From Longimicrobiales bacterium (GTDB taxonomy: Bacteria; Gemmatimonadota; Gemmatimonadetes; Longimicrobiales; Gaopeijiaceae), in the NCBI GenBank assembly GCA_965238005.1, contig OZ250165.1:800001-864000 (forward strand): a stretch of DNA of 64,000 bases, in the 5' to 3' direction. Position 1 is the stretch's first letter. Every line of letters begins with the position of its first letter. The position numbers were made by a program, and so were the translations under genes. The notes beneath the pieces are model-generated. The model searched no databases, was not told where the DNA came from, and saw only the letters and a program-made list of their open reading frames with translations. This document shows positions 1 to 64,000 of this stretch, one piece after another.

Positions 1-218
1 CCAGGCCAAGTGGAACGGGAAGACGCTGTGAGGGTGAAGGGGTGGCCGCGTCGTCTGGTGGGCGCACACGGAGGGAGGGTGAGAACGAGCCATGTGGAAT
101 AGTCCGATCCTGGCGAGTGTGCGATGGCGATCGACTCCTTCGACAAGCAGAGGTGCGAGTGCAGGTAGCAGGCGAACTGGAGTTACCCCGGTAACCTCAA
201 ACCACAGGAGCAACAAGG

Positions 219-821
219 GTGTCGTTTCTCAAGAAACTTTTCGGTGTCAAGAAGCCCGACAAATATGAGTATACAAGAGCCATGGCCGAGATGGCGGCGG
301 AGTTAGAACGAACCCACTGTGGCATGGTCGATACATACAATGCGGATGTCGAATTAGGCCGTCTGTCCGCACCGTCGACTTCAGTCGCTAGCGTTCCGAC
401 AGGGCGCGGTGTCTATAAGGCTCGCTTGTACGCGGCGTTATTCATGGTATATGCATACTCCAAGTCCGGCCACCCGCAGGCCGAAGTCAAGGAGATGATG
501 AACGTAGCGACCGGCATTGCGTTGGAGCCGTTGGTCGGCGGGAAGGAACCACGTCTCGACCGTGACGAAGCAAAGTCCTTCACCATGGCGTATCTAATAC
601 CGACCCTCGACGCAATAGTCGCGGCATTTGAGGCGGGCCCAGTGGTACCCGGACGGCTCGCGGAGGAACACATCACTCTCGCTGACCAATTGCATGATGC
701 TCTAGCTGAGTCGATCGGTATCGACGGCTACACGCCAGAGGTTCGGGACCGGTTTGCCCATTTAATTCTGGGTAATGTGGCCTCGACCATGGCCCACGCG
801 ATCAAATGGGTGGTTCGTTGA
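219..821 (+). CDS. hypothetical protein (200 aa)
   Basis: Clean ORF, GTG start with AGGAG upstream, MSFLKKLFG-type N-terminus; no family recognised. Confidence 0.7.
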   Translation: MSFLKKLFGVKKPDKYEYTRAMAEMAAELERTHCGMVDTYNADVELGRLSAPSTSVASVPTGRGVYKARLYAALFMVYAYSKSGHPQAEVKEMMNVATGIALEPLVGGKEPRLDRDEAKSFTMAYLIPTLDAIVAAFEAGPVVPGRLAEEHITLADQLHDALAESIGIDGYTPEVRDRFAHLILGNVASTMAHAIKWVVR

Positions 822-900
822 TGCAACCAGGATAGTAGCGGCCGGCACGGCGGGCCCGAGGGAGACGGCCGGCGTCGCAAACACCATGGCCGGGCCTACT

Positions 901-1152
901 TGACCTGACCCCCTGAAACGAGACCAGGTGCAATGTTAGGATCGACCTGGTCTGAAGCTTTTCAGCGAGGAGGTCAGGATGGGAAGGAAGCGACACACTC
1001 CGGAGCAAATCATCACTGCACTGCGGGAGGCAGAGGTCGGTCTGGCCCGCGGCAAATCCGTGAAGCTGATCAGCCGGGAGCTCGGCATCACCGAGCAGAC
1101 GTACTACCGGTGGAGGCGGGAGTACGGCGGGATGAAGGTGAGCCAGGAGGTT
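901..1152 (+). mobile_element. IS3-family left end with truncated orfA (979-~1147), interrupted by IS256
   Basis: Terminal TGACCTGACCCCCTGAAACGAGACCA at 901; orfA MGRKRHTPEQII...TYYRWRREYGGMK; similar to the copy at 13362. Confidence 0.85.
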
Positions 1153-2518
1153 GGGTCAATAGGTGTGTAAACGTATGAGGCGGCATTTTTCCGCTGTTGG
1201 GTTGAGACGGGCTTTCCGTCTTCGAACTTCCTTCCTTCAAACACGTCCTTGAGGAGGTGAGGAGCGTCGAGCCTTCGGAACCGCTTCTCGGCCACCAAGA
1301 GCAACTTCCAGATCAGCGCCGTAGCGCTCTCGACCCGCTTGAATCGCTTCGCCGCCGTCGTCCTGAGCCGTAGCGCAGCGAACGGGCTCTCGACCACGTT
1401 CGTCGTGCGTAGATGCTTCCAGTGATCCTCGGGGAAGTCGTAGAACGCCACCATCCGCTCCCAGTCGTCCTCGAGTACGTCCACCGCCTTCGGATACCAC
1501 GGCCTGTAGCGCCTGGCGAACACTTCGCGGGCCTTCACCGCCTTCGGCCCGGCTCGGTGCGTAGACCACGGCCCTGAGAAGATCCTTCGCCTCGCTCTGC
1601 TCCCGCTGCGGCAGCCGGTCCAGCACGTTCCTCATCTTGTGGTTCCAGCACCGTTGCTCGCCCGCCTCAGGCCATACCTGCCGTACTGCGCCCCAGATCG
1701 CCGCGTTACCGTCCGCCATCAGAAGCCGGGGCGCCTCGATGCCGCGTGCCTTCAGATCCCGCAACACCTCGGAGCAGGACTCGACCGACTCTCGGTAGCC
1801 CGATCTCAGGGCCAACACCTCCTTCGTACCGTCTCGCATCGCGCCCAGCACCACCAGCAGCGCCGCCTTGTCCCGCTCGAGCCCTGCCTTCACGTAGATC
1901 CCGTCCGCCCATACGTAGACGACCTCACGATCGGCCAGCGAGCGCTTTGACCATTCCTCGAACTCCGCCGTCCATCCCGCCCGCAGTCTCCGAATCGAAG
2001 ACTTCGACAGCGGTGCCCCCTCGCCCAGCAGTCCCCGCATCGCCAGCTCGAAGTCTCCCTCCGCCAGTCCGTGCAGATACAGCTCCGGAAGCAGAGCGCC
2101 CAGCTCCTTCGTCCGCCTCGCGAACAACGGCAGCACCCGACTCTCGAACCGCTCCTCGACGCCCCGAACCCGAGGGCGTCGGAGTGTGATCGTGCCCGAG
2201 CTCATCGCCAACCGCCGAGCCTTGCCATATCCGTTGCGCTAGCCCTCGGCCGAGTCCACCGTACTCCTGCGCTCTGACTTCTCCCGGCCTAACAACTCCG
2301 TGACTTCCTCCTCCATGATCTGTTGGATGAACTCCTGCGCCTTCTCCCTAACCATCCCCTCGAGCGTCTCCCACATCGGCCTGCTGGACGCACCCCGGGG
2401 TCCCGCGATATCCTCTCTCATGAGGCGACGTTCCTTTCCCCGGGCTGTCACCCGGGCTCGCTGGTTTAAATCTCAGCGCAAAGGTACGTCGCCTCTCTTT
2501 TTACACACCCTTTGATCC
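1153..2518 (-). mobile_element. IS256-family element with disrupted transposase
   Basis: Imperfect terminal IRs gggtcaataggtgtgtaaa (1153) and ttttacacaccctttgatcc (2499-2518); motifs RNGY, WADG, QRCWNH, LRTTNVVES; in-frame TAG at 2239-2241 and a frameshift near 1545; no target duplication seen. Confidence 0.88.
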
Positions 2519-2785
2519 TAGCTGGGCTGGGTTGTCAAACACGGCTAATCTTTGGCACAGAATGCCTCAGGTGGACGCAGACAGTTAGCGGGACTCGAAC
2601 GATCGGCGTGAAAAGACGATGTTTGCGTTAGGTTTGCTGTAATTGGTTCCTCTGTTCTCTGTTCTTCCTGACAGACGGGCGGGAGTACGCCATATACGAT
2701 CACCGCATCGGCTATGTTCGGGAGAGTACCCGCTGACTGGAGACTAGAACTGGACGCATATCCAAACACTTAGCAGGACAACCAC

Positions 2786-4057
2786 GTGAACACAAATCTG
2801 TTGTCTGTCGCTTGGGAGTTCGTTGGCAATTACTGGCCCCACATCGCAGCAGTAGGTAGTAGCCCTGTTGTTTTTGCCCTGCTGCGCGGAGCTGTATTAG
2901 CCTATGTCCGTCGGCCTAAATCAACGACAAGTGAGGTCGGTCCGTACTTCACCGACAAGCAGCTCTTGTCTCCGCCTCTGACGAGGCCCGCATACAGCGA
3001 CAGAATGGCTTACATTCTCGCGGAGATGTCCGATCTAGCCTACTATCAGTTCGAAGGCCAAAGCGGTGTCGTCGACGATGCGGTGACACAAGTACTGTCA
3101 TTGGATCTGACGACGGACGCAAACGTACGCAATTTTCTGGACCAGTTTTCGACAGAGTTGATGAGCGGACGTCGCTTGAGCCTGACGTTCCTGAAACGCA
3201 TCCTTGGAAATTCCGAATTCTCGCTGCTGGACGTCATTAACGTCGGCGAAACTCAGGGGTTGGTATGCAAGAGGATCACGGAGGGCGAGTCGCCCTATCT
3301 GGTGCTTGCGTTCCGAGGCACTGAAAAAAAAGTGTCTGACTGGCTGACGGACGCGCAATGCGTTCCAACAGTAGAGGGGAAGGCTAAGGTCCACACGGGA
3401 TTCCTGGAAGCATTCACAAAGAAGAAGGATGCCGCGGGAAGGACCGTGAGACAGGTAGTCGAAGACATTCTCGACGGCCAGGATGCCAAGGACCAAGACG
3501 GAAATCGGCTTCCACTGTTCATCACGGGTCATTCACTTGGCGGCGCCCTGGCTTTGTTGGCAACCAGGCTGGTGGCCCCGAACATGGACGGAGCCTGCTA
3601 TACGTTCGGTGCCCCCAGAATCGGCAACTACGAATACTTTCGCTTCATCAAGACCCCGGTGTACCGGATCGTCAACTCCAGCGACATCGTTCCGAGAGTA
3701 CCGCCTGGGGCAGTCATGATTGCATTGAGATATATCGCTCGGGCAATTTCATCGCTGACCGATTCTATTCCAGGGGTTGCGTCCGTGTTTGACAAGATCG
3801 AGGAGTTCTTGGATAGGCTGAGCGGCTACAGACACTTTGGAGACCTGCGCTATCTAAGCGATGTTGCTGAAGGACGGTTCAAGGACGTACGGTTGCTAGA
3901 GAATCCGCCGGCTACCGATAGAGTAATGTGGGCGTTCAGGCGGATGGCGAAGAGTTTTTTTGTGCCTGTCAAGAGTCATAACATGAACATTTATCGCAGG
4001 AAACTCTTGAGCATTGCAAATGATCGAAATGAGGCGGCGGGTGCTGCCGGCGCGTGA
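2786..4057 (+). CDS. class 3 lipase (alpha/beta hydrolase) with N-terminal hydrophobic segment
   Basis: LAFRGTE, VHTGF, GHSLGG nucleophile elbow, TFGAPR, DIVPRVP, C-terminal His (KSHNM). Confidence 0.9.
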   Translation: MNTNLLSVAWEFVGNYWPHIAAVGSSPVVFALLRGAVLAYVRRPKSTTSEVGPYFTDKQLLSPPLTRPAYSDRMAYILAEMSDLAYYQFEGQSGVVDDAVTQVLSLDLTTDANVRNFLDQFSTELMSGRRLSLTFLKRILGNSEFSLLDVINVGETQGLVCKRITEGESPYLVLAFRGTEKKVSDWLTDAQCVPTVEGKAKVHTGFLEAFTKKKDAAGRTVRQVVEDILDGQDAKDQDGNRLPLFITGHSLGGALALLATRLVAPNMDGACYTFGAPRIGNYEYFRFIKTPVYRIVNSSDIVPRVPPGAVMIALRYIARAISSLTDSIPGVASVFDKIEEFLDRLSGYRHFGDLRYLSDVAEGRFKDVRLLENPPATDRVMWAFRRMAKSFFVPVKSHNMNIYRRKLLSIANDRNEAAGAAGA

Positions 4058-4112
4058 GTTCAGATCTGCGGAAGCTCTTGACGACGACCCTCTGGTCGCG
4101 GGTAACGCCTTT

Positions 4113-4500
4113 CTAGGCGGAAAACGTGTCGAGAATCTCGAAGAAGCGATCAGCGTAGACGTCGGTTCCACGACGGACGGTCGCATCGTTCACCCCAAAA
4201 AGCCAAACAAGGATCATCACGACATTTGCCGCATCGAGAGCGAGAGAAATGACCGGAACGAACTGATGCGAAGACGTGAGCCTGTATATCGAGAATCCAA
4301 GCGCGGTCGCGCAGATCGACGCAACCGACAAGCCGATCAACCTGATGCCGCACATGTTGCGACGAAAACCATAGTTGCAGTCCTCCTCGAACACGAGCGG
4401 ATATTTGGCCTTGTTCTTAGCATGACCCAGAAGAAGGACGACAACTGCGCTGAACTAGGCGTACGCCGCATCTCGATCGACCGCCTCACGGCGAAGTGCG
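4113..4500 (-). pseudogene. C-terminal remnant of a membrane protein carrying a YPLVFEEDCNYGFRRN motif
   Basis: Frame continues upstream of 4394 through an in-frame TAG; two hydrophobic helices follow YGFRRN; 5' part missing. Confidence 0.45.
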
Positions 4501-4512
4501 ACGTCCCGCTCG

Positions 4513-5034
4513 TCAGTAGAAGACCGTCCAGGCCAGGGCACCCGTACTGAGCCAGAGGACCAGGGTCATCGGCAGCGCCGAGCTGACGGGCAAGTTGCGA
4601 AACATGTGCACAGGGACGAGGACCAGCAGCACGACCGACACGCTCAAGAGACGGATGGCTCGATCGAGGGGATCGGGAAAGACGCGCTCCATCGCAAGGA
4701 CAAGCACCAGCGTGACTGCGATCCAGAATGACAGGACATTGAGATTACGCGCGATCCTCAGGCCCCGCTCGACCTTGGTGAAGACAGCTGTCGTGAACAT
4801 CCAGACAAGGACAAGGATCAAACTGGAGCGACCGAACTCCAGTGTCGTGCGGCTTCCACCGTTGGCTAGAAGCCCTAGGCCTTCAAACCCGGCTAGCGAG
4901 GCTGAGACAAGCCCAGCTAGCGAGATTGAGGTGGCGGCGGCCTTCACCGAGGCCTTCAGGTCCTGTTCGAACGGTTGAGTGAACAGGCCGAGGAAGGCGT
5001 TCAGGACTGCTTGGACGGATTCGAACCTGGACAC
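4513..5034 (-). CDS. multi-pass membrane protein (probable GTG start 5034)
   Basis: 4-5 hydrophobic helices; starts 8 nt after the upstream stop, so probably co-transcribed. Confidence 0.65.
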   Translation of the reverse strand: MSRFESVQAVLNAFLGLFTQPFEQDLKASVKAAATSISLAGLVSASLAGFEGLGLLANGGSRTTLEFGRSSLILVLVWMFTTAVFTKVERGLRIARNLNVLSFWIAVTLVLVLAMERVFPDPLDRAIRLLSVSVVLLVLVPVHMFRNLPVSSALPMTLVLWLSTGALAWTVFY

Positions 5035-5042
5035 GGGTTTAG

Positions 5043-5792
5043 CTACCTGGCTTCGAATACGTACTGGTAAACACGTGGTCCGAGACCGTCGAGATCGCCG
5101 CTGTAGGAGACCGCGACGCGGAACTCGTCCTGTCCAGACGGAGCATAGGTCGTGAACGGTACCCACGACGTGACCGGCCGTTGTCCCGCAAGCACGAGCA
5201 GGCGCTCCGTACCGTAGGGAAGGAGAGTCAGGTCGGCTGCGGCACCAGACACCAGCTCGTAGCTCCTGCGGTTGGCCAGCCAGGCCGACGTGTCGTGCCA
5301 GTCGGTGAGGTCGCTCCACGGGGCGACGTCGGGATCGACCGGGAAACTGCGGTGAAACTCCCTGAAGGAGTCGTCAGGATTGGCGCCAGAGGCGTCCGCC
5401 GTGCGGCTCCAGTCGCCTAACAGCCTCCCGACGAACGGAATCTCGGCGGCCGCGCTGTTTCGGAACAGCCACAGCGGCTGGTCGTCGCGGTACTGGGTGC
5501 TGGCGTAGACGATTTGTCGGTTGATCTGCTGGTACGGCGGCGCCTCCCAGGCCAAACACAGATCCTGGAGTCCGCCCGTCTGGAGGACGTGTGCGGGAGC
5601 ACCGTCGTTTGGCGTGAAGAACTGCCAGCCTCTGTCGATCCTGATCGCAAGCCGGCTCTGCCCGGCGATCTCCCGGGGTAACTGGTCAACGTCGCAGGCG
5701 GACTGAGCCAGGGCCGGCATCGGGGCGGCGAGGGCCGCTAGCACGGCCACTGCGAAACAGGATGCGACGGCGGAGCGTTTGGCCATGGCCAT
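5043..5792 (-). CDS. secreted protein of unknown function
   Basis: GAGGAG before ATG 5792; Sec-type signal peptide ending ALA-Q. Confidence 0.7.
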   Translation of the reverse strand: MAMAKRSAVASCFAVAVLAALAAPMPALAQSACDVDQLPREIAGQSRLAIRIDRGWQFFTPNDGAPAHVLQTGGLQDLCLAWEAPPYQQINRQIVYASTQYRDDQPLWLFRNSAAAEIPFVGRLLGDWSRTADASGANPDDSFREFHRSFPVDPDVAPWSDLTDWHDTSAWLANRRSYELVSGAAADLTLLPYGTERLLVLAGQRPVTSWVPFTTYAPSGQDEFRVAVSYSGDLDGLGPRVYQYVFEAR

Positions 5793-6008
5793 CGTGGTGC
5801 TCTCCTCGCGTGGCGCGAATACCGAGAACAGTGTTGCTAACATGGCAGCCTGGCGGGAAGGCTGTCGAGCGCCGATGAGAGCGCGGCGGGTCAGCGGATC
5901 GGTCCGGCCTCCGGGTGTCGACGCTCGCTGGCCAAGTACGCCGCCAGCCCGCCATGAGGCTACGTCGGCTCTCGAACCGGTCTCCGTGCCTATGCGCCCT
6001 TGACGGTC

Positions 6009-7088
6009 CTACGCGGGGACAGGTTCGACATCAGGAGGTTCCTCTACCCGCCGGTTTAACTCCTGAACCGAGATTCCGAGAAGTTCAGCGGCCTGGCCAT
6101 CGGAGATGGCGCCCTCCACGAGAGCGCGGTAGCATAATCGCTCGAACCGTCGGGGCGTCTGAGGCTTCATCGCATAGGGTTCCTCATAGGGAGGGCTGCG
6201 CCAGCCATGACGGGAGAACTCATCGAAGAGTGACCGGAACAGCGTGTTGCCGAAGATACCGAGGTCCTTACAGCGATACGTGAGTGCTTGGACGCTGACG
6301 CCGAATACCCGCTTCAGCTCAAACAGCTCACCCCAGCCGATGGAATTGCGGTGTCTGCCGATTTCGGCCCGCACCATTTCCGCAGGCATAAGGAAAGCTC
6401 CGGCAAAGCGGTGCGCGGCCTTTTCTTCGTTCACTTCGGGCGAGACATCCAGGACCATGTGACCGATCTCGTGTGCCACGGTAAAGCGCTGCCGCTCGCC
6501 CCAATCTCCTCGATTGAGGACGATCACAGAGACGGGGTCTCGGTTCTCCCGTCGCACCCGGGCGGTCAGACCATCGATGTCGGCCAGGTTCATCGTGAGT
6601 ACCTTGATCCCTCGCTCTTCTAGCAGCTCCATGAGGTTTGGGATTGGGTCGAGTCCCAGACCCCAGTGGATCCGGAGTCCAAGCGCAGCCTGCTCAACTT
6701 CGGACAGATCGCGTACGACAGGCCAAGATGCCTCTCTCGGCTTGTCCCAAGCGCCGCTACGGAGACCCAGCGTCTCCTCGACCGTGAGATAGCTTTCCAG
6801 CATGCGTAGAACGCTAGCTTCGACCCGCTGCTGCTCACGTCTGCTTGCAGGTCTCTTTTTCCGGAGTTCCACAGCCTCCAGAATCATGTCCCCATCTCCG
6901 ACCAGGTAGTCTACGGAGACATCGAGCGCTTCGGCGAGCCCGATGAGGACAGTCGAACTAGGCATCGACTCATTGCGTTCGTACTTGCTGATCGCCTGGG
7001 CCGTGACGAGGTTGTCGATTTTCGCCTCTAGGTCGCGTAGTGACAGACCTGAAGCCTGGCGGGATATCTTAAGTCGTTTTCCTATCAT
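6009..7088 (-). CDS. XRE HTH fused to ImmA/IrrE metallopeptidase (CapH-CapP-like CBASS regulator)
   Basis: N-terminal Cro/C1 HTH (SLRDL...AQAISKYE), RQRFTVAHEIGH zincin motif, EKAAHRFAGAFLMP; divergent from cdnC. Confidence 0.9.
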   Translation of the reverse strand: MIGKRLKISRQASGLSLRDLEAKIDNLVTAQAISKYERNESMPSSTVLIGLAEALDVSVDYLVGDGDMILEAVELRKKRPASRREQQRVEASVLRMLESYLTVEETLGLRSGAWDKPREASWPVVRDLSEVEQAALGLRIHWGLGLDPIPNLMELLEERGIKVLTMNLADIDGLTARVRRENRDPVSVIVLNRGDWGERQRFTVAHEIGHMVLDVSPEVNEEKAAHRFAGAFLMPAEMVRAEIGRHRNSIGWGELFELKRVFGVSVQALTYRCKDLGIFGNTLFRSLFDEFSRHGWRSPPYEEPYAMKPQTPRRFERLCYRALVEGAISDGQAAELLGISVQELNRRVEEPPDVEPVPA

Positions 7089-7098
7089 AGTTTATTCC

Positions 7099-7146
7099 GA
7101 TCAGATCGTCAGTTGACAATCTGATCTTGATGAATAAGTTTGTCAA
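7099..7146. promoter_or_regulatory. overlapping divergent promoters with palindromic operator
   Basis: TTGACA on + at 7113-7118 and on - at 7141-7146; near-perfect 28-bp palindrome gatcagatcgtcagttgacaatctgatc at 7099-7126. Confidence 0.7.
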
Positions 7147-7193
7147 CTACTCAATTCTGAGCGCCCGAACAGGCATGGTCCCAGGGATCTAGC

Positions 7194-8159
7194 ATGGCCC
7201 GAGTACACGTCGATCACAGCGAGATTGTCGGCTTCGCACAGGATAAGGTGAACCTGCCGCGGGACAAGTCCAGCGAGTACCGCGCCCAGGTGCGGCGACT
7301 GCGAGCGAAGCTCGAGGGCTACCTGAAGGACCACCCAGACTTTACCCTCAGGAAGATGCTGCTATCCGGCAGTCTCGCGAAGGGAACGGCCCTTCGGTCG
7401 CTCAACGACATTGACGTGGCCTGCTACATCAGCGGTGCGGACGTGCCCAGCGATGTAGCAGAGCTGTTGGGCTACCTCGCCGAGCGTCTCCGGAAGGCGT
7501 TTCCCAACTTCAGGCCCGATCAAGTTCAGCCACAGACCTACAGCGTGACCGTGTCGTTTCGGGGATCGGGTCTCGATGTCGACGTCGTGCCGATCCTCTA
7601 TGACGGCGACCCCGATTGGTACGGCAGTCTAGTCAGCCAGGAGGACGGCACCTATCTGCAGACGAGTATCCCGCTTCACCTCGAATTCACCCGCAAGAGG
7701 AAGAAGGCACAGGAGCAGAACTTCGCGCAGGTAGTGAGGTTGGTGAAGTTTTGGGCCGGGAACATCAAGCGCGAACATGAGGCATTCCGTTTCAAGTCCT
7801 TCATGATCGAGATGATCCTGTCGCGCCTTTGCGACCAGGGTCTTGATTTCGGAGATTATCCCGAAGCGCTGCAGCACTTCTTCACCTACGTCGCTCGGAG
7901 CGACATGCGGGAGAAGATCGTGTTCACCGACTACTACACGGCGTCTGAAGCAGGTCGGTTCTCGGAACCAGTGCAGATCATCGATCCCGTCAACACACAA
8001 AACAATGTAAGTCGGCTGTACACAGCAGCACAGGCGGATGCAATCGTGGATGCCGCCCTCGATGCCGGCGACGCCATTGACTCGGCGCTGGCCGCGCCAA
8101 CGAAAACAGAAACCGTCTATTACTGGCGAAGAGTCTTCGGATCTTCGTTTCAGGTGTGA
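7194..8159 (+). CDS. cdnC: CBASS cyclic oligonucleotide synthase, CdnC-like CD-NTase (321 aa)
   Basis: SGSLAKGTALRSLNDIDVA, LDVDVVP, FKSFMIE, IIDPVN, YWRRVFG; closely resembles E. coli CdnC as I recall it. Confidence 0.95.
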   Translation: MARVHVDHSEIVGFAQDKVNLPRDKSSEYRAQVRRLRAKLEGYLKDHPDFTLRKMLLSGSLAKGTALRSLNDIDVACYISGADVPSDVAELLGYLAERLRKAFPNFRPDQVQPQTYSVTVSFRGSGLDVDVVPILYDGDPDWYGSLVSQEDGTYLQTSIPLHLEFTRKRKKAQEQNFAQVVRLVKFWAGNIKREHEAFRFKSFMIEMILSRLCDQGLDFGDYPEALQHFFTYVARSDMREKIVFTDYYTASEAGRFSEPVQIIDPVNTQNNVSRLYTAAQADAIVDAALDAGDAIDSALAAPTKTETVYYWRRVFGSSFQV

Positions 8160-8166
8160 GGAAGCT

Positions 8167-8685
8167 ATGAGCTACAGCCACACGGTTGCCAGTACGGTTG
8201 CGTTCACCCGTACACACGCAAGACATATGGTCGCGAAGGTCGCTACGGATCTGAAGCGAATGCAGAGGTTCTACGGTGAGCCGAGCGACTCGTGGATAGC
8301 TTGGTACGAGGAAGAGGTCATTGAGTTTCTCAAGGAGGGATACCTAGACACCGTAATGTATGGCTTTCATCTGAACGGGAACTGGGTGGAGCCGACGCTC
8401 TTCTACACCGCTCGCGACCTTGCTGGCAGTTTCGCGAACGATGACGACCCTGGGCGGATTCGTCCAGGAAGAGATATCACTGGAGCCACGTTCTACAGCT
8501 ACCTCACTTACAGTTGGACTTGGCACCTCTTGAATGCAACCGGGCAAGAAGAATTCATAAGGCGTCTTCCCTTCCAGCGAACCGGAGCTCTCCAACCAGG
8601 AGTTGCTGGCTACCTGAGAAAGGATCTGACTTATTCGTCCGGTGGCCGGGCGCTTGATCGAGCAATCGTGAGGAGTTGGCGGTGA
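8167..8685 (+). CDS. cap7: CBASS HORMA-domain protein
   Basis: THARHMVAKVATDLKRMQRFYG, DDDPGRIRPG, TYSSGGRAL; lies between CD-NTase and TRIP13. Confidence 0.93.
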   Translation: MSYSHTVASTVAFTRTHARHMVAKVATDLKRMQRFYGEPSDSWIAWYEEEVIEFLKEGYLDTVMYGFHLNGNWVEPTLFYTARDLAGSFANDDDPGRIRPGRDITGATFYSYLTYSWTWHLLNATGQEEFIRRLPFQRTGALQPGVAGYLRKDLTYSSGGRALDRAIVRSWR

Positions 8686-9623
8686 CAGCTCCGATAGACA
8701 TTGATGATCTGTTCGAGCGGCGCATTATCTATCCGGACTGCGAGGCGCGTGAACGTCTGGCGGCACTCGTGGGACTGGACAGTCACAAGGCGCGACTGAC
8801 GAAAATCTTGGGCCTCCTGGTCAATCCAGCCGGTCTATCTGAATGGGCAGAGAGATTTCATCCAGGTGCCGAAAGTGTGTTGAGTACGGTCCTCACGAGA
8901 CCACCTCTCGTCGTTCTTACCGGTGATGTGGGATCCGGCAAGACGGCACTCGCTGAAACGATCAGCGATGCCGTCGCCCGCCAGGAAAACATAGAGATCA
9001 CACTGTTCCCTCTAAGCCTCTCGACACGCGGCCAGGGTCATGTAGGCGAGATGACTCAGCTACTGTCTGCCGCTTTCGACCACACGATCGATGAGGCGAA
9101 GAAGCTCAAAGACAGACGCGGAGGAAAGTCACGCGGGGCAGTCATTCTACTGGTGGATGAGGCCGATGCGTTGGCCCAATCCCGTGAGGCAACGCAGATG
9201 CATCACGAAGATCGGGCCGGCGTGAACGCGTTCATTCGAGGGGTTGATCGACTTGGAAGTGGCGAGCTCCCGGCGGCAGTCATTATGTGCACGAATCGAG
9301 CGGGCGCTTTCGACCCAGCCGTTTGCCGCCGTGCAGCAGACATTCTGACCTTTACACGGCCAAATGACGACCAACGCCGTGCGGTATTGGCGACACCGCT
9401 TGAGCAACTTGGTCTTTTACCTCCACAGATCTACGCAATTGTGGCGGCCACCGGTAGGCGGGAAAATGTCCGTTATGGCTTCACGTATTCCGATCTTACA
9501 CAGCGGCTGTTACCTACGGTAGTGTTGGACGCTTATCCGGACCGGTCCGTGAATCCAGATAGGGCCTTGGAAATCACCCGCGCCATGGCGCCAACCGCAC
9601 CGTTTCGCGATGAGATATCATGA
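8682..9623 (+). CDS. cap6: CBASS TRIP13/Pch2-like AAA+ ATPase
   Basis: GDVGSGKT Walker A, LLVDEAD Walker B, QMHHEDRAGVN, MCTNR; GTGA overlap with cap7 and AGGAG RBS. Confidence 0.93.
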   Translation: MTAPIDIDDLFERRIIYPDCEARERLAALVGLDSHKARLTKILGLLVNPAGLSEWAERFHPGAESVLSTVLTRPPLVVLTGDVGSGKTALAETISDAVARQENIEITLFPLSLSTRGQGHVGEMTQLLSAAFDHTIDEAKKLKDRRGGKSRGAVILLVDEADALAQSREATQMHHEDRAGVNAFIRGVDRLGSGELPAAVIMCTNRAGAFDPAVCRRAADILTFTRPNDDQRRAVLATPLEQLGLLPPQIYAIVAATGRRENVRYGFTYSDLTQRLLPTVVLDAYPDRSVNPDRALEITRAMAPTAPFRDEIS

Positions 9624-9809
9624 GTGAATGCGCAAGTCACTCGCCGACCTGCTCCTAGACTTCAAAGCGTTCGAGCCGGAGCGCCGTCCAGCTCATGGCG
9701 TTAAGGAGAGTAGACCGATGCCGACTCCGACGTTGTCCGTAGCACCAAGCGGTCAGGGGCCAACTGGCATGCCCACTCGCAGGTAGGATGGGCACGTGAT
9801 TTACGGAGA

Positions 9810-10231
9810 ATATCTTCGGGTATTGTCCGGAGACTGGCACGCCCGGGCCAAGATCCTGCGTCGATATGGGGGCCGAACACCGGCCTTTGCCCTTGAGGGT
9901 CTGCCGCAGCGGAGCTCGAAACAGCCCTACGCCAGAGAGGCAACACGATTCTCATCCTGACCGAGCCAGCCAGGGAAAGCGCCTACCTCCGGCGACCATC
10001 TGGGGTACTCGGTGCGGAAGGGCAAGATTCCGAACGCCGAGAGGCCCGGCACACCCACTATTGCTTTGAGAGAACTTGCGCCGTGCAGATCGTGAAGTCC
10101 ATCGGCGAGAAGGGGCATGATGATGGCGAGCACGAAACGACGCCAGCCAAACTATAGCACTGGGCGAATGGGGCCGGGACCGGGTACAACCCAGGGCGGG
10201 CCTGACCAGATCGAGTGGGCGTGAGAACGGT
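9810..10231 (+). pseudogene. decayed copy of the excisionase and integrase 5' end found intact at 46578-48127
   Basis: Frameshifted peptides KILRRYGGRTPAFALE, AAELETAL, GKIPNAERPGTP, MMASTKR..GEWGRDRV and QIEW.ENG match the intact genes. Confidence 0.8.
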
Positions 10232-10234
10232 TCA

Positions 10235-10672
10235 ATGGGTAGACTCAGCCCGGTGATTTTTTTGCAGCAGTCGCAGAAGTTCTTGGAGGCATCCGAGCGG
10301 GAGTTCAACAATGCCGGATCTTCGATCCCGATCCCCGGCTACTTTCTGGCTAGTCGTGCACTGGAGCTTGCCCTCAAGAGCTTCCTTCTCCTTCACGTGA
10401 ATCGCACCGAGCACCAGCTACGAGAGATCGGGCATGACCTAGATCGCGGGCTGGACGCGGCCTGTGAACTAGGGCTGGGTGACCTGGTGGACATCGAGGA
10501 CCGGGACCGGGCGGTGATTTCCGGCCTGAACCGGTATTATGTCAGCAAGGATCTGGAGTACGTGAAGACGGGCTACAAGAGTTATCCGGACCCACAGGTC
10601 ATGCTCACCACGGTTCGCTGCCTCCTCGATGGGATTACACCGGCAGTTTGCAGGTGGCTCCCGCACGACTAA
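10235..10672 (+). CDS. HEPN-like helical protein (145 aa)
   Basis: YFLASRALELALKSFL and IGHDL motifs typical of HEPN-fold families; no canonical Rx4-6H. Confidence 0.6.
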   Translation: MGRLSPVIFLQQSQKFLEASEREFNNAGSSIPIPGYFLASRALELALKSFLLLHVNRTEHQLREIGHDLDRGLDAACELGLGDLVDIEDRDRAVISGLNRYYVSKDLEYVKTGYKSYPDPQVMLTTVRCLLDGITPAVCRWLPHD

Positions 10673-10693
10673 GCAGGACCTCTCGCCGTCGCA

Positions 10694-11449
10694 TCAACTG
10701 TGCTCCCGTAATTCGCTGCTCCAGATGTCGAGGTCCATGGCCAACGCCGTGGCGAGAGGCTGGAGCTTGCGGATCAGTGCCATGAAGAAACCGACGAGCG
10801 CCGTGTCGGCGTCGTAGAAGATCAAGTCTCTCTCGGTATGGTCGACTTCGAATGCGCCGTGGGACATGGCGAGGCCAAGATCGAGACGGTGCTTGCCGGT
10901 CAGCCCCGACAGCGCATCACGGAACGAATCGCCAAACGGCTCCGCCCAGCCGGAGGTCAGGGCAAGGATCCCGCCCAGGATCTCCTGCTTTCTCGGGTCC
11001 TTTCCCGCGTACTTACCTACGTTTGTCCAGATAGAACCTGACGTTCGATGCAGGGCGCGCACGGATGCGACCTTCTCGCCCGTCTGTTTAAGCGTCTCCT
11101 TAGAGACGTCCTGTTTCGCGTCGAAGACAGCGTAGACGCTTTCGGCCGGAACGAAGCACGACGTCCCTGCCTGGAAGAGAAATGGGGAGTACTGCGCGTC
11201 GTGGATGATGACGTCGATCTGACCGGAGATCCCATTCCGGTGGTCGAGCACGAAGCCGGTGTTGACGGAGTATCGGCGCGGGAGGTAAGCGGCCAACATT
11301 TCGCGCCAGCGAAGCTCTGCCGCCGCGCCCTTCTCGCCCTCATGGGGCATGACACGCCGGTTGGCAGACAGCGCGGACAGCATCTCTTCCTGCTTCGCGA
11401 GCATGAAATCGTGGATCGTTGGGCGTGGATCCAGCTCTTCAATCGTCAT
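10694..11449 (-). CDS. nucC: NucC-family cyclic-oligoadenylate-activated endonuclease (251 aa)
   Basis: YLPRRY, QIDVIIHDAQYSP, VPAESVYAVFDAKQ, KVASVRALHRTS, ILGGIL; GGAG RBS before ATG 11449. Confidence 0.9.
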   Translation of the reverse strand: MTIEELDPRPTIHDFMLAKQEEMLSALSANRRVMPHEGEKGAAAELRWREMLAAYLPRRYSVNTGFVLDHRNGISGQIDVIIHDAQYSPFLFQAGTSCFVPAESVYAVFDAKQDVSKETLKQTGEKVASVRALHRTSGSIWTNVGKYAGKDPRKQEILGGILALTSGWAEPFGDSFRDALSGLTGKHRLDLGLAMSHGAFEVDHTERDLIFYDADTALVGFFMALIRKLQPLATALAMDLDIWSSELREHS

Positions 11450-12340
11450 CACTCTTCTCCACCGGTGGGCTTGCCACCGACCCAACCTCACAGATGCGCG
11501 CGTGGTCGCGGTCATGGCCTGACCCGCTGGACTACGACGGGAACATCCAGTCGCGCAGGTTCGTCGGCATGGTGTCGCTGTTGGCCCGGTGCCGCGCGAG
11601 GATGGTGCCGACCTGGCGCGTGACGCGTATTCCCAACGGCACTCTCGCTTTCGTGACCTAATTTGGCATTTCGTTCTCGTAATTGTCAAAGCCGGAAGCC
11701 TAGCTACTTCGCCATTTTTCCCCTTCTGAGGAGGACGAGGCCTGAAGGATGGGCAAGGTAGTCGGCTTCGCCACCCGCACGGGGACGGTGGCGATATTGC
11801 TCGTCGCTCTGCTCCGGGAGGCATATCCGCGCCAGTAGTCCCAAGATCGCCGTGCTTGCTCGGCCTAGGCGTCTTGGCCGATCACGAGCAAAGGCCATCG
11901 CTGGTTCGTGCAGTTCTGTAGCAGCTGAGGATCCCGTTGGCGGACCAGATCCAGATCCGCCGCAGCCGACCGAACGATTTCGAGCCGACGGGAGGATCCT
12001 CCAAGTTGAGGATTGGCTGCGTGCCAAGGGGGGCCCTCCCGTCTATGGCCGCGTGCTGCGGCCAGCCGCGAGATCGTGCTAGTGGAGTGGGCCACCGTTC
12101 ACGGCGATGTCCGGTCCCTCAGCGAGTTGCTGATCTGAAAGCCGGGCTGCGGACGTTTCGCGGGGTCGTCGCTTGCCCGGAGGCCGCGAGATAGCCGACC
12201 ACCACCTGGTGCTTCATCCGCTCCGGCGGGATCGTCCACTCCCGTGCCGTGGGCTTGCCAAAGAAGAGAACGCGCCACCTTCATACGCAATGACAGTGTG
12301 TCCTTCGCCGCTCGACGGGCTTCCTCGTCTCCTCGACGAC

Positions 12341-12840
12341 TGTCAATGGCCACGGAAAACTGCACACTTCTGGCCATTGAAAAGTGCACACTTTGGGGGA
12401 GCCCGCGCGGAGGGAGCGGAGCGACCGGAGCGGGGGCTCCCGATGGAGTCGGGACACCCGTCATGACGCTGCTCCCCCGATCTCCGCGTGCTCTGCGGAG
12501 ATGGCCCGGGAGGCGGTCGGGTGGATGGCCTTGGAGAGTTCCATGTGGCGTCGCATACCGGTAGCTGTTACCCCGGATGTTGACGATGTGGCAGCGGTGG
12601 AGCACCCGGTCGAGCAGCGCGGCGGCCATGACCTCGTCGTGCAGGGTGTCTCCCCACTGCTCGAAGCCCTTGTTGGAGGTGAGCACGGTCGAAGCGTGCT
12701 CGTAGCGCCGGTTGACGAGCTGGAAGAACAGGATGGCGCCGCTCCTGGTGACCGGGAGGTAGCCGATCTCGTCGACGACCAGGAGTGCGGGGTGGGTGAG
12801 GGTCTTCAGCCGATGGTTGAGCCGACCGGCCGCCTCGGCA
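12341..12840 (-). mobile_element. istB: IS21-family right end with frameshifted istB 3' fragment
   Basis: End TGTCAATGGCCA with repeated aa(c/g)tgcacactt; LVVDEIGYLP, LTSNKGF, LDRVLHRC, GNSYR; truncated near 12840. Confidence 0.85.
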
Positions 12841-12860
12841 GAGTGCGGATAATGTGATTC

Positions 12861-12981
12861 ACGGCAAGTAATCGTCTAAGTTCAACTGGGACTGCACGAT
12901 CTGCCGCACTTGCCGCTTTGAGGACATCTGATTCCGCCGCACTGAAATAGCGGGGAAACGGTATCAAAAGGCGGGAGTCCC
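12861..12981 (+). repeat. ~120-bp non-coding att-like element, inverted copy at 57055-57175
   Basis: acggcaagtaatcgtctaagttcaa...gactgcacgatctgccgcacttgccg...ggcggga(g/a)tccc shared between the copies. Confidence 0.85.
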
Positions 12982-13037
12982 GGCTCCGCGCTGTTCAGTG
13001 TGGGCAATCCGCCAGCGGGTGTCAGCATGAGGTCCGG

Positions 13038-13153
13038 TGCCTATCCGCTCCGAGCGAAGCCGTCCGGGTTGGAGCGGAATCGGTGGACGGCTTGGCCTGG
13101 AACAGGTGGACGGCTTGGCTCGGAATGAGTGGACGACTTCGTCGGAATAGGCA
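13038..13153 (-). mobile_element. isolated IS21-type end (possible miniature element)
   Basis: Reverse strand begins TGCCTATTCCG; three ggaaNNNgtggacg repeats at ~22-bp spacing; tgcctatccg at 13038. Confidence 0.65.
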
Positions 13154-13187
13154 AACTTGGCATAACCCGTCGCGGTAAACCCCGCCT

Positions 13188-13223
13188 GTTTCGATCCGCG
13201 CCCCCCGCGCGGGGCGGGGCGAC
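13188..13223 (-). CRISPR. solitary type I-C-like CRISPR repeat (no array)
   Basis: Reverse strand GTCGCCCCGCCCCGCGCGGGGGGCGCGGATCGAAAC; one copy, no cas genes in the window. Confidence 0.6.
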
Positions 13224-13361
13224 GGCATCAAGGGGTTGAACGTCACGCTTATCAGGCTCGGCACAGATGATATGATTCACGGTAGAGTCGAGGACTGGCG
13301 CGCCGACGTTAGGGTCCGGTGGCTATTCCGTCGCTTTCGCTCCGGGCCTCAGACCGGCTCC

Positions 13362-13662
13362 TGGCGTGACCCCCTGAAACGAGACCAGCGCGAATGTTAG
13401 GATCTGGCACTGGTCGCAAGATCAGGAGGAGGTCACAAATGAGCAGGAGAAGGCACACGCCGGAGCAGATCATCACGGCACTGAGGGAGGCCGAGGTAGG
13501 TCTGGCGAACGGCAAGACGGTGGCAATGGTGAGCCGTGAGCTCGGGATCAGCGAGCAAACGTACTACCGGTGGCGGAAGGAGTTTGGGGGGATGAAGGTG
13601 GATCAGGCCCGGCGGCTGAAGGAACTGGAGCGAGAGAACGGGCACCTGAAGCGGGCGGTGGC
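13362..13662 (+). mobile_element. IS3-family left end with truncated orfA (ATG 13439)
   Basis: tggcgtgaccccctgaaacgagacca end; MSRRRHTPEQII...RRLKELERENGHLKRAVA then abrupt junction with the kinase gene. Confidence 0.85.
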
Positions 13663-15008
13663 GAGTGCCGGGCCGCGTTCGAGAAGAGGTTGTTGAGCAC
13701 CTGGACGATGCGCTCGCGGTCGGCCATCACCCGCGGGAGGTCCGGCGGGAGGTCGATGACGACGGCGTGCCGTCCGCCCCCGCTCAGAAAGGTGGTCCGG
13801 GCCCGATCCACGAGCGCGGCGACGCTGGAGGGCTCGGGCGCGCTGGAGGGCTCGGGCGCGATGGTGAGCGTGCCCGCCTCGATGCTCCCGGCGTCGAGGA
13901 GGTTCGCGATGAGGCCCCTCATGTGGTCCGCCTGCCCGTCGATGATGCGGAAGAACTGGAGCAGCTCGGCCTGGGGCGGGACGGGGGAGGCACCGAGCAC
14001 GGTCGCCGTCGAGCCCTTGATCGAGGTGAGCGGCGCGCGGAGCTCGTGGCTCACCATCCCGAGAAACTCCGCCCGCTGCCGCTCGAGGTCGTCGAGCGGC
14101 GCCAGGTCCTGAACGGTGGTGACGACCGACACGAGTTCCCCCTCCTCCGAGCGGATCGGGGTGACGTTCAGGAGCGTCCGGACGCTCCGCCCGTCGGGCA
14201 CCGATAGGACGACCTCCTCGGCGCGCATCGTCGTGGCGCCCTCGAGGTGCCACGCGAGGGGAAACTCCTCGAGGGAGTGCTCCCGCCCGTCGGCGTGCCT
14301 GCACGTCAACACCTCGAAAAGGTGCTCGGTCGGGCGGCCCGGGGTGCGGAGCCCCTCGGCGATCCGCCGCGCCTCGCGGTTGAACAGGACCGGGCGACCG
14401 GTGGCAGCGTCGAAGACCCCGACCCCGACCGGCGAGGTCTCGACCAGAGCCTCGAGGTCGGCCCGCGCCCGCTCGACGTCGCGGTGCGTCCTCGCGTTCG
14501 CGATCGCCGTCCCCGCCTGCGAGGCGAAGAGCAGCAGGATCTCCTCGTCCTCGGCGGTGAACGCCTCGCCGTTCTCCTTGTCGCCCAGGAAAAAGTTCCC
14601 CAGATGCTCGCGCCGGTGGTGCATCGGGGTCCCCTGCAGCGTCTTCGAGCTCGAAGGGTTCGAGAGGCCGAGCGAGCGAAGGTAGCCGGGGAGGTCCGCC
14701 ACCCGGAGCGGCGCCGGAAGGTCCCTCAGGTGCTCGAAGAGCCAAGGCCCGTCGGGCCAGTCCATCAGATTCCGGCGCTCGTCCGGCGTCATGCCGGAGG
14801 TGACGACGTCCTGCACCCGTCCCCGGTCGTCGACGGTCGTGATCATGCTCTGACGGGCGCTCGTGAGCGCGCGGGCGCTGTCGACGACCTCCTCAAGCAC
14901 CGTGGCCAGGTCGAGGCTCTGGCTGATGCGCAGGATCGCCGCGCTCAGCCGCGAGATGCGGTTGTCGGAAGGCCTGCTCCCGTGCCCCGCAAGCTCTCCA
15001 TCGCTCAA
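13663..15008 (-). pseudogene. GAF-PAS sensor histidine kinase, 3'-truncated in the HATPase domain
   Basis: H-box FLGMVSHELRAPLTSIKG, N-box QVLNNLFSNAARHS then IS3 junction; G-boxes missing; 18-bp tandem duplication at 13823-13858. Confidence 0.85.
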
Positions 15009-15157
15009 TGTTCCACTCCCGCTGCGGGGTGAGGCGGAGCCGGCCGGGCTCCGCAGCGGAGTGGAGGATAGCGCGTTTCCGGGGGACAGTCACGAACGGG
15101 CCATGAGACTCGCCCGTAAGTCACAATAAGCTTACTAACAATCGGTTAGCTTCCCGT

Positions 15158-15191
15158 TTTACTCGCGATAACTGTAGTTATCAGGAGTAAA
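15158..15191. other. 34-bp lox-like recombination site A (13-8-13)
   Basis: TTTACTCGCGATA-ACTGTAGT-TATCAGGAGTAAA; arms 11/13 inverted match. Confidence 0.75.
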
Positions 15192-15236
15192 CGCCGCAAG
15201 AAATTGTGACCTGCGGGCCGTGCGGTCTCCCGGGGC

Positions 15237-16200
15237 TCATCGGCGTTTCTGGAGGCGTGCGAGCTGGGCGGCGCCGTTGCGCTTGGCGAGGAGCCGCCCG
15301 CCGTATAGCTGCACCATCGAGGCGCTCTTCCAGCGTCCGGCCTGCATGATGGCGGGGATCCCGATCCCCGATGCGACCATGTCCTGAGCGGCCCCCACCC
15401 GGGGGCTGTGCCCGGAGATCCGGCGCACCATCTCGGCGGGGAGCCCGGCGCGTTCGGCCATCGCCCGGTAGATGCGCGGCACCTGGCTCGCATCGAGGCT
15501 CTCGCCCACGGTGCCGTCTTTGTGGAGCGAACGGAAGAGCGGCCCGGCGGCGATCCCGCTCGCGCACAGCCACTCCCGCACCAGCTTCACGGTGTCGAAG
15601 TGCAGGTACAGCATCGCACCGCCGCCCTCCGGATCGCTCTTCGCGCGGCGTACGAGGAGCGAGGCCGATCCTCCCCTATCTATCGTCACATCAGCTACTT
15701 GCAGCGCGACCAGCTCCGAGCGGCGGAGCATGGCGTCGTAGGCGACGGCGAGCATCGCACGGTTCCGCACGTCGATGGTCCGGTCGCCGCCGGCCGACGT
15801 CAGGCGTCGGCGGAGTTTCCAGGTCAGACCCTGCACCTGCGTCTGGCGGGCCCCCCTCCGCCGGCGCATGCGCTGTAGGGCCCGCTGCACCGCGGCGCGC
15901 TCAAGCGGGCTCCGTTCCCCGGCCGCCTTGTGCATGGCGGCGATGCTGAATACGTAGCGGCGCACGGTGGCCGGGGCGCGGACGCCCGCCATCGCATCGA
16001 CGTACGCCGCCACCGTGGCCGCGCGCGCGGGGAAGCGGAGAGAGTCCCCGCTCCGCGCACCATGCCGCGAACCCTTCCAGGTCCGCTCGGAGGGCCCGGA
16101 CGGTGTTCCCGCTGAGGGCGCCGGCGGCGTCCTGCAGGCACGCAGCGAGCCGTTCTCCGATTTGTGACCGCCTTGTGGTGGGACCTGTAGGGCCGGACAC
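15237..16200 (-). CDS. Cre-like tyrosine recombinase, split by one frameshift near 16030
   Basis: N-terminal NTVRALRADL..FAAWC in ORF 15901-16200; catalytic LRRSEL, AKSD, GHSPRVG, AGRW, VQLYG in ORF 15237-16013; one extra base in a C run. Confidence 0.85.
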
Positions 16201-16258
16201 GACTACTGGGCCGAAATCGGCATAAGTGACTCCTCTACAACGATATACGTCAAAACGT

Positions 16259-16292
16259 TTTACTCCCGATAACTACAGTTATCGGGAGCAAA
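16259..16292. other. 34-bp lox-like recombination site B, inverted relative to site A
   Basis: TTTACTCCCGATA-ACTACAGT-TATCGGGAGCAAA; arms 12/13; spacer is the reverse complement of the site A spacer. Confidence 0.75.
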
Positions 16293-16431
16293 AACGGCGT
16301 CGCGGCACCAAGTGGCAAGGGACAGGCCTTCACGGCGAGAGCGAGCAAGAGCGCCATGCGGTCGTCCGGGCGCACGGGAAACCGGCCCCGCGTTGCGGAG
16401 GTCGCCAACACGACAAGGGAGACGAACAGCA

Positions 16432-19400
16432 ATGGGATTCGAACCGACACGGCAGACGGGACATTCGCGATCGGAGCGGGCTGCACGCATGGCCCCGCCG
16501 CTATCGTGGCGCTTCCTCTATCCGCGCGCGGGGGCGGCCCGTCTCCATCGTGGACTTCTGGCGTGCGCTTCGCGGGGCGGCATGTCGGGGCTGCGCCATC
16601 TCGGGCCATCTCTCGCCGGACCGGCCCTGATGGGTCTGATCCTGCTTGCGTTCTCCACCCTCGGCGCAGCGCCGGCCCAGGCGCAGACGGTGGCCACCGA
16701 CGCGACGCTGAGCGAGATCGTCGTCAATAAGAAGGAAGGCAATGACCGCGGCGATGAGATTGTGCTGGAGCCGGCCTTTTCGAGCGACCGGACCTCCTAC
16801 AGCTTCGTGGTGGGACACGAATCCTCTTCGTTCCTGACGGTCCGCACGACCCACCCCCGCGCGACGGTGAGGATCTTCGAGGGTCGGCTGTCGCATCTGG
16901 AGACGCCGCCGCATCTGGAGGGGGAGGTGAGGCATTACGGCGAGGTGGTGGTGCGGTCTCTCGGGGGTGGGCGGTGGTCGACCAATCTCAATCCCTTCGA
17001 AGGCCGCTATTGGATCGACGTGACGGTGACTTCGGCGGACGAAGAACACCAAGTGAACTACAGGTTGGACTATTTGGCCAGGGGCCGGCCGCCGAGTCTG
17101 CTTTGGGCCTTGATCGCGCCGCACGGCTCGAGGGGGACTCTCGACCGCGTGACGCTGAAATACGACAAGATCCTGAGACCGGACGGGCCCGATCCGGACA
17201 ACCCCTTGGCACCGCCGGCGAGCGCCTTTTCGGTGGAGGTGGAAGGCGAACGTGTGCCGGTGACGAGGACGCAGATCAACGCCGAGTATCTGCAGCTGAG
17301 GCTGGCGCGGGAGCTGTCCCCCCAGGAGCAGCAGGTGACGGTGAGCTATGCCCGTCCGGCCACGAACCCGGTGCAGACCAACATCGGAGGGCTCGCGTTC
17401 GACTTCACCGACTACCCGGTGGACGTCAGCCGGGCACCCACGACCAACAATTCCGAGCTGTCGGTCGCGGACGCCGAGGTGACCGAGGGCGAAGGGACGA
17501 TGGACTTCGTGGTGACGCTCGCGCCGGCGCAGCGGCCGCCGGCGTGGGTGGACTACGCGACGGCGGACGGCACGGCCAGGGCGGGCGAGGACTACAGGGC
17601 GACGAGCGGACGGGTGAAGTTCCGGAAGAGGGAGACGACCAAGACCGTCTCCGTGCCGATCATCAACGACGCGGTGGAGGAGGACGGGGAGACGTTCACG
17701 CTCGTCCTGAGCGACCCCGAAGGCGCGCTGATCGCCGACGGGGAGGCGACCGGCACGATCGTCGACGACGGCGACGAAGGGGTGCAGCCGCCGCGGCCGC
17801 CGCAGAACACCGGCACGGAGCTGTTCTCCGAAACGATGACCGTGGGGTACGACTTCAACAACACTTGGGCCGGATATGACGACGGATCAGGTGGTAACTC
17901 TCAGATCGGTATGCTGCCCGAGACCGGCTTCTCCTTCGGCGGCACCGGCTACACGGTGGAGCAGGTGACGAACAGTGATTCCGGGGAGCTGCGGCTGAAG
18001 CTGAACGGCCTGCTGACGCAGGAGGACGCCGCGCCGCTGGACCTGTATATCGGCAACACGCTGTTCGGGTTGGCCGGGGCGGACCGCTACTTTGGCAACC
18101 GCAACTTTCGCGCCTGGAATGACTCCGGTCTGGTCTTGCGCTCCGGCTCGACCATTCTGGTGCGGATTGTGGATCGGAGGCCGGCGATGACCGGGACGTT
18201 CGAGAACGTCCCGCGGAACCACAACAGCCCGTTCACCTTCGAGGTGCATTTCAGCGAGGAGGTCGTGGTGAGCGCGGAGACGCTGCGCGACCATGCCTTC
18301 GCGGTGACCAACGGCGAGGTGACGGGGGCGCGGCAGCTCAATCCGCCGAGCACGATGGCGTGGGAGATCACGGTCGCTTCGTTCTCGGAGGAGGCGGTGA
18401 CGTTGGTGCTGCCGGAGACGACGGACTGCGCGGCGGCGGGCGCGATCTGCACCGAAGACGGGCGGATGCTCTCGGCGGATATCTCGGCGGTGGTGGAGGG
18501 GCCCGGGGCGACGCCCGAGCCGCTGACGGCGACCTTCGGCGACGTGCCATCCGAGCACACGGGACAGGCGTTCACGTTCGGGCTGGCGTTCAGCGAGGAG
18601 GTCGAGATCAGCTATGAGACGCTGCGCGACGACGCGTTCGAGGTCACGGGCGGGAGCGTCACGACCGCGAGCCGCACCGCGCCGCCGTCGAACCAGGAGT
18701 GGGCGATCACGGTCGAGCCGGCTTCGAGCAGCGACACGGTGGCCATCACGCTGCCGGAGACGACCGACTGCGGCGCGGCCGGCGCCATCTGCACGGGCGG
18801 GGACGACCCGAGGCCGCTGAGCAACAGCCCGTCGCACACCGTGGCGGCGGCGGCGGCGGTGCCGGAGCCGCTGACGGCGACCTTCGGCGACGACATGCCG
18901 GCCTCGCACACGGGAGAGACGTTCACGTTCGGGCTGAGCTTCAGCGAGGAACTCGCCTCCGACTTCAGCTACAAGACGCTGCGCGACGACGCGTTCAGCG
19001 TGACCGGCGGAAGCGTGAAGAATGCGAGCCGGCGGACGCAGGGCAGCAACCTCGCGTGGAACATCACGGTCGAGCCGGCTTCCACGAGCGCCACGGTGAC
19101 CATCACGCTGCCGGAGACGACCGACTGCGCCGCGACCGGGGCGATCTGCACAGAGGACGGCCGAGCGCTGTCGCACTCGCTGTCGGCGACCGTCAACGCG
19201 GCCTCCGCGAGCGCGAGCGCCGCGGCGAACGGGGACGGGGACGCGGAGGACGACGCGCTGGCGCTGGTGGCCGGCGTGACCCCGGACGAGGCCGCCCAAG
19301 CGTTGTTCGGCGAGCGGAGGCTGAGCGAGGCCCGGCTGGACGCTCTCGACCTTCTGGGCAACGGAAACGGTCGCTACGACCTCGGCGACCTGCTCTCCTG

Positions 19401-19983
19401 GATCGAGCGCTGCCGACAGGGTGAAGCGAGTTGCGGAAGCGTGCCCACGGATCCCGGTCCCGTCTCGGGCGCCGCCCTGCTCGCCGCCGGCGCGGTCGGA
19501 CGGCGGGGGAGCTCCAGGCGCCCCAAACGGCGCGATTCCGGGTGCCGCGGACGCTCACCGGGGGGACGCGGCAGGCGCCGCCGGGCGGGCATGGCAGGAT
19601 ACGTGCTCGCCATGCTGCTCGCCGCCACGACCTGGTCGTGTGCCGGCGATGCGGTCGGGCCGGCCGCCGTCGAGCAGGATCCGGGCTTCCTGACCGTGGA
19701 AGTAACCGGGCTCGTCGCCAATCGCGACATCGGCGTGCTGCTGGAGCTGGAAGGCCCCGGCATCGAAACCGTGCGGGCTCCCGGTCTCGAGTTGTACCAA
19801 TCCACGGCGGCCGGGCGGCATCAGATCGTCGTGGCGGGCTCGCTCATGGCGGGTCCCCTCGTGCAGTTCGAGGTGCCGGACCGCGGCCAGCTTCCTCTGT
19901 ACCGGGTCCGCGTCCAGCAGGTCACGGGAGAGGGCTACGGGCTGAGGGACACAGGGAACTACCGGGCCGTGATCACGCACTGA
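16432..19983 (+). CDS. large surface/adhesin-like protein (beta-sandwich, Calx-beta, three Cys-pair repeats); start uncertain (16432 or 16630)
   Basis: Signal-like AQA-Q; LSVADAEVTEG..VDYATADGTARAGEDY Calx-beta; 3x LPETTDCxAxGAICT repeats; DLLGNGNGRYD Ca-binding-like loop. Confidence 0.8.
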   Translation: MGFEPTRQTGHSRSERAARMAPPLSWRFLYPRAGAARLHRGLLACASRGGMSGLRHLGPSLAGPALMGLILLAFSTLGAAPAQAQTVATDATLSEIVVNKKEGNDRGDEIVLEPAFSSDRTSYSFVVGHESSSFLTVRTTHPRATVRIFEGRLSHLETPPHLEGEVRHYGEVVVRSLGGGRWSTNLNPFEGRYWIDVTVTSADEEHQVNYRLDYLARGRPPSLLWALIAPHGSRGTLDRVTLKYDKILRPDGPDPDNPLAPPASAFSVEVEGERVPVTRTQINAEYLQLRLARELSPQEQQVTVSYARPATNPVQTNIGGLAFDFTDYPVDVSRAPTTNNSELSVADAEVTEGEGTMDFVVTLAPAQRPPAWVDYATADGTARAGEDYRATSGRVKFRKRETTKTVSVPIINDAVEEDGETFTLVLSDPEGALIADGEATGTIVDDGDEGVQPPRPPQNTGTELFSETMTVGYDFNNTWAGYDDGSGGNSQIGMLPETGFSFGGTGYTVEQVTNSDSGELRLKLNGLLTQEDAAPLDLYIGNTLFGLAGADRYFGNRNFRAWNDSGLVLRSGSTILVRIVDRRPAMTGTFENVPRNHNSPFTFEVHFSEEVVVSAETLRDHAFAVTNGEVTGARQLNPPSTMAWEITVASFSEEAVTLVLPETTDCAAAGAICTEDGRMLSADISAVVEGPGATPEPLTATFGDVPSEHTGQAFTFGLAFSEEVEISYETLRDDAFEVTGGSVTTASRTAPPSNQEWAITVEPASSSDTVAITLPETTDCGAAGAICTGGDDPRPLSNSPSHTVAAAAAVPEPLTATFGDDMPASHTGETFTFGLSFSEELASDFSYKTLRDDAFSVTGGSVKNASRRTQGSNLAWNITVEPASTSATVTITLPETTDCAATGAICTEDGRALSHSLSATVNAASASASAAANGDGDAEDDALALVAGVTPDEAAQALFGERRLSEARLDALDLLGNGNGRYDLGDLLSWIERCRQGEASCGSVPTDPGPVSGAALLAAGAVGRRGSSRRPKRRDSGCRGRSPGGRGRRRRAGMAGYVLAMLLAATTWSCAGDAVGPAAVEQDPGFLTVEVTGLVANRDIGVLLELEGPGIETVRAPGLELYQSTAAGRHQIVVAGSLMAGPLVQFEVPDRGQLPLYRVRVQQVTGEGYGLRDTGNYRAVITH

Positions 19984-20089
19984 CCACCTCGGAAGGGATG
20001 GCCCCCCGACGTGCGCGCCGCAGCTCGTGTGCGCCGGGGGGCGCGTAGCAACCCTGACGCGCACCGATCCTGCTCGGTCCCGCCTGCTC

Positions 20090-20275
20090 GAGCCTACAGC
20101 GGGGCGCGCCTCCATGACAGGCCGGACGGCCCGGGGTTCGCCCCGCGGACCGCGCGGCGAAGCCAACCATGACCTCCGGTCCCGCGATCCCGCCGTCCCC
20201 GAAAAACGGCGCGCAGCCGATGTAGAGCCGCACGTCCTCGGCGCACTCCATGATGTGCTCGGCCAGGCTCTTCAC
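20090..20275 (-). pseudogene. possible internally deleted AbiEi/AbiEii type IV TA remnant
   Basis: VKSLAEHIMECAE joined to PEVMVGFAARS/GEP..RPV/EARPAV, resembling the AbiEii EFGARSTGEP region from memory. Confidence 0.35.
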
Positions 20276-20535
20276 GGCTTCTCTCCCCGCGCCGGAACCC
20301 CACCCACCAACACAGCGCCGTCCTCCCCGGAGCAACCGGCCCGGCCCGCTGCCCGTCGCCCGCACTCCATGCCCTCGACAGGACCTCCGCCGAGGGCTCC
20401 GGGGGTGTGCGCGACCGCGCCGGCGGAGCCACCGGACGGGCCGTTCGTACGTCTGAATATCTCTACGCAGAGCCAGCACTTGAGACACTTCCTACGGGTT
20501 GATGTCCTCGCAAACGGGTCTTCGTCGTTGCGGCC

Positions 20536-21159
20536 ATGCGGACGCTGGAGCAGCAGTTCGCTTCGCGGTTGAGCGCGTTCCTGCGGCGCACGGGCCTGAG
20601 GCCGACGACGTTCGGCAGGATGGCGCTGGGCGACCCGAACCTGGTGCGCCAGATCGATGGCGGCCGCTCGCTGTCGCTCAAGACCGCGGACCGGGTTCTG
20701 GCCTTCATGGCCGAGTACGACGGGGACTCGGGCGGCGCGCGGGACCCGCCCCGCCGCCCTCGACACCGGACGGCCGCGTCACGGACGAGGAGAACGTGGA
20801 GAAGCAGAGCGACGACCGAACAACCGATCGAACGGAGTACCAAGGCGCCGACCCGCTTCCTGCGGCTGCCTGAGGTGCAGGCCCGCACGGGCCAGTCGCG
20901 GAGCACGATCTATGTGCGGGTGGAGCAGGGGCGCTTCCCCCGGCCGGTCTCGCTGGGTGCGCGCGCCGTGGGCTGGATCGAGGCTGAGGTGGACGAGTGG
21001 ATCCGCGAGCGGATCGAGGCGAGCCGGAGTGTCGCGGACGGTGCCGTCCACTGCCCCCCAAGAGGGAGGACCCGGCGGTCATTCTCATCACCCGTCTCCA
21101 GACCGACGGGGCGCCGGTCGCGGAGGAGGAGGGATGATCGGCCATCTCCCGGGCCGTGA
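20536..21159 (+). CDS. alpA: AlpA-family regulator with extra N-terminal helical domain (copy 1)
   Basis: FLRLPEVQARTGQSRSTIY..GRFPRPVSLGARAVGWIEAEVDEWI. Confidence 0.85.
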   Translation: MRTLEQQFASRLSAFLRRTGLRPTTFGRMALGDPNLVRQIDGGRSLSLKTADRVLAFMAEYDGDSGGARDPPRRPRHRTAASRTRRTWRSRATTEQPIERSTKAPTRFLRLPEVQARTGQSRSTIYVRVEQGRFPRPVSLGARAVGWIEAEVDEWIRERIEASRSVADGAVHCPPRGRTRRSFSSPVSRPTGRRSRRRRDDRPSPGP

Positions 21160-21468
21160 CCAGGCGCTCGGGTCCTTCGGCTGGACGGGACGCGACGGAC
21201 GCACCGTGGATCGGCACTCGGAATCGTGCACCTCCCGGCGTGAACAGTTCCACGCCGGTGACTTCCCCTTCCCACCCCCATCTGGATCGACCTTCCGCCG
21301 CACCCGTGAAGGGAGGCTCCCCGGAGCCCCGATGGGGGCGTTGCCCAAGCCATTGGCGGCGCGATCCAGCGGCTTCGGCGCCGTCCGGAACGACCCCGAA
21401 CGTCCCGGGACTGTAGGCAGTTTGCTAAAGGTTGACGCCCTTGCGCAGAGGTCTTCAGCGTTCGGGGC

Positions 21469-21987
21469 ATGATGACGCTGGAGCAGCAGTTCAGATCGCG
21501 GGTGAGGGCGTTCCTCGGACGCTCGAGCCTGAGCCCGACGAGGTTCGGCAGGATGGCGTTGGGCGACCCGAGTCTGGTGCGCCGGATCGAGCGCGGTCGT
21601 TCGCTGACGCTGAGAACGGCGGACCGGATTCTGGCGTTCGTGTCCGAGTACGACGGGAAGACGGGCGGCACGCGCGATCCGCCCCGTCGTCCTCGATACC
21701 GGAAGCCCTCGCCGCGAGCGAGGAAGACGAACAGGAGCAGAGCGACGACCGAGCAGCCCATGGAACAGAGAACGAACGCGCCGACCCGGATTCTCCGCCT
21801 GTCGGAGGTGCAGGCCCGCACGGGTCTGTCGCGGACCACGATCTACCGGTGGCGGGTTGGGGGACGCTTCCCCCGGGCGATTGTGCTGGGAAGGCGGACC
21901 GTGGGCTGGATCGAGTCGGAGGTGGAGGAGTGGATCCGCGAGCAGATCGCGGAGAGCCGGGGCGGCGCCGAGAGTGCCGCCCACTGA
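21469..21987 (+). CDS. alpA: AlpA-family regulator (copy 2), first gene of the vir operon
   Basis: ILRLSEVQARTGLSRTTIY..GRFPRAIVLGRRTVGWIESEVEEWI; paralogue of 20536. Confidence 0.88.
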   Translation: MMTLEQQFRSRVRAFLGRSSLSPTRFGRMALGDPSLVRRIERGRSLTLRTADRILAFVSEYDGKTGGTRDPPRRPRYRKPSPRARKTNRSRATTEQPMEQRTNAPTRILRLSEVQARTGLSRTTIYRWRVGGRFPRAIVLGRRTVGWIESEVEEWIREQIAESRGGAESAAH

Positions 21988-22009
21988 CCCCGAGATGGAG
22001 GACAAGAGA

Positions 22010-22297
22010 ATGAGAACGTTGTTGACGACGGTGCGGACGGCTGCGTGGGCCGCGCTGTGGATGCTCGTGCCCGCCCGGCTGTTGGCCCAGGGCACGAGTC
22101 CGTGGGTGGAAGCGGTGAACGAGCTTCAGGCGCAGTTCACGGGTCCGATCGCGAGGGGGCTGTCGCTGATCGCGATCGTGGTGGGCGGGCTGATGTTCGC
22201 GTTCGGCGAGGGCGGGAGCAAGCGCACGCTGGCCGGGATCATCTTCGGGCTCGGGATGGCGATGGGCGCGGCCAACTTCCTGGCCTGGCTGTTCTGA
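22010..22297 (+). CDS. virB2: VirB2/TrbC pilin
   Basis: Signal peptide, PW..FTGPIARGLSLIAIVVGGLMFAFGE, two hydrophobic helices. Confidence 0.88.
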   Translation: MRTLLTTVRTAAWAALWMLVPARLLAQGTSPWVEAVNELQAQFTGPIARGLSLIAIVVGGLMFAFGEGGSKRTLAGIIFGLGMAMGAANFLAWLF

Positions 22298-22602
22298 TGC
22301 GTGGCCTCAGGCGCTGGGCGGGCTACGCCGCGCTCAATCGTCCGCTGACGGTGCTGGGCGTGGAGCGGCGGCTGTTCCTCTTGGGCGCGACGCTCGCGCT
22401 CGCCGTGTGGAACGCGACGGCGTCGCTGGTCGCGGGCGGCCTGGTGTTCGCCGTCTGCTACGGTGCGGGCTGGCTCGCGGGCCGGAAGGATCCGGCCATG
22501 CTCGCGGTGCTCCGCGCGGCCGCCCGCCACCCGGCGCGGTTCGATCCGGGCAAGTGGGCGGACGAGCCCTGGCACTTGAAGATCCGGGCGGTCGGCAGGT
22601 GA
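22297..22602 (+). CDS. virB3: VirB3
   Basis: ALNRPLTVLGVERRLF, KDP motif; TGATG coupling. Confidence 0.85.
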   Translation: MRGLRRWAGYAALNRPLTVLGVERRLFLLGATLALAVWNATASLVAGGLVFAVCYGAGWLAGRKDPAMLAVLRAAARHPARFDPGKWADEPWHLKIRAVGR

Positions 22603-25046
22603 GGGTCGCGGAGGAGCTTCGGGCCTACGAGGCGGCGGGCTCGCTGGCCGAGGAGCTGCCCTACTGGGGCTGGCTCGACGACGGCCGCACCTGCCTGACC
22701 CGTTCGGGCGAGCTGATCGCGGCGGGCCGGCTGCGGCCCGCCGCGGTGGACGGGCGCACGCCGGAGCAGATCGACCGCGTGCTGGGCCTCTGGCAACGCC
22801 TGCTGTCGGGGCTCGGCCCGGGTACGCGCTTCCACTTCTATCTGCTCCGCCGCCCGGAGCCCGCCGTTCGCCCGGAGGAGCACGGCGGCTCGGACATCGC
22901 GTCGGTCTCGAAGCGGGAGCGCTGCTTATTTCTAGCCCGGCGGGTGCAGCGGCTCGATGCCTACGTCGTCTGGTCGCACGATCCCGGTCTCCGTCCGGTG
23001 GCCGATGGTTCCCGGTCGGGACCCGTCGCCCGGCTCACCGGGTTGTGGAAGCGCCGCCGCGGCAAGAGCGCGCCGACGTACCTCGCCTCGGAGATCGAGG
23101 CCGCGGCGGGCCGGTTCCGGGCGATGATCGAGGCGGGCCGCTCACTCGTCGCCGAACACACACCGGTCGAGATGCTGGGAGCCGCGGAAGCATCCCGGCT
23201 GCTTTCCGAACTGACGAACAGGCCGGGCACGGCGTGGGACGGGGCGACGGGCAGCGGCATGAACTGGCGGCTCGCGGTGTCGGAACTGGAAGCGGAGCGT
23301 TCGCATCTGACGCTCGACGGCGAGCCGGTGATCCTGTACTCGCTCCTGTCGCCGCCGGGCCAGGCGCACGCGAACCTGCTGCGCGACCTGTACTGTCTCG
23401 ATGCCACGCTCACGGTCTCCCTCGAGTGGCGACCGTGGACGGTCGAGGCGGCGCGGCGCCGGATCCGGGGCGCGCAGCGCCACTACTTCTCGCGCCGCTA
23501 CTCGATGATGGCGCACGTGCAGGAGACCGAGGGCACGGCGGCCGCGATGGTCGATTCGGCCGCAGCGGTCGAGTCGGACCGGCTGGGCGGCGCGCTCGTG
23601 GAACTCGAGGCGGACGGCGTGGGCTACGGCGAGGCCGCGCTGACGGTGGCGCTCCACGGCGACTTGGGCGAGATCGAGCGCCTGGACGGCGACGTGCGGC
23701 GGCTCTTCGCGGCGCACGACGCGAAGGCGGTCCGGGAGGGCTACGGCCAGCTGCCCGTCTGGTTCGCGCGGCTCCCGGCCCAGCCGCCGGGGCGGCAGGT
23801 GCGAACGGTGTTCGTCTCGGCCGGGCTCGCCGCGTGCCTCGCGCCGGTGTTCGGGCCGCCCGGGGGCTCGGCCCGGAGCCGGCACCTCGGCCGCGAGGCG
23901 CTCGCGGTCCTCGAGACCCCGTGGCGCACCGCGTATCACTACGATCTGTTCGCGGGCGATGTGGGCCACACGCTGATCCTCGGCGCGACGGGCTCCGGCA
24001 AGAGTTTCGCCTTGAATTTTCTTCTGGTCGAGGCGCTCAAGTACGGCCCCCGCGTGCTGATCCTGGACCTGGGCGGCTCCTACCGCTGGCTGACCCGCTT
24101 CGTCGGAGGCTCCTACCTCGAGCTCACGCCCGGCGACTCGGAGTCCGGGCTCAGGCTTCAGCCGTTCGCGCTGCCCTCAGGCACGCGCACCTTCCAGTTC
24201 CTGACCGGCTGGGTGCTCCGGCTGCTGAAGCTGGGCGGCTACGAGGCGGGCGGCGCGGACACGAGCGAGCTCCGCGCCCGCATCGAGGACCTCTACGCGC
24301 TCGGGCCGGAGCGGCGCACGCTCGGCGTGCTCACCGGCTCGCTCCCCTCGGCGATGTGGCCGGCGCTCAGCCGCTGGACCGGAGATGGAGCCTGGGGCCG
24401 GTACTTCGACAACCCGCCGGCAGGTGCGGCGGACCTCGAGTTTGGCGACTGGCAGGTGATCGATCTGGCGGGCGCGGCCGAGCATGCGGATCTATGCGAG
24501 GGCGCGCTGTCGTACCTGCTCGAACGGATGCGCCTCGAGATCGAGGATGCGTCGGAAGCGGCCCGGCTCAAGCTGATGGTCGTGGACGAGGCGTGGCGCT
24601 ACCTGGCCGACCCTGCGGTGCTCGCCTACCTGGCCGAGGCGGCGAAGACGTGGCGCAAGAAGAACGCGGCGCTCGTGCTCGCGACCCAGTCCGCCGTGGA
24701 CGTGACGGGAACGGCGGGCGCCTCCGCGCTCCTCGAGTCGATCCCGACGAAGCTGTTCCTGGCGAACCCCGAGTTGCCGGACGAGGCCGGGGCGCTCTTC
24801 CGGCTGAACGAGTCGGAGCTGGCCCGGGTCCGCGAACTCGCGCCGAAGCGCGAACTCTATCTCCGCCGGCCGGACGAGGCGGCCGTGCTCCGCCTCGAAG
24901 TCGACGCCGCGAGCTACTGGCTCTACACCTCCTCGCCGCTCGACGCCGAGAAGCGCGCCGAGGCCGTCGCGAAACACGGCCTGGTACGCGCGCTCGAGGT
25001 GCTGGCGGGAGGAGCCCACCCCACCCCCAAGCCCGAGAGGAAGTGA
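22599..25046 (+). CDS. virB4: VirB4 ATPase
   Basis: GHTLILGATGSGKS, VVDEAW, TWRKKNAALVLATQS; GTGA overlap. Confidence 0.93.
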   Translation: MRVAEELRAYEAAGSLAEELPYWGWLDDGRTCLTRSGELIAAGRLRPAAVDGRTPEQIDRVLGLWQRLLSGLGPGTRFHFYLLRRPEPAVRPEEHGGSDIASVSKRERCLFLARRVQRLDAYVVWSHDPGLRPVADGSRSGPVARLTGLWKRRRGKSAPTYLASEIEAAAGRFRAMIEAGRSLVAEHTPVEMLGAAEASRLLSELTNRPGTAWDGATGSGMNWRLAVSELEAERSHLTLDGEPVILYSLLSPPGQAHANLLRDLYCLDATLTVSLEWRPWTVEAARRRIRGAQRHYFSRRYSMMAHVQETEGTAAAMVDSAAAVESDRLGGALVELEADGVGYGEAALTVALHGDLGEIERLDGDVRRLFAAHDAKAVREGYGQLPVWFARLPAQPPGRQVRTVFVSAGLAACLAPVFGPPGGSARSRHLGREALAVLETPWRTAYHYDLFAGDVGHTLILGATGSGKSFALNFLLVEALKYGPRVLILDLGGSYRWLTRFVGGSYLELTPGDSESGLRLQPFALPSGTRTFQFLTGWVLRLLKLGGYEAGGADTSELRARIEDLYALGPERRTLGVLTGSLPSAMWPALSRWTGDGAWGRYFDNPPAGAADLEFGDWQVIDLAGAAEHADLCEGALSYLLERMRLEIEDASEAARLKLMVVDEAWRYLADPAVLAYLAEAAKTWRKKNAALVLATQSAVDVTGTAGASALLESIPTKLFLANPELPDEAGALFRLNESELARVRELAPKRELYLRRPDEAAVLRLEVDAASYWLYTSSPLDAEKRAEAVAKHGLVRALEVLAGGAHPTPKPERK

Positions 25047-25050
25047 CACC

Positions 25051-25911
25051 ATGAGGCTACCCACCATACCCATCGTACTGACGCTTCTCGTGACGGCGCT
25101 TCCCGCCGGAGCCGCCGCGCAGGAGAAGGACGCCGTCTTGCTCCGCGTGCCGGTCGCCGAGGACGGCGAGGACCGGATCCACCGGCTGCGCGCGCGGGTG
25201 CGCCACACGACGGTGATCGTGCTGCCGGCCGGCGAGCGGATCCTCGACTTCGTGGTCGGCGACTCGGAGTACTGGCACCTGACCGGCGCGGCGAACGTCG
25301 CGTTCCTCAAGCCCCTGGCCGAGGACGCGGCGACGAATGTCGCCCTCGTCTGCGAGTCGGGCCGCATCTACTCGTTCCTGGTCTCGGAGCACGGTGAGGA
25401 GCCCCCGCATCTCGTCATCCGCGTCGAATCCGGCGCGGAGGCTGCGGGCGCATCGGGGGGCGGCGGGAACGTCCCCGCCTTCGTCGCCCGCAGCGACGTG
25501 GCGGCCTACCGGCAAATGGCTGCCGAGGCGGCGGCAGCGGCCCGTCGGGCGCGCGAGGAGGCCGAGGCGGGCATCCTCGAGGCGCGCGCGCGGGCGGCAG
25601 CGGAGATCGAAGCGTTCCGCGCCTCCTATCCGGGACGGATCGCGTTCGAGTACCGGCTGGACGACAAGGCGAAAGATCGTCCGTTCCTCGTCGAGGCGAT
25701 GTGGCACGACGGGCGGTTCACCTACGTCCGCTCGCGCGCCCAGGAGTCGCCGGCGCTCTACGAGCTCAGGGACGGCGAACCGAGCCTGGTCGCGTTCGAT
25801 CTGACCGAGGACGGCCTCTACATCGCACGCCACGTGCTGGGCGACGGGTGGCTCCAGGTCGGCGACAAGCGGGTCGGCTGGCGGTTCACGCCCGCGCAAG
25901 CGCTCCGATGA
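25051..25911 (+). CDS. virB9: VirB9/TrbG
   Basis: Signal peptide, GDSEYW, FLKP, TN, MWHDGRFTY, PALY. Confidence 0.88.
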   Translation: MRLPTIPIVLTLLVTALPAGAAAQEKDAVLLRVPVAEDGEDRIHRLRARVRHTTVIVLPAGERILDFVVGDSEYWHLTGAANVAFLKPLAEDAATNVALVCESGRIYSFLVSEHGEEPPHLVIRVESGAEAAGASGGGGNVPAFVARSDVAAYRQMAAEAAAAARRAREEAEAGILEARARAAAEIEAFRASYPGRIAFEYRLDDKAKDRPFLVEAMWHDGRFTYVRSRAQESPALYELRDGEPSLVAFDLTEDGLYIARHVLGDGWLQVGDKRVGWRFTPAQALR

Positions 25912-27164
25912 GCCGCTGGAAGCAGTGGGTGAAGGAGCCGAAAGGCGCGCTGCCGGGCGGCATCGTCACGAAGGCCGGGATCGTCCTGATCGCCGTGCTC
26001 GTCGGCGGCATGCTGTTCTCGTCGTCGCTCACCGGTCCCGAGGAAGACGCAACCGCTGCCGGAGCGGCGCCGGAGGCGCGGGCGGTGGACGACCGCGTGG
26101 GCCGGGCGTTCGAGGGCCGCCTCCGCGCGGAGGCCGAGCGTCAGACCCAACAGGCGGCGGCCAACGAGGCCCGCGCCGAGCAGGAACGCCGACAGGCCGC
26201 GGCCGCCCGGGATGCGGCCCGGGCCGACACGGAAACCGGACCGGGAGGTGGGGCGACGGGCGTCGGCCCGGCCGAGTACGAGCTTCGCGAGGCGCTTCGG
26301 CTCGAGGAGATCGAACGCAGGACGCGCTCGCTCCGCTCGCTGCCGGTTGCACGGTCGTACCGGGATCCGAACGAGGCCAGCGGCGGGGAAGCGGGCGATG
26401 GATCCGACCTTGAATCGGAGTTCCCCGAGGTCGCGCTCGAAGCGGCGCTCGCGTCGTTCGAGCGGTCCGTCGCCGCGCTCGAAGGCGAGATCGAGGCCGG
26501 GTTCGAGGCCGGGCAACTTCTCCCCGGCTCGCCGGGAGTTGCACGCCCGAACGTTCCTCGCGCGCCCGGCACGGCGGAGCCGGGCCTCACCGTCCGGCCC
26601 GCGGACCCGCCGGGCTGGGAGCGGATCCACGAGGGCTCGTTCCTCGAGGCCGTGCTGCTGACGCAGCTCTCGGGCGAGTTCCCCGGCCCGGTGCTCGCCA
26701 TCGTGTCGGTGCCGTTCCACTCGGCCGACCGCCAGCGGGTGCTGATTCCGCGCGGCGCGCGCGTCGTCGGCACGGCGCGGGCCGTCCAGGACCGGGACCA
26801 GAGCAGGCTCGCGGTCGCGTTCCACCGGCTGCTGCTGCCCGACGGCAGCTGGATCGACCTCGAGTTCGCGGGGCTCAACCAGGCGGGCGAGGGCGCGCTA
26901 CGGGACCAGGTGAGCCGCCACTACTTCTCGACGTTCGCGGCCGCCGGGGCCGTCGGCGCGCTGAGCGGTCTCACGCTCGCCGGAGCCTCGCCCTACGGAC
27001 TCCAGGCCGGCGTCGGGCAGGGACTCGGCCAGAGCGCCACCTCGGTCCTCGACCGGTTCCTGAACCGGATGCCCGCCATCACGATCCGCGCCGGCCACCG
27101 CCTGCGCATCTGGCTCACCTCCGATGTCCTGGTCCCGACGCCCGGGACAACGCCGATCCACTGA
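25908..27164 (+). CDS. virB10: VirB10/TrbI
   Basis: N-terminal TM, EGSFLEAVL, VLIPRGARVVG, PAITIRAGHR; ATGA overlap. Confidence 0.9.
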   Translation: MSRWKQWVKEPKGALPGGIVTKAGIVLIAVLVGGMLFSSSLTGPEEDATAAGAAPEARAVDDRVGRAFEGRLRAEAERQTQQAAANEARAEQERRQAAAARDAARADTETGPGGGATGVGPAEYELREALRLEEIERRTRSLRSLPVARSYRDPNEASGGEAGDGSDLESEFPEVALEAALASFERSVAALEGEIEAGFEAGQLLPGSPGVARPNVPRAPGTAEPGLTVRPADPPGWERIHEGSFLEAVLLTQLSGEFPGPVLAIVSVPFHSADRQRVLIPRGARVVGTARAVQDRDQSRLAVAFHRLLLPDGSWIDLEFAGLNQAGEGALRDQVSRHYFSTFAAAGAVGALSGLTLAGASPYGLQAGVGQGLGQSATSVLDRFLNRMPAITIRAGHRLRIWLTSDVLVPTPGTTPIH

Positions 27165-27183
27165 CCCCAAGGAGAACACCGTC

Positions 27184-28092
27184 ATGCGCTACCGCACACT
27201 CGCCCCCGCCCTCTTCATTCCGCTTCTACTGCTCGTGAGCACCACGCCGGCGAGCGCGCAGTTCGGCCTCGGCCTCGGCGGCGTGATCCAGCGCGCCCAG
27301 ATGATCGCCAACCAGATCACCCAGATCCGGAACCAGGTCCGCCAGGTGCGGGCGATGACCCGCCAGCTCACGGAGCTCGAGAACCAGCTCGACCACATGA
27401 GGCGCGCCGCGCGCGGCGAGGTCGACGCGCTGCTCGCGCCGTTCTCCGATCTTGCGGCCGAACCCGTGGGCCTCGTGAGGAACGGACTTGCGTGGGGATC
27501 CGACTTCAGCGGCGCGGCCCGCGAGACGGTCGATGCCGTCCGGGATCTGGGCGGTGGCCGCTCGCTCACCGGACTGTGGCGCAGCGCGCAAAGCACGGCC
27601 GACCGGGTGGGCGAGGCCGACATCCTCGCGCTGTTCCGCGACCATCCGCCCGAGGCCGCGACGCGCGCGCTGGAGGCCTACCGCCAGTCCCGGGAGGCGG
27701 CCGACCGGCAGCGCGTGCTCGACTACGCGACGCTCGACGCGGCGGCCGCGCTCGCCGAGGTGATCGAGAGCTCGCAGGGCTCGTTCGCCGGCCTCGCCGC
27801 GAACGGCAATCTCTCGAACACGGCGCTCCAGCAGGCCGGTGTGGCGGCCTCCCTGAGCCAGGGCCGGATCAACGCGGCGCTCGGCCAGGTGATGGCCCAC
27901 CAGGCGGTCGAGCAGGCGAGCCGCCTGCGGCAGGCCGAACTCGCACGGCTCGAGCACCTTGCCGAGTGGCGCGAGAGCCGGATCCGCGCGAACGCTTTTG
28001 CCGAGACGATGCGCACCGCCGCGTCCCGAAATCGGGACGCGCTCCGGGATGGGCTGCTGTTCCGGATCCCGTCGTTCTACACGGGCCGCTAG
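27184..28092 (+). CDS. VirB5/TrbJ-like secreted coiled-coil protein
   Basis: Signal peptide ASA-Q, QIRNQVRQV heptads, position before virB6. Confidence 0.65.
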   Translation: MRYRTLAPALFIPLLLLVSTTPASAQFGLGLGGVIQRAQMIANQITQIRNQVRQVRAMTRQLTELENQLDHMRRAARGEVDALLAPFSDLAAEPVGLVRNGLAWGSDFSGAARETVDAVRDLGGGRSLTGLWRSAQSTADRVGEADILALFRDHPPEAATRALEAYRQSREAADRQRVLDYATLDAAAALAEVIESSQGSFAGLAANGNLSNTALQQAGVAASLSQGRINAALGQVMAHQAVEQASRLRQAELARLEHLAEWRESRIRANAFAETMRTAASRNRDALRDGLLFRIPSFYTGR

Positions 28093-28110
28093 GCGAGGGG
28101 AGCGTTCGCA

Positions 28111-29100
28111 ATGCAACTCCCCCCGCAGTCCATCGACCCGAACGTTCCGGCGCAGATCCCCAACGACCAGCTCCAGGACTTCAAGAGCTTCCTGGACGTG
28201 GTGCTCGATACCGTCGTCGGCGCCGCCGCGCCCGACGTGCACGCGCTCGGGCTCCAGCTCTGGGGCGGGCTCGCCGCCGTGATGGTCGCCTGGACGGGTC
28301 TCAAGATCGCGTTCAGCGGCACCTTCGAGCCGTGGCAGGTCATTCGGCTCGTGATCGGGATCGCGATCCCCCGCACGCTGCTCCACTACTACATCGTCCC
28401 GATCCCCGGAGTGGGACTCACGTTCCCGGCCATGGTGGCGGGAGGGGGGATCTGGCTCCAGAACCTGTTCATCTCCGACGTGGTGTCGGCCGGCTACACC
28501 GAGATGACGGCGCTCGTGCAAGCGTACGCCGCGCATCTGGGCGGCGCGTGGTCGGGCGGGAACCTGCTGTCGATCATGACGGCGGGCGTGAGCGTGATCT
28601 TCTCCTCGTTCGTGACGCTGGTGATGGGCGCCTCGCTCGTGTTCTGCCTGCTGGCGCTCTTCTGCATCACCTATGCGCAGGTCATATGGGCGCAGGTCGC
28701 GATCGCCATCGTGATCCTGCTCGGACCCGTGTTCATCGCCTTCCTCTTGTTCGAGCCGCTCGCGTTCCTGTTCTGGGGATGGTTCCGGTCCCTCATGGTC
28801 TACACGCTCTACGGCGTCGTGGCCGGCGCCGTGCTCCGCGTCTTCATGGGCGTCGGATTGGGCTACATCACGACCTACGCCGATGCGCTCATGGGCACGG
28901 GCACGGCCGACCCGGCCGAGCTCTGGCTCTGGGCCGTCGTGCTTCTCCCGCTCGTCGTCTCCGGCCTCATGGCCGGACTCAAGGTCGGCGAGCTCGCCTC
29001 GATGCTCGTCTCCGGCTCCGGCTCCGCCGGGTCCGGGTTCGTCGCGCTCGCCATGCAGGGAGCCAGCCGCGCGGCGGCCCCCGCCAAGCCACCCGTCTGA
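28111..29100 (+). CDS. virB6: VirB6/TrbL
   Basis: Polytopic membrane protein, LLGPVFIAFLLF..FWGWFR. Confidence 0.88.
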   Translation: MQLPPQSIDPNVPAQIPNDQLQDFKSFLDVVLDTVVGAAAPDVHALGLQLWGGLAAVMVAWTGLKIAFSGTFEPWQVIRLVIGIAIPRTLLHYYIVPIPGVGLTFPAMVAGGGIWLQNLFISDVVSAGYTEMTALVQAYAAHLGGAWSGGNLLSIMTAGVSVIFSSFVTLVMGASLVFCLLALFCITYAQVIWAQVAIAIVILLGPVFIAFLLFEPLAFLFWGWFRSLMVYTLYGVVAGAVLRVFMGVGLGYITTYADALMGTGTADPAELWLWAVVLLPLVVSGLMAGLKVGELASMLVSGSGSAGSGFVALAMQGASRAAAPAKPPV

Positions 29101-29112
29101 AATCCCAAGGAG

Positions 29113-29790
29113 ATGCCGCCAATGAAACGAGACCGCCATGCGGGCCGCGAGTACGCCGAGATCTGGGGCGAGGCGGTCCACGCGAACCGGAGGCTCCGGA
29201 CGCTCGCGATCCTGCTTGCCGCGAGCTGCGTCCTGCTCGCCGTGATCCTGCTGCGGATCGCGGGCGCCGAGCCGCCGCGTCCCATCGTGGTCCGCGTAGA
29301 CGAGGTCGGCCGCGCCGAGGCGCTCGCCTACGAGGCCGCAACCGCCCAGGCCGATCCGCTCGATCCCACGACCAAGTACTTCCTCCACCGGTTCGTCGGC
29401 GACTTCCACTCGCGCCGCCGCGCGACCGTCGAGGAGCAGTGGACCCGGAGCCTTCGGTTCCTGTCGACCGAACTCGCGAACGCCGCTTTCCAGCGGGACG
29501 GCGCGGAGGTCGCAAGCGTGGCGGCCGGGACCGCCGACACCGAGCTCCAGGTCGAGCAGGTCGTGCTCCGCATCCATCCGTCTCCCGAGCCGCCCCACGG
29601 CGCGACGGCCGACTTCGACCTGGTGCACCTGAGGGACGGACAGGAGATCCGGCGCGAGCGCTGGTCGCTCACGCTCCGGTTCGAGTTCCTCAGGTCCATC
29701 CCGCGCGAGCTGGTCGTCCACAACCCGATGGGCATCCTCGTCACCTACCTCCAGGCCGACCAAGCGCTCGTGACCGGGCAGGAGCCATGA
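29113..29790 (+). CDS. virB8: VirB8/TrbF
   Basis: Single TM, VVRVDEVG, HNPMGILVT. Confidence 0.9.
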   Translation: MPPMKRDRHAGREYAEIWGEAVHANRRLRTLAILLAASCVLLAVILLRIAGAEPPRPIVVRVDEVGRAEALAYEAATAQADPLDPTTKYFLHRFVGDFHSRRRATVEEQWTRSLRFLSTELANAAFQRDGAEVASVAAGTADTELQVEQVVLRIHPSPEPPHGATADFDLVHLRDGQEIRRERWSLTLRFEFLRSIPRELVVHNPMGILVTYLQADQALVTGQEP

Positions 29791-30722
29791 TCGCACATCT
29801 CCGGGGCCGCGAGAAGGCGCTCGAAGCGTTCGGCTGGACGGACCGCGAGGCTGAGTGGGTCGCCCTGGTCTGTCTCCACAGCGGCGTGTTCACCCGAGAC
29901 CAGATCTCCGACTGGCTCGGGATCCACCACCGCACCGCGCGCCGATTCATCCGGGACATTTTGGACCGGAAGCTGGCGGCCATGGACAGGCTCGCAGGCC
30001 GGAGGGTCTGCCGGATCTCCGCGCGCGCAGTCTACCGGGCGCTCGGAGCCGAGGATGTCCGCCACCGCCGGATCGCCTCGGCCGAGGTGCTCCTTCGCCG
30101 GCTGCTCTCGCTCGACTACGTGATCGGGCACACCGGCCTGCCGTGGCTCCCCACCGAGCCCGAGAAGGTCGGCGCGTTCGAGGCGCTTGGGCTAGAGCGC
30201 AGCATCCTGCCCGTCCGGGCGTACCGGGGCGCCGCAGGCGAGACGCGGCGCTACTTCCCCCTCAAGCTGCCCGTTGCGCTTGACGGTCGGGGCGCGGTGT
30301 TCGTCTACGCCGATCCGGGCCACGAGACGGCCGCGGGCCTCCGCTCCTGGGGCCGCGCCCACCGGGAACTCTGGGGCGCGCTCAGGGAGCGGGACCGGCC
30401 GGTCGAGGCCATCGCGGTCGTCCTGGGCGGCGCGGAGTTCGAGCGGGCGGAGAAGGTCCTCGGCAACTGGACCGACCCGACCCGGCCCCCCAGCCGCTCG
30501 CAGGCGTCCGCGACCGGCCGTCGGATCCGCCGCGAGATCGAACGGATCGAACAGGCCATCCGCGGCAGGGACGAGAGCGTGATCCAAGCGTACGGCAGTC
30601 TCCGGGGCTGCCTGGCGCGGATCGTCGAACTCAGGGCCGCGCTCCCGACCGCGCTCTCGGAAGCGATGATCGACGGCTTCACGGTATGGCGTTCGACCCG
30701 GCTTTCGGGGGGTCTGTTTTGA
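29787..30722 (+). CDS. ICE-associated protein with probable N-terminal winged helix
   Basis: ATGA overlap with virB8; LHSGVFTRDQ, RRLLSLDYV; its 5' end recurs at 21134. Confidence 0.7.
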   Translation: MIAHLRGREKALEAFGWTDREAEWVALVCLHSGVFTRDQISDWLGIHHRTARRFIRDILDRKLAAMDRLAGRRVCRISARAVYRALGAEDVRHRRIASAEVLLRRLLSLDYVIGHTGLPWLPTEPEKVGAFEALGLERSILPVRAYRGAAGETRRYFPLKLPVALDGRGAVFVYADPGHETAAGLRSWGRAHRELWGALRERDRPVEAIAVVLGGAEFERAEKVLGNWTDPTRPPSRSQASATGRRIRREIERIEQAIRGRDESVIQAYGSLRGCLARIVELRAALPTALSEAMIDGFTVWRSTRLSGGLF

Positions 30723-30894
30723 GCGCCGCACGCGGGCGCCGATGCCGATCCGTGCGTGTCCGGTTCACTTTGCGGGTGACCGGACACGAAATCGCCGTTC
30801 GGACGGACACGGCATCGGCCGTCCATGTCGCTGGCGCTCTTGCGGTTGCGCCACGGCCAGCGAAGCGCGGATGCCGATCCGCGCTCCTTGGCCG

Positions 30895-30997
30895 TGGCTG
30901 GGAGCGACCCCCCATCTCGGCATGCCTCGATCGGCATCGGGGAGGATGGAGCCGGACAGCCCCATCCTCCCCTCCGCTGCGGGGTCGCTCCCAGCCA
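30895..30997. repeat. branched hairpin element copy 1
   Basis: Perfect 17-bp IR tggctgggagcgacccc / ggggtcgctcccagcca enclosing an 11-bp and a 5-bp stem. Confidence 0.8.
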
Positions 30998-31546
30998 GCA
31001 GTCCCTCCGGACTGCCTCGGGTAGGGACGTAACTCATGTTATATAAATGAGTTACGTATTCGCCGACGGTGCTCTGCCCCCCATTATTTCCACCGGGACG
31101 AAACGGATTTCCTAGGCCCGTAGTGGCCGTGAACGGACGAACGGACGCGTCGGCCCCGGATCGCCACGCGCCCGAGGCCGAGCAGCTGAACGCAGGATCG
31201 GTGATGCTCCGATCCGTGCCCAACCGACCCGGTGTCACGCCGCCCAGCCCGCGGGTAGCGTCGCCTTCTCATGTTTCAAGATGTCTTTCCGGGTCATCGC
31301 CGGAAGTGATCCGCTGGCACCCGGATCGCCTCGACCACCTCCGCGCGGCCCTCCCGCGCTGCGGGGGTGATCGCCCCTAACGGTCCCTCGGGTTGCTTAT
31401 ACATTCATGACAAGCGCAAAGCGGAGTGTAGCTCTCACGGAAAGACCTTGCGGCCCGCGTGGAGGACAAGCACTGGACATACCCCGCTTGGCGGTGAAGT
31501 TGCGGGGGCGGTCGGCAGAGCCTCTCGGCACGCGGAGAATCCAACT

Positions 31547-34399
31547 TTGACCCCAAACAAGTTCATCGCGAAGTGGCACGCCTCGGAGTTGAAGGAGCGC
31601 TCCGCGGCCCAGGAGCACTTCATCGACCTGTGCCAACTGCTCGGCGAACCCACGCCAGCGGAGGCTGACCCCAGGGGCGACCACTACTGCTTCGAGCGCG
31701 GAGCGCACAAGGACTCCGGCGGGGACGGCTGGGCGGACGTGTGGAAGCGGCACTGCTTCGCCTGGGAGTACAAGGGGAAGCACGCCGACCTCGACGCCGC
31801 GTTCAACCAGCTGAGGCAGTACGCCCTGGCGCTGGAGAACCCGCCGCTGTTGATCGTCTCGGACATGCACCGGATCCGGATCCGGACGAACTGGACGAAC
31901 TCCGTGAGCAAGACGCTGGAGTTCGAACTGGACGATCTCGTCGATGGCACCGTCCGGGACAAGCTCAAGTGGGCAATGTCCGACCCGGAGCGGCTGCGGC
32001 CGGGCGAGACCAGGCAGACGCTGACTGAACGCGCCGCGAAGACCTTCGCCGAACTCGCGCAGTCGCTCCGAGACCAGGGCCACGCGCCGGAGGAGGTGGC
32101 GCACTTCGTGAACCGCCTCGTGTTCTGCATGTTCGCCGAGGACGTGGGGCTGCTCCCCGACGACATGTTCACCCGCATGCTCGAGCACGCGCGTCGGCAG
32201 CCCGAGGAGTTTGCGGCACTGGCGCAGAAACTGTTCGGCGCGATGTCCACCGGCGGCCGGGTGGGCTTCGAGGACGTGGAATGGTTCAACGGTGGCTTGT
32301 TTGAGGACGATGCAGCCCTCCCCATGGACAAGAGCCAGATCGAGACGACCCTGAAGGCGTCCACGCTGGACTGGTCGAGCATCGATCCCTCAATACTGGG
32401 GACCCTGTTCGAGCGCGGCCTCGACCCGGACAAGCGCACGCAGCTCGGAGCGCACTACACCGACCGGGACAAGATCATGCGGATCATCGATCCAGTGATC
32501 GTGCGCCCGTGGCTGGCCGAGTGGAAGACCGCGAAAGCCCGGATCGCCAGGAGCCTCGAGCGCGCGAACGCAGCGAAATCGAAGGGGGCGGCGACGCGGC
32601 ACCGCAGACAGGCCAAGAACTCGCTCGGTTCGTTCCTCGAACGGCTACGGAACTTCACCGTGCTCGACCCCGCCTGCGGCTCGGGCAACTTCCTCTACCT
32701 CGCACTCCACGCCCTCCACGATCTGGAGCACCGGGTGCAGCTGGAAGCCGAGGCGATAGGGCTCCAGCGCGCCTTTCCAGCGGTTGGCCCCGCCAACGTG
32801 AAGGGGATCGAGATCAACGCTTACGCTGCCGAACTCGCCCGTGTATCGGTATGGATCGGCGAAATCCAGTGGATGCGGCGCAACGGGTTTCCGGGCTCGC
32901 GCGAGCCCGTCCTCGACCCGCTGGAAACGATCGAGTGTCGTGACGCGATTCTGATGTCCGAGGGCGGTGAGCTGGAGTGGCCCGAGGCCGATGTCATCAT
33001 CGGCAACCCACCGTTCCTGGGCGGCAAGCTGCTCATCACCAACCTCGGCGAGGACTACGTCTCGAAGCTATTCCGGGTGTACGAGGGCCGGGTGCCCCGC
33101 GAGGCCGATCTGGTCTGCTACTGGTTCGTGAAGGCCGGAGAACACTTGGGCAGAGGCGCCTCGAAGCGAGTTGGCCTGGTAGCGACCAACTCCATCCGGG
33201 GTGGAGCGAACCGCCGGGCACTGGAAGGGGCGACCGGCAGCGGACACATCTTCGACGCCTGGAGCGACGAGCCGTGGGTGATCGATGGGGCGGCCGTGCG
33301 CGTCTCGCTGGTGTGTTTCTCGCTGAGGGACGACGAACTTACGCCGGAGCGTCGGCTCGATGGCGAGACGGTGGACGAGATCTACACCGATCTGACGGCG
33401 CGCCGCGGCGGGGCTGGCGTCGATTTGACGAAGGCGCGGCGCCTCGCCCGAAACGCGGGCGTGGCCTTCATGGGCGACACCAAGGGCGGTCCGTTCGACG
33501 TTCCGGGGGACCTCGCCCGGGAGTGGCTTCAGGAGCCCGCAAATCCCAACGGTCGGCCCAACTCAGACGTGCTCGCGCCGTGGATGAACGGTATGGCCGT
33601 CACCCGACGCCCCACCGACAAGTGGATCGTCGACTTCGGCTGGACCATGGTGGAGGAGGAAGCCGCCCTCTACGAGGCTCCCTTCCAGCACGCCCAGGAA
33701 CACGTCTACCCGATGCGACAGGGGAATCGGCGCGAGTCCTACCGCCTCAACTGGTGGCGCCACGTCGAACCGAGACAAGGGATGTGGAGGGCTCTCGACG
33801 GGCTATCTCGGTACATCGCCACGCCGACCGTCGCAAAGCATCGCCTGTTCGCGTGGCTCGAGGCCCGGATCTGCCCCGACCACCAGCTGATCGTCATCGC
33901 CCGCGAGGACGACACCACGTTCGGGATCCTGCACAGCCGCTTCCACGAGGTCTGGTCGCTCCACATGGGCACTTGGCTCGGCAAGGGCAACGATCCGCGC
34001 TACACCCCCACCACCACCTTCGAGACCTTCCCCTTTCCAGAGGGATTCTCGCCCGACGTGCCCGCCACCGACTACCTCACGGATCCACGCGCCCAAGCCA
34101 TCGCTTCGGCGGCGCGGCGGCTCGTCGAACTACGCGACCGCTGGCTCAACCCGCCTGAGTGGGTGGAATGGGTCGAGGAACCCGTTCCCGGCTATCCGCC
34201 ACGCCCGCTACCGCGTGACAAGAAGGCTGCGACAACGCTCAAGACACGGACCCTGACCAACCTCTACAACACCCGGCCACAATGGCTCCTCGATGCCCAC
34301 GCCCAGCTCGACGCCGCCGTGGCCGCCGCCTACGGTTGGCCCGCCGACATCACGGACGACGCGGCGCTGGACGAACTACTTGCCCGAAACGGTTGCTGA
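31547..34399 (+). CDS. MmeI-like type IIL/IIG restriction-modification enzyme (probable TTG start)
   Basis: N-terminal WADVW..WEYK nuclease motif, GAHYT, LDPACGSGNF, IIGNPPF, RYTPTTTFETFPFP. Confidence 0.9.
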   Translation: MTPNKFIAKWHASELKERSAAQEHFIDLCQLLGEPTPAEADPRGDHYCFERGAHKDSGGDGWADVWKRHCFAWEYKGKHADLDAAFNQLRQYALALENPPLLIVSDMHRIRIRTNWTNSVSKTLEFELDDLVDGTVRDKLKWAMSDPERLRPGETRQTLTERAAKTFAELAQSLRDQGHAPEEVAHFVNRLVFCMFAEDVGLLPDDMFTRMLEHARRQPEEFAALAQKLFGAMSTGGRVGFEDVEWFNGGLFEDDAALPMDKSQIETTLKASTLDWSSIDPSILGTLFERGLDPDKRTQLGAHYTDRDKIMRIIDPVIVRPWLAEWKTAKARIARSLERANAAKSKGAATRHRRQAKNSLGSFLERLRNFTVLDPACGSGNFLYLALHALHDLEHRVQLEAEAIGLQRAFPAVGPANVKGIEINAYAAELARVSVWIGEIQWMRRNGFPGSREPVLDPLETIECRDAILMSEGGELEWPEADVIIGNPPFLGGKLLITNLGEDYVSKLFRVYEGRVPREADLVCYWFVKAGEHLGRGASKRVGLVATNSIRGGANRRALEGATGSGHIFDAWSDEPWVIDGAAVRVSLVCFSLRDDELTPERRLDGETVDEIYTDLTARRGGAGVDLTKARRLARNAGVAFMGDTKGGPFDVPGDLAREWLQEPANPNGRPNSDVLAPWMNGMAVTRRPTDKWIVDFGWTMVEEEAALYEAPFQHAQEHVYPMRQGNRRESYRLNWWRHVEPRQGMWRALDGLSRYIATPTVAKHRLFAWLEARICPDHQLIVIAREDDTTFGILHSRFHEVWSLHMGTWLGKGNDPRYTPTTTFETFPFPEGFSPDVPATDYLTDPRAQAIASAARRLVELRDRWLNPPEWVEWVEEPVPGYPPRPLPRDKKAATTLKTRTLTNLYNTRPQWLLDAHAQLDAAVAAAYGWPADITDDAALDELLARNGC

Positions 34400-34455
34400 T
34401 CTCTCGAAGGAAGAATCGAGCACCCAGTGGCAATCAACGCCCGATTTCCCCGGCA

Positions 34456-37400
34456 CTAACAGAGCCAACGTCCCTGCGCCTCCCGTTCCTCGTCTCGGAT
34501 CGTCTCGCGCGTGATACAGCGCGCAACTTGGCCACGCATCTTCTCCGCCCACTGCCGCACTCCGGCCTTTGGGTGGGTGCGAAGCCGTTCGAGGGGCTTC
34601 CTGTAGCGGAAATAGTAGCTAGCTGAAGAACCGTACCAGCTGTAGGTATGGATGTTGCTTTCCAAGGCTTGGTGTACATCGTCGCGCTCGCCGAACTCGT
34701 CCAAGAGTCGGGACACCACGGGATGGAAGAAGCCGGTTTCCCCATCGTCGCCTTCCGGCGATAGAATCGGCAAGCACTGCGCCAGGAAGGTGGGAGCGCC
34801 ATCGGGGTTGGCATGGCACCATGCGAACAGCGTGTCTTCAGGAACGTCCAGGATCGGTGGCCTGATGTCGCGGCCGAAAGTGTACGGACGCCCGAGAACA
34901 TACCTCATGCGACTTGCGAACCGACGATTCCCCACGATGGCTCCTCCGATGAGCGGCCACACGATCTCCGGAAAACCGGCCAGCATTCTGGTGAGCACAG
35001 AAGTCGGCTTGGTGCTCCTCGGATTGAGCCAACCGTGGTGGTCTCCGTGAGCCAGGGTTCGAGCGAGGGCCAGAGCCGTCGCGCGAGCGTTGGAATCCTC
35101 GCGACCCTTGGCCAGCATCCTCAGTACAATCTTCTCGAAGTAGTAGTCCGTCACGGTCAGGTCGATTCCGGATCCCGCCAGGCTCGGTGGAGGCTTGGAT
35201 TCCGTCCCGCTCCAACGACCGGCGTTCCGGGCCATCTCTAGAACTTGGGGCCGAAAGTCGGCGAGCTTGGAGATGTCCGGTCCGGACTCCTCGGTCCTCT
35301 CGCCTTCATCGGGGAGAATCCGGCCCAAGATAGTGACCGCGAGCGCAAAGGACGGGGCGCTATGGTCGAGCATCGCGTCAAGCAGCAGCGCCACCGCAGC
35401 GGGGGGAACCTTGTCGAGCACCCGGGTAAAGGCCCAGTGGTGCAGGTCCCACGGCGACAGAGTGCCCCGATCCAGAGCGTCTATGGCGCAGGTGATGTCC
35501 CTCGGGGTGAGACCGGCGCGCCTGCAAATCCTGGGAAATGCCGGGGCAAGATCGGGTGATCCTACCGCTCTCGTCCTGAAAGCTTCGGCTTCATCGTGGA
35601 ATCGCGTTGGGAGACCGGCCACGAATCCGGAAAGCAAGTCATAGTTTCGGTCGGACGCGGGCACGCCCACGATGGCCTGAACAATCGGCTCTAGCCACTC
35701 AAGCGGTGACGGCGCAAACTTCGCGAGCGATTCTCCGAGTTCGTCCGCCATCCACTGCCTTCCGCTGCTGAGCTCGGGCAGGAGGTCCCTGAGGGTCGGT
35801 GACTCCCCTAGAAGCTCGTCGGCCAAGCCATGGACGATGGCGCGATAACGCTCAAACTGCGCCGATATAGACGATTCCGTTTCCACGAATCCCGGCATCG
35901 GAGACTCGGTGACGAAAACCTGGACACGTTCCCGAAGGCTGGTCGGCTCGAGTTTGTCGACCAGGGACCGAACGCGATCGGACGTCTCGTCGTCGATGAG
36001 CTCGGAGTCATGGTCGAGGACAGCCTTCAGCTGTCGCAGCGCCAGTGTCCAGGAACAGCCCGCGCCGACAACTCTATGGATGGCTTCCTCCACCGCTTCG
36101 AGGAATCCGTCGCACACCAGAGACGAGATTGCCCCGCCGAGATCGGAACGGGCCTTCGCCCCCACATCGTCGTCTCTCGCCGCGAGTCCGCCCAGGCGGT
36201 TCACGCATCCCGCGATGTACCTGGCCAGTTCCTGTTTCGAGTTCGGATACCAGGGATGCAATGCTCTCCGGGAGCCCTGAATCTCCGGGCCGACCGTCCA
36301 CGAGTACCCTCCCACGCTGCAGCCGGCGACGAGCGCTTCGACGACATGGCTCAACTGCGCCTGGTGACTCGTGTCCGCGGCCTCGTCGAGGAACAGCAGT
36401 CGAGCGTCGCCGTCGGCTTCGGTGCCCCCAAGGACCGGGGAAAAGAGTTCCACAAAGGGACGTGATGCTGCCGATACCCCCGACGCGTTCCCGGTGACCG
36501 CCAGTCGAAGCATCAGACGAGCCCCGACCATGAATGTGCTGGAGGGGAAGGCAATCGTGCTCAGCGCACGGACGATAGGACGGCGAACACCGTCTCCGAG
36601 TTGCCCCAGGTCGCCCAAGCGATCCAGGGAACGGCCGATGAGCTCCGCGACGGCATCCGCATTGATCTGGGCGAGGGCTGAGAGGACCTCCGCACGACCT
36701 GGAAGGACAATCCCATCGACTCGGTCGAAGTGCCCGCGCTCCCGGCAGACGTGATCTGCCACGCTGTTGGCTATCTCCGTAGCGTTCAGCTCAGCGAGGC
36801 ACCGAGCCGCTGAGACACTTAGGTCGGGGCCGATGTCGCCCGACAGCACCCGGTCCCACTTCCCCTTGTCCCACTCCCTCCACTGTCGTTCCGCGAGCCT
36901 AACGGCGATTGGGCGCGGTTGAATCGTCCCGAGTCCTCCTCTACGCTTGACTACGCCTCGTTGGACGAGTCGTTGGATTCCTGCGTACAGGTCATCGCGG
37001 GTCAGTTGGCGACCAAGGTCGGCAATTCTCGCGAGATGTTCTTCAGCTGAGGACTCCGTTCCGACCGTTTGAAACGCGCCGAGGTGTGCCTCTGCCGCAG
37101 GCTCTACTCTTACCGGCCCGAACGCGGCGAGCAGTTGGGCTGATTGGAGCAACAGCGCTTGGTCCGTTGGCCTCCGACCCAAGACGAATTCGTCAATGAG
37201 GTCGTCGTCGGCCGGATCGGTGAGGTGTCGCCGCCTCGTATCAGATTCCTTGGCGATTCGGATTGCAACTTCCGGAAATCCCCGCGAGAGGCGTGCAAGG
37301 CGGTGCCGGTCCACATCCTGTAGTGTCGCAGCGGCATGGTCGACGATGGGTTCGATGACAGTCGCCGGGGCTTCGTCGATCTTGATGGTGGTGGCATCGA

Positions 37401-38613
37401 TATGAGAGGGAATCTCATTATCGATGGTGACCAGCGAGAGGCGGCTCCCCGGGCGCGACACCACCCCGGCCAAGATGGCATGGCTTCGCGCGTCGCAGTC
37501 GTCCACAACCACGACCGCGCGTCCGCCGGAGACGGCCAGTTTCTCGACGATGGGATGAATCGCTTCCGCACCCACTTCAGACTGTACTGCGTACATTACG
37601 TAGTCCCGAAGCGAGCGGCCGACAATCTCGTCTTCGCCGACCCTCTTCAGAGCTTCGAGACAGAGCCGGGACTTGCCGATGCCCGACAATCCGACCACCC
37701 GGAGAACCGTGCTGGGCTCGGTCATCCTGTTTCGCAGAGTGCGGCGCAGGTCGGCCAGTCGGGGATCTTCTACCCATGGCACAGAGTGCTCACTACGGCC
37801 GTTCCAATGGTTCCACGAAGTAAAGCCGCCTGGCGTCCCGAGCCTCACCTCTTCCCTGACCCAGAGGGCAACCGATTGGTGGGTATTCACCCACGCGGCG
37901 ATTTGAGTGGCTTCCCAAAAGCCGATCAGGTGATCCGGGACCGACAATCCGGCCTTCGTCAGAGCGTCACAGATGCCACGCTGCCGCGCCTCTACCTGCC
38001 GTTGGTTATAGGGCTGCGCACAGAGCATGATGTAGTTTCCGCCCCGCTCGAGGACCGAACGGACCATCGTCTTCACTTCGGGTTCGTTCGTCAGCACATC
38101 CTCGCCCGCCCGAGCGGGCGATATCTTGCCGGCCTTCAACTGAAACTGGCATAGCCGGGACGGCAGGAATGGAGTGCGCTCGGGACCGCCCCTCCATGAG
38201 ATGCGCCCGTCTTCCCCTCCATCGGGGACATGGATGTTGCTGGGGACGCGGATACCGTCTTGGGGGAGGCCGTACTCTCGGGCCTCAGCAGAGAGGAGTT
38301 GTCGCAGAAGACTGGGAAACGCAGGAGGCCCAAGCGACGCGATGTCGTCGGATTCCACCTGGAACGGGGCGGGCACCCGAGAACTCGCTGGATGAAGCTC
38401 GCCTCCTCGAAGAACCCGAAGCGCGTCGGGATATACTTCCAGTAAACGCAGCAGGTTGATCGCGGCGGCTCTCGGCTTCAGGCTCCCGGCCTCGTACTTG
38501 GTGAAGGCCCGTGGACCGCCTCCCAAGAGCCTGCCAGCTTCCTCCTGCGTTAGAGCGAGGCCTTCGCGGATCGCTCGTATCCGGTCGGGCGACATTTCCG
38601 GGGTCCGTTCCAT
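34456..38613 (-). CDS. HTH-nuclease-STAND NTPase protein (Avs/NLR-like, 1385 aa)
   Basis: MqsA-like HTH (LTQEEAGRLLGGGPRAFTKYE), DGGEDG..FQLK nuclease motif, GLSGIGKS, VVVVDDC, long helical C-terminus. Confidence 0.8.
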   Translation of the reverse strand: MERTPEMSPDRIRAIREGLALTQEEAGRLLGGGPRAFTKYEAGSLKPRAAAINLLRLLEVYPDALRVLRGGELHPASSRVPAPFQVESDDIASLGPPAFPSLLRQLLSAEAREYGLPQDGIRVPSNIHVPDGGEDGRISWRGGPERTPFLPSRLCQFQLKAGKISPARAGEDVLTNEPEVKTMVRSVLERGGNYIMLCAQPYNQRQVEARQRGICDALTKAGLSVPDHLIGFWEATQIAAWVNTHQSVALWVREEVRLGTPGGFTSWNHWNGRSEHSVPWVEDPRLADLRRTLRNRMTEPSTVLRVVGLSGIGKSRLCLEALKRVGEDEIVGRSLRDYVMYAVQSEVGAEAIHPIVEKLAVSGGRAVVVVDDCDARSHAILAGVVSRPGSRLSLVTIDNEIPSHIDATTIKIDEAPATVIEPIVDHAAATLQDVDRHRLARLSRGFPEVAIRIAKESDTRRRHLTDPADDDLIDEFVLGRRPTDQALLLQSAQLLAAFGPVRVEPAAEAHLGAFQTVGTESSAEEHLARIADLGRQLTRDDLYAGIQRLVQRGVVKRRGGLGTIQPRPIAVRLAERQWREWDKGKWDRVLSGDIGPDLSVSAARCLAELNATEIANSVADHVCRERGHFDRVDGIVLPGRAEVLSALAQINADAVAELIGRSLDRLGDLGQLGDGVRRPIVRALSTIAFPSSTFMVGARLMLRLAVTGNASGVSAASRPFVELFSPVLGGTEADGDARLLFLDEAADTSHQAQLSHVVEALVAGCSVGGYSWTVGPEIQGSRRALHPWYPNSKQELARYIAGCVNRLGGLAARDDDVGAKARSDLGGAISSLVCDGFLEAVEEAIHRVVGAGCSWTLALRQLKAVLDHDSELIDDETSDRVRSLVDKLEPTSLRERVQVFVTESPMPGFVETESSISAQFERYRAIVHGLADELLGESPTLRDLLPELSSGRQWMADELGESLAKFAPSPLEWLEPIVQAIVGVPASDRNYDLLSGFVAGLPTRFHDEAEAFRTRAVGSPDLAPAFPRICRRAGLTPRDITCAIDALDRGTLSPWDLHHWAFTRVLDKVPPAAVALLLDAMLDHSAPSFALAVTILGRILPDEGERTEESGPDISKLADFRPQVLEMARNAGRWSGTESKPPPSLAGSGIDLTVTDYYFEKIVLRMLAKGREDSNARATALALARTLAHGDHHGWLNPRSTKPTSVLTRMLAGFPEIVWPLIGGAIVGNRRFASRMRYVLGRPYTFGRDIRPPILDVPEDTLFAWCHANPDGAPTFLAQCLPILSPEGDDGETGFFHPVVSRLLDEFGERDDVHQALESNIHTYSWYGSSASYYFRYRKPLERLRTHPKAGVRQWAEKMRGQVARCITRETIRDEEREAQGRWLC

Positions 38614-39314
38614 GAATGAGTCTCCATCATATTGATCAGTACGTTACTACATATACCATAATGGTCGGATGAATGGAAATGCAGCCGCTGCGGAAAGAGG
38701 AGTCTTCAGGGGTGAGCTCGCGCGAGTCTGACGGCCCCGCGTCGATCCGCTACCGGACGCAGCTACCAGGCCGTGCGCCCGTCCGTGGCGCGCTACCGAT
38801 GACACCGTCGGCGCAAGCATGGACCGGAATGTTGATCCGACATGATCGTCATTCGGCGCTCGCCCGCCGTCCGGATGTAGCGGCCCGTTCTTCCATGCTC
38901 GTAGAGGTCCCTCGCGGAGAGGAGGAAGACGGTGACGCAGAAGCGGTTGTCCATGCGGAGCGTTCGAGAAAGGCTGCTCCCGGAGGCCCCCACAGGCCTG
39001 CGGACGGCCCATAGCTGGCTGTGCCAACAGGGGAACGACCGAGTGCTCTAAGGGTATAGGAGCATTCAGGCCGACCTCAAGCGCATCGTCGCACTGACGA
39101 AGAAGGAACGCCAAACGGTGCGCCTCTCCGGGGCGCACTTCCGATGACCGGCCTGCCTGTCATGCCACGACTGGAGTGTGAAAACGACCCGGGGGGTCGA
39201 TTCACACTTTTGCCCTCCGGCGATTCACACTGGACCCACCGCATATCCGTCGAGGCGGCAGCGTCTTACGCTTCCGCGAGCAGGTCGGTCAGCGCCGCAC
39301 GGGCGGCACCGACC

Positions 39315-39413
39315 GGACCGGGAGCGACCCCCCGATCTGACGATCCGGTACGGGCGCGGGGCCGTGCGCGTTTTCACGCGCCCGCCTCCGCCCCCTGGGG
39401 TCGCTCCCGGTCC
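39315..39413. repeat. branched hairpin element copy 2
   Basis: Perfect 17-bp IR ggaccgggagcgacccc / ggggtcgctcccggtcc; same 12-bp core as copy 1. Confidence 0.8.
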
Positions 39414-39585
39414 AATGATCCCTTCGCGGGAAGGCCATCGAGCGCCGGTGGCGGCGGTGCCGGTGCGGCGATCAGCCATCAGCGCACCGGCAGGGGGGCT
39501 CGGGGGGCGGTGCCCCCCGCCCGCCCGCTGCCCCGGCAGCGGCACGGGACGCTGGGGGATCGAAGGGGGTGCGGAGCGCCCCCTC

Positions 39586-39620
39586 GCCAGAGCGCAATGT
39601 TTAACATTGCGTAGGCTGGC
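39586..39620. other. oriT-like palindrome
   Basis: cgcaatgtt-t-aacattgcg with outer gccag/ctggc; reverse strand CATTGCGCTCT resembles MOBQ nic TAAGTGCGCCCT. Confidence 0.45.
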
Positions 39621-39651
39621 TCTTGACCCCTAACGGTCATGAGCCAGCGCC

Positions 39652-40875
39652 TCAGCGGACCGGTCCGGCCTCCGCGTCTCGACGCTCGCTGGCTAGGTAG
39701 GCAGCCCAGTCGTTCATCAGTCGGCGTCGGCGCTCGAACAGGTCCGAGCGCCGGTACGCTGCCTCGATCTGGTTGCGGACCTGGTGCGCCAGCGCCGCCT
39801 CGGCCACCTCGCGAGGGTGGTCCGTCTCTTCGGCCGCCCAGTCGCGAAAGCTCGACCGAAAGCCGTGCGGCACGGCCGCGATCTTCAACTCCCCGAGCAG
39901 TTCCGACAGCGCCGTGCTCGCGAATGGCTTCCCGCGCACGCCCGGAAACACGAGCGGGCTGCCGCGACCGAGCATCCGCGCTTCCTCGAGGATCTCCAAC
40001 GCACGCCCGCACAGCGGCACCCGGTGCTCGCGGTTCCCCTTCGTGCGCAGCGCCGGGATGGTCCACACGCCTGTGTCCCGGTTGATCTCCGTCCAGACCG
40101 CCCCCCGGACCTCGCCGGAGCGTACGGCCGTCAGCACCAGCAACTCGAAGGCCAGCTTGACCACTGGCCGCGCGTTCGACGCCCGCACCGTCTCGATCGC
40201 GGACGCCACCTCACCGTGCGGCAACGCCCGCATGTGCCGGACAAGCCCCCCCTGCGCTCCGAGCACCGGACCGATCCGGTCGCACGGGTTGTCGGGCCTG
40301 AGATCCATCGCCACGGCCCATTCCATGACCGCGCGGATGCGCTGGCGCAGCTTCCGGGCGGTGGGCGGCATGTCGTGCCAGATCGGTGCGAGAATCCCGA
40401 TCACGTCGGCGCTCGTCACTTTCGCAATCGGCATCTCCCCGATGCGGGGGATGGCATAGCGCTCCAGGCTCTTCAGCCAGAGCTGCGCATGCTGAGGGGA
40501 GCGCCAGCCCGGCCGCAGCTGGTTCCAGACCTGCCCCGCCGCCTCCGCGAAGGTGGGCATCGACTCGGCCCGCCGCTTCTCGGCCAGGAGGTCGCCACCG
40601 TCGCGGGCCAGCTTCCGGTTCGCGAACGCCTTCTCGCGCGCTTCCTTCAGCGAGACCAGGGGGAATCCTCCGAGCCCAAGCTCGGTTCGGCGACCGCGGA
40701 TCGTGAGGCGCTGCACCCAGCCCCGGCTCCCCGTGGGCCGGACATCGAGATAGAGGCCCTGGCCGTCACAATATCGGCCGGCCTGGCTCACGTTGCGGAC
40801 GAAGGCGGGTGTCAGGGCGTTGTCGGGATGCCGGCCGCGCGGCTTGCGTTGCGGAGGTCGTGTGGCGAGTGTCAT
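39652..40875 (-). CDS. P4-type tyrosine integrase with arm-binding domain
   Basis: DGQGLYL, LGLGGFPLVSLKEAR, VRSGE, WTIP, HGFRSSFRDW, LAH, AAYRRSDLFERRR. Confidence 0.95.
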   Translation of the reverse strand: MTLATRPPQRKPRGRHPDNALTPAFVRNVSQAGRYCDGQGLYLDVRPTGSRGWVQRLTIRGRRTELGLGGFPLVSLKEAREKAFANRKLARDGGDLLAEKRRAESMPTFAEAAGQVWNQLRPGWRSPQHAQLWLKSLERYAIPRIGEMPIAKVTSADVIGILAPIWHDMPPTARKLRQRIRAVMEWAVAMDLRPDNPCDRIGPVLGAQGGLVRHMRALPHGEVASAIETVRASNARPVVKLAFELLVLTAVRSGEVRGAVWTEINRDTGVWTIPALRTKGNREHRVPLCGRALEILEEARMLGRGSPLVFPGVRGKPFASTALSELLGELKIAAVPHGFRSSFRDWAAEETDHPREVAEAALAHQVRNQIEAAYRRSDLFERRRRLMNDWAAYLASERRDAEAGPVR

Positions 40876-41061
40876 ACCCGCCAATATATCCGCCACAGAC
40901 TGGCGGATGCAAGGGGATGGAGCGGCTCAGTACGGGACAAGAAACATCCTCATGTCTCATGATAAGTCAATATAAACAAGTCAGTTATGTACAATACGGG
41001 ACTTGGCTGGACGAAATGGTAATATCCTACTATGCAGCCCTCCGGGAAGGGTGTCGGACCG

Positions 41062-43101
41062 ATGAGGCCCTGGACGCTGGTCATCATCGGGGTGGCCCTG
41101 ACGGCGGCCACGGTCCGCGCGTTCCTGGCGCCGTTTCCGGGCATCGGCGGGAACCCCGTGCTGGACCTGATCGCCTACCACGATCCGGGCCTGCACACGG
41201 CGATCCACGTCTGGTACTACGCGGCGCCAGCCGTCGCGTTGCTGCTCGCCGGCAGCGTCTGCCTCTCGGTCTCGAGGGTCTGGCTCGAGCCGCGTACCCG
41301 GCGCGGCGCGCGCGGGAAGCTGCCCGCATGGCCCACCTCGCCCGGCGACGAGGCGCCCTCGCTCGTGATCGGCGAACTGCATCATCCGACCGTGCCGCGC
41401 GAGAGCGAGCGGCCGTCGTGGCTCGTCGTCCCGGAGAAGGGGCTCTACACCGGCGTCCTCATCGTCGGGGCCGTCGGCACCGGCAAGACCACCGCCTGCA
41501 TGTATCCGTTCGCCCAGCAGCTTCTCTCCTGGCGGGCGGACGATCCCGGCCGCCGTGCGGGCGCGCTCGTGCTTGAGGTCAAGGGCGACTTCTGTCATCA
41601 GGTCCGCCGCATCCTCGAGGACGCCGGGCGCGGGGACGACTACCTCGAAATCGGGCTCGACGGCTCCTGGCAGTGGAACCCGCTCGACGATCCGCTGCTC
41701 GATTCCTACTCGCTGGCCTACGGCGTCGCCTCCCTCATCAACCAGCTCTTCGGCAAGAGTCGAGAACCGTTCTGGCAGCAGGCGTACACCAACCTCGTGC
41801 GGTGGATCGTCGAACTGCACCGGCTCCTGCCGGGGGGCTGGGTCACGCTCCGGGACATCTACCGCTGCACCGTGGACGCGGAGTTGTTCGCTCACAAGAT
41901 CGGCGAGGCCCGCGAGATGGCCGACCGTATCTCTCCGGTGGACGCCGTCATCTCCAGCGACGACATGATCGCCCATGCGGAGGCGCTCAAGAAGTGGGAC
42001 TGGGCGCCGGTGCCCGGCACTGAACAGGTGCGCTGCCGGATGGACGCGGAGCTTCGGGCGCAGCTCGCGAAGCGCGAAGTCGCATGCGAGGTGGAAGCGG
42101 CCGCGGGAGGCGCGGGCGGCGAGTTCAGAGAGCAGGTCGAGGCCATCGAGCGGTGGTACCTGCACGACTGGACGGTGCTCGACGCTAAGCTCCGCACCTC
42201 GATCGTCGAGGGCATCAGCGTCTTCCTCTCGCTCTTCGACCAGCCCGAGGTCGCGGGCGTGTTCTGTCCGCCGCCGCCGGCCGGGGAGCAACCGCCGGAT
42301 GAAGCTACGCCGGACGAGAGCGACGACACCGAAGGCGCCGGCCATCCCATGCCGGGGCTCCGCCGACGGCTGCCGCCGCTCTCCGAACTGATCGAAGACG
42401 GACGGGTCCTCGCGCTCGACATGCCCGCCGGAGCGAACCCCGCGCTCGCCCGCGCCATCGGCGTGCTTCTCAAGAACGCCTGGATGCAGGCGCTGCTCCG
42501 GCGCCCCGCCGAACTGGCCCGGCGCCCCGACCGCTACATGCGACCCGCCGTCTTCATCTGCGACGAATACCAGGCGTTCGCCACCGTCGGGCAGGACGAC
42601 CCTTCGGGCGACGAGAAGGCGTTCGCGCTCACGCGCCAGTGCCGCTGCATCCCGATCGTCGCCACGCAGTCGATCTCCTCGCTCCGCTCCGTGCTGCCCT
42701 CGGGCGAGGCTTGGCGCACGCTCGTCCAGACGCTCCGCACGCGGATCTTCCTGTCGCTCTCCGACGAGGCGTCGGCGCGGGTCGCGTCCGAGATGTGCGG
42801 CTCCGTCATGAAGACGCAGGCCTCCTACACGTTCACCGAGAACACCGGCAGGCCCGAGTTCTCGCTCCTCTCCGGACGCGCCGGAGGCGGACGCGGCACG
42901 ATCGGCGCCAGCAAGTCGTTCCGCCAACAGAGGGAGCCGGTGTTCACGCCGCGCGAGTTCTCGCTGCTCGCGAACTACCAGGCGATCTGCCTGCCCTACG
43001 ACGGCGTCAAGTCGCTCCCCGCACGGCGCGTCTACCTCAAGCCGCACTACCTGCCGCGGGAGACGGGCTACTGGCGGCTCCGCGAGGAGGGACGGATATG
43101 A
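41062..43101 (+). CDS. virD4: VirD4/TraG-like coupling protein
   Basis: Two N-terminal TMs, GAVGTGKT, LEVKGD, WNPL, ICDEYQ, VATQS. Confidence 0.9.
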   Translation: MRPWTLVIIGVALTAATVRAFLAPFPGIGGNPVLDLIAYHDPGLHTAIHVWYYAAPAVALLLAGSVCLSVSRVWLEPRTRRGARGKLPAWPTSPGDEAPSLVIGELHHPTVPRESERPSWLVVPEKGLYTGVLIVGAVGTGKTTACMYPFAQQLLSWRADDPGRRAGALVLEVKGDFCHQVRRILEDAGRGDDYLEIGLDGSWQWNPLDDPLLDSYSLAYGVASLINQLFGKSREPFWQQAYTNLVRWIVELHRLLPGGWVTLRDIYRCTVDAELFAHKIGEAREMADRISPVDAVISSDDMIAHAEALKKWDWAPVPGTEQVRCRMDAELRAQLAKREVACEVEAAAGGAGGEFREQVEAIERWYLHDWTVLDAKLRTSIVEGISVFLSLFDQPEVAGVFCPPPPAGEQPPDEATPDESDDTEGAGHPMPGLRRRLPPLSELIEDGRVLALDMPAGANPALARAIGVLLKNAWMQALLRRPAELARRPDRYMRPAVFICDEYQAFATVGQDDPSGDEKAFALTRQCRCIPIVATQSISSLRSVLPSGEAWRTLVQTLRTRIFLSLSDEASARVASEMCGSVMKTQASYTFTENTGRPEFSLLSGRAGGGRGTIGASKSFRQQREPVFTPREFSLLANYQAICLPYDGVKSLPARRVYLKPHYLPRETGYWRLREEGRI

Positions 43102-44108
43102 AGCGCGCGAGCGGTGTCGGGCACCTCACCCCGTTCCTTCCGGGCCTGGAGGTGCTGCTCGAGGACCCGGAGGTCTCCGAGATCATGATCAACGGACCCG
43201 GCAACGTCTGGGTCGAGCGAGCCGGGAGACTGGAGCCCCACGACGCTCCCGCACTCACCGCCGCCTGGCTCCACCGCGCCGCAATCCACATCGCCCGGCC
43301 GCTCGGGCTCGATCCCGCCGCGCGGCCGATCCTCGACGCCCGGCTCGGCGACGGATCGCGGGTCGCCATCTGCACCCCGCCCGCGGCTCCCGAGGTCGCC
43401 ATCACCATCCGCCGGTTCGGGGGGCGCGCGTTCTCGCCCGAGGACTTGGTGACCATGGGCTCGCTGCCGGAGGCGGTCCTCCGGTCCGCCCGCACCACGC
43501 TTGCGTCCCGAAGGAACATCCTCGTCTCCGGGGGCACGGGGTCGGGCAAGACCACGCTCTTGAACGCGCTGATCGAACTGCTGCCCGAGGACGAGCGGAT
43601 CGTCGCGATCGAGGACACGCTCGAGCTCAGGATCGACCGCGCGAACTGCGTCCGGTTCGAGGCCGGGACGGTCGGCACCGAGACGCCGGTCTCGATCCGG
43701 GACCTGGTGCGCCACGCGCTCCGCCACCGGCCCGACCACATCGTCGTCGGCGAGGTCAGGGGCGCCGAGGCCGCCGACCTGCTCCAGGCGCTCAACACCG
43801 GGCACGGCGGATCGCTGACCACCGTGCACGCGAACAACGCCCGCTCCGCGCTCTCGCGGCTGGCGAGCTGCGCCATGCAGGCCGAGGGCGCGCTCCCCTG
43901 GGACGTCACCTGCCGGGGCGTCGTGGACGGTATCTCGCTCGTGCTCCACATCACCCGGCAACGGGGCCGGCGGTTCGTCGAGGAGGCCATCCAGGTCCAG
44001 GGCTACGACGCGGCCACCGGCCGCTGGGTCACCGAACCGATATCGAGCGGGGCGGCGAAGCCCCGGAAGAAGGAACAGACCCACACACCGAAGGAGGTGA
44101 ACGCATGA
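43098..44108 (+). CDS. virB11: VirB11/TrbB ATPase
   Basis: SEIMING, GGTGSGKTT, IEDTLEL, LRHRPDHIVVGEVRG, TGHGGSLTTVHA. Confidence 0.93.
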   Translation: MKRASGVGHLTPFLPGLEVLLEDPEVSEIMINGPGNVWVERAGRLEPHDAPALTAAWLHRAAIHIARPLGLDPAARPILDARLGDGSRVAICTPPAAPEVAITIRRFGGRAFSPEDLVTMGSLPEAVLRSARTTLASRRNILVSGGTGSGKTTLLNALIELLPEDERIVAIEDTLELRIDRANCVRFEAGTVGTETPVSIRDLVRHALRHRPDHIVVGEVRGAEAADLLQALNTGHGGSLTTVHANNARSALSRLASCAMQAEGALPWDVTCRGVVDGISLVLHITRQRGRRFVEEAIQVQGYDAATGRWVTEPISSGAAKPRKKEQTHTPKEVNA

Positions 44109-44302
44109 CGGGCAACGACACGACCATCCGCGTCGAGACGTTCGAAGACTTCGACCGCGAGCTCGCGCGCGACGGCGGCGAGACGCTCGAGGTCCCGGCC
44201 TACCTCGCCGAGCAGTACGGCCTCTTCCCCGAGGAGGTCGGGAGCGAGGACGACATCTTGGGCGCCGGCGCCGATCCGCACGGGGAGGAGGACGACCGAT
44301 GA
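44105..44302 (+). CDS. small acidic hypothetical protein (65 aa)
   Basis: AGGAGG RBS; ATGA overlaps on both sides. Confidence 0.7.
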   Translation: MTGNDTTIRVETFEDFDRELARDGGETLEVPAYLAEQYGLFPEEVGSEDDILGAGADPHGEEDDR

Positions 44303-45327
44303 AGCACGACGAGTATCACCGCGAGTTCGCCGACCGGGTCATCGAGCAGATCCGGCAGGGCACCGCCCCCTGGCAGAAGCCGTGGGCGCCGGGCGAGCGG
44401 GTGCTCCCCGCGAACGTGGACACCGACCGCTCCTATCGCGGCGGCAACAGCCTGCACCTGGCCGCCGTCCAGCAGGAGCGCGGCTACGGCGACGTGCGCT
44501 GGGGCACCTACCGCCAGATCCAGGCCCGGGGCGGACAGGTCAGGAAGGGCGAGACCGGCACCCGCATCCTCTCTTTTCAGGATCACAAGAGGACCCAAGT
44601 CACCGACGAGCGAGGCCGGCCCAGGAGGGACGCCGAGGGCAAGCGCGTCTACCGCTACGAGCGGCTCAAGGCGCCCTTCGTCCGCCAGTACACGGTGTTC
44701 AACGCCGAGCAGGCCGACGGGCTGCCCGCACGGTCCACCCCGACGCCCGAGCCGCTCTGGAAGACCCACCAGGAGGCCGAACGGGTGCTCGAAGACGGCG
44801 GGGTTCCGATACGCCACGTCGCGGGCGACCGCGCCTACTACCACATGAACCGCGACGAGGTCGTGCTCCCCGAACGGGGACAGTTCCCCTCCGCCAACCA
44901 CTACTACCAAACCGCGCTCCACGAGCTGGGCCACAGCACCGGCCACCCCGAGCGGATGAACCGCGAGACGCTCGTCGAAGGGATCAAGACCGGGTTCGGC
45001 TCGCCCGACTACGCGAAGGAGGAACTCCGGGCCGAAATCAGCGCCATGATGACGGGCGAGCGCGTGGGCGTCGGGCACGATCCGAGCCGGGGCGCCGCGT
45101 ACGTCGAGGGCTGGATCGCCGCGCTCGAGGAGGATCCCCGCGAGATCCGGCGCGCAGCGGCCGACGCGCAGAAGATCTCGGACTTCGTGCTTACTCGCCA
45201 CCGCGAGCGCCTGGCCGCACGGGATCCCGTGGCCGTGGCCGCGACCCGCGCGCCCGGACCCCAGCGGACCCCAGTACCCGTGCCGCCGCTCCCGACGCCC
45301 GAGCGCAGCTCCGGGCCGAGCCGCTGA
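44299..45327 (+). CDS. ardC: ArdC-like ssDNA-binding antirestriction protein with zincin domain
   Basis: PWQKPW, YRGGN, GGQVRKGE, VFNAEQ, LHELGHSTGH, YAKEELRAE. Confidence 0.92.
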   Translation: MKHDEYHREFADRVIEQIRQGTAPWQKPWAPGERVLPANVDTDRSYRGGNSLHLAAVQQERGYGDVRWGTYRQIQARGGQVRKGETGTRILSFQDHKRTQVTDERGRPRRDAEGKRVYRYERLKAPFVRQYTVFNAEQADGLPARSTPTPEPLWKTHQEAERVLEDGGVPIRHVAGDRAYYHMNRDEVVLPERGQFPSANHYYQTALHELGHSTGHPERMNRETLVEGIKTGFGSPDYAKEELRAEISAMMTGERVGVGHDPSRGAAYVEGWIAALEEDPREIRRAAADAQKISDFVLTRHRERLAARDPVAVAATRAPGPQRTPVPVPPLPTPERSSGPSR

Positions 45328-45334
45328 GCAACCG

Positions 45335-46234
45335 ATGAGAGGTAGGGAGATGTTCGACCGCACGGTCGAGGAGGACCCCCGTTCCGCCGCGCCACCCAGC
45401 CGCGAGAAGCAACGCATGCGGAACGGCCATCGTCGAGAATACGCCGCGGGCCGGGACGGCGGGTCCATCTCCTTCCCCGAACGGTGCGCCCGCGGACTTG
45501 CCGATATCGGCGTCTACGGCGCCGTCTCCTACCGCGACCTCGCCGAAGCCCGCTTCGGCGGCCATCCCCACACCACCAAGCGGGCCGTGAACGCCTGGGT
45601 ACGGGACGGGCTCGTCACCGAGACCCGGGCCACCGGACCCAAGGGCAATCCCTTCAAGGTCCTCTCCCTCACCCGCAATGGCGTGGCCAAGGCCCGGAAA
45701 CTCGCCGCCGAACGCGGGATGGATCCCGCACAGCAGATCCGGATCGCACGCACCAGGCCCGCCGAGGCCGCGCACGACACCGCCGTCTACCGCGCCTGCT
45801 GGAAGGAACGGCAGCGCCTCGTGGAACAGGGCGCCACCGTCAAGCGCGTCCGGCTCGACACCGAACTCAAGAGCGCCGTCGCGCGCGCGAGCGAGGCCGC
45901 CCGGCTCAAGAACGGCAAGCGGGCCGCCGATGCCGAACGGCACAGGATCGCCCAAGAGCTCGGCCTCCCCCTCGACGACGAGGGCCGCGTGCTCCACCCG
46001 GACGCGCAGATCGAGTACACGGACGCCGAAGGCCGGACCGGACGCGTCAACATCGAGGCCGTCTCCGGCAACTACCGCGAAGGGGCCGTCCGGGCCAAGG
46101 CCGCCGCCGGGTTCGCGCTCCACGCCAACGGGCCGGCCGCCGGGAAACTCCTCGGCAAGCTCGGCCTGGGCGGCGACGGCGGCTCCTGGCTGCGCGGACC
46201 CGCCGACCGCGACCCGGCCGCCGTCGAACTCTGA
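45335..46234 (+). CDS. replication-relaxation-family (relaxase-like) protein
   Basis: Winged-helix-like N-terminus, AAHD, PDAQIEY, VNIEA motifs; ICE context. Confidence 0.55.
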   Translation: MRGREMFDRTVEEDPRSAAPPSREKQRMRNGHRREYAAGRDGGSISFPERCARGLADIGVYGAVSYRDLAEARFGGHPHTTKRAVNAWVRDGLVTETRATGPKGNPFKVLSLTRNGVAKARKLAAERGMDPAQQIRIARTRPAEAAHDTAVYRACWKERQRLVEQGATVKRVRLDTELKSAVARASEAARLKNGKRAADAERHRIAQELGLPLDDEGRVLHPDAQIEYTDAEGRTGRVNIEAVSGNYREGAVRAKAAAGFALHANGPAAGKLLGKLGLGGDGGSWLRGPADRDPAAVEL

Positions 46235-46256
46235 CGACCCGGAGGACTTTTAGCCC

Positions 46257-46571
46257 ATGCAACCCTGGAAGATCAGCGCGGGACTTACCGCCGCAATCGC
46301 CGGTTCGGCCATGATCCTCGGCGGGCCGCGCCTCGAATACCTGTCGCCGTTCTGGCCGGTCATCCTCGCCGATTACGGCGTCCTGCTCTCCCTCCACATG
46401 GCCCTCGCGCTCGCGACCGTCGCGGCCGCCATCTACGCCGTCGCGCGCGCCACCGGGCTCGCCGACCTCGGACGCCGCGTCGATCTCGCCGAACGGTCCG
46501 TCCGGCGCGGCGCGGGGGATACGGGCCTCACCGAAGCGCTCCGCAGGGACGCCGAAGGCGACTGGGACTGA
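46257..46571 (+). CDS. small membrane protein
   Basis: GGAGG upstream; two hydrophobic segments. Confidence 0.65.
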   Translation: MQPWKISAGLTAAIAGSAMILGGPRLEYLSPFWPVILADYGVLLSLHMALALATVAAAIYAVARATGLADLGRRVDLAERSVRRGAGDTGLTEALRRDAEGDWD

Positions 46572-46577
46572 ACGCGC

Positions 46578-46967
46578 ATGAGAGAGCGAACGTCCGTCGA
46601 GACACTGCCCGCCAACTGGCGCAGGCACGCCAAGGCGCTCCGGCGCTACGGGGGCGAGACTCCGGCCACCGCGCTCGAGAGCTGCGCCGCCGAACTCGAA
46701 GCCACGCTCGTCGAAAGGGACGAGACCACCTTCTCGCTCGTCGAGGCGGCCACGGAGAGCGGATACTCCGCCGACCATCTCGGCCGCCTGGTCCGCGACG
46801 GCCGGATCCCCAACGCCGGACGCCCCGGCGCGCCCAGGATCGCACGCACGCACCTGCCACGGAAGGCCCATGCGCCGGCCGAGCCGCGACTGGCGGAGAA
46901 GCCCCGCCGTCGCGACGTTTCAAACGCGCAGATCGTGCAGTCCATCATCGAAAAAGGAATCGAATGA
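46578..46967 (+). CDS. excisionase-like HTH protein
   Basis: SLVEAATESGYSADHLGRLVRDGRIP; ATGA-coupled to the integrase. Confidence 0.7.
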   Translation: MRERTSVETLPANWRRHAKALRRYGGETPATALESCAAELEATLVERDETTFSLVEAATESGYSADHLGRLVRDGRIPNAGRPGAPRIARTHLPRKAHAPAEPRLAEKPRRRDVSNAQIVQSIIEKGIE

Positions 46968-48127
46968 TGGCACGCACGAAACGAGTCCGGCGCGGCTACA
47001 GCGCCGGCGAATGGGGCCGGAACCGGGTGAGGGTGTTCCCCGATCCCAAGACCGGCTTGTACCAGATCGAGTGGCGAGAGAACGGGCGCAGGCTCACCAG
47101 GTCGCTGAAGCACCGCGACTGGAGGCAGGCGAGGAGGCAGGCGGACGAGTTCGCCGCCGGGTTCGCCGGACCGGAGCTGAACGGCAAGAAGAACGCCGAG
47201 CCCGAGCCGCTCACCCTGGGAACGCTTTTTGACATCTACGGTGAAGAGGTGACGCCCACCAAGGGCCTGAGTTCGCGGCAGCACGACCGGACCGCGGCGA
47301 AGATGTTCCTCGGGTTCCTGGGAAGGAGCCGCGACCCGGCGACCTTGTCGCAGCGCGACTGGGACCGATTCATCCGGGCGCGCAGGGCGGGAAGCGTAGG
47401 CCCCAGCGGGAGGCCCGTGTCGGATCGGATGATCGAATACGACCTGAGGTACCTGATCTCGGTCCTCAACTGGGCTTCGAGGTCGAGGGACGAGCAGGGC
47501 CGCCTGCTCCTCGAGTCGAACCCGCTCAGGGGCCTGAAGATGCCCATGGAGAAGAACCCCACCCGGGTCGTTCTTTCCGAACACGAGTACCAAGCGCTTC
47601 TGAAGGTGTCCCAAGAGGTGGATTGGCGGTTCCATCTCGCGCTCGTGCTCGCGCACGAGACCGGACACCGCATCGGAGCCATCCGCAAGCTCCGGTGGTC
47701 CGACATCGACTTGGCACGCGAAACCATCCGGTGGCGCAGCGAGCACGAGAAGACCGGATACGAGCACCGGACGCCGGTGACCGCTGAAGCAATCGCAGCC
47801 TTGGAGTCGGCGCGGGGGCGGAACCCCGTGACCGGCAGCGCTCCGGTGCTGCCCTCGTCGAGGGACCCCTCGGTGAGTGTGGGCTCCTGGATCACCCGCG
47901 GTTGGTGGAAGAGGGCCGAAGGGCTCGCAGGTCTGGAGCCGAAACGCGGCCGCGGCTGGCACTCGCTGAGGCGGAAGTTCGCCTCCGATCTCATGGACCA
48001 GCCCCTCAAGGTGCTCTGCGAGTTGGGCGGCTGGAAGACGGCCAAGACCGTCCTCCAGTGTTATCAGCGGGCGGACGAGGGACAACTCAGGCAGGCGCTC
48101 GCAAACCGCCGGAGAGTTCGGACCTGA
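46964..48127 (+). CDS. tyrosine integrase of the ICE
   Basis: TGHRIGAI (R), HEKTG (K), WHSLRR, GGW, CYQ. Confidence 0.92.
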   Translation: MMARTKRVRRGYSAGEWGRNRVRVFPDPKTGLYQIEWRENGRRLTRSLKHRDWRQARRQADEFAAGFAGPELNGKKNAEPEPLTLGTLFDIYGEEVTPTKGLSSRQHDRTAAKMFLGFLGRSRDPATLSQRDWDRFIRARRAGSVGPSGRPVSDRMIEYDLRYLISVLNWASRSRDEQGRLLLESNPLRGLKMPMEKNPTRVVLSEHEYQALLKVSQEVDWRFHLALVLAHETGHRIGAIRKLRWSDIDLARETIRWRSEHEKTGYEHRTPVTAEAIAALESARGRNPVTGSAPVLPSSRDPSVSVGSWITRGWWKRAEGLAGLEPKRGRGWHSLRRKFASDLMDQPLKVLCELGGWKTAKTVLQCYQRADEGQLRQALANRRRVRT

Positions 48128-48134
48128 GCCCAAT

Positions 48135-48222
48135 TGGCGGGAATCAAACAGCGGGAATCCGACCGGTAAATCTCCTAAGTTCAATGATCACAACAGATCC
48201 GAATCCGAAAGCGGATGCTGGA
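48135..48222 (+). other. attR-like region
   Basis: Tandem gcgggaatc repeats and aaatctcctaagttcaat, both related to the 12861/57055 element. Confidence 0.55.
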
Positions 48223-49824
48223 TCAACAGAGGTCATCCGTTATATCGAGGATCATCACGACATCCTTCCTCTTCGACACACCATCGATACCCCTGTCACG
48301 GGGCTTCCACCGAGCCTCGTCGACGCCCTGCGCGTGTTCGTCTTGTCTAAGGCCATCCGGCTCGCTCGGGGCCACAGCGCCTTGCACTGCTCGATGCTTG
48401 TGAATGTATCGCGGTTCGTGAACGTCCAAGGCAAGATCGCCAACCGTTTGCATGAGCAGCTCCGCGACATCCAGAGTAGTGTACGGGTCAATGGCGCACT
48501 GTCGCAGACTAGGGCATTAAGTGATCCCGAGATGAACGCGCTGCATCGGCTCTGGCGTCGCGAGTTCAAGTCAACGGGTACAGGCTGGGACATTGTGCAG
48601 GGCCTGCTCCACAAGGCGGCGGCACAGATAAGAGTGGCACAGGTGAACAGTCAGTCGTCTGACAGCCTGTCGTACAAGGACCATCGGGACGTGGGGCTGA
48701 ATGTTGTGGCGGTGGGCGGCTATTCCCTCTCTCGAGGGCTCACACTCGAGGGGCTGACGACGAGCTATTTCCTCCGCAATTCGATCATGTACGACACCTT
48801 GATGCAGATGGGGAGATGGTTCGGGTACCGGCCAGGTTATGATGATCTCTGTCGGGTGTGGATGCCGGAGGAGGCAGAGGGCTGGTACGCCCATATCACC
48901 GAGTCGATCGAGCTGCTCCGAGATGAGCTCAGGAGCATGGAGGCCGTGAACGCGACTCCCCAGGAGTTTGGGCTGAAGGTCCGGAGTCACCCGGACACCC
49001 TCATCATCACGGCGCGCAATAAGATGGGATCGGGCGAACGTGTCGTCCAGCGAATCGGTCTGGGCAAGAAGTTTGTCGAGACGGCAATCCTTCGTCGGGA
49101 CCCCACCAGTTTGGGTCAGAACCTTGCTGCTGCCCGGCTTCTGGCAAAGCGGCTTGCTGTGGCCGGATGCCCCGTGCAAGAAGCCGAGCGGTGTGAAGGT
49201 GGCTGGCTCGTAAGGAAGGCGCCGGTCGACCCCGTATTCTCGTTTCTGCGGGAGTTCCAGAACCATGCAGGATCGATGCTGACCGATGGGAGTCCGATCC
49301 GACGATATATCAAGGAGCGTGAGAATGACGAGCTGTCGCATTGGGATATCTTGTTCACGAGCATTGCTTCAGACACGGACACATTGCGCGACGAATCGCT
49401 CGGTGTGTCTATCAACTGTCAGCGTCGGTCGGCCGGAAAGCGAAGTGACGAGCGGACCCTACTGATCACCGAGAAGCAACGGGTGGCATCACGTGGGGTT
49501 GAGAAGACTGGGCTGAGCCGGCCTGAAATTGAAAGAGTTGAACAACTCTACGAAGAGGAGAATCCGGGAAGGACGAACTACCCGGACCACATATACAGAG
49601 CAGCACGGACGTATCCTCTGCTGATCGTGCATCTGCTTCGCATTCTTCTCCCGGACAAGGGAGGTCCCGATGAGAGACATCCGGAACCGGTGGTCGCTTG
49701 GAGTATCAGTTTCCCGAAGACCGCCAGGGAGGAGGCCCGTGTGGAGTATGTGGTGACACCGACGTGGCTCCACGAGAACTACGCGACAGAGGTCGAGGAC
49801 GATGAGGGGACTGACGAGCAATGA
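48223..49824 (+). pseudogene. mzaC: Z1-domain protein (MzaC-like), 5'-truncated at the ICE end
   Basis: SMLVNVSRF, VGGYSLSRGLTLEGLTTSYFLRN, DTLMQMGRWFGYR; the N-terminal part with the helicase-like motifs is absent. Confidence 0.85.
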
Positions 49825-50822
49825 GTGAGGATCCGTGGAAGGATCTGGAGCCCCTCAGCAGCACAAGCGTTATCAGTGCTCGGCGTGTGGACGCGACGCT
49901 CCCGTGGAGCTTCTTCTGGGCGAGAGGGATCGACCGTCGCTGCATGCTGGTCCTTGAGCATGGGCTCGAAGCGAACCCGAAGAGCCGGTTTCCGACCCTA
50001 CGCGGAATCGAGATCTTCGAGTCCGAAGGTGAACGGGAGGAATCTCGAATGCTCGCCTTCAAGCTACTCGTCCCCGAACACCGAGACCTGTTCTATCGGT
50101 TGTGCCGGGACATTGTAGGGAGCACAAAGGCTGCTGCGACCGAACATCAGGCGGTCGAGGTCACGCTGGCGCGGACATGGCGATGGCACCACCTGTTGCG
50201 CGGTGGAGACGACGGCCGGCTGTCACTTGAGCAGCAAAAGGGACTCATCGGTGAACTCATGGTGCTCCGTGATTTACTGTTGCCGAGTCTCTCGGAGGCA
50301 GATGCCGTTTTGGCATGGCAAGGGCCGCTCGGCTCGCCGACGGACTTCGTCATAGGCAGGGTTTGTATCGAGGCGAAGGCGCGCCGGGGTGCGGCAAAGC
50401 CGTTCGTGGCGATCTCCACACCCGCGCAGTTGGACGGCAGTGGCCTAGACGCGCTCTTCCTGCACGTCGTGGAATTGGATCGGGCACCGCCGGATTCAGG
50501 GGAAGGTTTTTCGGTGACCGAGGTGGCGGGGCTCATTCGGGATCGGCTTGTACCCGGTCATCCAGCGATGGCGGACTTGTATGAGAATCTATTGGCCGCC
50601 GCGGGATTGCGTTGGGACGACGACTACTCGGACGTGCGATGGCTCGAAGGAGCAAGCCGTCTGTTTGTGGTCGAGGGAGAGTTCCCCCGGATCGTTCCCG
50701 CCGTGCTGCCTGCAGGGGTCACGAAGGTGGAGTACGCGATTTCGCTTGTGGAGTGCTCGGAGTACGAAACGGACCAGGCGGCCGTCATCCAAGCTCTTCG
50801 GGGGCCCCATCATGTCGACTGA
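49821..50822 (+). CDS. mzaD: PD-(D/E)XK nuclease-like protein, DUF4420 (MzaD-like)
   Basis: GLIGEL, WQGP, TDF, IEAK, IST..QLD; between Z1 and AIPR. Confidence 0.88.
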   Translation: MSEDPWKDLEPLSSTSVISARRVDATLPWSFFWARGIDRRCMLVLEHGLEANPKSRFPTLRGIEIFESEGEREESRMLAFKLLVPEHRDLFYRLCRDIVGSTKAAATEHQAVEVTLARTWRWHHLLRGGDDGRLSLEQQKGLIGELMVLRDLLLPSLSEADAVLAWQGPLGSPTDFVIGRVCIEAKARRGAAKPFVAISTPAQLDGSGLDALFLHVVELDRAPPDSGEGFSVTEVAGLIRDRLVPGHPAMADLYENLLAAAGLRWDDDYSDVRWLEGASRLFVVEGEFPRIVPAVLPAGVTKVEYAISLVECSEYETDQAAVIQALRGPHHVD

Positions 50823-52887
50823 TCTCGAGGCCTTCTACGAGGAATTTTTCCAGGAGGTACACAGTACCGCTGAGGCGGATCAACAACTCGCCGAGGATGC
50901 CTTCTTCGACCTCTTTTGTCGCGAGCTGGTCGAATCTGGGGAGCTAGATACTGCCGATCGGGCGCAGTACATCGGGGCAAGAGGGTTGCGCGTCGATGGG
51001 TACGGAGGTGACCCGATCGAGACGAATGGGCCCTTCACGTTGATCATTGCGGACTTCAAGCAGTCGAACGAGGTCTCGACGCTCACGGCCACCGAGATGA
51101 CGGCAATCTTCAAGCGACTTGAGAACTTCCTGACCAAATCTATGGATCCGGACTTCCGCAACAGCCTTGAGGAGACCGCCCCCGGGTTTGGCCTTGCAGA
51201 TCTCATCGGTCGGCGTGTAAAGGGCACTTCGAAGATCAGGCTGCTGCTCATCAGCAACCGCCTTCTGAGCTCCCGCGTCGATAGCCGTGAGGCTGGTGAA
51301 TTTCAGGGTATTCCCCTCACATATGGAGTCTGGGACATTGGGCGCCTCCATCGATACGTGACCTCCGGTCGCGGTCGTGAAGACCTTGAGATCGACCTCG
51401 TGGCGGACTTCGGTGGCCCGCTCCTTCTCTTACCTGCACACCTTGATGGAGCTGGATATGAGGCGTACCTAGCGGCTGTTCCAGGAAGTCAGCTCGCCTC
51501 GATCTACGACCGGTGGGGAGCGAGACTGCTTGAGCAGAACGTCCGGTGCTTCTTGCAGGCCCGAAGCAAGGTGAACAAGGGAATCCGGAATACGATTCAG
51601 AATGATCCCGAGATGTTCTTCGCGTATAACAACGGAATCACCGCCACAGCTGAGAGCATCCGTACAGAACAGACTGCTCGAGGTCTACTACTGACCCATG
51701 TCACGAACTTCCAAATCGTGAACGGGGGCCAGACGACTGCCTCGCTCCATGCTGGGAGGCGGAACAAGGAAGTCGACCTTTCCAAGGTCTTCGTCCAAAT
51801 GAAACTCTCGATCGTGGATCCTGAGCAGTCCGAGGTGGTCGTGCCGAAGATTTCCGAGTTTGCTAACAGTCAGAATCGGGTCAACGCGGCAGACTTCTTC
51901 GCCAACCACCCATTCCACGTCCGGATGGAGGAGTTCTCGAGAAGGATCTTCGCACCGGCACCGGACGGGACGTTCGTCCAATCGAAATGGTTCTATGAGC
52001 GTGCGCGAGGCCAGTATCTCGATGCGCGAGCGTATCTCACGCAGGCACAACGGAAGCGGTTCGATCTTGAGTATCCAAGGAACCAGACGTTCTCAAAGAC
52101 CGATTTGGCCAAGTTTATAAACGTGTGGCACGGACACCCCGATATAGTAAGCAAGGGTGCCCAGAAGAATTTCGCGAATTTCGCGATGAGAATCGGAAGG
52201 GAGTTCGCGACCGCGCCGGACGGGTTCAACGAGACGTACTACAAGCACTCCATAGCCAAGGCGATCGTGTTCCGGCATGTCGAGAAGCTCGTGACGCGGC
52301 AGGATTGGTATGAGGGCGGGTACCGAGCTAATGTTGTGGCCTACACCATCGCGAAGCTGGCGCACGACCTAGGTGCTCGAAGGCAGGCTGTGGACCTTGA
52401 CAGCATCTGGCGGAGACAGGCCGTATCCCCAACTCTGAACGAGACTCTGTGCATAATCGCGAAGGCCGTTCATGATGTGATCGTTGATCCTCCCGAAGGG
52501 ATGCGCAACGTCACAGAGTGGGCCAAAAAGCAGGGGTGCTGGCAGCGGGTCCAGGATCCTGCGCCGGATCTGCCCATAGGACTGGACGCAGACCTTGTCA
52601 CAATGGAGCAGCGCAAATCAGCCGAACAGGCGGCGGTCAAGGAGCAGAAGGTCCTGAATGAGGTTGAGGCACTTATGGCTGTGTTTGAGGCAGGGAGTGA
52701 CCTCTGGCAGAACGTGAAGGATTGGGGAGAGAGCCATCGACTCCTGTCCCTGAAGGAGGCCGGCATCCTCGAGTCGGCCTGCTCAATGCCTGACCAGCTT
52801 CCAAGTGAAAAACAGAGCCTTGTGATCCTCGAGACGCTCAGGAAGCTCCAAGCAGAGGGGTGTCCGCTCGGCGATGGAATAGCGTGA
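50812..52887 (+). CDS. mzaE: AIPR-family protein (MzaE-like)
   Basis: LLEQNVRCFL, FFAYNNGIT, QIVNGGQTT, ANSQN, WFYERARGQY. Confidence 0.93.
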   Translation: MSTDLEAFYEEFFQEVHSTAEADQQLAEDAFFDLFCRELVESGELDTADRAQYIGARGLRVDGYGGDPIETNGPFTLIIADFKQSNEVSTLTATEMTAIFKRLENFLTKSMDPDFRNSLEETAPGFGLADLIGRRVKGTSKIRLLLISNRLLSSRVDSREAGEFQGIPLTYGVWDIGRLHRYVTSGRGREDLEIDLVADFGGPLLLLPAHLDGAGYEAYLAAVPGSQLASIYDRWGARLLEQNVRCFLQARSKVNKGIRNTIQNDPEMFFAYNNGITATAESIRTEQTARGLLLTHVTNFQIVNGGQTTASLHAGRRNKEVDLSKVFVQMKLSIVDPEQSEVVVPKISEFANSQNRVNAADFFANHPFHVRMEEFSRRIFAPAPDGTFVQSKWFYERARGQYLDARAYLTQAQRKRFDLEYPRNQTFSKTDLAKFINVWHGHPDIVSKGAQKNFANFAMRIGREFATAPDGFNETYYKHSIAKAIVFRHVEKLVTRQDWYEGGYRANVVAYTIAKLAHDLGARRQAVDLDSIWRRQAVSPTLNETLCIIAKAVHDVIVDPPEGMRNVTEWAKKQGCWQRVQDPAPDLPIGLDADLVTMEQRKSAEQAAVKEQKVLNEVEALMAVFEAGSDLWQNVKDWGESHRLLSLKEAGILESACSMPDQLPSEKQSLVILETLRKLQAEGCPLGDGIA

Positions 52888-53360
52888 GGCGGAGCGCGCC
52901 GGGCGGGTAACGGAAATGGTACGCCCCACATATTGGAGCTAAGCTGGATTCCCAGCCAGCCCCCTAGCGGCACAGACGGTTGGAGGTTCTAACTCGGCGG
53001 GTGCTGCGAGGCCCTAGCTGGGCTAGGGAGACGCAAACTCCTAATGTCCGGCCCTTAAATCAATGTTCAGTAATGCGTGGATCCATCAAACTGCACCTGT
53101 CCGGCCACTGACCCCACCCGATGGCCTCGGACTCAAGGACTCCAAGGCTGATCGCTCGAACTCGTCCGCAGACCTCTTCTATGGTCTAATGGATTCCCGT
53201 TCAGAAAGTGGGATTTAATGAGGGGATCAAAGCGAGTTGATCAGTAGTAAGTCATTAATTATCAATAACTTATAATTTATCTGACGTTGCCGACCCAGCG
53301 CCGGGCGAGGAAAGTGGCGAGTGACGAGGGGGCGCTCCGAGGTGATATCGTGCGTCCGCC

Positions 53361-53652
53361 GTCGAGCGGAGCTACGCACGGCCGGAGCTGTTCGAGAAGC
53401 GCCGCGGGCTGATGGATCGGTGGGCAGCGTAACTGACCGGTGGCGGCGCAACGGCTGTACGCCTGCATGGATGAGTCGAGATTCACGGCGCGGATCGTCC
53501 GGGATCAGGAGAAAGTTCTAGAGAGCTTGTGACCAGCCCCAGCTGCGTAGTCAAGAGGTGACGATCCAGTCGGCCAGGAACTCAGCCTGCCCGTCGGTCA
53601 GTTGCCGGCGGCGCTGGAGCAGATCCGAGCGAGCGTAGGCCGCTTCCGCCGA
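53361..53652. pseudogene. two convergent P4-integrase C-terminal remnants
   Basis: + strand VERSYARPELFEKRRGLMDRWAA*; - strand AEAAYARSDLLQRRRQL. Confidence 0.65.
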
Positions 53653-53709
53653 ATCCGGGCCAGACTGCAGCGTAGACCCCAAAAGACCTGCTGATTTCCT
53701 CCATACGGC

Positions 53710-55650
53710 CTATGGGAGTTCGAAGAGGAAGGGACGAAGGAACTCGATCGTACGCCCGGCGGCCCCTGCCCCGATAAGGGTGTTCACGTCGTGGCCGACG
53801 CCAGGATAGAGGTGTTCCTCGAATTCCTCTTCCGTCTTTCCCGCCGCATGCATTACCTCGATCAACCGGTGGGCCTGGCTGACGGCCACGACGGTGTCCG
53901 CGGTCCCATGGTGCAGTTGGACCGGCGGGAGACGATCGATGAAATACACTCCGGAACGGCGTACCAACGCAAGCCGAGCCGCCGCGTCGGAGAGTTTCCG
54001 CAGCTGCCAGGGCAAGATGACAGTCTCGTTGAGGTATTCGAGACCGGGAAGATCCCGGAGCTCGCCGTCGAGCGCCTCCTCGAAGATCTCACGTGCATAC
54101 TCACCGAACAGGTCCGTCGGGCCGAAGAACTCGACGACGGCGTCGATCCTCGGATCGCGCGCGGCCGTCAGGAGGCCCACAGCGCCCCCCCGACTGAACC
54201 CCAAGGCGGCTACCCTCTCCTCGTCCAGCTCCGGCGCTTCGTCGATCACGACGGAGAGAAGTGACATGGTGTCGTCGATGTCCCAGTCCCAGGGGCTAGG
54301 TGGACCCTCGGACAAGAATACCTGGTCCGCGAATTCGAGGGGCTCCGACCGATAGGACGGTACCACGAAGGCGGCGCTGTGGCCCTGCAGTAACGAATTC
54401 GCGAGAAAAACGTCGTCGAGCTCCACGCCTTGGTCCCCGCCATGGGCATAGACGATCACGGGAAGGGAGCCGGGCTCCTCCGCACCGGCCGGAGTCACCA
54501 CCGCGCCGTAGTGCCGGTACCCCCCTACGGTGTGAGACAGGATCCGGACCTTGAGAAGTCCGCCTCCCAAGGGCGGCTGCAGGTTACGTTCGAATTCAAG
54601 GCGAACCCCACTCACCTCGGGCTCACGGGCCTCCCACTCCGCCTCCACCTGTGCGATCTCCATCGCCGTGGGCGGGGCCAACAGAACGTCGAGGTCCGCT
54701 CCGCCGCGGGGCGCTTCTACGGTGACCTCGAAGGTCTGGGTGGCGCTGAGGCCTCCGGGATCGGTCGCAGTCACCCTGACGGTCGCAGTCCCCGGAGCCG
54801 CGCCGGTCACCGTGACATCGCTGCCGGAAACACTCACCGTGGCGACATCCAAAGCGTCTGAGTCGGCCTCATAGCTCAAGGCGTCCCCATCGGGATCGGA
54901 AAAGGCCCCGGAAACATCCACCGCCACCTCCGTTCCCTCTACCACGCTCTGGTCCGGAACCGCGGCCGACACTGTCGGCGCCCGGTTGGCGCTGATGACG
55001 GTGACCTCGAAGGTCTGGGTGGCGCTGAGGCCTCCGGGATCGGTCGCAGTCACCCTGACGGTCGCACTCCCCGGAGCCGCGCCGGTCACCGTGACATCGC
55101 TGCCGGAAACACTCACCGTGGCGACATCCAAAGCGTCTGAGTCGGCCTCATAGCTCAAGGCGTCCCCATCGGGATCGGAAAAGGCCCCGGAAACATCCAC
55201 CGCCACCTCCGTTCCCTCTACCACGCTCTGGTCCGGGATCGCGGCCGACACCGCCGGCGCCCGGTTGGCGCTGATGACGGTGACCTCGAAGGTCCCGGTG
55301 GCACTCAGGCCTCCGGGGTCGGTTGCGGTCACCGTGATCGTCGCACTCCCCGGAGCCACGCCGGTCACCGTGACATCGCTTCCGGAGACGCTCGCCGTGG
55401 CAACATCCGAAGCGTCCGAGTCGGCCTCATAGCTCAAGGCGTCCCCATCGGGGTCGGAAAAGGCCCCGGAAACATCCACCGCCACCTCCGTTCCCTCTAC
55501 CACGCTCTGGTCCGGAATCGCGGCTGACGCTGTCGGTGCGCGGTTGGGGGGCGGTGCGGGTGGGCTCGTGGGCGTCTGAGTTCCACCATCACCGCACGCG
55601 ACGACGAACTGCAGCATGAGCACTGCAACAAACACGTTCAGACGCTGCAT
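53710..55650 (-). CDS. lipoprotein with three Ig-like repeats and a C-terminal alpha/beta hydrolase (S9-like)
   Basis: Lipobox VVAC; 3x NRAP..DVSGAFSDPDGDALSY..TATDPGGLSA near-identical at DNA level; HGG, GFSRGG, HGTADTVV, GVGH. Confidence 0.88.
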   Translation of the reverse strand: MQRLNVFVAVLMLQFVVACGDGGTQTPTSPPAPPPNRAPTASAAIPDQSVVEGTEVAVDVSGAFSDPDGDALSYEADSDASDVATASVSGSDVTVTGVAPGSATITVTATDPGGLSATGTFEVTVISANRAPAVSAAIPDQSVVEGTEVAVDVSGAFSDPDGDALSYEADSDALDVATVSVSGSDVTVTGAAPGSATVRVTATDPGGLSATQTFEVTVISANRAPTVSAAVPDQSVVEGTEVAVDVSGAFSDPDGDALSYEADSDALDVATVSVSGSDVTVTGAAPGTATVRVTATDPGGLSATQTFEVTVEAPRGGADLDVLLAPPTAMEIAQVEAEWEAREPEVSGVRLEFERNLQPPLGGGLLKVRILSHTVGGYRHYGAVVTPAGAEEPGSLPVIVYAHGGDQGVELDDVFLANSLLQGHSAAFVVPSYRSEPLEFADQVFLSEGPPSPWDWDIDDTMSLLSVVIDEAPELDEERVAALGFSRGGAVGLLTAARDPRIDAVVEFFGPTDLFGEYAREIFEEALDGELRDLPGLEYLNETVILPWQLRKLSDAAARLALVRRSGVYFIDRLPPVQLHHGTADTVVAVSQAHRLIEVMHAAGKTEEEFEEHLYPGVGHDVNTLIGAGAAGRTIEFLRPFLFELP

Positions 55651-55764
55651 GAGGCCTGCCCGGCTCAGTGGACTGCTGAGGGATTTCCGTTTGACATCCG
55701 AATCGCACTCGGAAACGATAGTTTGTCAAGGAAAAAATAACTTGATCCACCTACCGTGGAAGGC

Positions 55765-55830
55765 GACGGGCCTCAGCATCAAGAACGACGAGACGTGCCG
55801 GCTGGCGAGCGAACTGCCTCGGCGGATCGG
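55765..55830 (+). pseudogene. VapB (Rv0623-like) antitoxin remnant
   Basis: GLSIKNDETCRLASEL motif without a valid start or continuation. Confidence 0.4.
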
Positions 55831-56150
55831 CACCGCCACCCCTCGATCGAAGAACTCGACACGGATCGAATCAGCCTCGGCAGTGGAAAGCGCGTGATCG
55901 CGAGGACTGGACGGCTCGACCGCACGCACCGGATCACCGTGGCGGGGACGTGGAATGCCGACGAATGAGATCCACCGCCCGCATGTCCAAACCTTGCCCT
56001 TCGTCGCCGAGGAATCGGCACTCGCTCTGAGGACAGCGCTGCCGGACAACGGGACCGAAGACGAGTCCACGGGTCGCGCGTACGGTTCTCGCTCGCCAGT
56101 TTGAACGCGCGATGCCATACACGTGGTGCCTAACGAGGGGAGCCGGGACG

Positions 56151-56764
56151 ATGGAAGACTGGAGCTGTCCCCGACTGGATCGTCGGCAAGCGCTCCACCT
56201 GATCGGAGCGGGAGGGCTCGGTCTCCTTGCAGCCGGAAGAACTGCCGGAGGTCTCTTCGCGGCGCCGAGGCGTGCAGGGTCCGGAGCGCGGCAGGTCTCC
56301 TTCCAGGAGGGCGCGGTCATCCGCACGATCTTCACCGATCTGTCTCCGGATGCGCTCGCGCATGCACGACGCTATTCCATGAGCACCTCGACGGCGTCTA
56401 CTCGCGCGAGACGCGCCAGCTCCAGCTTCCGCCTCCGTCGTCGGCCAATATCGCTCCCGTGATTGCCGACATCGAAGAGGTGATGGACAGCGGCGTGATC
56501 TGCATCGTCGACGCGGGGCATCCCGATATGGGTGTGAACTACGACCACCTCAGGCAGATCTCCACAGAGACCGGCCTTCACGTCGTGGCGAGCGGCGGGT
56601 ATTACCTGCGGAACACCTATCCCGCCGAGATCTCGACGATGACCGAGGACCAGATCGCGGCACGACTCGTCGCCGAGGCCAACGCTGGTCGGTTTGGCGC
56701 GTACGGGGAGATCGGCAACATGGCCGGGCGCGCCGAATTCTTCCCCGACGAGATCAAGGTCTTC
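56151..56764 (+). pseudogene. Tat-exported phosphotriesterase-family protein, frameshifted and IS3-truncated
   Basis: DRRQAL twin-arginine signal; TLFHEHL, IVDAG, VVASGGYY, GEIG; frameshift near 56360. Confidence 0.75.
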
Positions 56765-56930
56765 TGACCTGCCCCCAAGAGCGGTACCACATCCTATGTT
56801 AGTCCCAGCACCTGTGGAGGGCCGTGAAGGACGGGCATCCTCAGGAACCAGGGCGACGGCTTAATCGCCTCAGGGGCCGGGGAAAGCCGCCGCAGGCGCT
56901 GTGGGGTCGGACGGTATTCTCGGGCGGTAA
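56765..56930 (-). mobile_element. IS3-family right end with orfB C-terminal remnant
   Basis: TGACCTGCCCCC terminus at 56765; NTVRPHSA and PAPEA peptides on the minus strand. Confidence 0.75.
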
Positions 56931-57054
56931 CGCCGTCCGGTTGTAGGCGCGGCCGTTCGGATCCCTCACCGCGTCGGCCAACTGATGTCCACAATGGTGC
57001 GCGCCATCGCACGAAACGTACTCCACAAGGTGGCGTGGATATGTGACGACGGTA

Positions 57055-57175
57055 GGGATTCCCGCCAAACGATTCCGTTTTTCCGGCTATAGGGACACGA
57101 TGGAGTCAGGTCTTGTCAAACGGCAAGTGCGGCAGATCGTGCAGTCCTGATTGAACTTAGACGATTTCTTGCCGT
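57055..57175 (-). repeat. inverted copy of the 12861-12981 att-like element
   Basis: Reverse complement aligns by eye; first ~55 nt have few mismatches. Confidence 0.85.
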
Positions 57176-57325
57176 AAAACACACAACTTGAATCCGATAC
57201 CGTCCAAGGAGTTCCGGGTAGGTGCATAACATCCAGTATTTACAACAGGTTACGTAGTTTATTTCTTGTCTCGTTCTCCAGCAGTGCCCTTTGTGATCCC
57301 GTTCCATCCCAGTTATGATTGGGGG

Positions 57326-58561
57326 ATGGATAATGTAATTCGATCTCCCGTCAAGCGCCGCCTAGGCAAGCCCAAGGGCCGCCATCCCCACAAGCGGCTC
57401 TCGAGCGCCTTCGTGCGCTCGGCACCGCCCGGCAGGCACTGCGATGGCAACGGTCTCTACCTTTACGTCCAGAAGACCGGAACCCGGAGTTGGATTCAGC
57501 GGCTCGTGATCCGGGGCCGCAAGCGCGAGCTCGGACTCGGCAACGCCCAACTGGTCTTGCTCGCCGAGGCGCGGGAGCAGGCGCTGGCCAACCGCAAGCT
57601 TGCCCGCGCGGGCGGCGATCCGCTGGCCGAGAAGCGGCGTTCGGCGGGCATTCCCACCTTCGCCGAGGCCGCTAAGCGCGTCATCGAGCAGAAGAGCGCC
57701 GGATGGCGCAACGCGGCGGTGCCGAGGAACTGGTATCGCAGCTTCGAGATTCACGTCTTCCCAAGGATCGGGAGGGTGCCGGTCTCCGAGATGACGAGCG
57801 CCGACGTGCTCGAGATCCTCACACCCATCTGGCACGCGAACCCGCCGACGGCCCGGATCGTTCGCCACCGCATCCGCGCCGTGCTGGAATGGGCCATCGC
57901 CATGGACTGGAGAACGGACAACCCGTGCGACCGGCTCCTGCCGGTGCTCGGCTCCCAGCAACATGTCGTCAGACACCGGAAGGCCCTGCCTCACCGCGAG
58001 GTGGGGGCGGCCACCGAGAAGGTCCGGGCGGCGAAGGCGGGCAAGGTGGACGCGCTGGCGTTCGAGTTCATGGTGCTCACGGCGGCGCGGGGCGTCGAGG
58101 TCCGCGGGGCGATATGGAGCGAGATCGACCGGGAGGAGCGCGTCTGGACGATCCCCGCGAGCCGGATGAAGAGCCTGCGCGCGCACCGTGTGCCGCTGTG
58201 CGGCCGCGCGCTGGAGATTCTCGACGCGGCGCGGAAGCTGGGCGGCGGCGGGAGTCCGATCGTGTTCGTCGGCAAGCGCGGCAGAGAGGTGGGCGGCGAG
58301 CAGATGGGCCGGCTGCTCAGGAAGCACGGGATCGCGGCGGTGCCGCATGGGTTCAGGTCGTCGTTCAGGGACTGGGCCGCCGAAGAGACGGACCACCCCC
58401 GCGAAGTCGTCGAGGCGGCCCTGGCCCATGTAGTCCGAAACCCGGTCGAGGCCGCCTACATGCGCTCCGACCTGTTCGAGCGCCGCCGTCGGCTCATGGA
58501 CGACTGGGCAGCCTACCTAGCCAGCGAGGGTCGGGAGCCGGAGGCCGGACGGAGCGGCTGA
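57326..58561 (+). CDS. P4-type tyrosine integrase, paralogue of 39652-40875
   Basis: DGNGLYL, ARGVE, WTIPASRMK, HGFRSSFRDW, LAH, AAYMRSDLFERRR. Confidence 0.95.
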   Translation: MDNVIRSPVKRRLGKPKGRHPHKRLSSAFVRSAPPGRHCDGNGLYLYVQKTGTRSWIQRLVIRGRKRELGLGNAQLVLLAEAREQALANRKLARAGGDPLAEKRRSAGIPTFAEAAKRVIEQKSAGWRNAAVPRNWYRSFEIHVFPRIGRVPVSEMTSADVLEILTPIWHANPPTARIVRHRIRAVLEWAIAMDWRTDNPCDRLLPVLGSQQHVVRHRKALPHREVGAATEKVRAAKAGKVDALAFEFMVLTAARGVEVRGAIWSEIDREERVWTIPASRMKSLRAHRVPLCGRALEILDAARKLGGGGSPIVFVGKRGREVGGEQMGRLLRKHGIAAVPHGFRSSFRDWAAEETDHPREVVEAALAHVVRNPVEAAYMRSDLFERRRRLMDDWAAYLASEGREPEAGRSG

Positions 58562-58678
58562 TCCCCTGCCGAGCTCTTCTCGGCGAGGCCACAGCATGGG
58601 CTGCCCTTGCCCGATTTGACCTGGTAGTAGATAGCTTCTGTTACGTTTAGATCATCATACAGTTCAATTCCAAGTGAG

Positions 58679-59302
58679 ATGCCTGATCAGATTGTATTGC
58701 CGTTGAGTTCGTGGCAGCTGGTGGCGATCGTCGTGGCAATAGCCTTCCTGGTGGTCTTCAAAGCTCCGATCACCCGGTTCATCGATCGTATCAAGAGCGT
58801 CAGCAAGGAAGGTCTCCACACCCATGATGGGGCGCAATTGGCAGCAAAGAAGCCTGAGGCTCTCGCCGAGTATCTCGAAGGCTACCAAAATCCGCTGCTC
58901 CTTGACGTGGAGTCTCGCATTGAGAAGCAGCTTCAAAACCGAGGACTCACCGATCCTACCGAGGTCCGTACGGCCCTGTTGAAGGGCCTCGCAACAAACG
59001 TCATTTTGCGCTCGTTCGAGACGAGTCAATATTCCATCTTCGCAAGTCAGGTATCGGCACTGACCTTCCTTAACGAACAGCCCAAGCCGACAGCCCGGGA
59101 TGCGCTCAAGGCTTTCTACGACAAGGCGGCGACTCACTTCCCAGCATCGTACGAAGACCGCACCTTTGATCAGTGGTTTGGGTTCCTCAGGGGGCAGGAA
59201 TTGGTTGCCGAGGAGGGCACCGACGTAACTATCTCCCGTGTTGGCATAGAGTTCCTGAAATGGCGCGTGGACCAGGGATACGCAGGTCCCTGGCATAGCT
59301 AA
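58679..59302 (+). CDS. hypothetical membrane-anchored protein (207 aa)
   Basis: Strong N-terminal TM; C-terminus ITISRVGIEFL-like winged-helix ending (VTISRVGIEFL). Confidence 0.75.
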   Translation: MPDQIVLPLSSWQLVAIVVAIAFLVVFKAPITRFIDRIKSVSKEGLHTHDGAQLAAKKPEALAEYLEGYQNPLLLDVESRIEKQLQNRGLTDPTEVRTALLKGLATNVILRSFETSQYSIFASQVSALTFLNEQPKPTARDALKAFYDKAATHFPASYEDRTFDQWFGFLRGQELVAEEGTDVTISRVGIEFLKWRVDQGYAGPWHS

Positions 59303-59798
59303 CACTCGGTTCCAGGAGCTAGTGCGAGCCAAGGACTGCCTAAACGGCGCACGGTCTCGGCCCGTGGCGGGTCTGATGGCGTGCCTGCTTCGGCAGCGCG
59401 ACGCAACGCTGGACGGGAACCGATGGCGAAGAAGATTCTAACCGCTGATGCATGGGGCCGTCGACCGATCAGTGCCAAGGGCCGGTTGCACCGGAGTTTG
59501 TTGCATCACTTTCGAGAGAGAGAGAGTAGGCCCCACTCCGCGTGGGATCCCGCCGGTGCCTCCCCATCGCCAGTATGGATGTGCAGGGCGTGGTCTCACA
59601 GCAACTTTGCCGGCAGTGCGCCATTGCCTTACACTCCTTGTCGACGGGGATGCAAGGAGATTGCCTGATGATGTCAGGATCCCCAATGGTCGTCTATGCT
59701 AGCGTCGGTAGTGAACGAGGATCTTTAGTGATCTCTTGTGGCTCCTCATGTGAGACCACTGGTCCCTGCCGTGCTCATGCAATGCCAGGGTTGGGTTC

Positions 59799-60815
59799 AT
59801 GACGACTCTTGCGGCACTCGCATCCAAAGATGCACTCGTCATGGGGACGGACAGCCTTGGCACCGTTACCAGGCGGCTGGTGGATCCGCTCGACCTCTTG
59901 GAGTGCTTTGATCCAAAAGACGATTTCAAGCTCAAGGTCGATGACCAGGGCAAACCGTTACTCGACAGTTTCTCCACCCTTTTGGAACAAGCGCAGGCCG
60001 TTCCGTATAATCAGCTGAGTAATGTTTCGAAGTTGTTCGACCTTAGCCCTCTACCGATGGGGGTTATGTTCACTGGGACAACATCGATAGGCAACCGCAC
60101 TATCGGCAAGTTAATCTCCCAATTCAAAGAAGCGCATCCAGTCTTCGACGTAGATGCTGAGCCATCGAACTATGCAGTTCGATCGGTCGGTACTCGGCTA
60201 CTACAGTCCTTGAGACAATCCTATGCTAGTACGTACCCGCAACCACACGCACGTCCTGAACTAGAACTCATAATTGGCGGCTACGATAATCTAAGCTACT
60301 TGCCTGGCTTATATAGGATTGACGTTCGAGAGGATACAATCGTCGAGATATTCTCGAGTGACTCACCCTTCGGCATCGCATTTAGTGGGCAAAAGGACTG
60401 GATTCAACGAATCGTTTTTGGCACAGATGACAATAACCAAGTTGCTCTGGCTCAGAGGGCACATGATTTGCTTGTCGATTACCATCAACGCGTAAGTGAC
60501 GCTATTGCCAACGCTGGAATCACATTTGAAGTTCCACACCCAGACTCATGGGGTGATGAACTCAATCTTTTCAAAGACTGGAATCTCCAGGGCCTAGATG
60601 CAAACATTGCTGACTTCTCCGAACAGAACGCTATCGATTGTGTAGATTTCCTCATCGAGATCATGATCAGGGCACAAGCTGTTAGTTCGCAATTGCCAAC
60701 GGTCGGAGGTGACATAAACATCGCCGTAATACGTAAGGATGGATTTCGGTTTGTTTCGCGCCAAGAGTGGCGGCACGGCGATCACAGTATCAAGATTCCG
60801 GGGGTCCAGCAATGA
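59799..60815 (+). CDS. proteasome-beta-like Ntn hydrolase (338 aa)
   Basis: After Met removal Thr1 and Asp17 (TTLAALASKDALVMGTDS), SKLF, FTG, LIIGGYD, PTVGGDINIAVIRKDG. Confidence 0.8.
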   Translation: MTTLAALASKDALVMGTDSLGTVTRRLVDPLDLLECFDPKDDFKLKVDDQGKPLLDSFSTLLEQAQAVPYNQLSNVSKLFDLSPLPMGVMFTGTTSIGNRTIGKLISQFKEAHPVFDVDAEPSNYAVRSVGTRLLQSLRQSYASTYPQPHARPELELIIGGYDNLSYLPGLYRIDVREDTIVEIFSSDSPFGIAFSGQKDWIQRIVFGTDDNNQVALAQRAHDLLVDYHQRVSDAIANAGITFEVPHPDSWGDELNLFKDWNLQGLDANIADFSEQNAIDCVDFLIEIMIRAQAVSSQLPTVGGDINIAVIRKDGFRFVSRQEWRHGDHSIKIPGVQQ

Positions 60816-60979
60816 ACGAAAGAAACCGCTTGTATTCAACGGTGAAGGAGGAGCGCGAAAGGGAGGATCTGAAAAAGAAACTGAGGCTAGCCCGCACTGC
60901 CATTGCTAAGGGTGGTGGCATGCCGAAGCGAACGTCGCAGGAGCAAGTGCGCTCTAAAGAGCGACAGAGTCATGACTGA
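60812..60979 (+). CDS. small charged protein (55 aa) coupled to the Ntn hydrolase
   Basis: ATGA overlap with upstream stop; EEREREDLKKKLRLAR helix. Confidence 0.5.
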   Translation: MNERNRLYSTVKEEREREDLKKKLRLARTAIAKGGGMPKRTSQEQVRSKERQSHD

Positions 60980-60990
60980 CTTGATAGGTG

Positions 60991-62406
60991 TCAGCGCAAG
61001 CCACGAACCCTTCTAGTCGTATCGCGGGCTTCAACGAACCCCGGGTTGGCCGCTGTACGTTCGAGTGTGTTGGTGGATATTTGGGGTTTGTGAGGACTCC
61101 GCAGCGTAACACCCAGGACCTCGATTCTAGGACCTCCAACAAGCGAACGCAGCACCTCCGAGAGCACGAATGTTGCAGCGACGCAGCCTACGAAGGCAGC
61201 CCCTACGGACCTTCCAGCCACTTCGATGATGCCGCACCTAATCTCGTCATCGGTTAGTTCGGTTGTCCTCCTGAGTCGCCGATAGAAGTCCTGATATGCA
61301 GGTTGGTCAACAAACGAACTTGTGTACGGCACGGCACGCTCAACCCAAGCATTCGCTGCTTCGATGCCTGACGGGAAGGAATGAATCAAGATGTCAAGGT
61401 AGTTCCTTGGGCCGCCGCCCAATCCCGCGTCGACGATCAGATCAAAACCAGCCCCCTCAAGGAGCCGTCTTGGAGCAGGGTCATCGACTCCAACGAGTGC
61501 AGCTCTCGGCTCGTTGACGCTCCGCCGCGTAGCAGAGTCGAAATGCCGTTCAGTTATGGTCGTATTGAACCCTAGCGCTTCCAGGCGGCCGCAGACGACG
61601 CGTGTCTTCTTGTGGCCAACCAGCGAATCATCGCTGAGCATCCCCGTGCTTCCGTTGGCCTTCACGATCCGGTCGAAATCGTGAAGAAGCAGATCAACAG
61701 CTGAGCGGTCCTCGTAGGGCAGGAAGCCCAGCGCCCACGCATATGCCTGTCCGAGGTGGCCGAGACCGATTAGCCAGAGCCGCTTAGGCAAATAGCGACA
61801 TCGTTCACCATAGGCGGACTCATCCCGCCAATCGCACCGCGGTTCCCAAAGCGAAAGCCCAGTTGAGCGCCGACCGGCGACAGCGTTGCCGCGCAGATTC
61901 TGAAATGCCTCCGATACTCCAAGGGATGCTGCAAGCATCCCCGCCAAGGGGAATTCGACTGACTCAGCCAGCCGATCCTTTGTTTCCTCGACGACGCCGC
62001 CCGACCATCCCTCCCAGGTTATGTGCAGAACGAAGCTCCCAACCGACTGTACCTTCACGTCCCCAACTACGAGAGTTGGGTGGTCACGGTCTAGGGATTC
62101 GACAATCTCTCCTCCATAGCTCTCAACGGCGGTGGCCATGTCCATCCCATCAGCCCAGGCCACTCCCATGCGCCCGTGCTCACGAAGACAAACTCGAACG
62201 CCGCCAAGGAAAGCACGAACGGCGGTATTGACCGCAGTCAGCAACATTGCCTGCCGGGTCTCGCTTTCGCTAACACCGACGCCGACGTCGATCTGGAGTA
62301 CATAACCGGCCATGATCTCCTGCGCTTCATCGACGGTGCGAGCGCGACCTTCATCCAATTCGAGCTTGGTAGTGCGGTGAAGCTCGTCGGAGCTGAGTGT
62401 GTCCAT
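60991..62406 (-). CDS. bilD: E1-like ThiF enzyme (BilD-like)
   Basis: LIGLGHLGQ, DFD..N.STG, KTR, GVDD..RR, DAGLG, RCG..AGRSVGAAFVG. Confidence 0.88.
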   Translation of the reverse strand: MDTLSSDELHRTTKLELDEGRARTVDEAQEIMAGYVLQIDVGVGVSESETRQAMLLTAVNTAVRAFLGGVRVCLREHGRMGVAWADGMDMATAVESYGGEIVESLDRDHPTLVVGDVKVQSVGSFVLHITWEGWSGGVVEETKDRLAESVEFPLAGMLAASLGVSEAFQNLRGNAVAGRRSTGLSLWEPRCDWRDESAYGERCRYLPKRLWLIGLGHLGQAYAWALGFLPYEDRSAVDLLLHDFDRIVKANGSTGMLSDDSLVGHKKTRVVCGRLEALGFNTTITERHFDSATRRSVNEPRAALVGVDDPAPRRLLEGAGFDLIVDAGLGGGPRNYLDILIHSFPSGIEAANAWVERAVPYTSSFVDQPAYQDFYRRLRRTTELTDDEIRCGIIEVAGRSVGAAFVGCVAATFVLSEVLRSLVGGPRIEVLGVTLRSPHKPQISTNTLERTAANPGFVEARDTTRRVRGLR

Positions 62407-62940
62407 TCACCTGCTCCTTATACGGAGGACGCGTTCTGCCCGTGAGCCAAACCATGATGCCCAGCCACGGTCCCCGCGATACTCGTGAACTCCGACCTCC
62501 CTTGCTTGGACTGGACGAGTACCGTAGTGCGGCACGATAAGCGCGAGATGCCCTTCTCTAGCGATCATAGGGTTCGCTCGATCTATGGAACTTTGGGCGA
62601 CCGAAGTGCTTGGGTGAGTATGGATGTCAGCTACGACCCGGAGGCTCTCCGCATCACACAGATCCCACAGTTTCGCGAAACCAGAGGCTCGAATGTGAAT
62701 GATGCCGACTAGGCATTCGGCATCAAGGTCGTCAAAGTAGGCAGACCTTACCACTATAGGTACTCGCTCTCCCGCATGGGCAAGCAAAAAGACGCCCGCT
62801 TCCCGTCTGCCACCAAGGCTTCTACGACCGAGCTCCTGGACCGTCTCTTGCCACAAGTCGAGGCCAATCTCAAGGCGGGGTCGGCTCGGCCAAAGCCCTC
62901 GGCACCAATGAAAGAGCGATCTAAATGCCCGTGTAATCAT
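62407..62940 (-). CDS. bilC: JAB/MPN metallo-isopeptidase (BilC-like)
   Basis: REAG, IHTHP-x-QSSID JAMM motif. Confidence 0.9.
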   Translation of the reverse strand: MITRAFRSLFHWCRGLWPSRPRLEIGLDLWQETVQELGRRSLGGRREAGVFLLAHAGERVPIVVRSAYFDDLDAECLVGIIHIRASGFAKLWDLCDAESLRVVADIHTHPSTSVAQSSIDRANPMIAREGHLALIVPHYGTRPVQAREVGVHEYRGDRGWASWFGSRAERVLRIRSR

Positions 62941-63400
62941 CGTTGTTTAGCATCTGGTGCAGGATTTGGAGTAGCCATGCGAGGTCTTTTGAGGAGTCCC
63001 AAACTCGTCGCGGGTGCTGTGTTGTCCAGCTGGAGTGCCCATTCAGGGCCACACGATCAAAAGGTGCGTAGAGCGCCCGCCCACCTTTCCAGTCAGTGCG
63101 AAATACGTGGCCCACTCGTTTCCCCTTGGGCCTCAAAGCCGACTCAAGCACATCTCCGGTTGTCGGATTCCAAGGTGTTGCCGTTGGAGCCGATTCCGGG
63201 TAACCAGCTAGGTCAAATCGCAGCACGTACTCAGAAGGCGCGCTGTCTCTTGGGCCAGCTGTTACGGCAATCATCACGGCAGGCCAAGCGATGTCGCCCA
63301 CGATCTGCCATCTGCCTCGGTCCACACCCTCTTGGAACCGAGCGCTGGCCACATGTTGGCGAAGGACCCGCTCATCTGGGGACACAGAAACTGCAGCCAC
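62921..63400 (-). CDS. bilB: E2-like protein (BilB-like) without any cysteine
   Basis: LRFDLAGYPESAPT..PW, VFRTDW, LYAPFDR, GH..W. Confidence 0.85.
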   Translation of the reverse strand: MAAVSVSPDERVLRQHVASARFQEGVDRGRWQIVGDIAWPAVMIAVTAGPRDSAPSEYVLRFDLAGYPESAPTATPWNPTTGDVLESALRPKGKRVGHVFRTDWKGGRALYAPFDRVALNGHSSWTTQHPRRVWDSSKDLAWLLQILHQMLNNDDYTGI

Positions 63401-63403
63401 ACC

Positions 63404-63868
63404 CTAACCCGCGAATCGTTCCCTGGGAAGAAGGTCGAGGCAGACGGAGCAATCGTCATCCGCGTAAAAGCCGATGTGATCTGCTTGGTCAAGCTCGGTG
63501 TCCGTCCCGCAGATCGCGAACACGTGCTTGGCAGCTTCACTGTCAGTCAGCTTGAAGCCTTCCGGGCTTGCAGCCCACTTCAGGATCAAGTCAGCGCTAG
63601 TGGGCGGTGGAAATGATTCCTCTATGGAATCGCCGCCAAAGCGAACCTTGACGAGAACTCCCTTACAGGTAGACACGTGAAGGTGGCACCGTTCGACTAC
63701 ACCTATTTCCGCCAACGTCTTCTCAAGATCAAGCGGCTCCTTACCGTCCTCTAGCCAGACCAAGGCCTCCTCGCCGAGGCACTCTATGGCGAAGTCTCGG
63801 ACTGTCTTGTCAGGGTCGACCTTGATGAACCCTGTCTCAGTAGCTCGCTGGTGAAGAAAGATCTCCAT
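63404..63868 (-). CDS. bilA: two-domain ubiquitin-like protein (BilA-like, 154 aa)
   Basis: AAGGAG RBS before ATG 63868; ends LDLLPRERFAG with terminal Gly; first gene of Ubl-E2-JAB-E1. Confidence 0.85.
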   Translation of the reverse strand: MEIFLHQRATETGFIKVDPDKTVRDFAIECLGEEALVWLEDGKEPLDLEKTLAEIGVVERCHLHVSTCKGVLVKVRFGGDSIEESFPPPTSADLILKWAASPEGFKLTDSEAAKHVFAICGTDTELDQADHIGFYADDDCSVCLDLLPRERFAG

Positions 63869-64000
63869 CGTACGTTCTCCTTGCACTCGCGGCGCGGTCG
63901 ACGAGCTTGCGCTGCAGCCCGCCGCGATGGTATTGTTTGCGAATCCGACGTGGGATTCGACAAGAGCAATATTGCACATGAGACGCATAATTGCAAGAGA

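Follow-up and report, generated by a model that had tools for sequence, protein, structure and literature searches.

Organization of the locus

Within the window, the 64,000-nt stretch of DNA analyzed here, a gene for a Cre-type tyrosine recombinase is enclosed by two 34-bp lox-like sites and lies between a truncated sensor kinase gene and a gene for a giant surface protein. The positions of these features are listed in Table 1. According to the Pfam search, the kinase lacks the full ATPase, receiver and DNA-binding parts, and its intact relatives are fusions of approximately 800 aa with the order GAF-PAS-HisKA-HATPase-receiver-Trans_reg_C.

Table 1. Features of the recombinase locus and its flanks (positions in the window)
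Feature	Position	Strand	Remarks
Truncated sensor kinase	13548-15008	-	Pfam GAF, PAS, HisKA; downstream of and co-oriented with the recombinase
Kinase-gene leader, conserved	15009-15157	-	GTGAG/GTGAC repeats; stem pairs CCTCCACTC with the GGGAGTGGA ribosome-binding region
Site L, lox-like	15158-15191	.	At recombinase 3' end; TTTACTCGCGATA-ACTGTAGT-TATCAGGAGTAAA, spacer ACTGTAGT
Candidate outward promoter across the crossover site	15171-15199	-	Predicted; points at the kinase gene
-35-like and -10-like boxes (putative)	15194-15199 and 15171-15176	-	TTGCGG; 17-nt gap; TACAGT inside the spacer
GTCACAAT motif in the segment	15203-15210	-	Mirrored outside by TTGTGAC at 15120-15127; inverted repeat; conserved in alignments
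Cre-type tyrosine recombinase gene	15237-16200	-	Two frames in the present assembly
Extra A (T on the coding strand)	16033	-	Causes the frameshift; missing from the paralogue
Recombinase 5' leader inside the segment	16201-16258	-	Conserved TAT.TC.TTG, GGAG, TTATG; alignment of 14 loci
Site R, lox-like	16259-16292	.	At recombinase 5' end; TTTACTCCCGATA-ACTACAGT-TATCGGGAGCAAA, spacer ACTACAGT
Giant surface protein	16312-19983	+	Pfam Calx-beta, SWM repeat; divergent from the recombinase; true start uncertain

A preliminary description of this DNA had placed two 13-8-13 sites around the recombinase gene, with spacers that are exact reverse complements of each other. Both sites were recovered exactly where it had put them, and the spacer of site R is indeed the exact reverse complement of that of site L. 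A repeat search of the window returned the two sites as a 35-nt inverted repeat with 91% complementarity, and each single site also as a near-perfect 17-2-17 palindrome. Asymmetry in the window copy is limited to the central GT/AC, the sites of distant relatives being asymmetric over the central 4-6 bases. When a 17-nt core was searched with up to 2 mismatches, sites L and R were the only matches in the window, and 100 shuffles gave 0 matches. A degenerate site pattern applied to the whole 4.84-Mb genome located five sites, all beside the three recombinase copies, and one further, unrelated match with 1 mismatch, while the reversed-pattern control gave 0 matches. Chance origin of the site pair can be excluded. 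The 881-kb recombinase copy, which has an intact frame, is likewise flanked by sites, with the spacer GTTGTAAC, and a site homologous to site L is present in relatives. The sites were rejected as intrinsic terminators, since on both strands a T run precedes the stem and an A run follows it; the single terminator-like match, at 16310-16295 on the minus strand, is in line with the chance expectation of 0.7.

The recombinase probably starts at the GTG at 16200, because the upstream ATG of its relatives is out of frame in the window copy. In a phmmer search of solved structures (PDB), the protein matched Cre chains over residues 14-298 with E values from 1.3e-31 to 2.5e-30, whereas XerD reached only 6.7e-7. 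The catalytic R, K, HxxR, W and Y residues aligned with those of Cre, and most catalytic positions are invariant across seven paralogues. The earlier identification of a Cre-like enzyme with an intact R-K-HxxR-W-Y set is therefore upheld. Phage_integrase (E 1.1e-15) was the sole Pfam match; identity as a serine DNA invertase of the Hin/Gin type was rejected, no resolvase domain being found. Xer or integron integrase identity was rejected on NCBIfam scores, the XerC, XerD and XerA models giving 38.1, 26.6 and 23.5 bits (cut-offs 220, 335 and 330, respectively). Furthermore, as in other Cre-type systems, a 34-bp target with 13-bp inverted arms and an 8-bp spacer lies close to the gene. On the basis of these alignments, the protein is shown to be a full-length Cre homologue with its catalytic residues.

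The reading frame is interrupted near 16030, a break that the preliminary description had ascribed either to a sequencing error or to a lock on the phase of a switch. Relative to the paralogue, it consists of the one extra A listed in Table 1. This nucleotide is absent from the paralogue at the genome start, which has an intact frame and 99.3% DNA identity to the window recombinase, and from the contigs of all four sequencing runs, the contig of run X1 being otherwise identical to the window copy. Because those contigs lack it, an assembly error or a strain-specific change is more likely than a phase lock, and the frameshift is probably one of the two.

Conservation of the paired sites

In all, 226 related loci were detected, often many copies per genome, and 80 related loci, from approximately 48 assemblies of several phyla, formed the comparison set. 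The family was found in Gemmatimonadota, Acidobacteriota, Latescibacterota and Proteobacteria, with 60-84% identity of the unit across several phyla. Three copies are present in the window's genome, five to six in a sister genome, and one assembly holds six loci. Some relatives are labeled Candidatus Palauibacter, which is sponge-associated. Two scans of metagenomes were also made: a 30-nt pattern of outer arm and adhesin flank gave 0 matches, and an 18-nt core gave 30 loci with unrelated arms, with a weak recombinase match (28%) at only one of them (L136).

A search of the homologues for the same flanking sites detected both sites at 52 of the 80 loci. The remaining 28 lacked one or both sites by the site filter, at least one of these (L107) being a miss of the search window. 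In the sister genome, paired sites occur at all five full-length copies. It can be observed that the spacers of the 52 two-site loci, among which 23 distinct spacers were counted, are exact reverse complements in 38 cases and identical, that is, direct, in none; the other 14 pairs lie 1-2 mismatches from the reverse complement versus 3-7 from the direct form. In Cre-type systems, the spacer mismatches of those 14 pairs would hinder recombination, which counts against a switch. Selection to keep the spacers of the two sites matched implies recombination between these sites. Moreover, the arms end in a GATA motif, which is reported in PMC10250229 to adjoin the spacer of active Cre-type sites. 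The view that the sites are the enzyme's own targets is supported by the two-site loci, by the co-variation of the spacers and by the GATA arm ends. Thus the comparison shows that paired inverted sites are conserved and that their spacers co-vary across many lineages.

The neighborhood is conserved as well. Downstream of the recombinase and on its strand, 42 loci have a kinase-regulator gene, whose leader is conserved in alignment right up to the site; in 49 of the 80 relatives an adhesin-like gene is found upstream in divergent orientation. At distant loci a giant SWM/fn3/Calx-beta gene occupies the 5' side and LysR or LuxR regulators the 3' side. The surface-protein neighbors of the family are giant genes with Calx-beta, FN3, cadherin or SWM domains. 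Genes for AlpA, a TraG-like ATPase, ArdC and TrbL provide a conjugative context.

Inversion of the segment

The claim that the 1.1-kb segment flips is borne out by natural inversion products in three places. Firstly, when the paralogue at the genome start was compared with the window, its recombinase segment (1-1011) was collinear with 99.3% identity while its kinase segment (974-2494) was reversed with 98.6% identity. The site of this copy is a hybrid, c-AC-rc(a), joined to the inverted kinase flank, which is the form expected after inversion. Secondly, locus L036, in mid-contig (903 kb), holds the entire module in flipped form. Thirdly, between loci L053 and L057 the segment is collinear (92.2%) and the two flanks have changed places and are reversed (96.6% and 88.7%), the inversion being precise with breakpoints inside the sites. 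In flipped copies the outer arms remain with the flanks and the inner arms alone have moved, indicating that crossover took place inside the spacer and not at the ends of the element. These comparisons show that precise inversion products, with crossover within the sites, exist in nature, and that both orientations occur between paralogues and between genomes.

Evidence for flipping within one population came from sequencing runs examined as Logan contigs, which break at the site palindromes. Breaks at the site centers are uninformative, because the palindromes exceed the word length of the assembler and a second copy exists. One contig of run X1 joins rc(15192-15211) to 16259-16332. It has G where the inner arm of the window has A at 15183, and for this reason it may represent the far end of the second copy, missing from the assembly, rather than a flipped window locus. 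In run X3, one opposite-strand joint connects 15206 to 16263 at a depth of 7.2 versus approximately 350; flipping within a population is weakly indicated by this one minor contig.

Taken together, the locus is probably a self-contained DNA inversion switch, run by the Cre-type tyrosine recombinase, between a regulator gene and a giant surface-protein gene. It should be noted that the orientation is strongly lopsided. Among 44 loci with a kinase-regulator match, 42 are in the standard orientation and 2 are flipped; the standard form is found in eight of the nine modules of the window's genome and its sister, and the window copy is of this common form. Inversion may therefore be rare. The flipped modules are all damaged, the kinase being truncated in the genome-start copy, L036 and L053, and the 5' end of the L036 recombinase is interrupted by a Mutator-type insertion sequence.

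A nearly fixed orientation with decayed flipped copies would also suit sites that serve chiefly another Cre-type task, be it multimer resolution or maintenance of the conjugative element with the module, or self-repression of the recombinase promoter, with inversions as rare by-products of no regulatory role. The conjugative context points the same way, as do plasmid relatives (45-48% identity) in which one site lies approximately 72 nt upstream of the gene, as in Cre/loxP, at three of the five loci checked. Resolution, however, requires either direct repeats or a single site on each replicon copy, whereas here a second, inverted site is kept across the gene in the 52 two-site loci, with reverse-complement co-variation through all 23 spacer types and not a single direct pair. 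Such a task would also leave unexplained the constant placement between outward-pointing adhesin and regulator genes, and we consider it unlikely to be the main role of the sites. More doubtful still is that the 1.1-kb site-recombinase-site unit is a small mobile cassette, moving alone into lox-like targets in either orientation. The many copies per genome and the spread over several phyla would fit a cassette, but the flanks travel along with the unit: the kinase leader is conserved to the site and the adhesin gene lies opposite. Copies share homologous flanks and keep their outer arms with these flanks, unlike an autonomous insertion element; the movement of the inner arms alone places the crossover in the spacer, no solitary target sites appeared in the scan of the window's genome, and excision is impossible with inverted spacers. 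It is scarcely credible that the palindromes serve as protein operators or form RNA hairpins with no part in recombination, the flipped second copy being an assembly artifact. Each site is a near-perfect palindrome, the flipped copy of the window's genome lies at a contig start and De Bruijn contigs break at the sites, but the order of T and A runs leaves no intrinsic terminators, the same flipped module is assembled in mid-contig in L036 and again in L053, substitutions and an in-frame indel of 18 bp distinguish the two copies in the window's genome, and reverse-complement co-variation of asymmetric spacers would be meaningless for a hairpin or a symmetric operator.

Candidate promoter and proposed switching

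In the inversion switch proposed here, recombination between the two 34-bp sites would invert the segment that holds the recombinase gene, the outcome being inversion and not excision because the 8-bp spacers point in opposite directions. The segment would carry a single outward-reading promoter at the 3' end of the recombinase; in the window lineage the putative -35-like box would be part of the segment, and the -10-like box would fall within the spacer. With the module in its common orientation, promoter output and read-through from the recombinase would together feed the regulator gene, which is the truncated GAF-PAS kinase in the window and a kinase-OmpR-type fusion, LysR or LuxR in intact relatives. 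In the flipped orientation, the same promoter would feed the giant Calx-beta/FN3/SWM surface protein. The recombinase would keep its own promoter in both states, so that the switch would be reversible.

The placement of the promoter was evaluated by motif counts. Within 60 nt of the 3' end of the recombinase, TTGAC/TTGCC was found facing outward in 44 and inward in 1 of the 52 relatives, versus 1 and 3, respectively, at the 5' end. The window's own TTGCG falls outside this pattern, its -35-like TTGCGG being weak. A sigma-70 consensus scan of 14800-16700 gave 0 promoters, and a strict promoter scan placed an outward promoter at the 3' end in just 6 of the 52 loci and almost none elsewhere. As the strict scans were mostly negative, the placement rests on the looser -35 motif count. 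The count points to a single promoter that would be directed at the regulator or at the adhesin. The proposed direction of read-through fits the gene order and the outward -35-like motif, and it is the regulatory half of the switch that we infer.

Additional elements surround site L. The GTCACAAT motif was found in 25 of the 27 loci having the kinase-regulator gene and in 5 of the 25 without it; speculatively, its pairing with TTGTGAC may form a putative operator for an OmpR-type regulator. The kinase leader folds with -42 kcal/mol at a z-score of only -0.85, which is not better than shuffles, and Rfam gave nothing near the gathering score over 14800-16500.

Chances are about even, in our estimate, that the relatives form a horizontally spread family of Cre-type toggle switches, each with a promoter straddling the crossover, in which flipping would join that promoter to a signal-transducing regulator in one state and to a giant, eukaryote-like surface protein in the other. 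Such a family may control the presentation of adhesins by mostly uncultured bacteria and, if the switch is real, would provide phase-variable adhesion to hosts or surfaces in them. For genome engineering, it would also offer dozens of co-evolved recombinase/site pairs and no fewer than 23 natural spacers; with arms and spacers that co-vary, the loci represent a set of candidate orthogonal pairs.

Comparison with known systems

Cre/loxP of phage P1 is similar in its full-length homology, in the same catalytic residues and in a 34-bp 13-8-13 target beside the gene. It differs in that here two inverted sites, and not one, enclose the gene, the arm sequence is different and the context is chromosomal or that of a conjugative element, between adhesin and regulator genes. 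The known natural roles of Cre-type enzymes are circularization and resolution of phage and plasmid DNA, whereas the role of the present module is likely inversion, not circularization or dimer resolution. In the literature searched, no description was found of a Cre-type recombinase that inverts a segment with its own gene; if confirmed, this would be a new natural use of such an enzyme.

Other Cre-type recombinases named in PMC10250229, whose candidate list runs to approximately 500 pairs, are Dre, Vika and VCre. The closest published relatives found are YR14 from a Methylobacterium oryzae plasmid, YR16 from Methylorubrum extorquens AM1 and YR9 from a Sphingomonas koreensis plasmid (Jelicic et al. 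2023, PMC10250229, Table S3). Identity was 45-47% for the YR14 record and for plasmids from further M. extorquens strains, and 37% for the YR9 record. As in the window family, the plasmid relatives have arms that terminate in CGATA beside a spacer of 8 bp; unlike the window module, these relatives, including YR14 and YR16, have the single upstream site described above. YR9 is reported to have been active on its predicted site in E. coli, with 16% recombination, and the eight enzymes named as active in the text consulted do not include YR14 or YR16 (PMC10250229). The site filter did not recover the published YR9 site in the 3 kb around the S. koreensis gene.

In the shufflon of plasmid R64, C-terminal exons are rearranged by way of many asymmetric sfx sites, with rci outside the segments. 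The Rci system resembles the module in that a tyrosine recombinase inverts DNA of a conjugative element and thereby alters an adhesin (PMC11852207). FimB/FimE-fimS, ipuS and hyxS of E. coli and the invertons of Bacteroides and Clostridioides are described as tyrosine-recombinase inversions that control adhesins and LuxR-type regulators. These are short promoter segments with the recombinase gene outside, the enzymes are not of Cre type, and the sites are short imperfect inverted repeats, unlike the 34-bp sites here. Flp/FRT of the yeast 2-micron plasmid also has a tyrosine recombinase gene between inverted copies of its own target, the part between them being inverted. Unlike the present module, it belongs to a eukaryotic plasmid, has long inverted repeats and serves copy-number amplification.

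The Hin/hix H-segment of Salmonella and those of other serine DNA invertases are invertible segments of approximately 1 kb, bounded by short inverted sites, that contain the recombinase gene; Hin itself belongs to the serine recombinases and requires Fis as well as an enhancer. The module resembles it in the position of the gene within the invertible segment and in the proposed promoter of that segment, which would read out of one end into the flanking genes. It differs from Hin in its Cre-type tyrosine recombinase and in the outward-pointing genes on both flanks. If the inversion switch is real, the module would represent a tyrosine-recombinase counterpart of the Hin switch.

Sites and recombinase of the window

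The recombinase gene of the window lies between two 34-bp sites, L at its 3' end and R at its 5' end (see table). Two elements of the preliminary description stand: a pair of sites with 13-8-13 geometry encloses the gene, the 8-bp spacers being exact reverse complements, and the recombinase is Cre-like with R-K-HxxR-W-Y residues intact. In the repeat search, sites L and R together form a 35-nt inverted repeat of 91% complementarity, and each is individually a 17-2-17 palindrome, so that orientation in the window copy is set only by the central GT/AC and a few arm positions. A search with the 17-nt core, allowing up to 2 mismatches, matched only these two sites in the window and nothing in 100 shuffles. 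Across the whole 4.84-Mb genome, a degenerate site pattern recovered 5 sites, all adjoining recombinase copies, and 1 unrelated 1-mismatch match, while the reversed-pattern control gave no matches. The 18-nt core, CGATAACTGTAGTTATCG, is also found in an unrelated repeated element with different arms (AACTGTAA... / ...ACAAATCG), at metagenome loci L114, L115, L119, L120 and about ten others; many of the contigs carrying it stop at that element.

Coordinates of the recombinase module (window positions unless stated)
Feature	Position	Strand	Description
Site L	15158-15191	plus-strand reading	TTTACTCGCGATA-ACTGTAGT-TATCAGGAGTAAA
Site R	16259-16292	plus-strand reading	TTTACTCCCGATA-ACTACAGT-TATCGGGAGCAAA
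Recombinase gene, two frames	15237-16013 and 15901-16200 (GTG start)	minus	between sites L and R
Candidate promoter	TTGCGG 15194-15199, TACAGT 15171-15176	minus	-35-like and -10-like boxes, 17 nt apart
881-kb recombinase copy	881.2-882.4 kb of source genome, outside window		83% DNA identity; own site pair

Regarding the enzyme, a Pfam match to Phage_integrase (1.1e-15) was obtained, and the NCBIfam Xer models scored far under their cut-offs on the window recombinase. With the intact paralogue of the 881-kb copy as query, phmmer against all solved structures returned Cre chains at E = 1.3e-31 to 2.5e-30 over residues 14-298, XerD being next at 6.7e-7. The catalytic residues of Cre were aligned with R (LLRRSEL), K (GKTD), HxxR (GHSPRVG), W (GRWKS) and Y (QRYG) of this paralogue, and the same motifs are present in the window protein. 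By homology, the recombinase is thus of the Cre type.

Three copies in the source genome

The recombinase gene is present three times in the source genome, G000. The sites of the 881-kb copy are GCTCCCGATAGTT-GT-AACTATCGGGAGC and an identical form with AC, the palindrome being preserved by compensating changes from AACT to AGTT. In the copy at the very start of the contig (start copy), positions 1-1011 are collinear with window 15285-16297 (99.3%), and positions 974-2494 correspond to window 13652-15191 reversed (98.6%). Its junction site is composed of the inner arm of window site R (CTCCCG type), AC, and the reverse complement of the outer arm of site L (CTCGCG type), and the inverted kinase leader comes next. 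This is exactly the left-hand product that would be expected from inversion of the segment with crossover within the spacer. The start and window copies are separate copies and not one locus assembled twice, since their recombinase parts differ by three substitutions and an indel of one base, and their kinases by an in-frame indel of 18 bp. The sole G000 contig begins within the start copy (G000:C1:1) and its end (4839169) carries no continuation of that gene, so the assembly is open at the repeated module and lacks the site and adhesin flank that belong on the far side of the start copy.

The recombinase reading frame is intact in the start copy, relative to which the window copy carries one additional A at 16033. 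Contigs of four public sequencing runs from three studies (X1-X4) were examined at this position. All contigs over it omit the extra A (absent in 2.6 of 2.6 for X1, 72.9 of 72.9 for X2, 357.9 of 366.5 for X3 and 25.4 of 28.1 for X4), and the X1 contig over 15184-16288 differs from the window copy in no other letter. For these reasons, the extra A is more probably an assembly error, or a change specific to the strain, than a programmed lock. For the frameshift near 16030, a sequencing error and locking of the phase had previously been offered as possibilities; the former may account for it, the base being missing from the contigs of all four runs, and the latter loses ground.

Paired sites in related modules

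Among 61 genomes searched (G000 and 60 relatives), the gene was found in three: G000, the same-genus G001, and G005. G001 carries five full-length copies and one partial copy, all five of the former being bounded by paired sites with reverse-complement cores, including one at 57% identity (AACTGGAATT / AATTCCAGTT). A wider profile scan, with one genome per species, gave 226 related loci. The best 80, at 60-84% identity, derive from about 48 assemblies by a hand count of accession prefixes, and are titled Longimicrobiales, Candidatus Palauibacter, Vicinamibacterales, Terriglobia, Latescibacterota, and Alpha- and Gammaproteobacteria. With a filter of 13-8-13 geometry, arms with up to 3 mismatches and arm end GAT[AT], both sites were recovered at 52 of these 80 loci, the upstream site only at 9, the downstream site only at 5 and neither at 14. 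The figure of 52 is a lower bound, as the filter missed at least L107, whose second site falls beyond the search window. Most of these homologues carry flanking sites of the kind that the preliminary description had asked to look for. The spacers are exact reverse complements in 38 of the 52 pairs and identical in direct sense in none; in the other 14 the reverse-complement form is closer (1-2 mismatches) than the direct form (3-7). Distinct spacers number 23, and paired sites lie 1.1-1.4 kb apart. Our main argument is that asymmetric spacers which co-vary between two sites imply that these sites must recombine together, in the inverting sense.

Several variant arrangements were also observed. 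At L107 the upstream site is present twice with one and the same spacer (2692-2772), the two being separated by 47 nt, and their downstream counterpart lies 820 nt beyond the recombinase stop. In the proteobacterial and acidobacterial group (L090, L091, L097, L100 and others) the segment is about 300 nt longer. Past the recombinase stop, and some 170-200 nt short of the full downstream site, it holds a single half-site, GTTATCGCGAG, that is conserved. At L031 of G005 (10104-11973), two sites with unlike spacers (ACTACAAT type and ACTGGAAT type) surround a 364-aa frame that has no Pfam match and adjoins a recombinase fragment; the module may have been rearranged or be a hybrid.

Orientation and inversion products

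Orientation was called at the 80 loci by tblastn with the N-termini of the kinase-regulator and the adhesin. The kinase-regulator lies downstream on the same strand (standard) at 42 loci, upstream on the opposite strand (flipped) at 2 (L036 and L053), and is without match at 36. Adhesin-like sequence is upstream at 49, downstream at 3 (L036, L053 and L102) and without match at 28. L036, from the middle of a 903-kb contig in another assembly, shares 99.8% identity with the start copy and has the order kinase (minus), hybrid site, recombinase (plus), hybrid site, adhesin, the last being 92-97% identical to the window adhesin. Its recombinase is interrupted at the 5' end by a 1.4-kb insertion encoding a Mutator-family transposase, which would freeze the flipped state. 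L053 and L057, from two further assemblies, share one site type; the segment 2933-4076 is collinear between them (92.2%), and their flanks are swapped and reversed (96.6% and 88.7%) with breakpoints within the 34-bp sites. The L036 and L053/L057 products imply that inversion, exact to the site, took place independently at least twice. That the segment flips, as had been proposed, is thus borne out by natural inversion products: the start copy, L036, and L053 compared with L057.

In the public runs, orientation was judged from assembled contigs. The first 20 letters of a 94-nt X1 contig are the reverse complement of 15192-15211 and the rest is 16259-16332, a flipped right-hand junction with a depth of 3.1, similar to its neighbours. 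It has G at 15183 in place of the A of the window inner arm, so it may derive from the far end of the start copy, which the assembly lacks, and not from a flip of the window locus. In X3, one opposite-strand joint, 15206 to 16263, has a depth of 7.2 against about 350 in main contigs. These contigs weakly suggest mixed orientation within one population. A loose end at 16291 was also seen in X1, X2 and X3, where a CC-spacer site, GATAATTCCAGTTATCGCGAGC, is joined to the window adhesin flank, matching from 16291 on; the sampled communities therefore contain another type of module with this flank.

Gene context

The intact module is a unit of three genes. On the recombinase 3' side, on the same strand, lies a fusion of about 800 aa with GAF, PAS, HisKA, HATPase, receiver and Trans_reg_C domains; on the 5' side, divergently, lies a giant protein of 845-2268 aa with Calx-beta, fn3 and cadherin domains. 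The window kinase ends after HisKA, adjoining an IS21 IstB remnant, and the window adhesin has Calx-beta and SWM repeats. The remnant and a 397-bp stretch occupy 12099-12875 and 12859-13255, the stretch being 100% identical to G000 794949-795345, just left of the window. Beyond site R, three reading frames remain open (16226-16730), and ATG 16433, with a good ribosome-binding site, does not share the frame of the long adhesin reading (16312-19983); either the adhesin start is uncertain or a further indel error is present. At distant loci a giant SWM/fn3/Calx-beta gene is still found on the 5' side, and on the 3' side LysR- or LuxR-type regulators or an LRR protein take the place of the kinase fusion. 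The context of the module looks conjugative, judging by gene content: two AlpA-type genes and a TraG/VirB4-like ATPase at 20503-25046, ArdC adjoining the 881-kb copy (G000 877.9-880.4 kb) and TrbL/VirB6 within 2 kb of the contig end. Copies of the AlpA region, at about 80-88% identity, recur at many places in G000.

Proposed switch

Comparison across loci demonstrates paired inverted targets under selection to match, together with inversion products in nature. It is held with high confidence that sites L and R are the targets of the enzyme and invert. These observations support a DNA inversion switch that would be run by a Cre-type enzyme riding inside the segment. That inversion is a regulated switch between regulator and adhesin expression is put forward with moderate confidence, at about even chances; the main reservations are the orientation bias of 42 to 2 and the decay of flipped copies.

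The flanking genes on both sides face away from the segment. Within the segment, in the terminal 60 nt on the recombinase 3' side, the pentamer TTGAC/TTGCC was found on the outward strand in 44 of 52 loci and on the inward strand in 1; the corresponding counts are 1 and 3 at the 5' end, and 3 and 5 in the outer flanks. Alignment shows that in several lineages a TAnnnT-like box comes 17 nt after the pentamer, still upstream of the site. In the window lineage and the proteobacterial group the pentamer abuts the inner arm, which places the -10-like box in the spacer. Against a promoter here, strict sigma-70 scans were mostly negative. The spacer, read from inside outward, is the same at both ends of the segment, so such a promoter would survive inversion and only be re-aimed: the common state would direct it to the regulator gene, the flipped state to the adhesin gene. 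The regulator-side leader is conserved, whereas the adhesin-side leader is not.

GTCAC motifs occur inside the segment and GTGAG-N6-GTGAC repeats in the kinase leader; in the window the repeats lie outside site L at 15100-15135, and an inverted GTCACAAT lies inside the segment at 15203-15210. Such motifs are present at 25 of 27 loci with the kinase-regulator versus 5 of 25 without it, a comparison of related loci and not a statistical test. Speculatively, they could be operators of its OmpR-type domain, through which the kinase-regulator would act in a feedback loop. Furthermore, the kinase leader (15009-15100, minus) is conserved across lineages, and in it CCTCCACTC can pair with GGGAGTGGA just before the TTG start, around a variable hairpin. 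This pairing would mask the ribosome-binding site; the fold energy of the leader is no better than that of shuffles (z -0.85), and Rfam gave no match.

Comparison with known systems

Among all solved structures searched by phmmer, Cre is the closest relative. The closest relatives found in print are candidates of Jelicic et al. 2023 (PMC10250229), where YR14 (Methylobacterium oryzae plasmid) and YR16 (Methylorubrum extorquens AM1) have sites ending CGATA beside an 8-bp spacer. The active enzymes named in that paper are YR1, 2, 4, 6, 8, 9, 11 and 12; YR9 is active at 16%, and YR14 and YR16 are absent from these eight. By tblastn against plasmids, the YR14 record and plasmids of other M. extorquens strains show 45-47% identity, and the YR9 record (Sphingomonas koreensis) 37%. 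At three of five plasmid loci checked, a single site lies about 72 nt upstream of the gene, with no second site within 3-4 kb; the other two gave no site by the same filter. The paired inverted layout therefore marks the window subfamily and not its plasmid relatives. A full-text literature search returned no account of a gene for a Cre-type enzyme lying between inverted copies of its own site. Fim-type, ipuS-type and Bacteroides/Clostridioides invertons differ in that their tyrosine recombinases are encoded outside short promoter segments. In the Hin H-segment the recombinase lies inside its own invertible segment, which makes it the nearest architectural analogue of the window module; Hin is a serine recombinase, whereas the module described here encodes a Cre-type tyrosine recombinase.
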